Of a DNA stretch of 64,000 bases, positions 1-64,000 are shown piece by piece. Source of the stretch: Craspedostauros australis (Eukaryota); NCBI GenBank assembly GCA_030167865.1, contig JALAGF010005790.1, positions 1-64,000 on the forward strand, in the 5' to 3' direction. Positions within the stretch are counted from its first letter, which is position 1; each line of letters begins with the position of its first letter. Position numbers and translations under genes: made by a program. The notes under the pieces were generated by a model. That model did no database searches. It saw nothing but the letters and a program-made list of their open reading frames with translations, and was not told where the DNA came from.

Positions 1-63
1 CAACCCATAGGCCGTCATCCCTCACGCGGTATTGCTCCGTCAGGCTTTCGCCCATTGCGGAAA

Positions 64-95
<32 letters not shown>

Positions 96-357
96 ACCGT
101 GTCTCAGTTCCAGTGTGTCTGATCGTCCTCTCAAACCAGATACTGATCGTCGCCTTGGTAAGCCATTACCTTACCAACAAGCTAATCAGCCGCAAGCTTC
201 TCTTTAGGCGAAAAATTTCATTTCACTCGAAAGCATATGGGGTATTAGCAACCGTTTCCAATTGTTGTCCCCCTCCTAAAGGTAAATTCTTACGTGTTAC
301 TCACCCGTCCGCCACTTGAGTTAAAAACTCTCGTACGACTTGCATGTGTAAAGCATA

Positions 358-393
<36 letters not shown>

Positions 394-398
394 TTTAA
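1..398 (-). rRNA. rrs: 16S rRNA, 5' part (continues beyond window start)
   Basis: Reverse complement contains AGAGTTTGATCCTGGCTCAG (27F site) and ACTCCTACGGGAGGCAGCAG; 5' end approximate. Confidence 0.98.
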
Positions 399-666
399 AT
401 TTCCATAAATTTATTTTGAAATTAACTTTGTAATAAAGTTTATTTATAAAGTTAAATAATAGATTACTAAATGAAATGTAGAATAATGCTTTATATTATT
501 ATTAATTTGCTATACTTAAAAAAATATTTAAGATTATTTTGACAGTAATTAAAAGTTTAAGGATTTGGAAAGTTAAAAAGATTAAAAATTTTGTTGCAAG
601 ATAAGAATAAACTTATCTTGCAAAGAGTTAAACTTTTTTCATTACTAAATTTAATAGTACTTTTAT

Positions 667-1659
667 TTATAAGAAATTAATCAAATTATCTGAATCAAAT
701 AAATTTGCAAGAATTTCTGTTGATAAATAATCATTAATTGTACTATTTTGAGTAACTAAGTCATTCTGTTGAATAACTTCTTCAATAATTTGATTTGGTA
801 ATAACTGAATATCCAAATCTTTATAAGCTCTAAGCATATACTCTAATATTTCTGGTCTTTGGTTATACCAGAATTCTCTAATTTCATCTGGAATTTGATA
901 TTTATACCATAACATTGGTAAATAATGAAAAACAATTACATCTTTCATTTGACCATCAATTAAGAGTTTACTAGTTTCTCCTTCACGTGGAAGGAAGGGC
1001 ATAGTAAAAACAAGATGATTTAAACCATCACCTACTGCACCAAGGAAACCTAAAAAGACTGTTCCCGTAATATTTACTCCAACAATTGATGGTACTAGAC
1101 CTGTAAGAACTTCTTCAGTCCAATCTACTGCAGCTGCAAGATAGCACCATGGAACAGTATAAGGATTAATATAAATTAGCCAAGAAAGGCTAATTCGAAG
1201 AATTACAATTTGATAATAAATTAGTATGCCTATAAAAAAAACTTCACGAATGGTTTCTAAAAGACTTATATCTAAAGATTGATTTAATTGAATTTGCAAA
1301 AATTCTGAAAGCCAATCAGGTAGAAAATAAATATTATTATAATTTTCTATGTAAAAATTATAAAATCCTTCTTCTTTACTCTCATATATATATCTTACAA
1401 CAGTATCAATTTTAGGAGCAGCTCCAAATATTAATTCAAACCATGATTGAGGTTCTTGAAGTGGAGGAAAAAATGTTTCATGCTTTGGAAGACTAATACG
1501 AAATTGTTCTCGAACATAAAGTTCATTCGGCATATCATAAATAGTTGCCATCCCAGGATTTTGTGGATAACCAAAAAATCCTGCGATTAGTTTAAAAAAA
1601 TTATCTACCATATCATAAATGGTAGTTCGGAATGGAGTAAACTTTTCGTCTAAACTCAT
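667..1659 (-). CDS. ycf89: conserved diatom plastid protein Ycf89
   Basis: 330-aa ORF between rrs and trnP, the usual ycf89 position; contains YGGT-like hydrophobic segment (LSWLIYINPY). Confidence 0.85.
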   Translation of the reverse strand: MSLDEKFTPFRTTIYDMVDNFFKLIAGFFGYPQNPGMATIYDMPNELYVREQFRISLPKHETFFPPLQEPQSWFELIFGAAPKIDTVVRYIYESKEEGFYNFYIENYNNIYFLPDWLSEFLQIQLNQSLDISLLETIREVFFIGILIYYQIVILRISLSWLIYINPYTVPWCYLAAAVDWTEEVLTGLVPSIVGVNITGTVFLGFLGAVGDGLNHLVFTMPFLPREGETSKLLIDGQMKDVIVFHYLPMLWYKYQIPDEIREFWYNQRPEILEYMLRAYKDLDIQLLPNQIIEEVIQQNDLVTQNSTINDYLSTEILANLFDSDNLINFL

Positions 1660-1858
1660 TAGAATGTTTAAGTTAATATTACGTTACTATTATAATTTAA
1701 TGAAATAAGAAAAATAATGTGAGATAATAGTATGTAAACGAAATAAGATAAAATTATATCTATTAACTCAACACAAGAAAAGATAAAAACCTTAATTACT
1801 TTATTATTGAAGTTAACATTATTTCTTAAGAAATTTTAATAAAAGTTTTCAGTATAAA

Positions 1859-1932
1859 TCGGGATAGTAGGATTTGAACCTACGACCCCCTGCTCCCAAA
1901 GCAGGTGCTCTACCAAGCTGAGCTATATCCCG
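1859..1932 (-). tRNA. trnP: tRNA-Pro(UGG)
   Basis: Cloverleaf on minus strand, anticodon loop TTTGGGA. Confidence 0.96.
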
Positions 1933-2006
1933 AATTATATAACTTAATGTAATTAATAAGTTATCTAGTTTGTTATCTTACTAAATTTTTATTAATTACA
2001 CAAGTT

Positions 2007-2705
2007 TTAATTCGAATTGTTATTTTTAATTTTTATCTTATAGTTGTCATGATAAATTTGCCACTTTAATCCATACCAATCAATCCAATCTTGTTCTGTC
2101 CACAATTCCCAATTAACCAATTTTTCATCTAAAATTTCCTCACTAGGATGAATACCCTCTTCTTCGATTTTTATCCATCGCCTACGACCTTGTATAATAT
2201 ATTTTCGTAGAGGATTTGGACTACGTTTAAAAAGAGTACGTACAAAAGTTGTAATTCTATTAATAAATTGGACTCTATTTATAGTTCTTAAAATTTGTCT
2301 GACCCGTGTTTTAGGTTCAGGTTCTGGTAAAAAAGGATCAGGAAACCAGGGTTTTAAATTTCTATAAGGCCACGTTTGTTCACAGTAATATAAAAGATCA
2401 CCAATTGTATCAATTTGACAGGCTAATTTATTATTTGGTTTTAAATCATATTCACATTCTAAAACACAAACTAAAAATGTTAAATTTCCAGGATCAAAAT
2501 GCAAATCATTCAGAAAACTAGATTTTTCGCTAATAATCTCTACATCTATTTTTAAAATTCGAACGAACTTTTGTTTTAGTCTCTTAAATATAATCTCTTT
2601 GTCATAATCTACTAGAGTATATGATCCGTGCCAATAAACAGAAATATTTTCCCACCAATCATCAGTAGTTAGATCATAAACAGTATTTTGATTTAGCTCC
2701 ATCAA
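2007..2705 (-). CDS. 232-aa ORF with a central divergent acyl-carrier-protein-like domain (conserved Ser replaced by Pro)
   Basis: Residues ~36-111 align by eye to ACP (SSFLNDLHFDPGNLTFLVCVLECEYD vs [26 protein letters not shown]); position beside trnP matches acpP. Confidence 0.65.
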   Translation of the reverse strand: MMELNQNTVYDLTTDDWWENISVYWHGSYTLVDYDKEIIFKRLKQKFVRILKIDVEIISEKSSFLNDLHFDPGNLTFLVCVLECEYDLKPNNKLACQIDTIGDLLYYCEQTWPYRNLKPWFPDPFLPEPEPKTRVRQILRTINRVQFINRITTFVRTLFKRSPNPLRKYIIQGRRRWIKIEEEGIHPSEEILDEKLVNWELWTEQDWIDWYGLKWQIYHDNYKIKIKNNNSN

Positions 2706-2747
2706 CTTTTCAGTATTATTTTATTGATTTAAGTTTAGTGAAAAAAT

Positions 2748-2804
2748 ATGATTAAAAACATTTATTACAAGTCAAACGAACTTGTAATAGATGTTTTTAA
2801 TCAT
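2748..2804. terminator. stem-loop downstream of psaB
   Basis: atgattaaaaacatttattacaag ... cttgtaatagatgtttttaatcat. Confidence 0.7.
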
Positions 2805-2814
2805 ATTTAAACTT

Positions 2815-5016
2815 CTATGCAAACTTACCAGAAGTGGAAGCAATAACAAATGCTGCGTATGTTAAAATATAACCTACAGCAAAGTGGACTAAACCAACTA
2901 AACGAGCTTGTACAATTGAAAGAGCTACAGGTTTATCACGCCAACGTAATAAATTTGCTAATGGTGTACGTTCATGAGCCCAAACTAAAGTTTCAATTAA
3001 TTCTTGCCAATATCCACGCCATGAAATTAAAAACATAAAGCCTGTTGCCCAAATTAAATGACCAAATAAGAACATCCAAGCCCACACAGATAAATTATTC
3101 ATACCAAATGGATTATAACCATTAATTAATGGTGATGAATTTAACCATAAGTAATCACGTAACCAACCCATAATATAATTTGACGATTCATCAAATTGAC
3201 CTGGATTACCACTCCAAATTGTTACATGTTTCCAATGCCAATAGAAGGTAACCCAACCAATGGTATTTAACATCCAAAACATTGCTAAATAAAAAGCATC
3301 CCAAGCTGAAATATCACAGGTACCACCACGACCTGGACCATCACAAGGGAAACTATATCCAAAGTCTTTTTTATCTGGCATTAATTTTGAACCACGTGCA
3401 TCTAAAGCACCTTTAACTAAAATTAAAGTTGTTGTATGTAATCCTAAAGCAATTGCATGATGGACTAAGAAATCACCCGGTCCAATCTTTAAAAATAAAT
3501 CATTTTTGCTATTATTAATTGCTTCTAACCAACCAGGTAACCAAATTTGATTACCTGCAACAGTAGCAGGACTTGTTGAAGATGATAATAGAACATTAAA
3601 TTCATAAACAGCTTTACCTGAAGCAGCTTGAATATATTCAGCAAAAATAGGTTCAAATAATATTTGTTTTTCAGGTTGACCAAAAGCAACTACCGTATCA
3701 TTATGGATATACAATCCTAATGTATGGAAGCCTAAAAATAAGGAAACCCAACTTAGATGAGAAATAATGGCTTCTTTATGTTCAAGCATTCGTGCTAAAA
3801 CATTATTTTGATTTAGTTCAGGATCATAATCCCGTACAAAAAAGATTGCTCCATGAGCAAAAGCACCAACCATTAAGAATCCAGCAATATATTGATGGTG
3901 AGTATATAAAGCAGCTTCTGTTGTAAAATCTTTAGATAGAAAGGCATAAGGTGTTAAAGCATACATATGTTGGGCAGTTAACGATGTAGCCACACCTAAT
4001 GATGCTAATGCTAAACCTAATTGCATATGTAATGAATTTGTAATAGTTTCAAACAATCCAACATGACCTTGGCCTAAACGACCTCCAGGAGGACGATGCG
4101 CATCTAAAATTTCTTTCATATTATGACCAATACCAAAATTAGTACGGTACATATGACCAGCTACAATGAAGACAACTGCAATAGCTAATTGATGATGAGC
4201 AATATCAGTTAACCATAACGATTGTGTTTGAGGATGGAAACCACCTACAAATGTTAAAATTGCTGTACCTGCACCTTTACTAGTACCATAAATGTGTTGA
4301 GCCGTATCTGGATTTTCAGCATATACAGTCCAATTTCCTGTAAAAAATGGAGTTAAACCTGCAGGATGAGGTGGAGTTGTTAAAAAATTATCCCAACCAA
4401 TACTAATACCACGTGAAGCCGGTATAGCTACATGAACAAGATGACCAGTCCAAGCTAAAGAACTTACACCAAATAAACCAGATAAATGATGATTTAAACG
4501 TGATTCATTATTTTTAAACCATGATAAGCTTGGTCGGAATTTTGGCTGTAAATGTAACCAGCCTGCAAATAATAAAATACATGATAACAATAATAAACCA
4601 ATAGAACCTGCATATAATTGTTGATTTGTTCTAAACCCAATAGTATACCACCATTGATAAACTCCTGAGTATGCTATATTTACTGGATATGTATTGCCTT
4701 TACTAAATGCTTTTAAAGCCGAATCGCCAAAATGAGGGTCCCAAATTGCATGCGCAATTGGTTTAACTTTTAACGGATTTGTAACCCATTTTTCAAAATT
4801 CCCTTGCCATGCTACATGAAATAAATTTCCTGCTGTCCATAAAAAAATAATAGCCAAATGACCAAAATGTGAAGCAAAAATTTTTTGATATAAATTTTCT
4901 TCAGTCATGCCATCATGTGCTTCTAAATCATGTGCTGTAGCGATCCCATACCAAATTCTTCTAGTTGCTGGGTCTTGAGCAAGGGCCTGACTAAACTTTG
5001 GAAATTTAGTTGCCAT
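2815..5016 (-). CDS. psaB: photosystem I P700 apoprotein A2
   Basis: [32 protein letters not shown]. Confidence 0.99.
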
Positions 5017-5084
5017 AAATAGTTTATACCTTTATATATATAAATTAATTGTGAATATAAATATCTGAAATAAATTTCATTAAG

Positions 5085-7343
5085 TTAACTTATCGAAATA
5101 GCACGTGCTAAGAAGAATGACCAAGTTGTTCCAATTCCACCCAATAAATAATGAGCTAAACCTACTGCACGACCTTGTGTAATACTTAAAGCACGTGGTT
5201 GAATTGCAGGAGCAAAATTTAATTTGTTATGCGCCCATACAATTGATTCAATTAATTCTTGCCAATATCCACGACCACTAAATAAGAACATTAAACTAAA
5301 TGCCCAAATAAAATGTGCACCTAAGAAGATTAAACCATAAGCTGACGATGCTGATCCATAAGATTGAATTACTTGCGATGCCTGTGACCATAAAAAATCA
5401 CGTAACCAACCATTAATTGTAATTGCACTCTTAGCAAAATTACCACCTGTAATATGTGATATTACCCCATCAGGCGAAATAGTCCCCCAAACATCAGATT
5501 GCATTTTCCAACTAAAATGGAAAATCACCACAGAAATACAATTATACATCCAGAATAAGCCTAAAAAAACATGATCCCAACTAGAACTTTGACAAGTACC
5601 ACCACGGCCAGGACCATCACAAGGAAAACGGAAACCTAAATTAACTTTATCTGGGATTAATTTAGAACTTCGAGCGTATAATACGCCTTTTAATAAAATT
5701 AAAACCGTTACATGAATCGTAAAAGCATGTATATGATGGACCATAAAATCTGCAGTACCTAATTTGATAGGCATCATAGCGATTTTACCACCTACTTCAA
5801 CAACTTCTCCACCAAAAGCGTAACTTGTAGTTGCTAAAGCATTGGGAGCAGTAGTCCCAGGTGCTAACAAATGAATATTTTGAATCCATTGAGCGAAAAT
5901 TGGTTGTAACTGAATAGCTTTATCTGAAAACATATCCTGTGGACGACCTAATGCTCGCATTGTATCATTATGAATATAAAATCCAAATGCATGGCAACCT
6001 AAAAAAATACAAACCCAATTTAAATGTGAGATAATCGCATCACGATGTCTTAGTACACGATCTAATAAATTATTATAATTATTAGCTGGTGTATAATCAC
6101 GAACCATAAAGATAGCTCCATGTGCTGCACCACCTACTACACAAAATCCTCCAATCCACATATGATGTGTAAATAATGAAAGTTGTGTTGCATAATCCGT
6201 TGCAATATAAGGATATGGTGGCATTGCATACATATGATGAGCAACAATAATACTTAAAGAACCCATCATTGCTAAATTAATAGCTAATTGAGCATGCCAT
6301 GAAGTTGTTAAAATTTCGTATAAACCTTTATGGCCTTCACCTGTGAATGGACCTTTATGAGCTTCCAAAATTTCTTTCATACTATGACCAATACCCCAAT
6401 TAGTACGATACATATGGCCTGCAACAATAAAGAGCACTGATAAAGCTAAATGATGATGTGCAATATCACTTAACCATAAACCGCCTGTTACTGGATTTAA
6501 ACCACCTTTAAATGTCAAAAAATCAGAATAGACTCCCCAATTACCACTAAAAAATGGTCCTAAACCTTTTGAAAAACTAGGATATAATTGACTCATTAAA
6601 TCACGGTTAAGCAAAAATTCATGTGGTAAAGGAATTTCTTGCGGTGATACACCTGCGTCTAATAATTTATTAATAGGTAAGGCAATATGAATTTGATGCC
6701 CAGACCATGATAAACATCCTAAACCTAATAAACCTGCTAAATGATGATTCATCATTGATTCGGCATTTTGAAACCATTCTAATTTTGGTGCTGCTTTATG
6801 ATAATGGAACCAACCTGCAAAAAGCATAATCGCTGACATAGCTAATCCACCTATTGCAATCCAATATAATTCAACTTCACTTGTGATCCCTTCTGCTCGC
6901 CACATTTGGAACCAACCAGAAGTTGTTTGAACACCTTGAAAGTTTCCACCAACATCACCATTTAAAATTTCTTGACCTACAATTGGCCAAACAACTTGAG
7001 AACTTTGTTTAATGTTAATCGGATCGGTTAACCAAGCTGAATAATTTGAAAAATATGCTCCATGGAAATGCATTCCACTAATCCATAAAAATATAACAGC
7101 TAATTGGCCAAAATGTGCACTAAAAATTTTACGCGAAACTTCTTCCAAGGAACTCGTCTGATTATCAAAATCATGAGCATCGGCATGCAAGTTCCAGATC
7201 CAAGTAGTAGTTTTTGGACCTTTTGCTAAAGTTCGTGAAAAATGACCAGGTTGTGCCCATTTAGCGAAACTTGTTTCGACCGCATCTTTTTCAACAAAAA
7301 CTTGAACATTTTTTGCACGACGGTCCGTAGAGCTAATTGCCAT
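5085..7343 (-). CDS. psaA: photosystem I P700 apoprotein A1
   Basis: [13 protein letters not shown]; start placed at MAISS (ATG 7343) after AAGGAG. Confidence 0.99.
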
Positions 7344-7517
7344 TAGTTTTCTCCTTTTGGGAGACAAAAATATAGGAAACACTCATATAAAAAATAAAAA
7401 TAAATCAATTAATTATGAGTTTTCATTATTAAATTGTATACAACTTAATACTTTTTTATAGAAATTAAAACCTTTTTTGTTATAGATAAAAAATTTGTTA
7501 TCTAGTTTATAATAAAA

Positions 7518-7652
7518 CTAGATAACAAAAAAGTATAAACCCAACATATCAGGAAAAAAACGATTTATTTCAATAATAAACCCAGCAGTGAAACTTAGCC
7601 AAATTGTTAAAAGAACGGGAGCTGTTGACAAATATTTTTGAAAATTTTCCAT
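7518..7652 (-). CDS. psaJ: photosystem I subunit IX
   Basis: Manual translation [44 protein letters not shown]. Confidence 0.95.
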
Positions 7653-7710
7653 AAAAATTGTAAAAAATGAATATATAGAGGTATTATTAAATTGAATTTT
7701 TAAAGAAAAC

Positions 7711-8268
7711 CTATCTTGGCGATATAGTTACTTCATTATCTGGTGCCACTAATTCATTACTTATTAATTCTTGCCAAGCAGAAATAGGCCAAATATAGCC
7801 TGTCATCATAATTTTTAGAGCTAATGGAACATTAATAATAATTTCGCTTTCTGTAGGATTTTTAACGGTACTAATAGCTCGTATATATTTTCGACCAACC
7901 CAACCAATCCAACCAGATATATAAATGAAACCAAAACCGGGAAGAATAAATTCAGCTGCATGAGTCCATCGACCATCTGCTATTAAATGCGGAAGGCCAT
8001 CAGTACCACATAATAATTCAGATTTACTATACTTATCAAAACGAGCATTTGTACGATTAATTTGTTGTTTCAAAGCTAAAGCTGGTGGTGAGCCAACTTC
8101 ATATTGAATCATTCGCTGATCTAATTTTTTGATACTTGTTTTTAAACGTTTGTTAAAAGCAGATGACTCGCTACATTTTTTTAATCCTCCAATATCTGCA
8201 AATGCTTGCGTTGGTGTAAAAATTAAAAACAGCGCAAAAAGTAAACTTATTAACTTAGAAAATTTCAT
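7711..8268 (-). CDS. psaF: photosystem I subunit III
   Basis: [19 protein letters not shown]. Confidence 0.98.
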
Positions 8269-8380
8269 TATTTAAATCTATTTATATTATTCCTTTTGGT
8301 AAAAAACATTAAAAAGATAAATCTTGATTAGTGTGGTAATTATTTAAATAGTATAAAGAATGTAATATTTATACATTAAA

Positions 8381-8497
8381 TTATTCAAAATCTTTACGGT
8401 TTGGATTTCTTGAAGGATCACCTGAAAGAAGTCCAAAAATAAATAAAGAAACAAAAAATATAACTGTTGTATAGACTAAAATTTTTAACGTTAGCAT
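8381..8497 (-). CDS. psbI: photosystem II protein I
   Basis: [38 protein letters not shown]. Confidence 0.97.
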
Positions 8498-8586
8498 TTA
8501 ATTTTTTTTAATTACTTTTAATAATATTAATTATACTAAAAGAAAATAATAATAAATCATTTTTTTTTAGCCTAGTTATCTTAGAA

Positions 8587-9282
8587 ATGGATTGGTTGCT
8601 TCATTGGTATCGAACCAACTCTAACAAACCTTACATAAGCAGCTTAACAACTACTTATTTCACAAGTAATGACAATCGGAGACAAGAACGTATTTTTGAT
8701 TTGTTCAAATTATTATCTTTTATCAAAGGGCGCCAAAATTCAGAAATATTTCTGGATGAACAGGTTTATTACCTCGTAGAAGCCCCTCTCAGTCAGTTCA
8801 TCGATAACGCCCACGAACCATCGCCATCGAAGAAAACATTAAGTATCTTACACAATCTACGGACACTGGAATCAATCTTGGAAAGTTTTGACGACTCTCA
8901 ATTTAGAAGTTTAGTCTCCTTTCCATATTTAAAAATTAAGAAAGTTAGTCGGGTTTGGATTTTTACGATTGCTATCCCAAAACAACTTTATCAGTATCCT
9001 TACCCGTATCAATTTACAAAATATTTACTTCAGTCGAAAAATAAGTACCATCAACAGGCTCAATATTTTGTAATTCAAGCAATCGATACTTACTCGTTCG
9101 ATAAATATTTTTCGATACACCAATTTATTTCACAATTCAATCTTTCTAATCAAAAAGTCGCACAAATTAAAGAATTGGTCAAATCTAACATTATTGAGAA
9201 ACAATTTAAAATAATTAATAAGAATGGATCCATAAAATACTCTGCACATTTGATAACAAAACTTATTGGTCAAGCCAATTAA
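8587..9282 (+). pseudogene. C-terminal half of a ~500-aa plasmid-type Rep-like protein family
   Basis: Aligns by eye with 48324-49229 and 63053-63721 (FKLLSFIK/FRFLQFIA/FQLLAYLK; LYQYPYPYQFT/LHLYSYQFSFP); N-terminal half absent. Confidence 0.7.
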
Positions 9283-9518
9283 ATTTATACAAAAGAAAAC
9301 GTAAAATACAACCTTTTATTACAACAAATCTAAGATAGGTTAGACTAACCATATTTAAATTACAAAAAAACCGCTATTAATTACTTTTTTACAAATATAA
9401 AAAGTCTTAAATGGCTAAAGTATATCTAAGAAAAAAAACTATAATTTTATATTTTATTAACCATTGACAGAATATTTTTATATAATTGTAATCTGGAAGT
9501 AATTTTAATAATTTATCT

Positions 9519-10311
9519 ATGACCTTATTTGTAACATTTCCTAAACGACATTATGAAATTAATGATGCTTATGTCATGGCGCTAACTTTTATACTTTTTT
9601 TTCAGTAACTAGGATTGCTAAGGACGTAGTCCAAAGACGTGCTGAAAATAAAAAAAATCTGAGAAAGTCCAGGTTCCAAATCCGCGAGGTGGTACTGCAT
9701 TGCAATTTTCGGATGAAAATGAATTTGCGTTCACCATATTATCATGTATAGCTGATAACGAAACATATTTAGTCACAAACCAAGAAATCAGAAAATTAAT
9801 CTTTAAGTTAGTTAAAAAGAAAGTTGGAAATGCTATCCCAAGTAATCAGGTTAGACTGTTTGTGAGAGTAATAGGGTCCGCTGCAATCGGTATTTTCGGA
9901 GCTCTTTTTGCAAGCTTACCTTACGCTGTCATTTTAATGATAATGTATTTCGATGGAACTCAGAATTATTATGAGTGCAATAAACACTTTGAGCGTTTAC
10001 CTCAAGGTGAACCTATCAATATTTACGAACATAATCCAGCGGATCATTTAGTTATCAGTGATAATGCTGAAGCTCGTCAAGTAGAAATATATAATCCAAA
10101 AGGCGTGACAGAACAAGTCACTCAGGATAAGAGAATAGTTTCTACAACATATCAGAAGTCACGAAAAAAAGTTAAAGAAGTCAAATTTTCTGACTTCAAA
10201 AAGACCGATCCAGTACGATCAACATTTGAAGATTTATCTGAACCACATATCCCCCAAACACCTTGTGTGCTTGACAACATTCATGAAATTATCGAGCTCG
10301 GAATAGATTAA
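9519..10311 (+). pseudogene. frameshifted accessory membrane-protein ORF (203-aa open part at 9700-10311)
   Basis: ATG at 9519 behind TTGACA-17-TGTAAT; frame broken near a poly-T run; hydrophobic segment VIGSAAIGIFGALFASLPYAVILMIMYF. Confidence 0.5.
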
Positions 10312-10607
10312 TTCTTAAGAAACATAACTATAGACTGAGTAAAGAACAACAAAAGCAATCGATTCGTGAAGGTATTTTTAAAGACAATATTTTTTTTAAT
10401 CGGATCTGCTGCTACTGAAATTAGGAATCGACCTGTCTTTCAAAAAAAAACATCACTTTCGTTACCTTGAATTTACCAACTTCAATGTTCTAGTAACAAT
10501 TAATTTATTTGTTGCTAGAACATCTACCAGAACTATATTTTAACATAATTAAAGGGCTTAGAAGTGACCTTAGAAATTATATCTAATATATGTTAAGAAT
10601 CAAGGAT

Positions 10608-10820
10608 TAAAAGTTTTTGGGCTGGAACTAAGATCAATTTCTCCGGTGAAAATGCGGAACAATTTTACAAGATTTTATAACAACACAAGTTTGGAACATT
10701 TTATTGAAGAATCTTGCCATAAAGTACGTGCTAAATCCAAACGAAAACATGCTTCTTGGCATCGGAATTCCAGAGGCTTGATTCTAAAAATTGGCAATAG
10801 AACTAGTTCTAACTACTGCA
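10608..10820 (+). pseudogene. fragment of the Rep_trans-like plasmid ORF family
   Basis: SFWAGTKINFSGENAEQFYK and FIEESCHKVRAKSKRKHASWHRNSRGLILKIGNRTSSNY match 49882-50316. Confidence 0.75.
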
Positions 10821-11127
10821 TCCTTGCTAAAAAAACCGGAAAAGCATTTATTCCCGTTAATATCAATTCGTAATAAGATTCCTGATCGTTATCTAATAAG
10901 AAATCCATGTTTTGCATAGATAAATAGCCTTCCACAAGGAGATAATCATTACGGTCAGCATTATAGAAAAAGTTATCTGCTAGTCCACCCCATAACATTA
11001 AATAAAATGTTTCTTCTGTATCCCATTGTGTAAATTGAACGTGAACTTTTATGCTAGATATTTCAGCTTCTACACGGTAAAAATTTTGAAAATCTAAGAC
11101 TTGAACTATAACTGTAACATAATTCAT
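10813..11127 (-). CDS. ycf41: Ycf41 (SSB-like)
   Basis: LWGGLADN...DYLLVEGYL OB-fold-like motif; position after ycf39. Confidence 0.8.
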   Translation of the reverse strand: MNYVTVIVQVLDFQNFYRVEAEISSIKVHVQFTQWDTEETFYLMLWGGLADNFFYNADRNDYLLVEGYLSMQNMDFLLDNDQESYYELILTGINAFPVFLARMQ

Positions 11128-11134
11128 ACAACTT

Positions 11135-12094
11135 TTAAATAATCAAAGTTTTCTGTTTCTGAATATCTTCAAAGTTAATATCTCGTAGACGTTTTAATAA
11201 GCGAACAAAATATTCTAAAAAATAATCATCTAATTGAATAATTTCAGACGAATCTACCTTAAAAAATTTATATAAATCAAATGTGGCTTTTGAAAAATTT
11301 TTCTCTGTATTTAAAATTTCAACAAAGGCTAATCTATCACTAATATTCTGCCCCCACTCAAAAAATCCAAAAAAACCACTAATAATTTTTAAAATAATTA
11401 AAGGAATTTTTTGTACTTTTGCCGTTTGCCCTGCTAATTGTTCACATAAATCTATAATTTCAGAGGAAATCCAACCTTTTAAACCACTTAAAAAAAATGT
11501 TTGATTAGCCGTTTGAGGAAGTTGTAACGAACGGATACAAAATTTTGCAATATCTTGCGTATCCATATATGCAATATTTGTACTTTCATTTGTTATCCAG
11601 ATTGGTAAATTTTCGAGGATTGGAATAGCATATTGTTCTATTAATCCTTGATAAAATCCAGTTAAACGAAATACTGTATATGGTAAACCTGAGTCTTTTA
11701 ATTTATTTTCAATACCATATTTTAATTTCATAAGTGGTATATTATTAAATTGTTCAACATTTTGAGCGGAGAAGAAAATAAAACGTTTAATATTCGCTGC
11801 TTTTGCCGCTTCAATTAAATAAGATTTCCCATCCCAATCAACATTTTTTAAGGAATCTAATTCAGTTGGGCGACTGGTCGAAACATCAATAATAGCTGTA
11901 ATTCCTTTTAAACAAGGGGGAATTGTTTCGGGACGACTTAAATCACCATAAATAAGCTCTACCCCCCATTCTTTTAAAAAACCTGCTTTTCGAAAATTTC
12001 TCACTAAACATCGAACTTGGTATCCTTTTGTAAGAGCTTGTAAAACAATTTGGCGTCCTAGGGTTCCAGTTCCACCAATAATAAGTAAACTCAT
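11135..12094 (-). CDS. ycf39: Ycf39 NAD(P)-binding protein
   Basis: MSLLIIGGTGTLGRQIV. Confidence 0.96.
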   Translation of the reverse strand: MSLLIIGGTGTLGRQIVLQALTKGYQVRCLVRNFRKAGFLKEWGVELIYGDLSRPETIPPCLKGITAIIDVSTSRPTELDSLKNVDWDGKSYLIEAAKAANIKRFIFFSAQNVEQFNNIPLMKLKYGIENKLKDSGLPYTVFRLTGFYQGLIEQYAIPILENLPIWITNESTNIAYMDTQDIAKFCIRSLQLPQTANQTFFLSGLKGWISSEIIDLCEQLAGQTAKVQKIPLIILKIISGFFGFFEWGQNISDRLAFVEILNTEKNFSKATFDLYKFFKVDSSEIIQLDDYFLEYFVRLLKRLRDINFEDIQKQKTLII

Positions 12095-12104
12095 ATCTTA
12101 AATT

Positions 12105-12980
12105 TTATAAATCATTAAAAATTGAACTTTGTAAAATATCTTCTGCTTCAAGGTTAACTAATTCTTTTTTTGTTAAAACTTGACCGCGACTATCAAAAAT
12201 TCTATTTGCTTGGCGCATACGCGCTCGATCAAGAGCATTTTTTACACTACGAGCATTAGCGAATAAAGGTTTTTCTTTTCGTTTTTTAATATATTCAATT
12301 AAAGCTATTTCTGCCTGTACTGTTAACTGATACTGTTGTTCTTCTAGCATAAGTTTTGCAATTTGTAATAACTCTTCTGTTGAATAATCTGGAAAATCTA
12401 TATGATTTGCGATTCGTGAAGATAAACCAGGATTTGATTCGTAAAATTTATCCATAGGTTCTTTATAACCAGCTAAAATAACGACTATATCCTCTCGTTG
12501 ATTCTCCATTACTTGTAATAAAATCTCAATCGCTTCAGAACCATAATCACGTTCATTATCAGGTTTATATAAGTAATAAGCTTCATCAATAAATAAAACT
12601 CCACCCATAGCTTTTTTTAATACTTCTTTTGTCTTAGGAGCCGTATGCCCAATATATTGTCCTACTAAATCATCCCGAGTAACAGTTAATAAATGGCCTT
12701 TTTTAATATAACCTAGTTGGTATAAGATATCCGCCATCTTTAAACCAACAGTAGTTTTTCCAGTACCAGGACTTCCAGTGAATGACATATGTAAACCAGG
12801 ATTAGCAGAAGTAATATTTAACGCCCGTCTCAATTTATCAATTAGTAATAAAGCAGCTATTTCACGAATTCTTGATTTCACAGGAATTAAACCTACTAAC
12901 TCTTCATCTAATAAGTTTAAAATTTTTGATATTTCAGTTTTTTTATACTCTTCTTGTAAATTTATCGGTGTCAAATTCAT
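12105..12980 (-). CDS. cbbX: red-type Rubisco activase CbbX
   Basis: [20 protein letters not shown]. Confidence 0.98.
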
Positions 12981-13073
12981 AAATATTGTAATTATTTGTT
13001 ATGTAAGAATAATATTAAATCTGTTAGATATAACAGATCTAATATTATCATTATACTATATATTAATATAAAA

Positions 13074-13526
13074 TCAGTTAATTGTAAAGGTTGGAATACT
13101 CGATAAACAGATAAAAGCGAAACCGGCACTTCCACTAGCGCCAACAAAAAAACCACCTTTAAATTGATCCCAAGCTTTTTTTGTTTGTAAATTTGTTTGA
13201 GTACTTGATAATTTTTTTTCTCCAAATGTTGCTAAACCATAAATTGTTAAACCAATTGTCAAAATAATAATTAACCCAATTGTAGAAAGAAAACCTGCTA
13301 ATAAAGCCATATCTGAATCTCGTAATGGGCCTAATTTTACAAATGGGCCAATCAAAAAATAACCATGTGCTAAACCTATCTCTAAGCCGCGTAATAAAGG
13401 TGTCAACCCAAGACGATAAGCAGGTAAATTTTGCAAAATGTTACGAGTAATAGTAGACGATGTAATTGGAGTTGCTAAATGACCTACAAAAGGGTCATCA
13501 TTATAAGGTTTAATAAAATTAGCCAT
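13074..13526 (-). CDS. psaL: photosystem I subunit XI
   Basis: [32 protein letters not shown]. Confidence 0.97.
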
Positions 13527-13706
13527 AAAATTAATATACAAAGCAGTTAAATTAATAATGAAAGTTTTTATTCAATAAACATAATGGAGTCAAAATTAGT
13601 ATAAAATTTTGACCAACCACAATTTTTATCTAGATTACTATATAATATATATTAATATATATAAAAATTTTTACAAACTTCATTTTAATAAACTACGAAT
13701 AATTTT

Positions 13707-13802
13707 ATGACAGTAGCTATTGATTATTTTTTACTTGTAGGTTTTTGTTTTGCTTTTACATCTGGCTTATTTTTAGGATTAAAATCTATTAAATTAATTT
13801 AA
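13707..13802 (+). CDS. petL: cytochrome b6f subunit 6
   Basis: MTVAIDYFLLVGFCFAFTSGLFLGLKSIKLI. Confidence 0.93.
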   Translation: MTVAIDYFLLVGFCFAFTSGLFLGLKSIKLI

Positions 13803-13827
13803 TAGTATTATTAACTTATTTTAACAC

Positions 13828-14373
13828 ATGAAAGAAAGAATTCGTCATGAGAAAATTATTGGATCCCGACGTTTTAGTAATTATTTTTGGTCCTTATTTT
13901 TATCAGGGGGAGGACTTGGATTTTTATTAGCGGGTCTTTCAAGTTATTGTAAAATAAATTTTTTACCCTTTACAAATCCAACCGAACTGATTTTTATACC
14001 ACAAGGTTTAATAATGATGTTTTACGGAACACTAAGTTTAGGGTTTAGTTTTTATATTATATTTACCATTATTCTAGATATTGGTGGTGGATATAATGAA
14101 TATAATCAGAATGAAAATTTGGTCAAACTTGTTCGTAAAGGTTTTCCAGGAAAAAATCGTAATATTCTTTTAACATATTCTTTAACAAATATAAGATCCA
14201 TCGGGATAAAAATCACGGAAGGATTAAATCCAACACGTTGTATTTACTTATGTTTAAAAGATGAAAGAATTATACCACTTACTCAAGTTCAAGAACCTAC
14301 TTCCATTTCAAACTTAGAGGAAGAGGCTGCAGATTTGGCAAAATTTTTGAACTTAAACTTAGAAAATTTATAA
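13828..14373 (+). CDS. ycf4: PSI assembly protein Ycf4
   Basis: GSRRFSNYFW; FIPQGLIMMFYG. Confidence 0.97.
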   Translation: MKERIRHEKIIGSRRFSNYFWSLFLSGGGLGFLLAGLSSYCKINFLPFTNPTELIFIPQGLIMMFYGTLSLGFSFYIIFTIILDIGGGYNEYNQNENLVKLVRKGFPGKNRNILLTYSLTNIRSIGIKITEGLNPTRCIYLCLKDERIIPLTQVQEPTSISNLEEEAADLAKFLNLNLENL

Positions 14374-14417
14374 TTTTAATTGCTTTTTCTATCTGCATAA
14401 GTCTATAATAGATTTAT

Positions 14418-14488
14418 GCGGACATAGTTTAGTGGTAAAACCTTAGACTTCCAATCTAATGATGGGGGTTCGATTCCCCCTGCCCGCT
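14418..14488 (+). tRNA. trnG: tRNA-Gly(UCC)
   Basis: Anticodon loop CTTCCAA. Confidence 0.95.
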
Positions 14489-14541
14489 ATTATTTTAAAA
14501 TTAGAATGAGCAACAATCATTTTATATAGGAGAATATATTC

Positions 14542-14796
14542 ATGTCTGGTGGATCTACTGGTGAACGTCCGTTTTCTGATATTATTACAAGTGTACGTTA
14601 TTGGATTATTCATAGTATTACTATCCCTTCACTTTTCGTCTCAGGCTGGTTATTTGTAAGTACTGGTTTAGCTTATGATGTATTTGGAACTCCTCGTCCA
14701 AATGAATACTTTACTCAAGATCGTCAACAAATTCCATTAGTAAACGATCGCTTTAGTGCAAAACAAGAATTAGAAGATTTAACTAAAGGTTTATAA
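14542..14796 (+). CDS. psbE: cytochrome b559 alpha
   Basis: [21 protein letters not shown]. Confidence 0.99.
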
Positions 14797-14943
<147 letters not shown>

Positions 14944-14955
14944 TCTAACAACTAA

Positions 14956-15102
<147 letters not shown>

Positions 15103-15128
15103 TTATTTATACTAATAGGAGCTTCTTT

Positions 15129-15248
15129 ATGGCAAATACAGGTCGAATTCCTTTATGGCTAGTGGGTTTAGTTGGTGGTTTAGCAGTTATTACAATGCTT
15201 AGTTTATTCATTTATGGTGCTTACTCTGGATTAGGTTCATCATTATAA
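15129..15248 (+). CDS. psbJ: photosystem II protein J
   Basis: [17 protein letters not shown]...GLGSSL. Confidence 0.98.
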
Positions 15249-15314
15249 TTTGAATATTTTCCTTAAAAGTTTTTAAGGAAAATATTCAAATTATTTTATT
15301 CAACTGTTTTTTCA

Positions 15315-16676
15315 CTATCTAAAAAACTGACGAATTTTTCGGATTACTCTCGAAAATATAATTTGTAGGGTAGTCACAAATAGATTATCTTCTGCAGTTC
15401 CCCTACCAAACCAACCGTACCAAAGTTTTGGAAAAGTATTAGTTACGCTATATGGATTACTATCAATCTCTTGCCATGATGTACAGCCGCCACTATAAAT
15501 ACTAGTTTTAGGCCGTGGACCAATGTGTAATTCAACATTTTTTGTTATAAATGGTAAATAAAAATATTGACCCCAAATTGCGTGAAATAAAGCCAAGATA
15601 ATTAACGTAATATGAGTAATGATAATCATATTAACAAATGTATTTAATAAAGTAATTTGAAATAGAGTATTTTCGTAAGAATATGATGTGATATCTGAAA
15701 GTGATTGATGAGAAGAATTAAGAATTTCCACTGCTGAGGCAATTTCTGAAGAATTTGATGCTGAATTTGATAAAATTAATTGTGGAATTAACACAAATGC
15801 TTCAAAATATTCAGCACGAAAGACAAAATATTCAAGAAATGGTTCAAATAATGAAATTACTAATATAAAAGTCCAATGCCATCTAACTAAATAAGGGCAA
15901 TACCGTTTTCCAATTCTTGTAATTAAAGCATAGGCTGCAATTCCTGAAAGCTGTGACCAAAAATTACTACAAGCTAGAAAAATCCGTGGGAGAATTTGAT
16001 TGTATACTTTGTAATAAATAGGAGTTATAGTTGTTTTTGTAATTCCATCCAAATTTGAAATAGCCATTGAAAGTGGGTCAATATAGGAAGAAAAACCAGT
16101 TTCAGAATTTATATCTATAATACCTTTTATAAAAGCATAATAAATTAAAGATCCTATATCATACCAATGAATATTTGCACCAAAATTTTTATCATTAATA
16201 GCCATTTGGTAATGATATTCACGCAATCGAAGCGCATCTAAACCTAAATTTTCTAAAAATGGTACATTTAGTAATGTATTACGGTACATTGAAAGTAAAT
16301 CGATCAAGTGTCGATACCATAGATAGCCTGCAACAAGTCCAATACCAGTTATGTAAACTGATGTTTTTAAATTATAACGAACGGCAAGAATGATTAACCT
16401 TATAAAAAGAATAAAAAATAAAGAGGTTTCAATATCTGTTAGACTCAATCCCATATTAAGCTTAGCCCATAAATTCCTAAATATTATTTGAAATATCTGT
16501 GGGTCAACATCTTTAGATAGTACATCTAAATTCGTTATAAATTCTGATGTAAAATTCTGTTCATCAAATGAACTTAATGAAGTTTGTTGATCTACTCTTT
16601 TGATACCAAACCAGCTTAAAATCATTTCTTGATCAATTTTGAGTAGCATAAGAAAAAGTTGAGTAAAGTAATACAT
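15315..16676 (-). CDS. ycf90: conserved diatom plastid membrane protein Ycf90
   Basis: RIGKRYCPYLVRWHWT and ELHIGPRPKTSIYSGG; position between psbJ and trnE; start uncertain. Confidence 0.85.
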   Translation of the reverse strand: MYYFTQLFLMLLKIDQEMILSWFGIKRVDQQTSLSSFDEQNFTSEFITNLDVLSKDVDPQIFQIIFRNLWAKLNMGLSLTDIETSLFFILFIRLIILAVRYNLKTSVYITGIGLVAGYLWYRHLIDLLSMYRNTLLNVPFLENLGLDALRLREYHYQMAINDKNFGANIHWYDIGSLIYYAFIKGIIDINSETGFSSYIDPLSMAISNLDGITKTTITPIYYKVYNQILPRIFLACSNFWSQLSGIAAYALITRIGKRYCPYLVRWHWTFILVISLFEPFLEYFVFRAEYFEAFVLIPQLILSNSASNSSEIASAVEILNSSHQSLSDITSYSYENTLFQITLLNTFVNMIIITHITLIILALFHAIWGQYFYLPFITKNVELHIGPRPKTSIYSGGCTSWQEIDSNPYSVTNTFPKLWYGWFGRGTAEDNLFVTTLQIIFSRVIRKIRQFFR

Positions 16677-16836
16677 ATATAATTATCCATTATATTAATA
16701 GGAGTAGTATAAAATAAAATGTAAAGAAATTTTAATAGAAAATAGAAGACCCTCCTTTTTTCTATTAACAATACTATTCTGTTATTTAAAATAGTTATTT
16801 GTCAAGTCTTAGATTTTAATGAGAAAATATTTAATT

Positions 16837-16909
16837 TACCCCCAAGGGAATTCGAATCCCTGTCTGCTCCGTGAAAGGGAGCTGTCCTAGGCCTCTAGAC
16901 GATGGGGGC
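16837..16909 (-). tRNA. trnE: tRNA-Glu(UUC)
   Basis: GCCCCCATCGTCTAGAGGCCTAGGAC...TTC. Confidence 0.96.
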
Positions 16910-16914
16910 AATTA

Positions 16915-16986
16915 AGCGGGCAACGCGATTCGAACGCGCGACATCAACCTTGGCAAGGTTGCGCTCTACCACTGAGCTATGCCCGC
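16915..16986 (-). tRNA. trnG: tRNA-Gly(GCC)
   Basis: Anticodon loop TTGCCAA. Confidence 0.96.
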
Positions 16987-17102
16987 TTAGATAATGTTGT
17001 ATAATCATATACAAAAAACTATATAAAAAAATAAGTTATTTGTCAAGCGTTTAGAGTTAAAATGTGTAAAAATTATAGTATCTACTATAATTTTTACACA
17101 TT

Positions 17103-17288
17103 TTAGATTGCTGATGCAATCCCATCTGCTGCAGCAATTACGATAACTAAACTAACCCATGCTTGAAAAACTCTATTAAAATTAGCTTTTGAATTTTCCC
17201 ATTCACCTGGTGTAGCTAAAGCTACTGGAACTGTTACGATTAAACCTAATGAAATTAAAACTAATAAACCCGTTAAAGCCGTTATCAT
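17103..17288 (-). CDS. psbZ: photosystem II protein Z
   Basis: MITALTGLL...[12 protein letters not shown]. Confidence 0.95.
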
Positions 17289-17345
17289 AAATATATTTAA
17301 AAATTTTTTATATAAGTTACACAATGTAATCAAATGTTTTTGAAA

Positions 17346-17450
17346 TTAAAGATTACCTTTTTTTAGAGCCAATAAAACAATTACAGCTGGTCCAGATAAC
17401 ATAATAATACCTGTCGCTAATAATTGTCCGATAATTTGCCAATTAATCAT
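17346..17450 (-). CDS. psb30: photosystem II protein Psb30 (Ycf12)
   Basis: [34 protein letters not shown]. Confidence 0.95.
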
Positions 17451-17640
17451 TTTAAAAATCCTTATCTATTAATTTTGAATAAAATTTAAAGTAATATCAT
17501 AACCAATAATGTTGTATTTAATTTTACTTTAAAAACGTTAAAGTATAATATTATTTTAAGTAAAAAGTGAAATATAAAAAGAAAAAATACTATCTTGATA
17601 ATTTATGATTTCCATGTTATGTTCTATGTCATATGATACA

Positions 17641-17712
17641 GGGCTACTAACTCAATGGTAGAGTATTCGGCTTTTAACCGAAGAGTTCTGGGTTCGAGTC
17701 CCAGGTAGCCCA
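17641..17712 (+). tRNA. trnK: tRNA-Lys(UUU)
   Basis: Anticodon loop CTTTTAA. Confidence 0.96.
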
Positions 17713-17820
17713 ATTTTTCTAATGAGTTAATAGTCATCAAATTGAGCGCTCAAATAAGTTAAACAATATACTGATTATTATCATCCTACTATAAGTAAGA
17801 TGATAATAATGAATTTAATA

Positions 17821-19236
17821 CTAATCAATAGGACGCATAGATAATACAGGTTCGTTAGCACGATTAATACCTTTTTCAAAACCAGCAGCGGCTGCACGGG
17901 CACGACCCGAATGCCACCAATGGCCTATTAAGAAAAAGAATGCTAAGAAGAAGTGTGAACAACATAACCATGAACGTGGTGAAACGTAGTTCACTGAATT
18001 GATTTCAGTAGCAACACCACCTACAGAGTTTAATGAACCTAATGGAGCATGAGTCATATACTCAGCTGCCCGACGTTCTTGCCAAGGTTGGATATCATTT
18101 TTAATTTTGTTAATATCTAAACCGTTTGGACCACGTAATGGTTCAACCCATGGAGCTCGTAAATCCCAAAAACGCATAGTTTCACCACCAAAGATAATCT
18201 CTCCACTAGGTGAACGCATTAAATATTTACCTAAACCAGTAGGACCTTGAGCAGAAGAAACATTCGCTCCTAAACGTTGATCTCTTACTAAGAAAGTAAA
18301 AGCTTGTGATTGCGATGCTTCTGGCCCTGTCGGACCATATAATTCACTAGGATATGCAGTGTTATTATACCAAGAATATAATGAAGCAGTAAAACCCATT
18401 AAAGAAATAGCAGCTAAACTATATGAAAGATAAGCCTCTCCCGACCAAACAAAAGCACGCCGCGCCCAAGCAAATGGTTTTGTGAAGATATGCCATATAC
18501 CGCCAGTAATACATAAAATACCGACCCAAATATGGCCACCAATTACGTCTTCCATATTATTAACAGATACTACCCAGCCATCTCCTCCAAATGGAGAACG
18601 GAATACATAACCAAAAATCACAATAGGATTTAAAGTAGGTGTTGTAATGAAGCGAACATCACCACCACCAGGAGCCCAAGTATCATAAACACCACCTAAA
18701 TACATAGCCTTAATTACTAATAAAAACGCTCCACATCCTAAAAGACATAAATGAATACCTAAAATTGTGGTCATTTTATTTTTATCACGCCAATCATAAC
18801 CAAAAAATGGGAATGATTCTTCTAATGTATCAGGTCCTAATAATGAGTGGTAAATACCCCCAAAACCTAATACTGCAGATGAAATTAAATGAATTACACC
18901 TACGGCAAAATATGGAACAGTTGACGTAATTTCGCCACCTGGACCAATACCATAACCAAGTGTAGCTAAATGTTGCATACAGATAAAACCTTGTTCATAT
19001 AAAGGTTTCTCTGGTACGAAGTGAGAAACTTCAAATAAAATCATTGCACCAGCCCAAAAAACCATTAAACCTGCATGGGCCACGTGTGCACCTAATAGTT
19101 TACCTGATACATTAATCAAACGCGCATTTCCACTCCACCAAGCAAAGCCTGTAGATTCAATATCACGGCCTGCTATACTACTATTAAAGGGCGTTTCCAC
19201 GTGGTAATACCTCCTCAGGGAATACAAAGTTTTCAT
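17821..19236 (-). CDS. psbC: photosystem II CP43
   Basis: [14 protein letters not shown]; overlaps psbD; true start may be GTG at 19200. Confidence 0.98.
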
Positions 19237-20239
19237 GTGGTTGATCCTGAGCAGCCATCCAAGCACGAATACCTTCGTTTAATAAAATATTTTTTGTATA
19301 GAATGTTTCAAATTCTGGATCTTCAGCTGCGCGTAATTCTTGTGATACAAAATCATATGCACGTAAATTTAACGCTAAACCAACAATCCCAATAGCACTT
19401 GTCCATAAACCTGTTACTGGTACGAATAGCATAAAAAAATGTAACCAACGTTTATTCGAGAAAGCCACCCCAAAAATTTGTGACCAAAAACGATTGGCTG
19501 TTACCATCGAATATGTTTCTTCTGATTGTGTTGGAGTAAATGCACGGAATGTATTCGCTGCATCACCATCCTCAAATAATGTATTTTCAACAGTTGCACC
19601 ATGAATTGCACATAATAAAGCGCCACCCAAAATACCGGCTACACCCATCATATGGAAAGGATTTAATGTCCAATTATGGAAACCTTGTAAGAATAATAAG
19701 AATCGGAAGATTGCTGCGACACCAAAACTTGGAGCAAAGAACCAACTTGCTTGTCCTAATGGATATAATAAAAAAACTGAGACGAATACAGCAATTGGAC
19801 CTGAAAATGCAATAGCGTTATAAGGACGAATACCTACTAGACGTGCAATTTCAAATTGGCGTAAACAAAACCCAATTAATCCAAATGAACCATGTAAGGC
19901 GATGAAAGTCCAAAGACCCCCAATTTGACACCAACGTGTAAAATCACCTTGAGCTTCAGGACCCCATAATAATAATAATGAATGACCCATACTGTTTGCT
20001 GGTGTTGAAACTGCCGCAGTTAAGAAATTACAGCCTTCTAGATACGAACTTGCTAAACCATGCGTATACCACGAGGTAACAAAAGTTGTACCAGTCATCC
20101 AGCCACCAGCTGCTAAATATGCAGTGGGGAATAATAATAAACCTGACCAACCAACGAAAACAAAACGGTCTTTTTTTAACCAATCGTCAATTAAATCAAA
20201 TAAACCACGTTCTTGGTTTTGCCCAATAGCAATGGTCAT
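19184..20239 (-). CDS. psbD: photosystem II D2
   Basis: [26 protein letters not shown]. Confidence 0.99.
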
Positions 20240-20421
20240 ATTCTAATAGTCCTTTAATTTAAGAAATTATCAAGTAAACATTCTTTAGAAAATAGAGTTT
20301 TACTTTAATCTTTACAACCTATAGGTAATATTATACTCAAATAAAATAAAAAATAGTGAAAATAAATAATATTCTTTAGGCTAAAAATATAAAATTTAAT
20401 TTTAACCTAAAATTGAACGAT

Positions 20422-20532
20422 TTAATTTATCTCTTCCATTTGGCTATAAATAAAAAATAAACCCATACTTAACGCTGGAAAAACTAAACCAACTAGAGGA
20501 ACTAAAATTGCAGGTAAAAATGCAGCAGTCAT
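20422..20532 (-). CDS. psaI: photosystem I subunit VIII
   Basis: [27 protein letters not shown]. Confidence 0.95.
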
Positions 20533-20684
20533 ATTTTTAAACTTTTTACTTTCTAATTATTTAATTTCTATTGTATATAAAACCTATCATAATTAAGCAT
20601 TAATATAAATTACAACTTTAAATACTTTTATGATAAAATTAATATTATTAAATTTACTATTATTTATCTTAGAAACTTTTAATC

Positions 20685-20819
20685 ATGGAAACTTTCTTAT
20701 TATCTCGCTTACCTGAATCATACGTTGTATTTAGTCCAATTGTTGATGTTTTGCCAGTTATTCCTGTATTTTTCTTATTATTAGCTTTTGTATGGCAAGC
20801 AGCTATTGGTTTTAGATAA
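20685..20819 (+). CDS. psbK: photosystem II protein K
   Basis: [36 protein letters not shown]. Confidence 0.97.
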
Positions 20820-20904
20820 TTAAAATCTTAGAATCTGAATCTATTATGGTATAATAATAAATATATTTAATATTCACATTTATTATTTAAAAAAATATTA
20901 ATCA

Positions 20905-21015
20905 ATGGTAGAACCCTTATTATCAGGAATAGTTTTAGGTATGGTTAGTGTATCGGTATTAGGATTATTCGTCGCAGCTTTTTTACAATATCGTCGTGGT
21001 AATCAAATGAATTAA
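20905..21015 (+). CDS. petG: cytochrome b6f subunit 5
   Basis: [12 protein letters not shown]...QYRRG. Confidence 0.97.
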
Positions 21016-21079
21016 CATTTTTAAGTTCTCTCTAAATTTTTTACTATCTAAAAATTTAGAGAGAACTTAAAAATATTGG

Positions 21080-21107
21080 TTGACAATTGTAACTATATTA
21101 TTATACT
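21080..21107 (+). promoter_or_regulatory. sigma70-type promoter upstream of trnT
   Basis: TTGACA-16 bp-TATACT. Confidence 0.55.
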
Positions 21108-21147
21108 GTTGATGTGTATTATGTATCCAATGAATGAATACTTTCGT

Positions 21148-21219
21148 GCTGGTGTAGCTCAATGGTAGAGCAACGGATTTGTAATCCGTAGGTTGGGGGT
21201 TCAAGTCCCTTCACCAGCT
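21148..21219 (+). tRNA. trnT: tRNA-Thr(UGU)
   Basis: Anticodon loop TTTGTAA. Confidence 0.95.
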
Positions 21220-21340
21220 TAATCAATCAGAGAAAACGAGAATTTTACTTTAATTAATAAAAAAATTGAGATGAGCAGTAACAAATTTAGTTTTTAAAAG
21301 TAAAAATGAATATATTTTAATAAAGCTTATAAATATTATA

Positions 21341-21413
21341 TAGACCCAGTAGGAATCGAACCTACATTGGAAACTTAGAAGATTTCTGTCTTAATCCGTT
21401 AGACGATAGGTCC
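21341..21413 (-). tRNA. trnR: tRNA-Arg(UCU)
   Basis: Anticodon loop CTTCTAA. Confidence 0.92.
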
Positions 21414-21427
21414 TTAGAAGAGTAATA

Positions 21428-21499
21428 TGGGTAATACAGGATTTGAACCTGTGACCTTCTGCTTGTAAGGCAGACACTCTACCGCTGAGTTAATTACCC
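21428..21499 (-). tRNA. trnV: tRNA-Val(UAC)
   Basis: Anticodon loop CTTACAA. Confidence 0.95.
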
Positions 21500-21643
21500 A
21501 AATTATACTATCAACATAAAATACTAGTTTAAGATAATATTTTTGTCAATAGTAGAGTATGGATATGTACAGACCATAACATACAAATAAAAAAAAGTTA
21601 ATATTGCCTTTTTTTTATTTGTATGTTATGGTCTATACAAATT

Positions 21644-21725
21644 GGGTCGATGTCCGAGTGGTTAAAGGAGGCGGATTGTAAATCCGCTGCGTAATGCTAC
21701 GTTGGTTCGAATCCAACTCGGCCCA
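21644..21725 (+). tRNA. trnY: tRNA-Tyr(GUA)
   Basis: Anticodon loop TTGTAAA, long variable arm. Confidence 0.96.
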
Positions 21726-21842
21726 ATAATTTAGCTTATGTATGTTCTATTTAATATTCTTAAAAAATATAGAAGAGTGAGAACTCTTTCCGTTTTAAGT
21801 TTCAAAATATTCTTGAAGATTTAGATATTTTTTAAAGAATAA

Positions 21843-22037
21843 TTATAAAGCTGTCATATTTGCAATTATTAAATAAATAAAACCTATAGAAACGAAAAGA
21901 CCTAAAAATAATAAAATACGTAATTTAGGAATTTTAAATAAATTTCTTGCAGGATTTAAAATTACTAAAATTAACCCAATAAGACTGCTAATAAAAAAAC
22001 GGGGATAACGAATGATATTATTCCAAAAGTCGTTCAT
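21843..22037 (-). CDS. ycf33: Ycf33
   Basis: MNDFWNNIIRYPRFFISSLIGL. Confidence 0.93.
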   Translation of the reverse strand: MNDFWNNIIRYPRFFISSLIGLILVILNPARNLFKIPKLRILLFLGLFVSIGFIYLIIANMTAL

Positions 22038-22129
22038 AAAAACTAGAGTGATATTTTTATATTAGTTATACTTTGATTTATTATAAAGTATGGTATAGTC
22101 ATAGTGAAGTACAATACATAAGAAAGAAA

Positions 22130-22202
22130 GGCTCTATAGCTCAGTGGTTAGAGCAGGGGATTCATAAGCCCAAGGTCGTAGGTTCAAATCCAACTAGAGC
22201 CA
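22130..22202 (+). tRNA. trnI: tRNA-Ile(CAU) (probably lysidine-type)
   Basis: CAT anticodon; initiator and elongator Met tRNAs occur elsewhere in the window. Confidence 0.85.
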
Positions 22203-22248
22203 ACTTAATATACTCGTACAAAATTGTAGATGGTAAAAGTTTAGTTGA

Positions 22249-22335
22249 GGAGAAATGGCTGAGTGGTCTAAAGCAATAGATTGCTAATCTATCGTACAAT
22301 TTATTGTACCCAGGGTTCGAATCCCTGTTTCTCCT
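22249..22335 (+). tRNA. trnS: tRNA-Ser(GCU)
   Basis: Anticodon loop TTGCTAA, long variable arm. Confidence 0.95.
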
Positions 22336-22385
22336 TTATCTTAAATTAAAAATATTGGCATGGTTTATGGTTGTCTGATAAATAT

Positions 22386-22459
22386 GGGATTGTAGTTCAA
22401 TTGGTTAGAATGCCGCCCTGTCACGGCGGAGGTTGCGAGTTCGAGTCTCGTCAGTCCCG
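22386..22459 (+). tRNA. trnD: tRNA-Asp(GUC)
   Basis: Anticodon loop CTGTCAC. Confidence 0.96.
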
Positions 22460-22513
22460 GTTTTATAGAAATAATTTAATAATAATATACTGAATATTAT
22501 TATTAAATTATTT

Positions 22514-22642
22514 CTATTCGCCTTGAACTTTTAACAAAGCAAATCCTAATGAAAGGCCAAAAATAGTCATGAAAAAGCAAATAATTGCTGTGTTAACAAT
22601 CTCAGGACTTGCGTAAGGAAATATTTCTTTAATTAATTCCAT
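22514..22642 (-). CDS. petM: cytochrome b6f subunit 7
   Basis: EIVNTAIICFFMTIFGLSLGFALLKVQGE. Confidence 0.93.
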   Translation of the reverse strand: MELIKEIFPYASPEIVNTAIICFFMTIFGLSLGFALLKVQGE

Positions 22643-22681
22643 AAAAATTTTAAGTTTAAATATTATAAGAAGTTTAAATAG

Positions 22682-22771
22682 TTAGAAACCGTTTCGAGCC
22701 CAAACTGTTAATGCTAATGAAAATGTAAACATTGTCATTAAACCAGCCCAACCAAGACTGAGAATATCCAT
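22682..22771 (-). CDS. petN: cytochrome b6f subunit 8
   Basis: [29 protein letters not shown]. Confidence 0.97.
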
Positions 22772-22845
22772 AGGTTTATTATTTAATTTATTTTAATAGA
22801 TAATTTAAAAGGGAGATAGATCCTTTTAAATTATTTTTTATAGTA

Positions 22846-23049
22846 TTATACAATACCATTTGCCCAATCTACGTCAACATTTTCAATAATTAATGATGAA
22901 TTATAAATTTGCAAAATAATTAATAAAAATACTAAAAATGCAATCATTACTACCCCCATAATAGGAGTAGTTCCCCAACCTGGAGCAACTTTACCATACT
23001 CAGCATTTAATGGGCGTAAAATTTCACCTAATCTCGTTCGTAATGCCAT
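22846..23049 (-). CDS. psbH: photosystem II protein H
   Basis: [16 protein letters not shown]. Confidence 0.98.
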
Positions 23050-23133
23050 AAAAATATTTTATACTTTTAATAAATTAATTTTTCTAATATATGTTATATA
23101 ATATTAAAGAGTTAATTTTAATAAATATATAAC

Positions 23134-23265
23134 ATGGAAACAGCAACTATTATTGGAATTTTTGTATCAAGTTTACTCTTAGGAATTACTATGTATTCTA
23201 TTTACACAGCTTTTGGACCAACCGCGCAAAATTTACGCGATCCGTTCGAAGAACATGAAGATTAA
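23134..23265 (+). CDS. psbN: PsbN
   Basis: [23 protein letters not shown]. Confidence 0.97.
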
Positions 23266-23298
23266 GAATTTTTCGAAAATAAAACCTAAAAGTAGGTT

Positions 23299-23397
23299 TT
23301 ATTTTCGAAGAATTCTAGGTGTTTCTCTAAAGAATACAGCAAAGAAAATTACCATTAAAGTACCAATAAGCAAAAACGTATAAACTAAAGCTTCCAT
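23299..23397 (-). CDS. psbT: photosystem II protein T
   Basis: [32 protein letters not shown]. Confidence 0.97.
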
Positions 23398-23448
23398 TTT
23401 ATTATCCTTTTTTAATTATAAAGTAAATCAGAAACAATTACAAAGATC

Positions 23449-24978
23449 TTAAACAGCACCTTGTTTTTTTGTTGACTTATCACCAAGTTTTTGGAATGCT
23501 CCAAACTCTACTTGTTCTGTTACTTCCGCGCCAATACCTGTAAATACATCACGGAAAATTGTACGACCACCATGCCATAAATGACCGAAGAAGAATAATA
23601 AAGCAAAATTTGCATGTCCAAATGTATACCAACCACGAGGGCTACTACGGAATACACCGTCAGATTCTAAACTTGTACGATCAAACTCGAAAACTTCACC
23701 TAATTGTGCTTTACGCGCAAATTTCTTAACAGTTGGAGCATCTTTAAACGTTTGACCGTTTAATTTCCCACCATAAAAATCTACACTCACTCCTACTTGC
23801 TCAATACTGTATTTAGATTCAGCTCGACGGAATGGAATATCTGCTCGAATAATACCATCCTTATCTACTAAAATAACTGGGAACGTTTCAAAGAAGGCAG
23901 GCATACGGCGAACTGTTAATTCACGACCTTCTTTATCCCGGAAAATTGGATGACCTAACCAAGCTTCAGCAATTCCATCACCTTTATCCATAGGACCTGC
24001 TCGGAATAAACCACCTTTTGCTGGATTATTACCAATATAATCATAAAATGCTAATTTATCTGGAATTCGCGACCAAGCTTGGCTTTCTGATAATCCTTCA
24101 GCAACAGAAACCTCAACTTGTCGTTCAATTTCTTGTTGGAAATAACCGCTATCCCATTGGTAACGTGTAGGACCAAATAATTCAATAGGTGTAGCAGCGG
24201 CACCATACCACATTGTTCCTGATGTTACGAATGCAGCAAAAAATACAGCAGCAATACTACTTGATAAGACTGTCTCAATATTACCCATTCTTAACGCACG
24301 ATATAATCGTTGTGGAGGACGTACTGTTAAATGGAAAATTCCGGCGAAAATACCAAAAACTCCTGCAGCAATATGATGAGCAGCAATTCCACCTGGATTG
24401 AAGGGATTGAAACCATCTGCACCCCAAGCTGGTGTAACTGGTTGAACTTTACCAGTAATACCATAAGCATCTGAGACCCAAATACCAGGTCCAAATAACC
24501 CTGTAACATGGAAAGCACCAAAACCAAAACATGCTAAACCCGATAAAAATAGATGAATCCCGAAAATTTTTGGTAAATCTAAAGCAGGTTCACCAGTTCT
24601 TGGATCACGGAATAATTCTAGATCCCAGTAAACCCAATGCCAAATAGCAGCTAAAAAACACATACCTGATAAAATAATATGTGATAAAGCTACACCTTCA
24701 AAGCTCCAAATACCAGGGTTTGATACACTTTCACCTGTAATACTCCAACCACCCCAAGAATCTGTAATACCTAGGCGTGTCATGAAAGGCATAACAAACA
24801 TACCCTGTCGCCACATTGGATTTAATACAGGATCAGAAGGATCAAAAACTGCTAATTCATATAAAGCCATTGAACCAGCCCAACCAGCTACTAACGCCGT
24901 ATGCATTAAATGGACTGCAATTAATCTCCCAGGATCATTTAAAACAACAGTATGAACACGATACCATGGTAATGCCAT
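23449..24978 (-). CDS. psbB: photosystem II CP47
   Basis: [19 protein letters not shown]. Confidence 0.99.
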
Positions 24979-25259
24979 AGCAATAGATTCCTTAATATAA
25001 CTAATGGTTTTTGACTTTCTTACAACTAAACTACATAAAAGTTAGCTAATATATTATTATAAACAAAGATTGGCGAAATATAGTAATTAATTATTTTAAC
25101 AGGATAAATCTTTTTAAATTTCTAAAGGAAAAGAATTTTCATTTGATATATTGTCATTATAGTTGTCCTATATTATAATGATAATATGTATCTAATGAAG
25201 ATTCTTTTCCTTAGTTTCTTTTGACAAATTTAGCATTATTAATTAAAAAATTTAGAATT

Positions 25260-25562
25260 ATGGCAAAAAAAAGTATGATTCAGAGAGAAAAAAAACGGAT
25301 TCTATTAGAAAAAAAGTATGCAATAAAACGTGAAACACTTATTGAACAATATAAAAAGGAAATGAATTTTAATGTAAAATTAAATATTCATTCTGAGATT
25401 CAAAAATTACCCCGTAATAGTTCAAAAACACGAATTCAAAATAGATGTTGGAAAACAGGTCGTCCTAGAGGTGTATTTAGAGATTTTGGTTTATCACGAC
25501 ATGTTTTTAGAGAAATGGCACACCACTGTTTATTACCGGGTATAACAAAATCTAGTTGGTAA
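25260..25562 (+). CDS. rps14: ribosomal protein S14
   Basis: [21 protein letters not shown]. Confidence 0.97.
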
Positions 25563-25691
25563 TAATTTAATTTATTTATTTACTTAATTTCATCTATAAT
25601 CTTATATCAAACTTTTACTGTTTTTATTACAATTTATCATCCCATTTTTTTAGAATTAAAATAATTGTTAAAATAAATAGCAAAGTTTTCT

Positions 25692-25784
25692 ATGATTTCC
25701 GATTCACAAATCTATATAGCATTATGTATTAGTTTATTAGGTGCAATTTTTGCAATTCAGTTAGGTGTAACTCTTTATGACTAA
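25692..25784 (+). CDS. psaM: photosystem I subunit XII
   Basis: MISDSQIYIALCISLLGAIFAIQLGVTLYD. Confidence 0.92.
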   Translation: MISDSQIYIALCISLLGAIFAIQLGVTLYD

Positions 25785-25868
25785 TCTAGTAATAAGTCAT
25801 CAAATTATTATAAAAAATTTACAGAAACATTTTACGAATCTTATTAAAACTTAAAATAACAATAGTTT

Positions 25869-26930
25869 ATGGTTACAAAAAATTTAAAAAAATTTAATAC
25901 ACCTGTATTCCCTTTTACAGCAATAGTTGGTCAGGAAGAAATGAAATTAGCCTTACAATTGAATGTCATCGATCCTAAAATTGGTGGAGTTATGATTATG
26001 GGTGATCGAGGGACAGGAAAGTCGACAACTATTCGTGCGATTGCCGATTTATTACCAGAAATTGAAATTGTTAAAGATGATCCTTTTAATTCTCATAACT
26101 CCGATTTAGATCTAATGAGTAATGAAGTTAAATTAGCAATTCAAAATGAAAAAGAATTAGAAACAGAGTTTATTAAAATTCCAATGGTAGATTTACCATT
26201 AGGAGCAACAGAAGATAGAGTTTGTGGAACAATTGATATTGAAAAAGCATTGACTGAAGGAGTTAAAGCTTTTGAACCTGGTCTATTAGCAAAAGCAAAT
26301 CGCGGATTACTTTATGTAGATGAAGTAAATTTATTAGATGACCATTTAGTTGATATTTTATTAGATTCAGCTGCTTCTGGATGGAATACAGTAGAACGTG
26401 AAGGAATTTCTATTCGCCATCCGGCTCGATTTGTTCTTGTAGGCTCGGGGAATCCTGAAGAAGGAGAATTACGTCCTCAACTTTTAGATCGATTTGGAAT
26501 GCATGCTGAAATTCGAACAGTAAAAGATCCAATATTACGAGTAAAAGTAGTCGAAGAACGAACATCTTTTGATCAAACACCAATGGTTTGGATTGAAAAT
26601 TATGAATCTCAACAACAAGAATTACGCGATAAAATTATTTCGGCTCAAAGAATTTTACCAAACGTTGAAATTGATTATAATTTACGTGTAAAAATTTCTG
26701 AAGTTTGTAGTCAATTAGACGTTGATGGTTTACGAGGTGATATTGTGACAAATCGAGCAGCAAAGGCTCACGCTGCCTATAATGGTCGTGACAAAGTAAC
26801 TATAAAAGACATTGCAAAAATTATAACTTTATGTTTACGTCATCGATTACGTAAGGATCCTTTAGAATCTATCGATTCTGGTGATAAAGTTAATAAAGTT
26901 TTTAAAGAAATTTTCGAAATTGAAGACTAA
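25869..26930 (+). CDS. chlI: Mg-chelatase subunit I
   Basis: [22 protein letters not shown]. Confidence 0.99.
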
Positions 26931-27000
26931 AATAATAAATAATCTAGCCTACACTTTTAACTTTGAAGTGTAGGTAATCAATCAATCAATCAATAAGTTC

Positions 27001-27228
27001 ATGCTTAAATTAAAACTATTTGGTTATGCTATAAGTTTATGGTTAGTCGTTGTAATATATTTAAGAATTCCAGAAGAAAGTCGAGGCTTAACCAGTTTTG
27101 CTAATACAACTACTATTTTAGGTTCTCCAAGTTCAGCTCGACGGTTCTTAAATCTTTTGACTTTCATTAGTATAATTATTTATTTAGCAATAGCAATAAA
27201 TCTAAATTGTATTACTCTAATAATTTAA
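27001..27228 (+). CDS. secG: preprotein translocase SecG
   Basis: Two TM segments with RIPEESRGLTSF...LGSPSSARRFL. Confidence 0.8.
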   Translation: MLKLKLFGYAISLWLVVVIYLRIPEESRGLTSFANTTTILGSPSSARRFLNLLTFISIIIYLAIAINLNCITLII

Positions 27229-27519
27229 GAATTTCCTTCGTAAGTCTTTTATTATCCTCAATATCTTGATTTAGACTTTTCAAAATTTTCACCTTGAATT
27301 AAATTATAAAAATCAAAGAATTTATTAAAAAGTGATAAAAAACTGTGAACCTTTTCCAAATAAAGTTTAAAAATTTTTTATAAATTCTAAATAGCATTAT
27401 GTTTTTAATTTTAGGTTGCAATTCAAAATAAAAAAGTTATACTAAATTATCAGTGATTATTCCATCAATTGAAGTAAATTTAACTGTGATTAAATATCAG
27501 ATAATAGCTGAAAAAAATT

Positions 27520-30500
27520 ATGAAACAAACTATGAATTACATTAATGTTTTACCTGATTTTTTAGCAATGCAACGTGTAAGTTTTTGCTGGTTTATTACA
27601 CAAGGGCTTACAGAAGAACTTATTTCATTTTCACGAATTCACGATTTTACTGAAAATACTGAATATGTACTCTTTGGTGAAGAATATAATCTAGTTAAGC
27701 CTCCTTATAATCTATTAATTGCCCGTAAATATAGTGGGAATTACCGAGCTCAATTAGTAATTCCGGTAGAAATTCGAGACAAATCTATAAATAGTGTTCG
27801 TTTTCACAACCAATTTCCTATTATTACACTACCATTAATGACAACTTATGCTACTTTTATAATTAATGGATGTGAACGGGTAATTGTAAGTCAAATCATT
27901 CGTAGTCCAGGTATTTATTTTGAAAAGAATAAAAATCAAAAATTACGTCAACCATTTAAACGTAAATTATCAACAGATTTAATCAAATTACGTACATTTA
28001 CCCCATCCGGAGATGCTTTTATTTCAAACACAAATTTATTCTTTGCTTTCCCTATTACTCGTTTTGATAAAGAAAATAACCTTACATTAATTCCAAACTG
28101 GAAGACAATTTCAATTTATTATTACTCTTTATCTTATTTAAAACAGTTAAAGCCTAAAGCTTATTTTACTTTCTTACAATATTTAAAGTTGTATAAAATT
28201 TTTATAAATATACAGGACTTAAAATTAAAAAAAAAATTAATTAAAATTTGTATTAAATGGTTAAAATTAAAACAGAATTTTACGAAAATTAAGATCAACG
28301 TTAATTGTAAAAATTTAATACAATACTTTCAATTTTTAAGTACACTTCTATTGAAAGCTTCTCTTCGAAAACAATTTTCAAGAATCACTTTAAACCTGAC
28401 GAAACATCAAAAAAAACATTTAACTCAACTTCAATTATCCACTTTAAGTTCTATTTATAGTGAGTGGGTAGTCCAGTCCCAAATTACAACACACTTACAT
28501 TTAAGTGCAGATCTACTCTTAATTTTTAAAATTGAAAACTTATCTGTTTTTACTATCAAATATTTTCCATCTTTAAAAAGTAATTTGAACCAGACATTAA
28601 ATAATGTTATAAACCTTTTGATTTTAACTCAATTACCCAATTTTCAACCAACTATTTATTTTTCAAAAAGTTTAAAAGATTTGCGTAAGTATAGTTTTGG
28701 AAAAAATAAATTAAATTATAAACCAGAACGGCATAGATATTTAAAAACAAAAACTCAATTTCTTTTATATAGAAAAGATCATGAAATTAAGACAGCGTAT
28801 CAGAAAAAATATGAAAATAAAGATTTCTATACAGCAATTTTAATTCCCGAATATGGATCTTGGGTTCGGTTTGGATTTCAAAAAAATACGCAAATTAATT
28901 CCTATAAATACCCAATTAAAAATCTGGAAGATGAAGTTGTTATTCAATTAGACAAAATAAATTATAAACCCATTCTTTCGCTTTTAAAAGAAATCGGATT
29001 AACAGATTATGAAATTTTCCAAAATCTTGACTATCGAGATTTTTTTTATTTTAACAAACCTTTATTATTAAATGCATTTACTTTAAGTCAGCCTATTTCA
29101 AGATTTGAAGTCAGTATTAATTTTCTCAAAACCATCTCTGAATTTGAAAAAATTTTTGATCTAACATATTATCGTTTAGGTCGAATTGGAAGACTAAAAC
29201 TTAATAGTCGTTTAAATATACCGATTAGTCCACGAATTCAAGTAATTACTTACGAAGATATTTTTGCTATTATTGATAAACTAATTAGTTTAACTATTTC
29301 AAAAGATCTTCCAGACAATATTGATCATTTACAAAATCGGCGGGTTCGATCCATTGGAGAATTATTACAAAATTTATTTCGAATTGGTTTTCAACGATTA
29401 GTACGAAAGTTAAAGAATCAAACACATAAAAGTGAAGCAAGCCAAACTTTAAATTTTAATATTGTTAATGCTACAATTCGTGAATTTTTTAGTTCAAGTC
29501 AATTATCACAATATTTAGATCAAACAAACCCTCTTTCATCATTAACACATCGACGACGAATTAGTGGTTTAGGACCAGGTGGATTTGATCGTGATCGAAT
29601 TAGTTTTGCTGTTCGAGATATTCATCCTAGTCATTATGGTAGAATTTGTCCTATTGAAACACCAGAAGGTCAAAATGTAGGATTAATAGCATCTTTAACA
29701 ACCTGCGCAAGAGTAAATAAAAGTGGTTTTTTAGAAACTCCATTTTGGCGTGTTCTTAACGGGAAAATAATTAAGACAGGGAATCCAATCTATTTAACAG
29801 CTGATATAGAAGATTTTTATAAAATCGCACCTGCTGATCTTGCAACTAATAAAGAAAATTATCTTCTAAAAAATATTATCCCAGTTCGGTATAAACAAGA
29901 TTTTATAAATGTTACGCCTTTAGAAGTAGATTTTATTGCTATCTCAACAATTCAAATTGTTTCTGTTGCTGCTTCTTTAATACCTTTTTTTGAGCATGAT
30001 GACGCTAACCGTGCTCTTATGGGATCAAACATGCAAAGGCAATCGGTTCCATTAATTTTACCACAAAAACCTATTGTTGGAACAGGTTTAGAAAATCAGA
30101 TAGCAATTGATTCAGGTATGACCTTAACAGCTCAAAGCTCTGGTATTATCAATTTAGTAACAGCAAATAAAATTATAATTAAAAATGAGTCTGGTAAAAA
30201 AACAATTTATAAATTACAAAAATATTTAAGGTCGAATCAACAAACATGTATTAATCAACGACCAATTGTTTGGAAAGGTGAGCAAGTAAAATCCGGGCAG
30301 ATTTTAACAGATGGACCTGCAATTTCAAATAGCGAATTAGCGTTAGGCCAAAACGTTCTTATTGCTTATATGCCATGGCAGGGTTATAATTTTGAAGATG
30401 CTATTTTGATTAGTGAACGATTAGTTTATGATGATATTTTTACATCGATTCATATTGAAAGATATAAAATCGAGATTGATCAAACTTCGGATATGTTAGA

Positions 30501-31671
30501 AGAGATAACCAAAAATATTCCAAATTTAAGTACCCATGAAGTACAACACTTAAATTCAGATGGAATTGTTATGGTCGGTACTTTTCTTCATCCTGGCGAT
30601 ATCCTTGTAGGTAAAGTCATTTCAAATACTACTTCCGAACAATTACCAGAATCTAAATTATTACGAGCTATTTTTGGTGCAAAAGCTAAAGGAGTAAAAG
30701 ATAATTCTTATAGAATGTCAGATGGTGAGTATGGTCGTGTTATTGAAACAGTAACCTTCAATCGACAAACAAAAGTTAGTTATACATTTGAAAAGATTTA
30801 CGTGTTTATTGCTCAAATTCGAAAAATTCAAGTAGGTGATAAAATTGCAGGCCGACATGGCAACAAAGGAATTATTTCACGAATTTTAGCACGTCATGAT
30901 ATGCCTTTTTTACCTGATGGAACACCTATTGATATTATTTTAAATCCTTTAGGTGTACCGTCTCGTATGAATGTTGGTCAGTTGTATGAATGTTTACTTG
31001 GTTTAGCAGGTGATCGTTTAAATTCTCGATTTAAAATTTTACCGTTTGACGAAATGCATGGATTAGAGATGTCTCGTATTTTAATTAATAAAAAACTTCG
31101 TCAAGCCTCAATAAAAAATAACCAAAGTTGGTTATTTAATCCTTATGCACCAGGAAAAATGATTCTTATAGATGGTCGAACAGGTATTAAGTTTGAAAAT
31201 CCTATTACTGTAGGAAATGCTTATATGCTAAAATTAATACATTTAGTAGATGATAAAATGCACGCTAGAGCAACAGGACCTTATTCATTAATAACACAAC
31301 AACCATTGCGAGGAAAGGCTCAACATGGTGGACAACGGTTTGGTGAAATGGAAGTTTGGGCGCTAGAAAGTTTTGGAGCTGCATTTACGCTAAAAGAACT
31401 TTTAACAATTAAATCTGATGATATGCAAGGTCGAAATGAAACTTTAAATGCTATTGTGAAAAATCAGCAAATCCCACAATTTGGTATTCCTGAGTCTTTC
31501 AAAGTATTACTTCAAGAATTACGCTCGATTGGGTTAGATTTAAGTACTTATCAAATTGAAAAGTTTAGTATAGGCAAAAACTACGAGGTAGAAATTAATC
31601 TAATTGAAAAGTATAATGCTAGATCAAAAATTTTTTCTCCTACATCTACAATAAATGATATTTCATTTTAA
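27520..31671 (+). CDS. rpoB: RNA polymerase beta subunit
   Basis: GDKIAGRHGNKG; GQRFGEMEVWAL. Confidence 0.99.
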   Translation: MKQTMNYINVLPDFLAMQRVSFCWFITQGLTEELISFSRIHDFTENTEYVLFGEEYNLVKPPYNLLIARKYSGNYRAQLVIPVEIRDKSINSVRFHNQFPIITLPLMTTYATFIINGCERVIVSQIIRSPGIYFEKNKNQKLRQPFKRKLSTDLIKLRTFTPSGDAFISNTNLFFAFPITRFDKENNLTLIPNWKTISIYYYSLSYLKQLKPKAYFTFLQYLKLYKIFINIQDLKLKKKLIKICIKWLKLKQNFTKIKINVNCKNLIQYFQFLSTLLLKASLRKQFSRITLNLTKHQKKHLTQLQLSTLSSIYSEWVVQSQITTHLHLSADLLLIFKIENLSVFTIKYFPSLKSNLNQTLNNVINLLILTQLPNFQPTIYFSKSLKDLRKYSFGKNKLNYKPERHRYLKTKTQFLLYRKDHEIKTAYQKKYENKDFYTAILIPEYGSWVRFGFQKNTQINSYKYPIKNLEDEVVIQLDKINYKPILSLLKEIGLTDYEIFQNLDYRDFFYFNKPLLLNAFTLSQPISRFEVSINFLKTISEFEKIFDLTYYRLGRIGRLKLNSRLNIPISPRIQVITYEDIFAIIDKLISLTISKDLPDNIDHLQNRRVRSIGELLQNLFRIGFQRLVRKLKNQTHKSEASQTLNFNIVNATIREFFSSSQLSQYLDQTNPLSSLTHRRRISGLGPGGFDRDRISFAVRDIHPSHYGRICPIETPEGQNVGLIASLTTCARVNKSGFLETPFWRVLNGKIIKTGNPIYLTADIEDFYKIAPADLATNKENYLLKNIIPVRYKQDFINVTPLEVDFIAISTIQIVSVAASLIPFFEHDDANRALMGSNMQRQSVPLILPQKPIVGTGLENQIAIDSGMTLTAQSSGIINLVTANKIIIKNESGKKTIYKLQKYLRSNQQTCINQRPIVWKGEQVKSGQILTDGPAISNSELALGQNVLIAYMPWQGYNFEDAILISERLVYDDIFTSIHIERYKIEIDQTSDMLEEITKNIPNLSTHEVQHLNSDGIVMVGTFLHPGDILVGKVISNTTSEQLPESKLLRAIFGAKAKGVKDNSYRMSDGEYGRVIETVTFNRQTKVSYTFEKIYVFIAQIRKIQVGDKIAGRHGNKGIISRILARHDMPFLPDGTPIDIILNPLGVPSRMNVGQLYECLLGLAGDRLNSRFKILPFDEMHGLEMSRILINKKLRQASIKNNQSWLFNPYAPGKMILIDGRTGIKFENPITVGNAYMLKLIHLVDDKMHARATGPYSLITQQPLRGKAQHGGQRFGEMEVWALESFGAAFTLKELLTIKSDDMQGRNETLNAIVKNQQIPQFGIPESFKVLLQELRSIGLDLSTYQIEKFSIGKNYEVEINLIEKYNARSKIFSPTSTINDISF

Positions 31672-31682
31672 ATTAAAAACTT

Positions 31683-33776
31683 ATGACACAATTTATAAAA
31701 GAATTTGACTATTTAAAAATTAAACTTACTTCCCCTTTCAGGATTCTACAATGGTCTAATCGAAAATTACCAAATGGACAATTCGTGGGAGAAGTTCAAA
31801 AATCCGAAACCATTAATTACCGAACGTTTAAGCCTGAAATGGATGGATTATTTTGTGAACGTATTTTTGGACCAAGTAAAAGTTTAGAATGTGCTTGTGG
31901 TAAATATAAAAGAGTTCGTTATGAAGGTTTAGTTTGTGAAAGATGCGGAGTAGAACTTACCGAATCACGTGTAAGACGACATCGAATGGGGTATATTAAT
32001 CTAATTTATCCAGTAACACATATTTGGTATGTTAATAGTCGTCCAAATTTTATGGCACTATTGTTAGAAATTGAAGAATGTGAAAAGCGTTTAGACACCA
32101 CGTATACAATTCATTCAGAAAATTGTAAAAAATGTAATGGACTTAAATTAACTACATCAACCATTGTTGAATTATGGGACGAACGCATTAAACGAATTAG
32201 ATTAATTTCTTTAACATATTTTATAGCCGAAGATGAAATTTCATTTTATGGATTGCATTGGGATTTACAACAATATAGACGAAGTCGAGAATTAGGTTAT
32301 AGTGCGTATCCATTAAAACCATATCCAAAACCTAATAACAGACGCTATAATACACCAAAATATTTATTAAAAGCAACACCAAATTTTTTAGTAGGTGCTC
32401 CTTTAATTAAAAGAGAATTGGAAAAGCTTGATTTAAAATCAGAAATTTCGCGAACACGTTGCTTTATTTTAGTTTGTACAAAAATTTTAAATAAAGAAAA
32501 TCCAATTTATACAGAATCGAAATGGTTTCGTAAATGGGAACGTTTACGTATTTATAAAATTCGTGAACAAGCAATTAAAAGAATTCGGATTCTAGAGAAT
32601 TTACTTGGTACTGAATCAAGCCCTTCTTGGATGATTTTATCAATTTTACCAGTAATTCCTCCAGCTTTAAGGCCAATGATTCAATTAGAAGGTGGCAGAT
32701 TTGCCACTTCAGACTTAAATGAATTATATCGTCGAATTATTACCCGTAATAACCGTTTATTACGATTATTAGAAATTGATGCACCTCAACTTATTATTCG
32801 AAATGAGAAGCGTCTACTACAAGAAGCCGTGGATACGTTAATTGATAATGGTAAACGAGGCAAAATTGCTTTAAGTGCAAATAATCGACCTTTAAAATCT
32901 CTTTCTGATATTATTAAAGGTAAACATGGTCGGTTTCGACAAAATTTATTAGGTAAACGGGTTGATTATTCTGGGCGTTCAGTAATTGTGGTAGGTCCAA
33001 ATTTAAAATTAAACCAATGTGGTTTACCATATGAAATGGCTATTGAACTTTTCCAACCTTTTATTATTCGAGAATTAATAAATCAAGGTTCAGCAAGTAA
33101 TATGAAAATTGCTAAAAATTTAATTCAACAAACTGAACCAATCATTGATCCTGTTTTAGAAAAAATTTTATCACAACATCCAATTTTTTTAAATCGAGCA
33201 CCCACCTTACATCGTTTAGGAATTCAAGCTTTTGAACCTATTATTATACCAGGTCGTGCTATTAAGCTACATCCTCTTGTTTGTTCTGCTTTTAATGCTG
33301 ATTTTGATGGTGATCAAATGGCAGTACATATTCCACTTTCTATTGAAGCCCAGGCTGAATGTTATATGCTAATGCTAGCTCCTTATAATTTTTTATCACC
33401 TGCTAACGGTGAACCCATTATTATGCCTAGTCAAGATATGATCCTTGGTTGTTATTATTTAACGTTGGATAATATTAAAGGATTACTGGGCTCAAATCAT
33501 TATTTTGCTGATTTAAATGATGTTATCCTAGCATATCAACAAAATAAAGTTAATATTCATAGCGCAATTTGGGTTCGCTATAATGAAAATCAAATAGATC
33601 TACTAAATTTAAAAAATACTATTCAATTAAAAGATGAAACATCAATTGAATATTATTCTAATGCACAGATAAGAAAGAATCTGGATGGTAGTCATCGAAC
33701 TAAATATATTAAAACTACTACAGGCCGCGTAGTTTTAAATTATACGATTAAACAAACTTTAAACTTTTTTAACTAA
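31683..33776 (+). CDS. rpoC1: RNA polymerase beta' subunit
   Basis: NADFDGDQM. Confidence 0.99.
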   Translation: MTQFIKEFDYLKIKLTSPFRILQWSNRKLPNGQFVGEVQKSETINYRTFKPEMDGLFCERIFGPSKSLECACGKYKRVRYEGLVCERCGVELTESRVRRHRMGYINLIYPVTHIWYVNSRPNFMALLLEIEECEKRLDTTYTIHSENCKKCNGLKLTTSTIVELWDERIKRIRLISLTYFIAEDEISFYGLHWDLQQYRRSRELGYSAYPLKPYPKPNNRRYNTPKYLLKATPNFLVGAPLIKRELEKLDLKSEISRTRCFILVCTKILNKENPIYTESKWFRKWERLRIYKIREQAIKRIRILENLLGTESSPSWMILSILPVIPPALRPMIQLEGGRFATSDLNELYRRIITRNNRLLRLLEIDAPQLIIRNEKRLLQEAVDTLIDNGKRGKIALSANNRPLKSLSDIIKGKHGRFRQNLLGKRVDYSGRSVIVVGPNLKLNQCGLPYEMAIELFQPFIIRELINQGSASNMKIAKNLIQQTEPIIDPVLEKILSQHPIFLNRAPTLHRLGIQAFEPIIIPGRAIKLHPLVCSAFNADFDGDQMAVHIPLSIEAQAECYMLMLAPYNFLSPANGEPIIMPSQDMILGCYYLTLDNIKGLLGSNHYFADLNDVILAYQQNKVNIHSAIWVRYNENQIDLLNLKNTIQLKDETSIEYYSNAQIRKNLDGSHRTKYIKTTTGRVVLNYTIKQTLNFFN

Positions 33777-33801
33777 ATAAGTTACTTAGTCATTAGACTC
33801 T

Positions 33802-36800
33802 ATGAAAGATCATATTTATCAGAATACGTTAATTGGTAAAAAACAATTACGTCATTTATTAGCTTGGAGTTTTACTAATTATAATTCAATGCAAGCTTGT
33901 TATTTAGCAGATGAATTAAAATATTTAGGTTTTAAATATGCAACACAAGCAGGAATTTCTATTAGTCTTGAAGATTTAAAAGTTCCCTTCGTTAAAACTT
34001 TAATGATTAGTAAAGCTAATCAAGAAATTATAAATGCGGAAAAACTATATTTAAAAGGTAAAATTACTGATGTTGAACGATTTCAAAAAATTATTGATAC
34101 TTGGAGTTTAACAAGTGAATCATTAAAAGATCAGATTATCTATTATTTCAAAAATTATGATCCGTTGAATTCAGTTTATATAATGGCATTTTCTGGTGCG
34201 CGTGGTAATTTGTCTCAAGTTCGGCAATTAGTGGGTATGCGTGGATTAATGTCTGATCCAAGTGGGGAAATTATGAATTTACCTATTAAAAAAAATTTCC
34301 GTGAAGGTTTAACAATCACCGATTATTTAATGTCAGGTTATGGTGCACGAAAAGGTATTGTCGATACCGCTCTTAAAACCGCTAACTCTGGTTATTTAAC
34401 TCGGAGATTAATTGATGTAGCCCAGGATATTTTAATTCGTGAAAAAGATTGTTTAACTGAACATTCCTTTTTATTTAATCATTTATTAAGTGAAGAACAG
34501 TTTAATTATGATCAAATTTTAGGCCGTGTATTGAACAAACCAGTTTTAGATCCTGTAACTCAGAAAATTTTAATACGATCTAATACACAAATTACATCCA
34601 ATTTAATTGATGAATTAAAACAAAATAATATTATCAAGTTTTATATTCGGTCTCCATTAACTTGTAGTTTATACCGTGCTATTTGTCAACAGTGTTATGG
34701 TTGGGATTTAGCTAATGAAAACTTAATAGATATAGGTGAAGCTATTGGTATTTTAGCAGGTCAATCGATTGGAGAGCCTGGTACTCAATTAACAATGCGA
34801 ACATTTCATACGGGCGGAATTTTTACATCAGAAGCCCGACAACAGATTCTCAGTCCTATAAATAGTATTATCAGATATTATAAATTTTTAAAAACTGTTC
34901 TTCTAAGAACAAATCGTGGTGAAGATGTTTTAGTGAGTAAAAATAATGGTTCATTAATCTTAATTCCAGAAAATCCTCAGCACAAGGTAATTCAAATAAA
35001 TATTTTACGAAATACAATTCTTTTTCCTAAAAATAACCAATACATTTTGAAAGATACAGTTATTGGAGAATTAATTAATAAAAATAAGCAAATTAGAATA
35101 GAAATAAAACCAATTGTGAGTAATGATTCTGGAGAAATTTATATCCCTAAATTAAAGAAAAAGCTCAATTTATTAAATCAAGATAATAAATTAATATGGC
35201 TTTTAGCCGGACAGTTATATAATAGTCCTAAATATTCTTTTGTAAATTTCTATTCTGATTATAAGTTAAATACTGCTAGTTATATTTTTCGTACAAAAAT
35301 TATTAATCATTACAATGCTTTCATCGCTTGTTTAAATTCAAAATCAACTTTGTATGAAAGGAATTTAAAATTAAAAAATATAAAATATTTTTGGAAGACT
35401 GCTTCATTAACTCTACTAGAACAAAAGTTAGAATTAAGAAATTCTCTTTTACAGATAGATGGATTTAAATATTTAGTTAACATTAAGAAAAATTCAAATA
35501 AATATTTTTTACAGTTAACCCGAAATGAACAATTAGGACAATTAATTACAAACTCATTTCAAACCCAAACAGGTGGTATTATTTATTATGATTATCAGAC
35601 TATCAGTAAAAATCAGAATAACCATATTACATACGTTCCAAATTTGTCCAGCAAAAATATTTGCTCTCCAATTGTCCTATATAGAACAATTATTTGGTTA
35701 CAAGAAGAAATTCATAGAGTAAATTGTGAACCAAAAATTTTACTAGTGGAGCATGGTGATGTAATTTCTAAAAATCTAGAATTAATTCCAGGCTTATTTT
35801 CAAAAACATCTGGCTTTGTAATTCTTCGATTAAAAAATAATCTTGTGAAAACTATTACTATTAAATCTGGAGCAGTTTATAAAGGAGGTAAAGGGAAGAA
35901 TTCTATTAAAAAATTATATTACCCTGGTGAAATTATTTTTTCTAATATTGTTGCTAAAACACTTTCTTTTTGCGAACAAATTATTGGAAAAAAATCAAAA
36001 CAACTTGTTGTTCGGCCAATTCAGTTTTATGAAATTTCTTATTTAAAGCGCTTACCTACAACGTTAACGAATAATAATAGTTTAACGAAACTTTTTTCTC
36101 TGCAAACCTTAAAAAGTTATGTTTATAAACCAAATCAAATAATTCAAGGCATTCAACCATTAAATCTTCTAGTAATAAGCTTATTATTTAAATTAACCAA
36201 ATTATTTACACAAAATACAACCTTACAATTAGATAATCTAGGTTATAAGAAAGAAATAAACTTAATAGTTTATGAAAAAGTCTCGTTAACCAATTATGTT
36301 CTACCATACTTAAAAAATAAAGATATTAGTTCATGCTTTTTATTACAACCTAAACAATTTGTAAGTCAGTATACAGTTTTAGGGTATTTAGAATCTATAA
36401 CAAAAAACTCTTTAGAAATTATTAAATTTAGAATTAAAACTTCTCGAACAAAACAAATTTTATTAATTTCAAATAATGAATGTTTAGTAGTACCAAAAAA
36501 AAATTTATTTGATAAAAAATTAAATGATTTTATCTTAACAACTGAGAAAGTTAAACAAAGTGGTAAAATCATTTTTGAAAATAAAGATTTTTTCACTGTT
36601 CAAAAAGGTCGATCATATTTTTTTCCAAACTGTCAAACTAATGATTTAAACTCAATAATTAATTTACAGTATAAATTTGTTGCACCAAATCGTAGTAAAT
36701 CTAGATTTAAAACATTACGAAATATTGGACTCAACTATAAAAATATTCTAAAATTTTTAGTTCAACGTCCTACTCAATCTATGACTAAAGTACCTTCTCA

Positions 36801-38055
36801 ACTGAGCATTAAAACAGAACTGTCAAAATTATTTATTAAAAAGAACGGAAAATTCTATGCTTGCTTATTTCCACAATTTTTTCAAAAAATAAAATTAAGC
36901 TCATCTACACAAAAATTGAGTTTTACTCCCATAATTCAATCTTCAACGAAATTAAAATCTCAAGTCCGCATTCAAGAGCGTACATTATTACTTCAAAATT
37001 TAGATTGTGCTAAAAATAAGTATTTAACAAATTCTAGGCAAAAGTCTTGTTTAACTTTATTAAATTTCATTGAACAACCCTTTACACGATCTACTAAAGT
37101 AATAGGTTTATACTCTATTACTGAAGATTTTTTTGAAAATGATGTTAATAGTGTATTTTGTCAAAATAGTGAATTTATTGAATCCGGGAAAACTTTAGGA
37201 TTATTAAACCTTGAAAAAGAAATTACGGGTGATATTGTTCAGGGTTTACCTAGGATTGAAGAAATTTTAGAAGCTAGGAAGAAAAACTTAATTCTTAAAC
37301 GTATTCCTACAAGTCAGAAAAAAGGTTTATTAATTCAGAAAACTAGCTTAGATACAAGTTTTGAGTTTAAAAAGTTAGGTTTACCTGTTCAAGAAAATGA
37401 TAAAATAAATCCCCATAAATTATTAAAAGTTTATTTTAATTATTATGGTTTTATTAAATTTTTTATATGTGAAAGGACTAGTGAAATTCAATCAAATCGC
37501 TTGCTAAATAATTATGAGGGAACTTATAAAAGTTTTAAAAAAGTTCAGGCTTTTATTTTACATTCAGTTCAAGAGGTTTATCAATCTCAAGGAGTAACTA
37601 TTAATGATAAACATTTAGAAGTTATGATTAAACAAATGACGACAAAAGTTTTAATTACTCATGACGGAGATACTCCATTACTACGTCAGGAAGTTATTGA
37701 TTTATATCATATCAAATATATTAATAAAATTATAACTGGCGAACATAAACAAATTGCTTCATATGTTCCATTATTATTAGGAATTAGTAAAGCTGCTTTA
37801 AATAACCCTAGTTTTATCTCCGCAGCTAGTTTTCAAGAAACAACTAGAGTTTTAACGAAAGCAGCAATTGAAGGTCACATTGATTGGCTACGAGGTTTAA
37901 AAGAAAATATTATTATTGGACATTTAATTCCTGCTGGTACTGGCTCTAAAATTTATCGTGCATGTTTTAAAAAACCAAGTCAAAAAAATTTATGGATTAA
38001 AGAGCGACTGACTCAAATTTCTAATACTGAAAAAAAGTCTAGACAAGTATTTTAA
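33802..38055 (+). CDS. rpoC2: RNA polymerase beta'' subunit
   Basis: GEPGTQLTMRTFHTGG; SFISAASFQETT. Confidence 0.99.
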   Translation: MKDHIYQNTLIGKKQLRHLLAWSFTNYNSMQACYLADELKYLGFKYATQAGISISLEDLKVPFVKTLMISKANQEIINAEKLYLKGKITDVERFQKIIDTWSLTSESLKDQIIYYFKNYDPLNSVYIMAFSGARGNLSQVRQLVGMRGLMSDPSGEIMNLPIKKNFREGLTITDYLMSGYGARKGIVDTALKTANSGYLTRRLIDVAQDILIREKDCLTEHSFLFNHLLSEEQFNYDQILGRVLNKPVLDPVTQKILIRSNTQITSNLIDELKQNNIIKFYIRSPLTCSLYRAICQQCYGWDLANENLIDIGEAIGILAGQSIGEPGTQLTMRTFHTGGIFTSEARQQILSPINSIIRYYKFLKTVLLRTNRGEDVLVSKNNGSLILIPENPQHKVIQINILRNTILFPKNNQYILKDTVIGELINKNKQIRIEIKPIVSNDSGEIYIPKLKKKLNLLNQDNKLIWLLAGQLYNSPKYSFVNFYSDYKLNTASYIFRTKIINHYNAFIACLNSKSTLYERNLKLKNIKYFWKTASLTLLEQKLELRNSLLQIDGFKYLVNIKKNSNKYFLQLTRNEQLGQLITNSFQTQTGGIIYYDYQTISKNQNNHITYVPNLSSKNICSPIVLYRTIIWLQEEIHRVNCEPKILLVEHGDVISKNLELIPGLFSKTSGFVILRLKNNLVKTITIKSGAVYKGGKGKNSIKKLYYPGEIIFSNIVAKTLSFCEQIIGKKSKQLVVRPIQFYEISYLKRLPTTLTNNNSLTKLFSLQTLKSYVYKPNQIIQGIQPLNLLVISLLFKLTKLFTQNTTLQLDNLGYKKEINLIVYEKVSLTNYVLPYLKNKDISSCFLLQPKQFVSQYTVLGYLESITKNSLEIIKFRIKTSRTKQILLISNNECLVVPKKNLFDKKLNDFILTTEKVKQSGKIIFENKDFFTVQKGRSYFFPNCQTNDLNSIINLQYKFVAPNRSKSRFKTLRNIGLNYKNILKFLVQRPTQSMTKVPSQLSIKTELSKLFIKKNGKFYACLFPQFFQKIKLSSSTQKLSFTPIIQSSTKLKSQVRIQERTLLLQNLDCAKNKYLTNSRQKSCLTLLNFIEQPFTRSTKVIGLYSITEDFFENDVNSVFCQNSEFIESGKTLGLLNLEKEITGDIVQGLPRIEEILEARKKNLILKRIPTSQKKGLLIQKTSLDTSFEFKKLGLPVQENDKINPHKLLKVYFNYYGFIKFFICERTSEIQSNRLLNNYEGTYKSFKKVQAFILHSVQEVYQSQGVTINDKHLEVMIKQMTTKVLITHDGDTPLLRQEVIDLYHIKYINKIITGEHKQIASYVPLLLGISKAALNNPSFISAASFQETTRVLTKAAIEGHIDWLRGLKENIIIGHLIPAGTGSKIYRACFKKPSQKNLWIKERLTQISNTEKKSRQVF

Positions 38056-38112
38056 TTTTTGTTAAGATTCTTAACTAAACTCTTTAATCTATTTAAGTAA
38101 TTTAAAAAATTT

Positions 38113-38802
38113 ATGTCTGATATTAGTCTATCTCAATTATTAGAAGCCGGGGTTCATTTTGGCCATAAAGCCTATCGATGGAATCCAAAAATGTTTCCGT
38201 ATATTTATAGTGAAGTAAATAGTATTCATATTCTCGATTTAGTTCAATCTGCTACGCTTTTAAAAGAAGCTACTACTTATGTGGAATCGGCTGCACGTAA
38301 AGGTAACACATTTTTATTTATTGGAACTAAAAGACAAGCAAGTACTCTAATCGCTCAAGAGGCAAAAAGGTGTGATTCTTATTATATTAACCACCGTTGG
38401 TTAGGAGGCATGTTAACAAATTGGTCAACGTTAAAAGAGCGAATTAAACGTTTAAAAGTTTTAGAAAAACAGGAAGCTGAGAATAGCTTTGCATTATTGA
38501 CAAAAAAAGAAGCAACTTTACAACGAAAAGAATTATTTAAATTACGAAAACATTTAGAAGGTATCAAAACAATGACTGATTTACCCGATATTGCTATCAT
38601 CATCGATCAAAAACGTGAGATGACAGCTATAAAGGAATGCCGTAAATTAGGAATTCCTATTATCTCGATTTTAGATACAAATTGTGACCCCGATTTAGTA
38701 GATGTGCCTATTCCAGGTAATGATGATGCAGTTCGTTCTTTAAAATTAATTTTGAATTTTTTAACAGAAAGTATACGGATAGGTAAAGCTAATGTTAAAT
38801 AA
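38113..38802 (+). CDS. rps2: ribosomal protein S2
   Basis: [18 protein letters not shown]. Confidence 0.99.
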
Positions 38803-39406
38803 GTTAAATATTTACTCTTAATAAAACGTAAAATAATTTATTAGTTTTGATTTTAATAGAGATTTTTCAGTTCTCTAATAAATAAAATACTAAAAAGAAA
38901 TTTTATTAAGTCACAATATTGACATATAGGTTGTTCATAATAAACTTAAAGAATATTATGAACAATTTTTTTAACAATTAGGCCACTCAAAAAAATTAAA
39001 TATAAGAATTTAATAAGGATTCTAGTCCAATACCTAATTTATTTACTTAGAGAAATAGAAAACTCTAGTTCATCAGTAGTATTATTAATGTAATTGATTT
39101 GGAATATGCAATTATAATTAACCAGACTAGAAACCAAATGACTTAACTAAAATCAACTAATGATATAGAATTTGATACCCGTCCATTAGATTGTTGGATT
39201 TGATACATGGATTTTAAAAATTTCTTTTTGTTGGAATGAGTTCTAGTATCATTTTAATGAAGAGGGAGGTAAAGTAGATAGTCGATTTATAACGATAGAA
39301 AAACAACTTCACTATGGTGTTAATAATTTATTACCGGAAATACAAAAATATTTTGAATTCCTTCCACATAAGAAAAGAATTTAAAATAAATTGTATTTCT
39401 TCTAAT

Positions 39407-39688
39407 TTAAATATTTTTTAAATGTGCTGCAAGTCTCGATTTGTGACGAGCTGCCATATTTTTATGGAAAACGTTTCGTTTTGTACCTTTGTCTAAAAAA
39501 CTATAAATAGAAGTTAAAGTTTGTTCTAAGTGTTTTTTTGTATCTAAATTTTTTGAAACTTTATAGTTTTCTAAATTTTCAAAAAAATTTTTTCTCAATG
39601 TTCGAAATGAACTTTTATAGTATTTATTTTGTATTTTATTCCGTTGAGCTATTTGAATACGGTTTTTTGCAGATTTATTGTTAGCCAT
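39407..39688 (-). CDS. rps20: ribosomal protein S20
   Basis: MANNKSAKNRI; HKNMAARHKSRL. Confidence 0.96.
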   Translation of the reverse strand: MANNKSAKNRIQIAQRNKIQNKYYKSSFRTLRKNFFENLENYKVSKNLDTKKHLEQTLTSIYSFLDKGTKRNVFHKNMAARHKSRLAAHLKNI

Positions 39689-39862
39689 ATAATTAAAAGA
39701 AAGAAAAGTGATTTGATATTATAATTTTCTTTAATGTAATATATTTAAGAAAAAATGAAAAGTTGTTAAGGAAAAAAAATTTATTTAATGAATACGGTTT
39801 AGCACTTGATAAGATTAAATTTTTGAGGCAATATAATAACTAAAATTATTATTTCATATTTT

Positions 39863-40057
39863 ATGGCAAAAAATAAAGGTACGCGAATTTTAATTACTTT
39901 AGAATGTACAATGTGTCGATCAAATTTGAATAAACGGTCTGCAGGTATTTCGAGATACTTAACACAAAAAAATCGTAGAAATAATCCTGAACGACTTGAA
40001 CTAAAAAAGTATTGTCCACACTGTAATAAATCTACTATACATAAAGAAATCAAGTAA
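39863..40057 (+). CDS. rpl33: ribosomal protein L33
   Basis: [19 protein letters not shown]. Confidence 0.98.
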
Positions 40058-40060
40058 ATT

Positions 40061-40279
40061 ATGGCTTTTAAAAAACAAAAAATTTCTCCCATTCCTTTGG
40101 ATCAAAAAATAGACTATAAACAAATTAAATTATTAGAATTATTTATAACTGAGCAAGGAAAAATTTTACCACGTCGAGCGACAGGTGTTACTGTTCAACA
40201 ACAACGAAAATTAGCAAAAGCTATTAAACGTGCTAGAGCTTTATCATTATTACCATTTGTTGGATCAAATATCGTATAA
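40061..40279 (+). CDS. rps18: ribosomal protein S18
   Basis: IDYK...[12 protein letters not shown]. Confidence 0.98.
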
Positions 40280-40354
40280 ATGTATTTAGAGTTATTATTT
40301 TTTGTATATAATAACTTTAAAACTTTAATTTTAAATTTAAATTTAAAACAAACT

Positions 40355-40855
40355 ATGGGTAATTTTATTGATAAAACCTTTACAGTTATTGCAGATATCC
40401 TTTTAAAAGTATTACCTGCAACTAAGCAAGAAAAACAAGCTTTTTCTTATTATCGCGCTGGTATGGCAGCACAAGCAAAAGGCCGCTATGCGGAAGCCTT
40501 ACAAAATTATTATGAAGCTCTTCAAGCAGAAGAAGATCCCTACGATCGGAGTTATACATTATATAATATTGGTCTAATATATGGAAATACTGGCAAATAT
40601 ACTCAAGCTTTAGAATTTTACCATCAAGCTTTAAGTCTAAATCCAAATCTTCCTCAAGCACTAAATAATGTTGCTGTAATTTATCATTCACAGGCATTAA
40701 GAGCTCAAACATTTGAAGGAGAAGAATATAATGAATTATCTAAAGAATTATTTGATAAAGCCTCAGATTACTGGATTCAAGCATTAAAATTGGCTCCTGA
40801 TAATTATCCTGGAGCTCGAAATTGGCTAAAAGTAACCGGTAGACTTACTGAATAA
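40355..40855 (+). CDS. ycf3: PSI assembly TPR protein Ycf3
   Basis: [27 protein letters not shown]. Confidence 0.97.
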
Positions 40856-41017
40856 ATATATTTAAAGCATTTTTATCTCAACTTGAATTCTATTCAAGAA
40901 TTCAATTAATTTTGTTGTACAATAATATTTAATTAGTAAACTATAAATTTATTAGTCTTTTTAATTTAGACGAAGAGTGCGAAAGTATATTTATTCTTAG
41001 ATATTTTAATATATTAA

Positions 41018-42451
<1,434 letters not shown>

Positions 42452-42463
42452 GGAGTACAATAT

Positions 42464-42865
42464 ATGGTTATGAACATTCGAGTTCTTACCCCAGACAGAG
42501 TTATTTGCTCAACCACAGCCGATGAGGTAGTTTTACCAGGGTTAACAGGTCAAGTTGGGGTTTTAGAAGGTCACGCAGCGTTAATTACTGCTTTAGATAC
42601 AGGACTATTAAGAATTAAATTAAATGATAAGTGGACTCCTATTATTTTATCTGGTGGACTAGCTGAAATTGATCAAAATAAGGTAACGGTTTTAGTTAAT
42701 GATGTTGAAGAACTTATAACAATTGAATTAAATGAAGCAACGAAAGAATTAGAAAAAGCCACTTCAGCAGTTGAGCTAGCAGATACTAGTAAAGCTCGTT
42801 TAGATGCGTCGGTTAATTTAAAAAAAGCAACTGCTCGTTTAGAAGCAATAAATTATCTATCCTAA
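42464..42865 (+). CDS. atpE: ATP synthase CF1 epsilon
   Basis: Follows atpB; LPGLTGQVGVLEGHA. Confidence 0.97.
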   Translation: MVMNIRVLTPDRVICSTTADEVVLPGLTGQVGVLEGHAALITALDTGLLRIKLNDKWTPIILSGGLAEIDQNKVTVLVNDVEELITIELNEATKELEKATSAVELADTSKARLDASVNLKKATARLEAINYLS

Positions 42866-43009
42866 GTGACATAGCAAACTATAGTTAAACTTAATTCTAA
42901 CAATGTTGTATACTACATCACTATACGTTAAATATTTTAGTTTACCTAACTAAAATATTTAACATTGCTTTCATTTAGAATACTAAATCGAAAAAATAAC
43001 TTTATTTAT

Positions 43010-43744
43010 ATGACACAAAAATTTAATTTTACAAAAACATCGACGGTAATTCTAGAATTACCTTTTTCTGACCATATTGAAGAACTACGACAACGTATTT
43101 TTCTCTTATTTGGAATAATTTTATTATTAACTTGTGGAGCATTTATTGAAGTTAAAAGCTTAGTTAAAATTTTAGAATTACCTATTACTAATGTGAAATT
43201 TTTTCAGCTTTCACCTGGTGAATATTTTATTTCCACATTAAAAATTTCGTTTTATACAGGTTTACTTTTTTCAAGTCCATTTATTATTGGACAGATTATT
43301 CTATTTTTATTACCTGGATTAACTAGAAAAGAAACTAAAATTATTCTACCCTTATTACTGGGTTCATTGATATTATTTGGCTTAGGGTTAGCATTTTCTT
43401 ACTATACTCTAATTCCCGCAGCCTTAAACTTTTTTTTAAATTATAGTGAAGAAGTCTTAGAACCATTTTGGTCATTTGATCAATATTTTGAGTTCATTCT
43501 TGTTCTTTTTTATAGTACTGGGTTATCTTTTCAAATTCCTATTATTCAAATTTTAATTGGATTATTAAATATTGTATCTGCAAAACAAATGTTACGGGCT
43601 TGGAGATATGTAATATTATTCTCGACAATTCTTGGAGCTATTTTAACGCCTTCAACGGATCCACTTACCCAATTATTATTATCTTTAGCAATTTTATTGT
43701 TATATTTTTCAGGATTAGGAATCTTGTTTTTAATCAATACTTAA
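43010..43744 (+). CDS. tatC: Tat translocase TatC
   Basis: SDHIEELRQR; AILTPSTDP. Confidence 0.97.
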   Translation: MTQKFNFTKTSTVILELPFSDHIEELRQRIFLLFGIILLLTCGAFIEVKSLVKILELPITNVKFFQLSPGEYFISTLKISFYTGLLFSSPFIIGQIILFLLPGLTRKETKIILPLLLGSLILFGLGLAFSYYTLIPAALNFFLNYSEEVLEPFWSFDQYFEFILVLFYSTGLSFQIPIIQILIGLLNIVSAKQMLRAWRYVILFSTILGAILTPSTDPLTQLLLSLAILLLYFSGLGILFLINT

Positions 43745-43785
43745 TTTATATAATCTACTATTAATTCTTAGCTAGTATCTAAAAT

Positions 43786-44718
43786 ATGGCAACTAATAAG
43801 TTTTTTAAAAGTCTTTTATTTGCTTTAACATTATTTAGTTTTTGCGTCCAAGACTCGTCAGCATATCCCGTTTTTGCACAACAAAATTATTCTAATCCAC
43901 GTGCGGCAAATGGAAAATTAGCTTGTGCAAATTGTCATTTAAATCAAAAATCTATTGAGATCGAAGCACCACAAGCTGTTCTTCCTAATTCTATTTTTGA
44001 AATAGAAATTAAAGTACCTTATGACACTGCTAAAAAACAAATTGGTGCAAATGGTAAAGAAGCTGATATTAATGTTGGTGGCATCTTAATGTTACCTAAA
44101 GGTTTTAAATTAGCATCAAAAAGTCAAATTTCTGCAGAAGTAAAAGCTAAAAATAAGGGTGTCTTTATTTCACCTTATAGTAGTGAATTTGATAATATTT
44201 TTGTTGTAGGTCCCATTGCTGGTAAAACACATCAAGAATTATTATTCCCAGTAGTTGCACCGGATCCAGAGAAAAATTCTGAGATTAAATATTTAACATA
44301 TCCATTTTATGCTGGTGGAAACCGTGGCCGAGGTCAAGTTTATCCAACAGGAGAAAAAAGTAATGTGAATGTTTTTGGTGCTACTCAAGCAGGTCAAATA
44401 ACACAAATTCAAACTTCTAGTAAAGGTGAATCAAATTTAATAATCGTTAATTCAAATGGTGTAGAAACATCTCAAGTTGTACCAAAAGGTTTAACTTTAG
44501 TGGTTAAAGAAGGAGATATTGTTAAATTAGATCAGAGTCTAAATCTTGATCCTAATATGGGAGGTTTTGGTCAAGAAGAATCTGAATTAGTACTACAAAA
44601 TCCTATTCGAATCTTTGGATACTTAGCATTTTGTTTCTGTGTTCTAGTCACACAAATTTTATTAGTTTTAAAGAAAAAACAATTCGAGAAAGTTCAGGCT
44701 GCCGAACTTAACTTTTAA
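43786..44718 (+). CDS. petA: apocytochrome f
   Basis: YPVFAQQ; CANCH. Confidence 0.99.
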
Positions 44719-44780
44719 ACTTTTTTTAAAATCTTGGAATGATGATTCTATTGCATTCCAAGATTTTAAAAAAAGTTTAA
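44715..44780. terminator. bidirectional stem-loop between convergent petA and petF
   Basis: ttaaactttttttaaaatcttggaatg / cattccaagattttaaaaaaagtttaa. Confidence 0.75.
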
Positions 44781-44783
44781 AAG

Positions 44784-45083
44784 TTAATATAATTCATCTT
44801 CTTGATGAACTAAGATTGTACAATCTGATTTTGGATAAGCAATACATGTTAGCACAAATCCTCCATCTGTTTGCTCTTCATCTAAAAATGTTTGTTCGGA
44901 TTGATCAATTTCTCCTGCACTTACTTTACCTGCACAAGTTGAACAAGCACCTGCCCGACATGAATATGGTAATTCAATACCCTGATCTTCTGCTGCATCT
45001 AAAACAAATACATCATCAGCACAATCAATAGTTGTATTAATATCATGCTCCTCACTTAATAATGTTACTTTATATGTAACCAT
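44784..45083 (-). CDS. petF: ferredoxin [2Fe-2S]
   Basis: [16 protein letters not shown]. Confidence 0.99.
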
Positions 45084-45193
45084 ATAACTCCTTAATCTAA
45101 CTAATTATATCGCAATAGTAAAATTTTTTTACTATTACTTTACTAATGTATATTATATCACGTAAGTTTACTACAAATAAATTTTTTTTTAAT

Positions 45194-45556
45194 TTATTTA
45201 AACGTTTGTTTTAAACGACTAGCTTTCCCTTTTAAATTTCTTAAATAGTATAGTTTTGATCGACGAATTTTGGATGATCTTAATACATTTATTGAATTAA
45301 CTTTAGGCGAATGAATTAAGAAAATTCTTTCAATTCCTATACCTTGTAAAGTTTTACGAACTGTAATTGTTGTATTAATTGAACTATTTTTTTGGGCAAT
45401 AATTGTCCCTTCATAAAATTGAACTCGTTCTTTATCTCCTTCAATAATTTTAACACCAATTTTTACATTATCTCCAATTTTTAAAATAGGTAAATTGGTT
45501 TTCATAAAATTTGTTTCAAGGCTTCTGATTATTTTTTCTGCATTTAATTTAACCAT
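45194..45556 (-). CDS. rpl19: ribosomal protein L19
   Basis: ERVQFYEG; RRSKLYYLR. Confidence 0.98.
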   Translation of the reverse strand: MVKLNAEKIIRSLETNFMKTNLPILKIGDNVKIGVKIIEGDKERVQFYEGTIIAQKNSSINTTITVRKTLQGIGIERIFLIHSPKVNSINVLRSSKIRRSKLYYLRNLKGKASRLKQTFK

Positions 45557-45769
45557 AAATTCTAATTATTAAATGTAATTATTTATTCTTATTGAGTTTA
45601 CAACTATATGTAAAAAAAAACAATACGAAAAATAAAAATATCAATTAAAATGTAATAATTTAAACTCTTTTTTTTAACTTTAAATACTAAGAAAAATACT
45701 CGTTAATGACTTTCAAACGAGGTAGTTAAAATTATCCTTACAGTCAAAAATGAAGATTAATGTAAAGTA

Positions 45770-45848
45770 TAGTAAAGAAAAAAAATTCTAAAAAGTGACT
45801 CCTAGTCTGTTGCTATGCAACACCAAATGAAAGTTAAAGAAATAATAT
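45770..45848 (+). repeat. left terminal inverted repeat (79 bp)
   Basis: tagtaaagaaaaaaaattctaaaaagtgactcctagtctgttgctatgcaacaccaaatgaaagttaaagaaataatat. Confidence 0.92.
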
Positions 45849-46881
45849 GACGAAAAATTTCTTAAATAAAATGACAAAATTAAAAAAAAGTAAAGAGTTA
45901 AAAAGTAACTAAACAAAATAGAGGGCATGTATTTGGAATTGTATTACATCCTAAGTTTCCAGATGATTACATATCACCGGTTTGGAATGAATTGGATAAT
46001 GGTAAGATTGTGGAATAATTAGAAGTTTTAAAGTTTCCAATTAAGTTTGACGTTAGTGAGTTGTTGAATTCAATATTATTTCCAACATTAAAAGGAAATC
46101 TAAATGAAACGCTAGATTGGTGATTTCAGCTTGAATTTGGAGATGAAAATGGAGTTCCACATTATCAAGCTTATGCCGAATTAAAATCTTTATCACATAT
46201 TTCAGATGTAAGAAGGGTTATTAATGACTCATTTGACACTTTTAACTCTGTTGAAATAGTATATAACAAACAAGGTATTGATGAATATTGTCAGAAGCCA
46301 ATTAAACATTTAAACATACTTGGAAACTAGACTATTTAGAAAAAAAACCACAATTACAGACTGTTTTAGATAATCCATACCCTTGGCAACGATATTTGCA
46401 TCAGGTACTAAGTGAATTACCTGATGATAGATGTATTAATTGGGTGGTAGATACAGTAGGTAATTCTGGTAAATTAGCTTTTTATATGTCTTACGTTAGT
46501 CAAGAGTCAACAGATGCAATTTACTTATCATTAGATAATTTAGATCGTATGACTTTATCTTTAGTCATAAAGATTCAGGAATATCGAAAAAGATATAATA
46601 AAGATCCTAGAGTTATAATGTTTGATTTTCCTCGAAATGTTGATGTCATCAATATGAATAGATCGACATCTTTAATGGAACAAGTGAAATCAGGTGTCAT
46701 TGAAACAAATTTTAGTGGTCATCATAAGGAAGTCGCTATACCAAACATTCATGTTTTAGTATTTTCAAATCAAGTACATGATTTGTCAATATTATCAGAA
46801 GATCGTTGGTTGATTTGGAGATTATCGGGAGAACAATTTAATCACGTTCTGTGTTCCGTTAAGATACCCTTTGGGGTTTAG
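45847..46881 (+). pseudogene. CRESS-DNA-virus-type Rep (HUH endonuclease + SF3 helicase), disrupted
   Basis: FQLEFGDENGVPHYQAY (motif II), DEYCQK (motif III), WVVDTVGNSGK (Walker A), IMFDFPR (Walker B), VLVFSN (motif C), LSEDRW; stops at 46016 and 46121, frameshifts ~45900 and ~46310. Confidence 0.8.
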
Positions 46882-46910
46882 TTCAAAACTTACTAAAATT
46901 ACAAATAATT

Positions 46911-47114
46911 TTACTCAAACATAAGGAGAAAACTTATGACTTTTGAAAATGAGTCACTACCTGATGAATGAGCTGGTTGTATTACTGAGCCAAACACAAA
47001 TAGGGCCATTAGCGCAGCAATTATTGACCTACGAAATTTACCAGACTTTTTATAAAAATAGAAAAACAGACCTAAAAATATTAAAGGTCTCAAGAAAAAA
47101 AGTTCCTTTTTCAA
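46911..47114 (-). pseudogene. truncated paralog of the leader region of the 249-aa toxin-like ORF
   Basis: FLGLFFYFYKKSGKFRRSIIAA...PAHSS vs FLGLFFYLYKTTGKFRQSLIGA...PAHSS; both start at TTG. Confidence 0.75.
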
Positions 47115-47136
47115 AAATTATACATAGGTTATTAAA

Positions 47137-47649
47137 ATGACATTGCAAAATGGTAATTTAAATCGTAAATCATTAAAAACATTGTATTTAATTGTCTGCT
47201 CTTGGTTTTTTCTTAGTGTTTATTTTGAGTATTATTCATCTAAGCTTTTTTATAATTGTTATGATAATATTTACCGAAAGAATCTTTATAAAAGTATTAA
47301 ATTGAGGGAAAATTTTAATTTTAAAACTATAATAAAATTTATTCTTCGTTATTTTTTAAAATTTTTTAAAAATTGGGTTGAACGTATTAGTAAAAAATTT
47401 TCTTTTGTACTTTCCTCAATCAACTTACTGATTGAGATCTTAAAAGTTTTAAGACTGAAATTTCAGTCAATATTTAAATTTAAATATAATTTTTGCCTGT
47501 TAAAAATTTTGGTACTCTCTTTTTGGCAATTTTTTATGATATTCTATTCGTTTGTCGATGAGCTGCTTTTTATCCATAATATAATTAAATTTGTAGTTAA
47601 GTGGAGGCAGTTTATATTACTTTTAATGTTGGAATCTGTGTTAAAATGA
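47137..47649 (+). CDS. hypothetical basic/hydrophobic protein
   Basis: 170-aa ORF; stop overlaps the next ATG (ATGA). Confidence 0.4.
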   Translation: MTLQNGNLNRKSLKTLYLIVCSWFFLSVYFEYYSSKLFYNCYDNIYRKNLYKSIKLRENFNFKTIIKFILRYFLKFFKNWVERISKKFSFVLSSINLLIEILKVLRLKFQSIFKFKYNFCLLKILVLSFWQFFMIFYSFVDELLFIHNIIKFVVKWRQFILLLMLESVLK

Positions 47650-48071
47650 GCTTTGTATACATTCTATACTTGATTCTTCTAGGGCTATTTGGTGTATTAT
47701 TGGGCTTTTTATTAGGTATGTGTAGCCGCAACAAAGAGATATATCTGTTCACTCTCGTACGTTTATTAGAAATTCTTTATACTAACGGATTTGATTCTGT
47801 TTTATTGGAATGTTTTCATGATTCATCTTTGCAACCGAATAAAGCTGAGCAGTTTTCTAAATTTTCTTTAAAAACTCTCGAACAAATTAAGCCGCGTCCG
47901 GAAAAAATAATGTTAAAAGAACCAGATACAATCTCTCAAATACCATTACCAATTTTGAGTGATCCATTTTTATATACAGACATCTATTATATTTTGGAAG
48001 AACCCACAAATTATAAATTTGAATTATTTAAATTCTATCAAAATGTGAATGAGAAAGTAATATCTATATAA
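47646..48071 (+). CDS. hypothetical protein with N-terminal TM helix
   Basis: MSFVYILYLILLGLFGVLLGFLLGM; ATGA coupling to the upstream ORF. Confidence 0.5.
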   Translation: MSFVYILYLILLGLFGVLLGFLLGMCSRNKEIYLFTLVRLLEILYTNGFDSVLLECFHDSSLQPNKAEQFSKFSLKTLEQIKPRPEKIMLKEPDTISQIPLPILSDPFLYTDIYYILEEPTNYKFELFKFYQNVNEKVISI

Positions 48072-48323
48072 TTCAACACAGCGAATTTGATTACACAATA
48101 ATCCTGATCGTCTGGAATTCGATCGGTTCGTTTTTGACTAATGAGACGTTTTTGGGGTAGTTAAATTTCGGTCCGTTTTTTTTATTTTAGGGGACTAAAA
48201 TTTAACTGCCATTCCTTTTATAATTTTTTCATCGTAAGTGTGATAGTATCTGCGTTTTTTCTTCAGCGTAAACCTAACTTTTTTCATTTTTTGTTTCCCA
48301 TTTTAACGGGTTAGTCTAACCAA

Positions 48324-49839
48324 TTAAAATAACTGTTCATAGAAATGTATTACCTGACTCTGTCCAATAAGTAAGGGGGTAAGTTTTTGTATTTGAATAA
48401 TTTGTTTATTTTTATTTTTAATTTTAAACTGTATATGGCAATGTTCTCGAATAAGTTTGTGTTTCAAAGCTTGTTGAAATAGGTATTGAAGTAATTGTTT
48501 AAGTTGTGCCTTTTTTTGATTATTAGCATGTTTGTATTTATCCAATATTTTGTCTGACTCAAAAGTTTTTGTTAAGCTTTCAGTGCTATAACTTTGAATG
48601 AATTGAAGTCTGACTTGCAATTCGAAATCCTTTTGGTAAGTGAGAAAACAGGTGGGAAAAGAAAACTGATAGCTGTATAGGTGTAGCTCTTGCAAAATAG
48701 CTATTTTGGCTATCCAAGATCCATATTCTTGAAATTCTTTTCTAGTTTTAACGACGGGGAAGATTCTAGAACTTTGAAAACTATCGTTAGTGAAAATCTT
48801 GAGAAATGGATTCATGGTTTGTAATTCCTCGAAAAAGTTAATCCACTGTTCTCGTTGATATTGGTTTTTGTTTTCAACTTGAATAAAATCCATAAACTCG
48901 GCAATTTTAAATTGAATGAGAGAATATGTGTTACCCCGAAAAGTTTCTGTATTAGCGGATTGAGTCCGACTAAAAGCGATAAATTGTAAAAACCTAAAAA
49001 AGATTTTTTTGTCGTCGTTCTTCATTAAGTTAAAGTTTTGCTTGAAATATCCTGTTACCAATGCTAATGATTCTTTGTTTTGGTTTTGTCTTCTGAGATA
49101 ATCAATTAGCCAGCCAGTATAATTTTCATCGAGCGTCAGAACTTTTTTCGTATATTTAAAAAAGCGTTGTGTCATTATTTGCTCGAACTTTTCTTCTTCT
49201 ATCTGGTGGTCGAAGAGTAGTTCTTGCACTGCTTTTAGTTGTGATCCTCTTTGTTCTAATTCAAATCGGATGTTGTCGTCGTTTTCGTAAATACGGTAAT
49301 GGTTTGGACTTCCTCGTTTTCCGATTTTTAAAATAAAACCGCGAGAATTTTATTGTAAGCTGACGTATTTTATGGCGTTATTTGCGCTTACTTTCTGATA
49401 ACATTGGTTGAAAAACGATTCCACATTTTGATTATTGTTTATTTTGTTCAATGAATAATGTACATCTAGACGGCTTAAGCTGAGCCTAGGTATTTTTATT
49501 CTTTCTGGATCAAAAACTATCCAATCAACTTTATTCGCAAGAATATAATTGTAATATTGGTTAGCGTTTTCTCCAGAAAAATCAATTTTAAAACCGTTCC
49601 AATATATGTATGTCAGAATCTCTATATGCTCTGAGATGAACTTGATATTTGTTTTTAAAATCACGAAACAGAATTTCTTTATTTCTGTCGTATCCGATAG
49701 CAAAGGTGGAATTAAAGCCAAAATTTTGAAATAAATATCCGGCAATTCTTTCGACTTGTTCTCTGTCTACTAGACCTTTGATGTTGAACCCAATCCAATC
49801 GACGGCTAAGTTTTCTGATTTAAAAGGAAGTTGTTTCAT
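48324..49839 (-). pseudogene. near full-length ~500-aa plasmid-type protein with Rep_trans-like motifs
   Basis: Three ORF-track pieces join via a 4-bp duplication (~49605) and one in-frame TAA (49350-52); motifs VDWIGFN, LSRLDVHY, LKIGKRGSPNHYRIYEN..RFELE. Confidence 0.8.
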
Positions 49840-49881
49840 TGGCTTCTTTGTTATGAATAAAATATCGTCTATAAAAACATT

Positions 49882-50448
49882 TTATAGCTCTTTAACTAAT
49901 TCTTTTTTTAATTCCAACTCGAACCTCAGTCCTTTATCATTTTCATAAACTCGATAAAACTTCGAACTACCCCTGTGACCAATTCTCAAAACCAAGCCAG
50001 TTGAACCTAAATTCCACTCGGCTTTTCTTCTTTTATCTTTAGCTTTAACTCTTTGACAGCATTTTTCCATAAAATCTTCAACCAATTCGTTTTGATCATT
50101 CAGTTTAGTTTCTCTAAAATAACAAATATCCATTCGAGCAAGAGTTACATTTAAACCGTCAAAAATACCCCAATTAAATTGATTTTTTTTTACTTTATTG
50201 TAAATATGATCACCATTATCCCCGGAAAAATGTATTTTAGTGCCTACCCAAAAACTTTTTATTTGTAGATTATAGTCAAACTGATGAAAAGAAACATTAT
50301 GCTGATTTTTATTCATATAAAAAAATTTATTTTCTTGCCAGCCTTGAGTCCGTTCGTATCTTATAAAAGTTGAATTAAAACCAAATGATTGAAATAGGTA
50401 AAAAGCTATTTTCTTAAGATCTTCTAATTCGATAAAACCTTGTATATT
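49882..50448 (-). pseudogene. second, truncated copy (N-terminal half) of the same family
   Basis: YLFQSFGFNSTF, LARMDICY, LRIGHRGSSKFYRVYENDKGLRFELE. Confidence 0.78.
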
Positions 50449-50469
50449 TGTTCACTTCCTCTGGTTTCA

Positions 50470-50604
50470 TTACTCTATTTGACCCAATTTGATTAATTCA
50501 GCCTTTTCTGACTCCAGAGAAGAATTTTTGACTTGTTCTTTGGAACTAATCCTTGAATACCTGTATCGATTATTTTTAGGAATTTTTTCAAAACGTATGT
50601 TCAT
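50470..50604 (-). pseudogene. serC: serine recombinase (resolvase) N-terminal remnant
   Basis: MNIRFEKIPKNNRYRYSRISSKEQVKNSSLESEKAELIKLG matches the YxRVS...Q...SL catalytic motif. Confidence 0.7.
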
Positions 50605-50832
50605 GAATAGAAGTTCTACTGTAACATCTTAATTGTATAGAAACAATATCATAATCATAATAGTATTTCAAGGGTTTAAAATTAGGTATTTATTGACACT
50701 TACTAGGATAGGGATTAATGAAATATTTCTATCTACCGGATCAGATAATCAAATATGCTCTGAAATGATCTTAAAATTGTCTAAAAAGCAAATCAATTAG
50801 TTTTAGGTAGTATAAATCATCTCAGAAATCCC

Positions 50833-51183
50833 TTAGCCTTCTTTGAACTCATTTCCACTGTGATAATGTCTAATCAACTTACAGATTAATAGATTGTAAA
50901 CTGAATTTGCTCCGCTATCAAAAGGTGAAAAATAAATTTTAGATAATTTATAATTCGTTTCAAGAGATTTATTAACCAATTCTAACCCTGAAACTACTTG
51001 TTCTAAAACTTCTTCTTTTGAAATTCGGATTCTGCTTTTATCAATGTTAGGAAAATCCCATTCGATTACTTCAATATTATTTTCACTTCTGCGTTTGTCC
51101 TCAAAAGCCACACCTAAAATATTATCCTGCGAACCAGTTATTCGAATAATTTTATATATATTATCTTTTTTTAAAAATCCCAT
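50833..51183 (-). CDS. 116-aa putative (orphan) immunity-like protein
   Basis: Intact ORF co-oriented downstream of the toxin-like pair; RITGSQDNILG...EQVVSG pattern recalls small genes in bacterial toxin/immunity arrays. Confidence 0.5.
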   Translation of the reverse strand: MGFLKKDNIYKIIRITGSQDNILGVAFEDKRRSENNIEVIEWDFPNIDKSRIRISKEEVLEQVVSGLELVNKSLETNYKLSKIYFSPFDSGANSVYNLLICKLIRHYHSGNEFKEG

Positions 51184-51284
51184 TTTGTTGAGTTTTAATT
51201 TAATGTTAAAATTAATTAATATTATTTCTCATCTGGTTAAACAAATATCCATTCGAGCAAGAGTTACATTTCAAACCCAAGAAA

Positions 51285-51650
51285 TCAGGGAAATTCCTCG
51301 GCGTCTTTGGCTTGTAATTGATTAAATACAGCTATGTCAATATCCGTTGCAAAATGGTATAATTTTAACCAATAAGCGTCTGGTTTATCTTTAATATAAG
51401 CCTTAATTGCTTCTTGAATAATCCCCTTAGTCAATTTTTGAACAATAATCCAAGGAAGCCCTGGACCATAAAAATTGACCTTGTCCTTTTCCATTAAATA
51501 TTGTAAATTTTGAGGTGTCCCGACGATAATTGTTAAACTAAATCCATCTTGTAACGTGACAAATACTTCAATGTTTGAGTTGTAAACGTCCTCAATTTCG
51601 CTTAACTGAGTTTGATCTATTTCAATTAAAAACCTACTATTTTTTTCCAT
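51285..51650 (-). CDS. 121-aa putative immunity/antitoxin protein
   Basis: AAGGAG SD; 33 bp downstream of the toxin-like gene; NIEVFVTLQDG...GTPQNL...IIVQKLT. Confidence 0.6.
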   Translation of the reverse strand: MEKNSRFLIEIDQTQLSEIEDVYNSNIEVFVTLQDGFSLTIIVGTPQNLQYLMEKDKVNFYGPGLPWIIVQKLTKGIIQEAIKAYIKDKPDAYWLKLYHFATDIDIAVFNQLQAKDAEEFP

Positions 51651-51683
51651 GAAATTTTCTCCTTCAATTTAAAAATTATAATT

Positions 51684-52433
51684 TTATTTACCGTATAGTT
51701 CGTTCAATCGATTTATTACAGTTTGTTGATTCTTTTTATTTTTTCCTGATTTACCTAGAATTTCTATTATACCGTCCACTTCGCGAACGTAAAGTCGACT
51801 ACCATTCCTAGCACGATGCTCTACAATACCGTTGCCAATAGACTTCCAACCAATTCCAGGATTTTTATTTCCCTTGGCTAATTGGTCTTCTAAGTGATTA
51901 ACATCTTTTTGCACATGAGTATTTTCGCAAGCTTTTTGTGCTTCTTTAATTAATTTTTTATCTTCGTTTATTCTATAACGAATTTCTTGTTTTTGTTCAT
52001 TAGAGTTACATTGATTATTTGACTCGGAATCTGATTCACTGACCTTGTCAATTAGATAAGAGTAGTCTCTGAGACTGTCAACTCGTCCTTTCGTTTCTTC
52101 AACTGATTCTGTTTGTGGGTAGTTTGGAATCTCGTCTCCACCATCTCTACCTGAACCACCATTATTAGGTTTTCCAGGGCCTGAACCATTATTGTTTCCA
52201 AAAATACCCCCACGTTTTGGAGAACGGCTCCGATGTGGTTGATGTTGTGGTGTAAAAGCATCGGCCATATCTGATGAATGAGCTGGTGGCAGGTTTGAAA
52301 AATAGAAACTTATAGCCACAAAGGCACCAATGAGTGATTGACGAAATTTACCTGTAGTTTTATACAAATAGAAAAATAAACCTAAAAATGTTAAAGTTCC
52401 TACTAATCCGAATGTTAACAAAGATTTTTTCAA
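51684..52433 (-). CDS. 249-aa putative polymorphic toxin: hydrophobic leader, low-complexity linker, RelE-like C-terminal domain
   Basis: TTG start with AAGGGGG upstream; C-terminus LAKGNKNPGIGWKSIGNGIVEHRARNGSRLYVR...IEILGKSGK. Confidence 0.65.
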   Translation of the reverse strand: MKKSLLTFGLVGTLTFLGLFFYLYKTTGKFRQSLIGAFVAISFYFSNLPPAHSSDMADAFTPQHQPHRSRSPKRGGIFGNNNGSGPGKPNNGGSGRDGGDEIPNYPQTESVEETKGRVDSLRDYSYLIDKVSESDSESNNQCNSNEQKQEIRYRINEDKKLIKEAQKACENTHVQKDVNHLEDQLAKGNKNPGIGWKSIGNGIVEHRARNGSRLYVREVDGIIEILGKSGKNKKNQQTVINRLNELYGK

Positions 52434-52781
52434 AATATTCTCACCCCCCTTAAATAATAATTAATATTACATACTAGTAATTGATATTAATTATTATTTA
52501 TTTTTTAAGTAAACCTTTGTATGCTTTAATGTGCTTTACAAAACACTGAAGGTACGTTTTGTGTACTGGTTAGAGTACCCTTTTCAACCAGGTTCAAAAC
52601 TTACCAAAAACACTAAATATTAATTTCAGCGATGAAAAATTAGGTCTTGATTATTTGGTTTTCAATTTACCAAGGTTTAGAACAGGAACGCCAGAAGCGC
52701 ATCTCAAGCATCCAGTAATAGTTTTTAAAAAAATAAAAATGAATCGTATCTAAATATAGCTAGATACGATTCATAATGGAT

Positions 52782-53459
52782 TTAAGTTAGCGGAATATAC
52801 TGTACTTTTGGTTTAGATTTAAAAAGTTTAATTCTTGAATTAAACTTAGTTTTAATCTTAGAATATTTTGTTAAATTCTTTTTTAATTTAACTTTAAGAT
52901 ATCTAAAAATCTTTTTAACAATAAAGACAATAACGTAACCACACCCTGTAGTAAGAATAAAAATTCCGGTAATTGCTAATTGACACTGTATATGTTGTTT
53001 TCTAGTAAATCTTCTAAATCTTCTGTTTGGAAGAGCAACTACAAATGGAATAGATCCACCGCCACCTGATTTGGATACAGTCTCAATATATTGGGAAAGA
53101 AGATATATGAATCCACCAGCACTTGCATTTAAGACTGGAGATCCAGTCTTACTAAGTAAACCGGTTCCACTAAAAAGAAATGCAAGTGTGGCAACTTTTT
53201 AAGCTCTTGTTACACCTGTAACTTTACTAATAAAATCGTAAGTCTGAGGCGCACAACTAATGATCGGCGGCAAAAGTTTTGTAGCTTCAAAAGGCCGATC
53301 GGTTAAAACTCCAAAGCCATAACCTAAGGCTTGAGCCCCTACATTTTTTATAATTTCTCCACTACCTTGCGCTAAAAATTCCGGGATTGTAAAAGCATAT
53401 GTTACTAAATCGCGACTCATCATAAGAAGTGCGATTCGAAAATAGAGTTCTGGAGGCAT
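52782..53459 (-). pseudogene. ~225-codon hydrophobic ORF with one internal stop
   Basis: Frame stays open after TAA at 53199-53201 to 52782; followed by hairpin 52739-52774. Confidence 0.6.
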
Positions 53460-53471
53460 AATTGTAATTAG

Positions 53472-53582
53472 TTATAAATTGTAAATGTATTTTGCTAGAT
53501 TAGCGGATGAACCAAAAATAAAACCGATTAAAACAATTTTAATCATAGTTAAATATGGTTCAGGAATGTCTGATATATTCAT
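53472..53582 (-). CDS. 36-aa single-TM peptide (putative)
   Basis: MNISDIPEPYLTMIKIVLIGFIFGSSANLAKYIYNL, directly upstream of the 225-codon ORF. Confidence 0.35.
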   Translation of the reverse strand: MNISDIPEPYLTMIKIVLIGFIFGSSANLAKYIYNL

Positions 53583-53747
53583 GTTTTATGGAGCTAGATA
53601 AATAATTAAAAATACTTTACCTAATATTTTATTAGATCGCAATATTAAATTTTAAAAAATTATTTTATTTTTCCTCTTCATATTTCATATTTTAAATAAA
53701 CTTAATTTATTTCATTCTAGGGGCTTATTTTAGCCTCTGAGAAGCTA

Positions 53748-53879
53748 TTATAGTTGCTCAATCAGTTTCTGTCTTTCTTGGTAAGATAATTGCTTAACGT
53801 AGGCCGAAGTAGTATCTAACTTTTGATGACCAATTGTTTGTTTGATAAATTCAATATCTTTGGTATCTTTCCATAATTT
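53748..53879 (-). pseudogene. tyrC: tyrosine recombinase C-terminal remnant
   Basis: LWKDTKDIEFIKQTIGHQKLDTTSAYV: box II GH....T..Y with the catalytic Tyr. Confidence 0.8.
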
Positions 53880-53953
53880 TTTTGAAATATTTTTCTAACT
53901 ACCTATTTACAAAATCTTCATTGTGGTTTCTAATGTTTATCATTAACTATTGA

Positions 53954-54310
53954 ATGGACGTTATGTTACCAGCTCAAACATATGCATTGGTAAAAAATTA
54001 TGATCATAAATTAAGATTAACTACTTGGGTAGTTGTTATTAACGTTGTAAAAAGAAAGAGTATGAAGAATGACAAAAATACTAAATACAGAAAATTAAAT
54101 ATTCCAGATGAATTTTTTACAGGATTTAAAGAAGAAAATGACCATAAAAATTGGTTTGAAAATGCCAAACCTAGCTACACAAAGGAAATGTACAGTGAAA
54201 TCCGAGAACTAAATAATCATGTTCGTGGAAAAGTAATTGAATATTGCAAAAAGTCATCTGAAAAAAGAAACATTAAATTAGTTGATAAAATAAAATCTTT
54301 ATATATGTAA
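53954..54310 (+). CDS. hypothetical basic protein
   Basis: 118-aa ORF only; no motif recognised. Confidence 0.35.
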   Translation: MDVMLPAQTYALVKNYDHKLRLTTWVVVINVVKRKSMKNDKNTKYRKLNIPDEFFTGFKEENDHKNWFENAKPSYTKEMYSEIRELNNHVRGKVIEYCKKSSEKRNIKLVDKIKSLYM

Positions 54311-54317
54311 AGATTTT

Positions 54318-54597
54318 TTAACATTTTTCATAAATTTTCGTAACTAGATGAATGGCTGAACCTATAGTAACTGGATTTGGACTTGCAACGGAAACCGCAA
54401 TGACCGCGCCAGCTCCAATACAATGAGCTACTAATCTTACAGGAGGAGGGGCGCAGCAATCCAGCACAGTTAAAGTAATATTTTTTGTTAAGGTCAAGGG
54501 ATTGTTGAATTTGTAATATTAACCCCATTTTTAACAAGTTTTAAAGCTCGTCCTCCAGGAAAAACAAAGTGATACCACTTGTGATTGAGTCTAACAT
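54318..54597 (-). pseudogene. frameshifted ~93-aa hydrophobic Cys/Gly/Ala-rich ORF
   Basis: Reconstructed MLDSITSGI/FVFPGGRALKLVKNGVNITNST/PLTLTKNITLTVLDCCAPPPVRLVAHCIGAGAVIAVSVASPNPVTIGSAIHLVTKIYEKC. Confidence 0.55.
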
Positions 54598-54974
54598 TTT
54601 AACCTCCGGTAATTGTTATTATAATTTTGGCTAATGAAGAATTTCTTAAAGGTGATATCCCAATTAATAAACCTATGCCAACAGAAATGAATGTTTTCAT
54701 AATAGAATTGTTCCTTAATTATTAGTCAAGCGTGACGTTAAAAACGTAGTAATTAAACAATTACCTGAACAATGAGAATTACACAATACTTTTAATTTTT
54801 TTGCAACATTTATGAGTTATTTTCGAAAATCCCCAAAATTTAACCAGGTTGACAACCCGGTTGATAGCAAATAATCTGTATAAAATACATTATTTATAAT
54901 ACTTTATAAGTATTATTTAATAGTTTTGTCAACTTATCAACCATAAGTATATATATATATATTTAATTAAGGTT

Positions 54975-55053
54975 ATATTATTTCTTTAACTTTGATTTAG
55001 TGTTGCATAGCAACAGACTAGGAGTCACTTTTTAGAATTTTTTTTCTTTGCTA
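54975..55053 (-). repeat. right terminal inverted repeat (79 bp)
   Basis: Reverse complement of 45770-45848 with 3 mismatches. Confidence 0.92.
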
Positions 55054-55056
55054 ACT

Positions 55057-55141
55057 TGCATTCGACTGGGTTCGAACCAGTGATGTTCCATTGGAAAACG
55101 GATTATGAGTCCGGTGCCTTCAACCACTCGGCCACGAATGC
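55057..55141 (-). tRNA. trnM: tRNA-Met(CAU), elongator
   Basis: Anticodon loop CTCATAA; long variable arm. Confidence 0.9.
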
Positions 55142-55146
55142 AAATC

Positions 55147-55471
55147 TGGAGTTGATGGGAATTGAACCCACGTCCATTTAAAATTTCAAAGAAACTCGTT
55201 CACAGATATAGTTACGGAGAACAATAAGTTGATAAAATAACTCTAAATTATAATTGACTTTTTGTCTAGTTATAAAGAAAAATATTTGATAATGGAAAAA
55301 AATCTATCTCTTACAAAGCAAAGCTTAAAGATTTAGAGTTTTTTACCGTGAAAATAAATGGAATAATGTTATTAGCAATTATTTTTAAATTGTATGGTTT
55401 TTACGAAGAATAGCAACTTCGATCTGAATCATATCTTTTAAAATTTTAAATGTCGAAACCAAGTCAACCCC
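55147..55471 (-). ncRNA. ssrA: tmRNA
   Basis: 5' GGGGTTGAC..TTTCGAC, 3' T-arm ending CTCCA; tag ANNIIPFIFTVKNSKSLSFAL*. Confidence 0.92.
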
Positions 55472-55482
55472 TTATTAAACTT

Positions 55483-55555
55483 TAAGCATGAAGGGAATTG
55501 AACCCTTGACTCTCAGATTCGGAATCTGATGCTCTATCCACTGAGCTACATGCTT
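55483..55555 (-). tRNA. trnR: tRNA-Arg(CCG)
   Basis: Anticodon loop TTCCGAA. Confidence 0.92.
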
Positions 55556-55629
55556 AAAAGAAAGTATAAATATTAAATTTTCAAAGTGAAAATTTAATAT
55601 TAAATGTAATGAGAATTATAGTAAAAGAA

Positions 55630-56121
55630 TTAATAATAAATTTTTCCACCACCCCATTTTTCTGTAACAATTTTAGGTTGTAATAAAATATGGCCAGAAA
55701 TTGCATATAGATCTTCATCAGTCATTGAACGCATACGTGGGTATAAATCAGCACTTTTAATACTTGGATGAACTTCAGCAATCGATTCTAAACCATCGTA
55801 TGAAGTAGGATCTTTTAAATAATCTATTAAAGCCTCGATATTATCACGACGTGGTGTTGCTAAGCTTAAAGCTTCTGGATCTAAACCAACATTAGGGTTT
55901 GTTTTACTTACGCCACCTACATGACAAGCACCACATGTGGCATTAAAAAGACGTTTACCACGTTTAACTTGTTCAGGTGTTAAAACGATAGTTTTTCCTG
56001 TTGAGTCTTTCACAACAGTTCTTGTTGCTTCATCTAAATCAATCGCAGATACAGATGTTACAAAAAAACTAAAAAAAGATATGACTAGTAGAGAAAAAAT
56101 AGATATAGATTTTTTAAGCAT
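55630..56121 (-). CDS. psbV: cytochrome c550
   Basis: CGACH; EKWGGGKIYY. Confidence 0.99.
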   Translation of the reverse strand: MLKKSISIFSLLVISFFSFFVTSVSAIDLDEATRTVVKDSTGKTIVLTPEQVKRGKRLFNATCGACHVGGVSKTNPNVGLDPEALSLATPRRDNIEALIDYLKDPTSYDGLESIAEVHPSIKSADLYPRMRSMTDEDLYAISGHILLQPKIVTEKWGGGKIYY

Positions 56122-56153
56122 AGTTTAAATAAAATTATTTATAAATTTGAAAC

Positions 56154-56450
56154 CTAGATTTTTTTTTTTAATTTTGCTAATTTTGCTATCAGCCCTCGAA
56201 GACGAATATTTTCCCATCCAGTTACTAAAACTGTTATAATGATAAGAACTTGACTAAACAATAAAATAGGATCGAGACGCCAGCCGTGAATTATTAGAAT
56301 ACAACTATATAATAATCCAATAGTGGCAAAAAAAATATCTTCATCTCTAGCAATTTCTGGTTTAACATTTCGAAGAAAATATAAAATTACTACCCCGATT
56401 CCTACAAGAATTCCTAAAAAGATATTTGCACCAAAACTAAAATTGATCAT
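56154..56450 (-). CDS. ycf66: Ycf66
   Basis: PEIARDEDIFFATIGL; GWRLDPILLF. Confidence 0.95.
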   Translation of the reverse strand: MINFSFGANIFLGILVGIGVVILYFLRNVKPEIARDEDIFFATIGLLYSCILIIHGWRLDPILLFSQVLIIITVLVTGWENIRLRGLIAKLAKLKKKI

Positions 56451-56534
56451 AGAGAATGAAAATTAATTTTTAATATATTTTTATATAAGATTAACTAAAA
56501 CTTTGAAACTATAAGAGTATTGGTCTTATTCTAA

Positions 56535-56651
56535 TTAGTTTCTTGTTACTTTATCAGATTTACTAATGATAATTAATGCAATACTAATTCCAAGTACAAC
56601 AATACCGCCTGCTACTAAACTAGATATAAAATTTGCTAATGAAGTTGTCAT
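56535..56651 (-). CDS. psbX: photosystem II protein X
   Basis: MTTSLANFISSLVAGGIVV...SKSDKVTRN. Confidence 0.93.
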   Translation of the reverse strand: MTTSLANFISSLVAGGIVVLGISIALIIISKSDKVTRN

Positions 56652-56868
56652 TTATGATTTCCTGATCATTTTAATAAGAAATAAGTTAAAAGTGTAACAT
56701 TAACTATAATAGTTATTGTATCAGCTTTTAAAAAAAAATCTTATTAATATTTATTTAATAAATAACCACAAAATTTTTATAACTTCCTCTTATGGTTCTT
56801 TTAACTAGAAGTCGCTTTTAAATTAGGAAAAAATAAAATAATCAATTAAAGAATATTAATAATTAACA

Positions 56869-56958
56869 TATAGTTTCAATACAAACTTAAAAAAATCTTA
56901 TGCTGCTACTTTACAGTTCTGACATGATAAATTTTTCAAAAGATCTATTGAAACTATA
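56869..56958 (-). ncRNA. ffs: SRP RNA (4.5S)
   Basis: Long closing stem plus helix-8 motif TCAGAACT-GTAA-AGTAGCAGC. Confidence 0.8.
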
Positions 56959-57085
56959 CTAGAAAAGATTATACTGAAAACAAGAAAAATAGTCAACTCT
57001 CTTATACTGAACTATAAAGTAAATATTATTAAAAAACTTGTCAATTTACTTCAAGAATGATAAGATAAAATTGTACACCATTCAA

Positions 57086-57158
57086 GCCTGGATAGCTCAG
57101 TTGGTAGAGCAGTGGATTGAAGATCCTCGTGTCACCAGTTCGAATCTGGTTCTAGGCA
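57086..57158 (+). tRNA. trnF: tRNA-Phe(GAA)
   Basis: Anticodon loop TTGAAGA. Confidence 0.95.
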
Positions 57159-58550
57159 TTATTTAACGTTATTTTGAGATAAGCTATTAAATTTCATATA
57201 TTCTGGGTGAAATTCTAGGGGTATCGTTCCAAGACCTCCATTTCGTTGTTTGGCAATTATTAAATCAATTGCATTCTTACTGGTATTGTTATTGCTGTAA
57301 TTATTCATATATCTTTGTGCTTTTCTATTTCGATAAAGTAGTAATACTAAGTCTGAATCTTGTTCAATAGAACCACTTTCCCTTAAATCTGAGAGAATAG
57401 GCTTTTGATCGACTCTCGTTTCAACATTTCGGCTTAACTGTGAAAGAGCTATTATTGGTACATTAAATTCACGAGCTATACTCTTTAATGCTCTAGTAAT
57501 CTTTGAAACTTCTTGGGCTCTATTTACTTCTTTAACATTGGGACTCTCTATTAGTTGTAAATAATCAATAATAATTAAACCAAGTTTTTTCTGTTGAAAA
57601 TAAATATTTTTAATTGAAGAACGAAGAGACTGAATAGATAAGGTTGGGTTATCATTAATAAAAAATGGAGCGTCTGAAAGAATTTTTATTACCTTTCCTA
57701 ATTTAATCCAATCAGTCTCTGATAACTCACCTGCTCGTAATTTTTTTAAATTTATTTGACTTTCAAGAGCTAAAAGTCGATACATAATTTGTTCTTGAGA
57801 CATTTCAATACTAAAAAATAAAACTGGTAATTTATTTCTACGGCTAACATTTAATAATAAATTAAGACTTAAAGCTGTCTTTCCTAATGAAGGACGGCCA
57901 GCAAGAATAATTAAATCTGACCGTTGAAAGCCTTGTGTTAAATCGTCAAGTTTTGGATAACCCGTACGAATACCAAGAAATGTAGGTGTTAAAATTTTTG
58001 CTTTTAGATCTGAAAAAATATTATTCAATACCTGTGTTTTATTTATTTGCTTATGTGACGTCTGAAAGTTTGTTATATTAAAAATCTTTTCTTCTATTTC
58101 ATTTAAAGTTTTGTCTAAGGGTTTATTTACTGAAGAAGCAAAATAAAGAATTTCATATGAGAGTTTCATTAATGAACGTCGCAAAAATTTTTCATTTATG
58201 ATTCTAATATAATTTTCAAGATAAATTATATTTGGTACATTAGTAGTCAATTCGATAACAACTGCTACACCACCAACCTTTTCGACAAAACCATTTTCCT
58301 GTAAAAAATCCATTACAGTCACTGTATCAATCTTAAACTCTTTATCCTGCATTAAACAAAAGATTTGATAAAGTTGTTGATGGTTCTGAAAATAAAAAGC
58401 ATCTTTCTTTAAAGTTTGACGAACTAAATTTATTGCATTTTCATCTACTAAAATACAGCTAAGAATCATTTTTTCTGCTACAAAATTATGTGGAAGATTC
58501 TGAGCGATTTGTTTTGAATTCGGGATTTGATTTTGTTTTGATCTTGTCAT
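57159..58550 (-). CDS. dnaB: replicative DNA helicase
   Basis: GRPSLGKT; IIIDYLQL; LSDLRESGSIEQD. Confidence 0.98.
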   Translation of the reverse strand: MTRSKQNQIPNSKQIAQNLPHNFVAEKMILSCILVDENAINLVRQTLKKDAFYFQNHQQLYQIFCLMQDKEFKIDTVTVMDFLQENGFVEKVGGVAVVIELTTNVPNIIYLENYIRIINEKFLRRSLMKLSYEILYFASSVNKPLDKTLNEIEEKIFNITNFQTSHKQINKTQVLNNIFSDLKAKILTPTFLGIRTGYPKLDDLTQGFQRSDLIILAGRPSLGKTALSLNLLLNVSRRNKLPVLFFSIEMSQEQIMYRLLALESQINLKKLRAGELSETDWIKLGKVIKILSDAPFFINDNPTLSIQSLRSSIKNIYFQQKKLGLIIIDYLQLIESPNVKEVNRAQEVSKITRALKSIAREFNVPIIALSQLSRNVETRVDQKPILSDLRESGSIEQDSDLVLLLYRNRKAQRYMNNYSNNNTSKNAIDLIIAKQRNGGLGTIPLEFHPEYMKFNSLSQNNVK

Positions 58551-58592
58551 GAGTAGTTTATATTATTATAATATTTTTATTATCTTATTATA

Positions 58593-58665
58593 GCATCCTT
58601 AGTTCAGTAGGTAGAACGCTAGTTTCCAAAATTAGATGTCGAGGGTTCAAATCCTTCAGGATGTG
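58593..58665 (+). tRNA. trnW: tRNA-Trp(CCA)
   Basis: Anticodon loop TTCCAAA. Confidence 0.92.
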
Positions 58666-58795
58666 TTTCTCTTTACTAAGAGGTTAGTTACACATAATAG
58701 AATTATATACCATTAAAATTTTATAATTTATTTATTTTAAAAGCAACTAAAAGTTAGATTATAATCTTTTTAATAAATTAGTTTAGGAAAATAGT

Positions 58796-59221
58796 ATGCC
58801 AAAAAAAGTTACTGCATTGATTAAACTTGCATTATCTGCTAGTAAAGCTACACCTGCCCCTCCAATTGGTCCAGCATTAGGTCAGCATGGTGTAAATATT
58901 GCTGCTTTTTGTAAAGAATATAATGCTCGAACAAATGATAAAATAGGGTTAATTATTCCGGTGGAAATTTCAGTTTATGAAGATCGAAGTTATACTTTTA
59001 TTCTTAAAACACCACCAGCATCTGTTTTATTAGCAAATGCAGCTAAAATTAAAAATGGGTCGCCTACTCCAAACCAATTAAGCGTAGGATTAATTACAAA
59101 AGCTCAATTAGAAGAAATTGCAAAGATTAAATTACCGGATCTAAATACGACAAAGCTTACCAGTGCTATGAAAATTGTCGAAGGAACTGCTCGAAATATG
59201 GGAATTTCCATAATGGATTAA
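58796..59221 (+). CDS. rpl11: ribosomal protein L11
   Basis: [15 protein letters not shown]. Confidence 0.99.
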
Positions 59222-59255
59222 TTCTTTATCGAATAAAATTTTAATGGAAAAATGT

Positions 59256-59948
59256 ATGAGAAAAGTATCTCACCGTCATAAAAATAATATTGGAAAAACA
59301 CAAAAAAAACTTTATTCAGATATAAATGAAGCAATTAGCGTTCTAAAAGAGACTGCGACAACTAAATTTGTTGAAACAGTTGAATTACATGCAAATCTTA
59401 ATATTGATCCAAAGTATGCTGATCAACAATTAAGAACGACTGTAACTTTACCGCATGGTGTTGGAAAAGAATTAAAAATTGCGTTATTAACAAATGAAGA
59501 GAATTTTCAAGAAGCAAAACAAGCAGGTGCTACAATTGTAGGAAATGATGAATTGATTGACAGCATTACCCAAGGAAACCTTACTTTTGATTTGTTAGTA
59601 GCTACTCCTAATATGATGCCAAAACTTGCAAAATTGGGGCGGATTTTAGGACCTAAAGGTTTAATGCCTTCACCTAAATCGGGAACTGTTACAAATGAAA
59701 TTACAGCAACGCTTACTGAATTTAAAAAAGGTAAGTTCGAATATAAAGCTGATAAAACAGGAGTTGTACATATTAATTTTGGAAAAGCTAATTTTTCTCA
59801 AATTCAACTTACTGAGAATTTAGAAGCATTATATCAATCAATTGAAAAAAATCGCCCTTCCGGTGTCAAAGGAAAGTATTTTAAAAGTTTATTTATATGT
59901 ACCACGATGGGTCCGTCAATAAAATTAGATCTAAGTACTTTCGATTAA
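59256..59948 (+). CDS. rpl1: ribosomal protein L1
   Basis: LGPKGLMPSPKSGT. Confidence 0.98.
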   Translation: MRKVSHRHKNNIGKTQKKLYSDINEAISVLKETATTKFVETVELHANLNIDPKYADQQLRTTVTLPHGVGKELKIALLTNEENFQEAKQAGATIVGNDELIDSITQGNLTFDLLVATPNMMPKLAKLGRILGPKGLMPSPKSGTVTNEITATLTEFKKGKFEYKADKTGVVHINFGKANFSQIQLTENLEALYQSIEKNRPSGVKGKYFKSLFICTTMGPSIKLDLSTFD

Positions 59949-59968
59949 TTATAAATTATTATATTACC

Positions 59969-60349
59969 ATGTCAGAAAAAATTACTCAAATTATTGAAGA
60001 ATTAAAATCATTAACCTTATTAGAAGCATCAGAATTGGTTAGTCAAATTGAAGAAACATTTGGTGTTGATGCTACTGCAGCTGGTGGAAATGTCGTAATG
60101 TCTTCAGCTACTGTAGTAGAAGAAGTTGAAGAAAAAACAGAATTCAATGTGATGCTAGATGAAGTTCCTGCTGATAAGAAAATTTCCATTTTAAAAGTTG
60201 TTCGTAGTATTACAGGACTTGGTTTAAAAGAAGCTAAAGAATTGGTTGAATCTGCACCAAAATTAGTTCAAGAAGATCTTGCAAAAGATGCTGCTGAAAA
60301 TGCTAAAAAGCAAATTGAAGATGCTGGTGGTAAAGTTTCATTAACTTAA
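59969..60349 (+). CDS. rpl12: ribosomal protein L7/L12
   Basis: TGLGLKEAKELVE. Confidence 0.98.
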   Translation: MSEKITQIIEELKSLTLLEASELVSQIEETFGVDATAAGGNVVMSSATVVEEVEEKTEFNVMLDEVPADKKISILKVVRSITGLGLKEAKELVESAPKLVQEDLAKDAAENAKKQIEDAGGKVSLT

Positions 60350-60390
60350 TATTAGCATAGTTAAAAACATTTGTCAATTTATATGGATTA

Positions 60391-60419
60391 TTGACAAATG
60401 TTTTTAACTATGATATTAT
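60391..60419 (+). promoter_or_regulatory. sigma70-type promoter for trnfM-psaD, overlapping the rpl12 terminator hairpin
   Basis: TTGACA-17 bp-TATTAT. Confidence 0.55.
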
Positions 60420-60455
60420 GATTTAGCATCGGTTAATACTTATCTAAATTTATTT

Positions 60456-60529
60456 CGCGGAGTAGAGCAGCCTGGTAGCTCGTTGGGCTCATAACCCGAA
60501 GGTCAATGGTTCAAATCCATTCTCCGCTA
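60456..60529 (+). tRNA. trnfM: tRNA-fMet(CAU)
   Basis: CGCGGAGTAGAGCAGCCTGGTAGC; GGG/CCC anticodon stem. Confidence 0.96.
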
Positions 60530-60612
60530 CAAACGTGAATCATGCTAATACTAAAAAAATTAGTTTTTAATTAGAACTATACATTGAATATTAAATATTT
60601 TAAAAATTATCT

Positions 60613-61032
60613 ATGACATTAAATTTACAAATCCCATTTCCAACTTTTAATGGAAGTACTGGAGGATGGTTAAGAGCGGCTGAAGTTGAGGAAAAATATG
60701 CTATTACTTGGACAAGTTCTAAAGAACTCATTTTTGAGATGCCAACTGCTGGTGCTGCAATTATGAGGAAAGGTGACAACTTGTTGTATTTAGCTCGTAA
60801 AGAACAATGTTTAGCATTAGGAATGCAATTACGAACATTTAAAATTAATAATTATAAAATTTATCGAATTTTTCCTAGTGGAGAAGTGCAGTACTTACAT
60901 CCTAAAGATGGCGTTTTTCCTGAAAAAGTTAATTCAGGTCGTATTGCTGTAAATAGTCGGGATTTTTCTATTGGAAAAAATCCGAATCCTGCTTCTATCA
61001 AATTTAGTGGAAAAACTACATATGAGAGTTAG
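60613..61032 (+). CDS. psaD: photosystem I subunit II
   Basis: [26 protein letters not shown]. Confidence 0.99.
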
Positions 61033-61067
61033 TTTAGAGTTAAGATTAGTTTTGTAGCTAATCTTTT

Positions 61068-61155
61068 GGCGAGATGGCAGAGTTGGTCGATTGCGGCTGA
61101 TTTGAAATCAGCTGAATCCTTACAGATTCCGTGGGTTCGAATCCCACTCTCGCCT
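61068..61155 (+). tRNA. trnS: tRNA-Ser(UGA)
   Basis: Anticodon loop TTTGAAA, long variable arm. Confidence 0.94.
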
Positions 61156-61208
61156 AGAAAGAGATACTTTGTGTGTTTAAATGTGTTTATATACTATAGA
61201 AATTTTTT

Positions 61209-61856
61209 ATGAGTAAAGTTTACGATTGGTTTGAAGAACGGTTAGAAGTTCAAGCAATTGCAGATGATATTTCTAGTAAATATGTTCCACCTCATGTTAA
61301 TATTTTTTATTGCTTTGGTGGATTAGTTTTAACTTGTTTTCTAATTCAAGTTGCGACTGGGTTTGCTATGACATTTTATTATCGACCTAGTGTTGTTGAT
61401 GCATTTGCTTCGGTTGAATATATTATGACGAGTGTTAACTTTGGTTGGTTAATTCGCTCGATTCATAGATGGTCCGCAAGTATGATGGTTTTAATGTTAG
61501 TGTTGCATGTTTGTAGAGTGTACTTAACAGGTGGTTTTAAAAAACCACGTGAATTAACTTGGGTAACTGGGGTAATTTTATCAGTAGTTACTGTTTCATT
61601 TGGCGTTACAGGTTATTCATTACCTTGGGATCAAGTAGGATTTTGGGCATGTAAAATTGTAACTGGAGTACCTGCAGCAGTGCCAATAGTAGGACCACCT
61701 TTAGTTTTAATTTTACGAGGAGGTGAAAGTGTAGGTCAAAGTACTTTAACACGTTTTTATAGTGCACACACTTTCGTTTTACCGTTAGCTGCGGCAGTAT
61801 TAATGTTAACGCATTTTTTAATGATCCGTAAACAAGGTATTTCTGGACCATTATAA
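61209..61856 (+). CDS. petB: cytochrome b6
   Basis: [23 protein letters not shown]. Confidence 0.99.
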
Positions 61857-61894
61857 TTGGAAACTAATATCATTTATTAATTAACTATTTTTTT

Positions 61895-62377
61895 ATGTCA
61901 GTAATTAAAAAACCAGATTTAACAGACCCTAAATTACGTGCTAAATTAGCAAAAGGAATGGGGCATAACTATTATGGAGAGCCTGCATGGCCAAATGACA
62001 TCTTATATATTTTCCCTTTAACAATGTTAGGAATGTTGGCATGTTGTGTAGGGTTAGCAGTTTTAGCACCGACTCAACTAGGTGAACCTGCAGATCCATT
62101 TAATACACCTCTAGAAATTTTACCTGAATGGTATTTCTTTCCGACTTTTAATTTATTAAGAGTGTTACCTAATAAATTATTAGGAGTTCTTGCAATGGCA
62201 GCGGTTCCCGCTGGTTTAATCACTGTTCCATTTATTGAAAATGTTAATAAATTTCAAAATCCATTCCGTCGCCCAATTGCGAGCGCTTTATTTATTTTTG
62301 GGTTCTTTTTTGCTGTTTGGTTTGGTATTGGCGCCTGTTTACCAATTGATAAAGCTGTTTCTTTAGGATTTTGGTAA
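61895..62377 (+). CDS. petD: cytochrome b6f subunit IV
   Basis: [15 protein letters not shown]. Confidence 0.99.
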
Positions 62378-62940
62378 AAAATTTTTTAGCACTTTGAACT
62401 TGAATAGTAGCGCGTACTTCTTATATTTTGAAGCTACTAAGGTCACTTTTTACAATTAAATAATGTAAAGCAATATATTATTTGGTACTTGTTATCTATA
62501 AAAGTAATTAAAATTTTAAGGTCTTACTCATTTAATTATAATTTAATTCCACATAAAAACTTTATGAATTTTTTTATGTGGAATTAAATTATAATAACGG
62601 CTAGGCTTTAAAATTAGTTTTTTTTAATTCTCAAGATCATTAGTTCTATGGATTGTTCAGACAATCTTGTTCGTAACGCCGAGTACAAATTAAAATTTCT
62701 TACTGCTATGAGAATTGTTTAAGTTTCTAATCATTTAAATACGGAAATGAACAAAAATAGAAAATATTATAGCCTTAACACGATTTCGAATAGAATCCAT
62801 TATTAAAAATCAAGATTAATAGAAAATATGGTATATCTCTTCAAATTGAAAAAAGTTCTTACTTTTAATCTTAGATCTATAAAATGCTCCCTTCCTAGCT
62901 ATTTTCTAGATAAGTTGAATATGGGAAAATTTCAATTTTA

Positions 62941-63010
62941 AAAAGAATCGTTCAGCTGTTTAGATATTCTCAGGCTCCTGAGAATATCTAAACAGCTGAA
63001 CGATTCTTTT
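62941..63010. repeat. perfect palindrome, 34-bp arms with 2-nt spacer
   Basis: aaaagaatcgttcagctgtttagatattctcagg-ct-cctgagaatatctaaacagctgaacgattctttt. Confidence 0.95.
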
Positions 63011-63052
63011 CAAATTAGAAACAGCGTAAATTACTCAGACACAACAATTAAC

Positions 63053-63721
63053 ATGTACTATATTGATCAGTGCCCAATTGAAAAACTTCAAAAGGTATAC
63101 TTGATCAAGTTTTTTCAACTTTTAGCGTATCTGAAATCCTTGGATCACTATAAAACAGCAAACTTAACGTCTAAGTATAGGCAGTATAAATTTCCGGTAA
63201 GAGACTTTTTTAATTATCTAAAGAACAACATAGTATTGGAACTTTTGTCAGATAAAAGCTATCGAATGTTGGTAACAATTCCTGAGGCTTACGTATGGAA
63301 GAGTCAAAATCAATGGATTACCCAAGTTTTGTTAGCGGATGAATTATTCGATTATTCAGAACCATTTTTATTCACTGACTATTTCAGAAAAAAAAAAATG
63401 ACAACAGATGAGTTCTCTGTATTATTTCATATCCTACAGAATTTCAGTGTTCCTACTCTTACAAAGGAATTCGATGTTCCTGGATTCTTGCGTAATTACC
63501 CTTCTAAGCTAAACGGTGCACGAAAGCAAAAAATCAAATGTTTATTTTTACGTTATATCAAAATTTTACAGCAGGAAGAAAAAATTCAAGACCTAGTTTT
63601 GTTCCCTTCCCTTAGCACGTCTAACCCAAAGCGCCTAATTAAAATTTCTGACTTAAACCAAAAACATTTAATGCAGTTGTTTGTTATTTTTGAAGTCCTT
63701 GATGTTCAATTTGTGATTTAG
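63053..63721 (+). pseudogene. C-terminal half of the plasmid-type Rep-like family
   Basis: FFQLLAYLK, YRQYKFPVRDF, ELFDYSEPFLF, KQKIKCLF match 8587-9282 and 48324-49229. Confidence 0.7.
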
Positions 63722-64000
63722 GTTGAATACTTATTTGTTAAGAGTCTGATAAGGAACAAAAAAAAGACTTACCTGTTAAGAACATACGAATAAAACTATG
63801 GACTTTTAAATATTTTTAACCAACAAGCCTAACTACAAAGAATAAGGTAAACAATAAAATTAAAATACAAACCTTTAAAAGTTCGTATTTTAATTTGAAA
63901 AGGTCACTATTTTAATAACACACTGAACAAAGAAAAAACTTGACAAAAAAAAGTTCAACTAATAAAATTAAATAAGCCAAAATCGTACTTTTGGTGGAAA

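Follow-up and report, generated by a model that had tools for sequence, protein, structure and literature searches.

Diatom and dinotom plastid genomes absorb DNA of pCf1/pCf2-type plasmids (Imanian et al. 2010, PMC2873285; Ruck et al. 2014, PMC3971590). According to the available excerpts of these papers, diatom plastids hold kilobases of foreign DNA, and a plasmid source has been recognised for less than 3% of the additional sequence between genes (Ruck et al. 2014, PMC3971590), and two K. foliaceum regions have palindromes at their borders (PMC2873285, PMC3971590). The island described here was found in a window of 64 kb (the whole stretch of Craspedostauros australis DNA that was analysed), and it resembles the pCf-type inserts of those excerpts in being gene-poor, GC-richer intergenic DNA, in its degenerate copies of plasmid ORFs of ~480-500 aa, and in its serC and tyrC genes or fragments (PMC2873285, PMC3971590). 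Nevertheless, one 82-nt sequence stands here at both borders, in inverted orientation, whereas the K. foliaceum borders are unrelated palindromes, and the island adds a pseudogene of a CRESS-like HUH/SF3 Rep, of which the excerpts on pCf-type inserts make no mention (PMC2873285, PMC3971590). The locus is a pCf-like plasmid-derived diatom plastid island, lying among plastid genes (petA, petF and rpl19 on the left; trnM, ssrA, trnR, psbV and ycf66 on the right) and carrying remnants of the ~480-500-aa ORF and of the serine recombinase gene of such plasmids.

In the CRESS-DNA viruses (Cressdnaviricota; gemini-, nano- and circoviruses), a stem-loop origin with a conserved nonanucleotide in its loop lies upstream of rep. 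Intact relatives of the island Rep share with them the HUH and SF3 fold, the residence on ~3-kb circles and the hairpins just upstream of rep; on the other hand, no Pfam Rep family matches this Rep, no capsid gene was seen on L095, a free 2920-bp circle with an intact Rep, and the island copy is dead. Parvovirus/AAV-type linear replicons have inverted terminal repeats, an HUH/SF3 Rep and Rep-dependent integration. The island is similar in its ITR-Rep(HUH+SF3)-ITR layout and in the absence of a target-site duplication, with AAV2 Rep68 being the second-best structural match of the predicted Rep model, but its arms form no terminal T- or Y-shaped hairpin and its interior is unrelated plasmid debris. 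Finally, short inverted repeats of plastids give rise to inversion isomers through homologous recombination, as in conifers and transplastomic tobacco, and here too a single-copy segment of a recombination-proficient organelle lies between the halves of an inverted repeat that is tens to hundreds of nucleotides long, although the arms measure only 82 nt.

The features of the locus are collected in Table 1. The arms of the inverted repeat are 95% complementary with 9120 nt between them, and they are the same repeat, slightly extended, as the one of 79 nt (76 of 79 identical) in the original prediction. Their alignment contains a core of ~50 nt without mismatch and, past a 9-nt gap in the right copy, 10 further columns of which 9 are identical, so that homology reaches ~45870 on the left and ~54962 on the right; the outer end of both arms is the same base. 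The top non-local inverted match in 44000-57000 scores 132 bits, compared with a maximum of 47.3 and a mean of 31.9 bits in 100 dinucleotide shuffles of this region. When the 64-kb window was scanned for a 29-nt core at a tolerance of 3 mismatches, the two arms were the sole hits (0 of 100 shuffles match), and no third arm copy was found in the window by BLAST with a word size of 7; within this window, the repeat is thus not dispersed, being present in two copies only.

As predicted, each arm has internal dyads, and both of these (GACT-cct-AGTC and TGTTGC-tat-GCAACA, with arms of 4 and 6 bp, at 45796-45822 in the left copy) fold in both arms at -6.6 kcal/mol, with z of -2.6 to -2.8; folding revealed no terminal fold-back of the arms, just the small internal dyads. 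A third hairpin (45837-45863; AAGAAAT/ATTTCTT, 7-bp stem and 13-nt loop) is found in the left copy only, the 9 nt absent from the right arm removing it there. Its loop contains (T)AATATGAC, and relatives have other hairpins; we take TAATATGAC in this hairpin to be just an approximation of the canonical nonanucleotide.

All plasmid-derived DNA between rpl19 and the trnM(CAU)-ssrA-trnR cluster, which recurs in another locus (L082), is enclosed by the arms, and the coordinates of the repeat and of the plasmid matches confirm that the repeats stand at the island borders and adjoin the trnM 3' end. The left spacer (45557-45769) has a GC content of 17.8%, like that of a native spacer. With the tRNA ending at 55056 (ARAGORN) or 55057 (Rfam) and the right arm at 55053, the gap is 2-3 nt, in agreement with the ~3 bp given before. 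Equally correct was the claim that no target-site duplication exists: the outer flanks, ...AAAGTA on the left and ACTTGC... on the right, have no common direct repeat. AAGT precedes both arms, the right-hand AAGT consisting of the last trnM base and three more.

Table 1. Features of the island and of its native neighbours
Feature	Position	Strand	Basis and remarks
rpl19, native left neighbour	45194..45556	-	Pfam Ribosomal_L19, E 7e-42
Left arm	45770..45851	+	repeat search, alignment, folding
CRESS-like Rep pseudogene (HUH nuclease + SF3 helicase)	45871..46881	+	sequence comparison; fold of intact relative
68-codon fragment, paralogous to ORF258 N-terminus	46911..47117	-	132-nt direct repeat with 52268-52399, 73%
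Two overlapping hydrophobic ORFs (170, 156 aa)	47137..48071	+	ORF list, Pfam, blastx
pCf ORF484-like rolling-circle initiator copy B and 3' flank	48160..49836	-	comparison, fold
Initiator copy A, N-terminal 189 codons only	49884..50451	-	91% DNA identity to L042
Serine recombinase (serC) N-terminal stub, ~54-72 codons	50482..50697	-	plasmid comparison, Pfam
ORF116, intact	50836..51183	-	homologous to 116-121-aa ORFs of L042, L030
ORF121, intact	51288..51650	-	84% identical to ORF on circular plasmid L073
ORF258 (249 aa from TTG)	51687..52460	-	comparison
Tyrosine recombinase C-terminal stub, 42 codons	53751..53879	-	blastx, Pfam
ORF118	53954..54310	+	ORF list, blastx
Small Cys-rich plasmid ORF, frameshifted, and flank	54313..54703	-	plasmid comparison
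AT-rich filler, unmatched	54704..54971	.	plasmid comparison, GC
Right arm	54972..55053	-	repeat search, alignment, folding; 9 nt fewer than left copy
trnM(CAU), native, long variable arm	55057..55141	-	ARAGORN, Rfam
ssrA	55147-55471		native cluster after trnM(CAU)
trnR(ccg)	55482-55556		native cluster after ssrA

The island was compared by blastn and blastx with 78 metagenome loci encoding a 500-aa protein, 8 of which are circles of 3.0-4.9 kb. Matches extend from 45917 to 54703, in keeping with the claim that the enclosed segment is foreign, and the best partner and the orientation vary between blocks, as expected if several plasmid pieces have accumulated. Decayed pieces make up the interior as a mosaic, and two families of small rolling-circle plasmids are their source: one is pCf-like and has a small serine recombinase, a Cys-rich ORF of 93-100 aa and an initiator of ~500 aa that adopts a Rep_trans fold (4cij, E 7e-7), and the other carries the CRESS-like HUH/SF3 Rep. 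In gene content and sizes the former is like pCf1/pCf2 as described in the excerpted text of PMC2873285, a likeness by description, which suggests that this family is their equivalent. The island retains two copies of the initiator, both partial or decayed, together with a serC stub, and on circle L010 serC lies directly before the 500-aa gene; the recombinase identities were confirmed by Pfam. Copy B has one frameshift and one in-frame TAA (49352), and its block boundary at 48160 is the centre of the plasmid's palindromic iteron cluster, a coincidence counted in favour of the plasmid-defined termini discussed below. Compared with circles L010, L004 and L008, the Cys-rich ORF block is inverted relative to copy B. 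ORF258 consists of a TM segment, a low-complexity linker and a conserved C-terminal domain common to L073, L049 and L024. No relatives were found of the two hydrophobic ORFs among the compared loci or of ORF118 by blastx against the plasmid loci. The AT-rich filler has two tandem AACCNGGTTGA motifs, at 54842 and 54854, and (TA)8 at ~54948-54963. No DNA polymerase was detected by Pfam or blastx among the island ORFs.

The Rep gene next to the left arm has an N-terminal frame that differs from the body frame, in-frame stops (TAA at 46016, TGA at 46121) and a frameshift near 46297-46309; ~100 C-terminal codons are gone, and the HYQ, YCQK and GNSGK motifs are retained. Its description as CRESS-like is borne out by the fold of an intact relative, P0079, whose predicted model (pLDDT 86.9) matches Vientovirus Rep, AAV2 Rep68 and the Rep nuclease domains of gemini-, circo- and nanoviruses. 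The 37 Rep relatives are 384-456 aa long and mostly located on contigs of 1.5-5 kb, and in four of four upstream regions (L044 twice, L034, L095) a GC-richer hairpin run lies 60-280 nt from the ATG. The left arm represents the last ~100 nt upstream of the pseudogene, arm homology stopping at the probable Rep start, ATG 45871. The left repeat does not, as originally described, run directly into the ATG of Rep: the ATG inside the arm (45847-45849) opens a frame that closes after 21 codons, and Rep homology begins at ~45887-45917 in another frame.

The reading that we prefer, and to which we give about an even chance, is that the island is a graveyard of plastid-plasmid DNA and not a working mobile element, with arms derived from an inverted or linearised form of the Rep plasmid. 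The repeat would then be foreign, namely the hairpin-rich origin or control region of a CRESS-like Rep plasmid. The right arm would be a second copy of this region, inverted and no longer accompanied by Rep. When the repeat was sought in related plasmids, no match exceeded the shuffles: 79 loci, including the 78 pCf-like loci, L095, L044 and L034, contain no arm homologue, the best Smith-Waterman score being 33 and the shuffled maxima 27-35, and exact-pattern scans of viral and metagenome contig collections retrieved nothing. Consequently, the plasmid origin of the repeat rests on position, composition and analogy and not on homology.

Given that the arms share their outer nucleotide and that no target-site duplication is present, a plasmid-defined terminus is proposed. 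This terminus, for which a Rep nick site or the midpoint of an origin palindrome would be examples, would have been fused to a break lying 2-3 nt behind trnM. The DNA that entered would have been a rolling-circle intermediate in linear, inverted ('snap-back' or tail-to-tail) form or, alternatively, the same plasmid inserted twice in opposite directions. Further plasmid pieces may subsequently have been inserted and rearranged inside the island, and the arms would now be at most a substrate for plastid homologous recombination, in which case occasional flip-flop inversion and gene conversion would explain a perfect core of 50 nt around a decayed interior. Nothing Rep-like lies inward of the right arm, which counts against this scheme, since an inverted dimer would require loss of the entire right half. 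Landing 2-3 nt from the end of a tRNA, in a spacer of ~300 nt, also counts against it, being unlikely by chance. A linear replicon with terminal inverted repeats is not supported, there being no terminal fold-back and no family-B polymerase among the ORFs; of the 'integrated linear replicon' in the original prediction a weaker version may hold, in which an intermediate of a rolling-circle plasmid was linearised or inverted.

The distance of 2-3 nt is equally compatible with the right arm being the native trnM 3' trailer. In this rather unlikely alternative, the left arm is an inverted copy made when foreign DNA was joined, for example because the small dyads folded back and primed synthesis or because the template was switched while a break was being repaired, and the foreign DNA afterwards came to lie at the centre of the resulting palindrome. 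The right arm does begin where a trailer would, its small perfect dyads could prime a fold-back, the repeat is missing from all sampled plasmids, and an analogue exists in L006, where a 158-nt, 78% inverted repeat, unmatched in the sampled plasmids, frames an island between trnY and trnK. Nevertheless, the GC content of the arms (27-28%; core 48%; island interior 29.8%) exceeds that of all six native spacers (9-21%), the tRNA boundary and the Rep start codon would have to be the precise end points of the inverted copy, and the left outer flank has no tRNA remnant (score 11, matched by 84% of shuffles).

It is decidedly improbable that the segment is inverted by site-specific recombination, with crossover taking place at the arms through a serine invertase or a tyrosine recombinase that resident plasmids, or a gene elsewhere in the plastid genome, would provide in trans. 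Pfam assigns both resolvase/invertase-type serine recombinases and tyrosine recombinases to the resident plasmid families, the arms are inverted and contain dyads, and the inversion between the initiator and small-ORF blocks mentioned above has its breakpoint at a plasmid palindrome. Known invertase sites, however, have half-sites of roughly 12 bp, unlike the dyads of the arms, which also differ from the plasmids' own palindromic iterons. Moreover, no functional cargo has an orientation-dependent role, and the 64-kb window holds no intact transposase or recombinase, just the serC and tyrosine recombinase stubs, so that the recombinase-driven invertible segment proposed at first is not upheld.

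Placement of an element in the trnM 3' end by a tyrosine integrase, as for bacterial genomic islands, would suit the position of the island at a tRNA 3' end beside ssrA, its tyrosine recombinase remnant, and the plasmid-derived DNA that also faces tRNA 3' ends in L014/L015 (trnK), L023 and L045 (trnL). It is nonetheless very improbable, considering that integration of a circle yields direct repeats including the tRNA 3' end, whereas the repeats here are inverted and the tRNA is not duplicated, and that the remnant has 42 codons and lies 1.1 kb from the border; with no intact integrase either, this candidate was not supported. There is hardly any chance that a TIR-type transposon or insertion sequence entered the spacer and later gathered plasmid DNA. 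Terminal inverted repeats do stand exactly at the borders, but no transposase-like ORF was found by Pfam on 16 island ORFs or by blastx, target-site duplication is absent, and no further copy exists in the 64 kb or in the scanned viral and metagenome collections, which removes the ground for the TIR-bounded mobile element first suggested. A transposon or a dedicated invertible switch is probably not what the island represents.

To return to the graveyard of plasmid DNA, a far-reaching form of it would be that the CRESS-like Rep plasmids of diatom plastids make linear replication intermediates ending in inverted repeats (snap-back or rolling-hairpin-like), with ends set by the nick site and Rep-dependent joining 3' of a short target, to which the AAGT before both arms would correspond. 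This is distinctly unlikely; if true, it would be a counterpart of parvovirus/AAV biology in an organelle and would supply a mechanism for the arrival of so far unexplained foreign DNA in diatom plastids. The island offers a dissectable case of foreign-DNA entry into diatom plastid genomes, to which two rolling-circle plasmid families contributed and in which the centre of a plasmid origin-type palindrome coincides with at least one boundary between blocks. Its framing by inverted copies of the region preceding a CRESS-like Rep gene hints at how plasmids open and enter, and the 82-nt arms predict low-level inversion isomers, which are relevant to assembly and to plastid engineering at this locus. 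Should Rep nick sites define the ends, foreign DNA would enter plastid genomes as a side effect of rolling-circle replication and not through the recombinases that the plasmids carry.

The inverted repeat that bounds the plasmid-derived island between rpl19 and trnM(CAU) is real and statistically solid. Its arms, 45770-45851 and 54972-55053, were recovered by an inverted-repeat search as 82 nt with 95% complementarity and 9120 nt between them, and they stand out from the second-longest inverted pair in the 13-kb region, which reaches 43 nt at 74%. Scored with BLAST as a control, the arm pair reaches 132 bits against a maximum of 47.3 and a mean of 31.9 in 100 dinucleotide shuffles of 44000-57000, which bears out the repeats that the original prediction had placed at 45770 and 55053. 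A dispersed repeat is rejected, as just two copies occur within the 64-kb window: the 29-nt core has no further site there with three mismatches allowed, and a word-7 search of the window finds no third copy of the arm.

In the alignment, a core of about 50 nt is perfect and four mismatches occur; beyond a 9-nt gap in the right arm come ten more matching columns, which takes homology to about 45870 (left) and about 54962 (right). The predicted internal dyads fold, two in each arm (z about -2.7), and a third hairpin (45837-45863) is restricted to the left arm, its 3' half being missing from the right copy. The distance from the end of the right arm to the tRNA is 2 nt (ARAGORN) or 3 nt (Rfam), in agreement with the docking proposed 3 bp from the trnM 3' end, and the lack of a target-site duplication holds as well, with no direct repeat flanking the arms. 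An apparent AAGT extension of the repeat into the last base of the tRNA is not significant, and no tRNA remnant is present in the outer flank of the left arm. No Rfam family matches in the arms, and a scan of the region places no promoter or terminator site within them; promoter-like sites across the region number 65 against 49.7±6.7 expected.

The window represents a diatom-type plastid genome, in which petA, petF and rpl19 lie to the left of the island and trnM(CAU), the tmRNA gene ssrA, trnR(ccg), psbV and ycf66 to the right. An exact look-up of 10 window proteins found petA and petF alone on record, and none of the island ORFs. The trnM(CAU) gene beside ssrA (55057-55141, minus strand) encodes a type-II tRNA of 85-87 nt with a long variable arm, a Leu/Ser-like D arm and discriminator A, and two tRNA(CAU) genes of ordinary length are found in the window at 22130 and 60456. 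The tRNA(CAU)-ssrA-trnR(ccg) cluster is native and conserved, since it also occurs, with the long variable arm, on L082, an unrelated plastid fragment. A tRNA-pattern scan of genome contigs for the empty site returned 13 loci, among which L082 was the one plastid fragment; no other plastid relative was obtained for the trnM side, and L082 is cut inside the tRNA (positions 1-57). Three viral loci from the tRNA-pattern search are unrelated by BLAST. Elsewhere in the flanks, a hairpin (44708-44787; perfect 34-bp stem, 12-nt loop) lies between the convergent petA and petF, probably as a 3' end or stability element common to both, and the ycf66-trnF spacer (56451-57085) is unusually long (635 bp, 21% GC), contains several inverted repeats of 28-30 nt and may be another old insertion.

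Coordinates of the left-flanking genes and of the plasmid-derived features between the arms
Feature	Position	Strand	Remarks
petA	43786-44718		left flank of island
petF	44784-45083		left flank of island
rpl19	45194-45556		left flank of island
Rep pseudogene	~45887-46866	+	motifs HYQ, YCQK, GNSGK
Decayed initiator copy	48160-49836		one frameshift and one TAA
Second initiator copy	49884-50451		truncated; 91% identical to L042
Serine-recombinase stub	50482-50697		
Three intact ORFs	50836-52460	-	116, 121 and 258 codons; common to L042 and L073
Short match to L029	52986-53174		
Tyrosine-recombinase stub	53751-53879		42 codons
Small ORF	54313-54703		frameshifted

Just inside the left arm lies a CRESS-like replication protein (Rep) gene that is, judging by its sequence, dead: its start frame is out of register with the body, in-frame TAA and TGA codons and a frameshift near 46300 interrupt it, and about 100 C-terminal codons are gone. 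An intact relative is carried by L095, a 2920-bp circle from IMG/VR, and further relatives comprise three copies on L044, a 30-kb composite metagenome contig, and 37 proteins (384-456 aa), the majority of them from contigs of 1.5-5 kb. Sequence searches with Rep against Pfam and PDB gave nothing significant, so a fold comparison was needed. An AlphaFold model of the family (pLDDT 86.9) matches Vientovirus Rep and AAV2 Rep68, as well as the nuclease domains of geminivirus, circovirus and nanovirus Reps, and the predicted CRESS-like label is therefore right at the level of the fold.

The remaining blocks were resolved by blastn and blastx of the island against 78 metagenome loci encoding the initiator, a rolling-circle protein of about 500 aa. 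The closest plasmid changes from one block to the next; compared with L010, L004 and L008, the initiator and small-ORF blocks stand in inverted arrangement, and the initiator block boundary at 48160 is the exact centre of a plasmid iteron palindrome. An alternative genetic code was rejected for the in-frame stops, which reflect decay rather than recoding because all three stop codons (TAA, TGA and TAG) are found, alongside frameshifts. The ORFs of 116, 121 and 258 codons are adjacent and intact amid pseudogenes, and a pair within their block may be a retained addiction-type module. In ORF258, a transmembrane segment and a linker rich in Gly, Asn and Ser accompany a conserved C-terminal domain, for which the protein atlas offers only a weak ParE-like lead (0.81). 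The self-complementary motif AACCNGGTTGA, a possible iteron, occurs exactly three times in the window, always in the island (52584-52594, minus strand; 54842-54852 and 54854-54864, plus strand), the latter two in tandem and 110 nt from the right arm. Further initiator remnants at 8554-9345, 10600-10695 and 63008-63715 indicate at least three other plasmid-derived patches in this plastid genome; the 82-mer is absent from these patches, and no comparable inverted repeat frames the one at 8.5-11 kb.

The longest island ORF (48324-49349) retrieved 62 relatives, the majority about 500 aa long and located on contigs of about 3 kb, and a profile scan of metagenome contigs gave the 78 loci, eight of which count as circles (3.0-4.9 kb) because of a terminal overlap or a self-match. 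On one circle, L010, the 500-aa gene comes straight after that of a small serine recombinase (Pfam Resolvase and HTH_7), and the circle also bears a Cys-rich ORF of 93 aa and clustered palindromic iterons. At the Pfam threshold nothing matches the 500-aa protein; the structures matched by its model (pLDDT 75.6) are 4cij, 4cwe and 4cwc, which are Rep_trans rolling-circle initiators. In gene content and size, the L010-type plasmids fit pCf1 and pCf2 as Imanian et al. (2010) describe them. On L044 (1-10654), three CRESS-like Rep copies, a serine recombinase and a Rep_trans-type initiator are strung together, so both plasmid families co-occur and recombine outside the C. australis genome as well. 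Plasmid-derived DNA also faces tRNA 3' ends (trnL-UAA twice, trnK) in other plastid contigs: L023 (7940-9042), L014 (2157-2294) and L045 (1012-1203). On L023, the gap between trnL and a plasmid iteron palindrome of 48 nt is 14 nt, and the small ORF is present twice, as an inverted pair. On L006, a 138-kb plastid contig of another diatom, an island with plasmid DNA lies between trnY and trnK; its borders are the arms of an inverted repeat of 158 nt and 78% (7323-7476 and 14115-14270) that has no match in the sampled plasmids, and it is a possible second case of an inverted-repeat-bounded island.

As to where the arms come from, three indirect lines of evidence speak for a foreign source linked to Rep. 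Their GC content is 27-28% (core 48%), against 29.8% for the island and 9-21% for six native spacers; the left arm forms the final ~100 nt ahead of the Rep start, where homology stops; and all four Rep-upstream regions from relatives carry, just before the ATG, a GC-richer hairpin run of differing sequence, with a (TA)n tract ahead of each. The right arm could instead be the native trnM trailer, which would likewise begin directly behind the tRNA. Compared with the 78 initiator loci (blastn, blastn-short, Smith-Waterman), the arms gave no score above shuffles, and by eye they are unrelated to the Rep-upstream regions of L095, L044 and L034; scans for the arm core found none in viral contigs and, with loops left free, none in metagenome contigs. 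On the inner side of the right arm, no Rep remnants are present.

Single-crossover integration of a circle yields direct repeats, and entry was thus not by simple integration of this kind. We infer instead that a linear rolling-circle by-product, with ends set by the plasmid, would have entered plastid DNA as an inverted snap-back dimer, or as two copies in opposite orientation with a common break site, that illegitimate repair would have attached it 2-3 nt behind trnM, and that other plasmid DNA would later have inserted and rearranged inside. This route is favoured by the shared outer base of the arms, the missing target-site duplication, an origin-type palindrome at the end of at least one other island block, and the palindromes that Imanian et al. 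report at island borders in K. foliaceum. Of the sequence words, 5% are present in each of two sediment metagenomes.

The window holds no intact serine or tyrosine recombinase, and neither Pfam nor blastx detects a transposase in the island, which makes autonomous mobility today unlikely. The full-text literature searched yielded no description of an inverted-repeat-bounded plasmid island at rpl19-trnM, nor of CRESS-like Rep plasmids of diatom plastids. The island is plasmid DNA absorbed by a diatom plastid genome, a known phenomenon, and its border structure is unusual and mechanistically suggestive. The arms remain a putative substrate for plastid homologous recombination, and occasional inversion and gene conversion would account for their 95% identity around a decayed interior.
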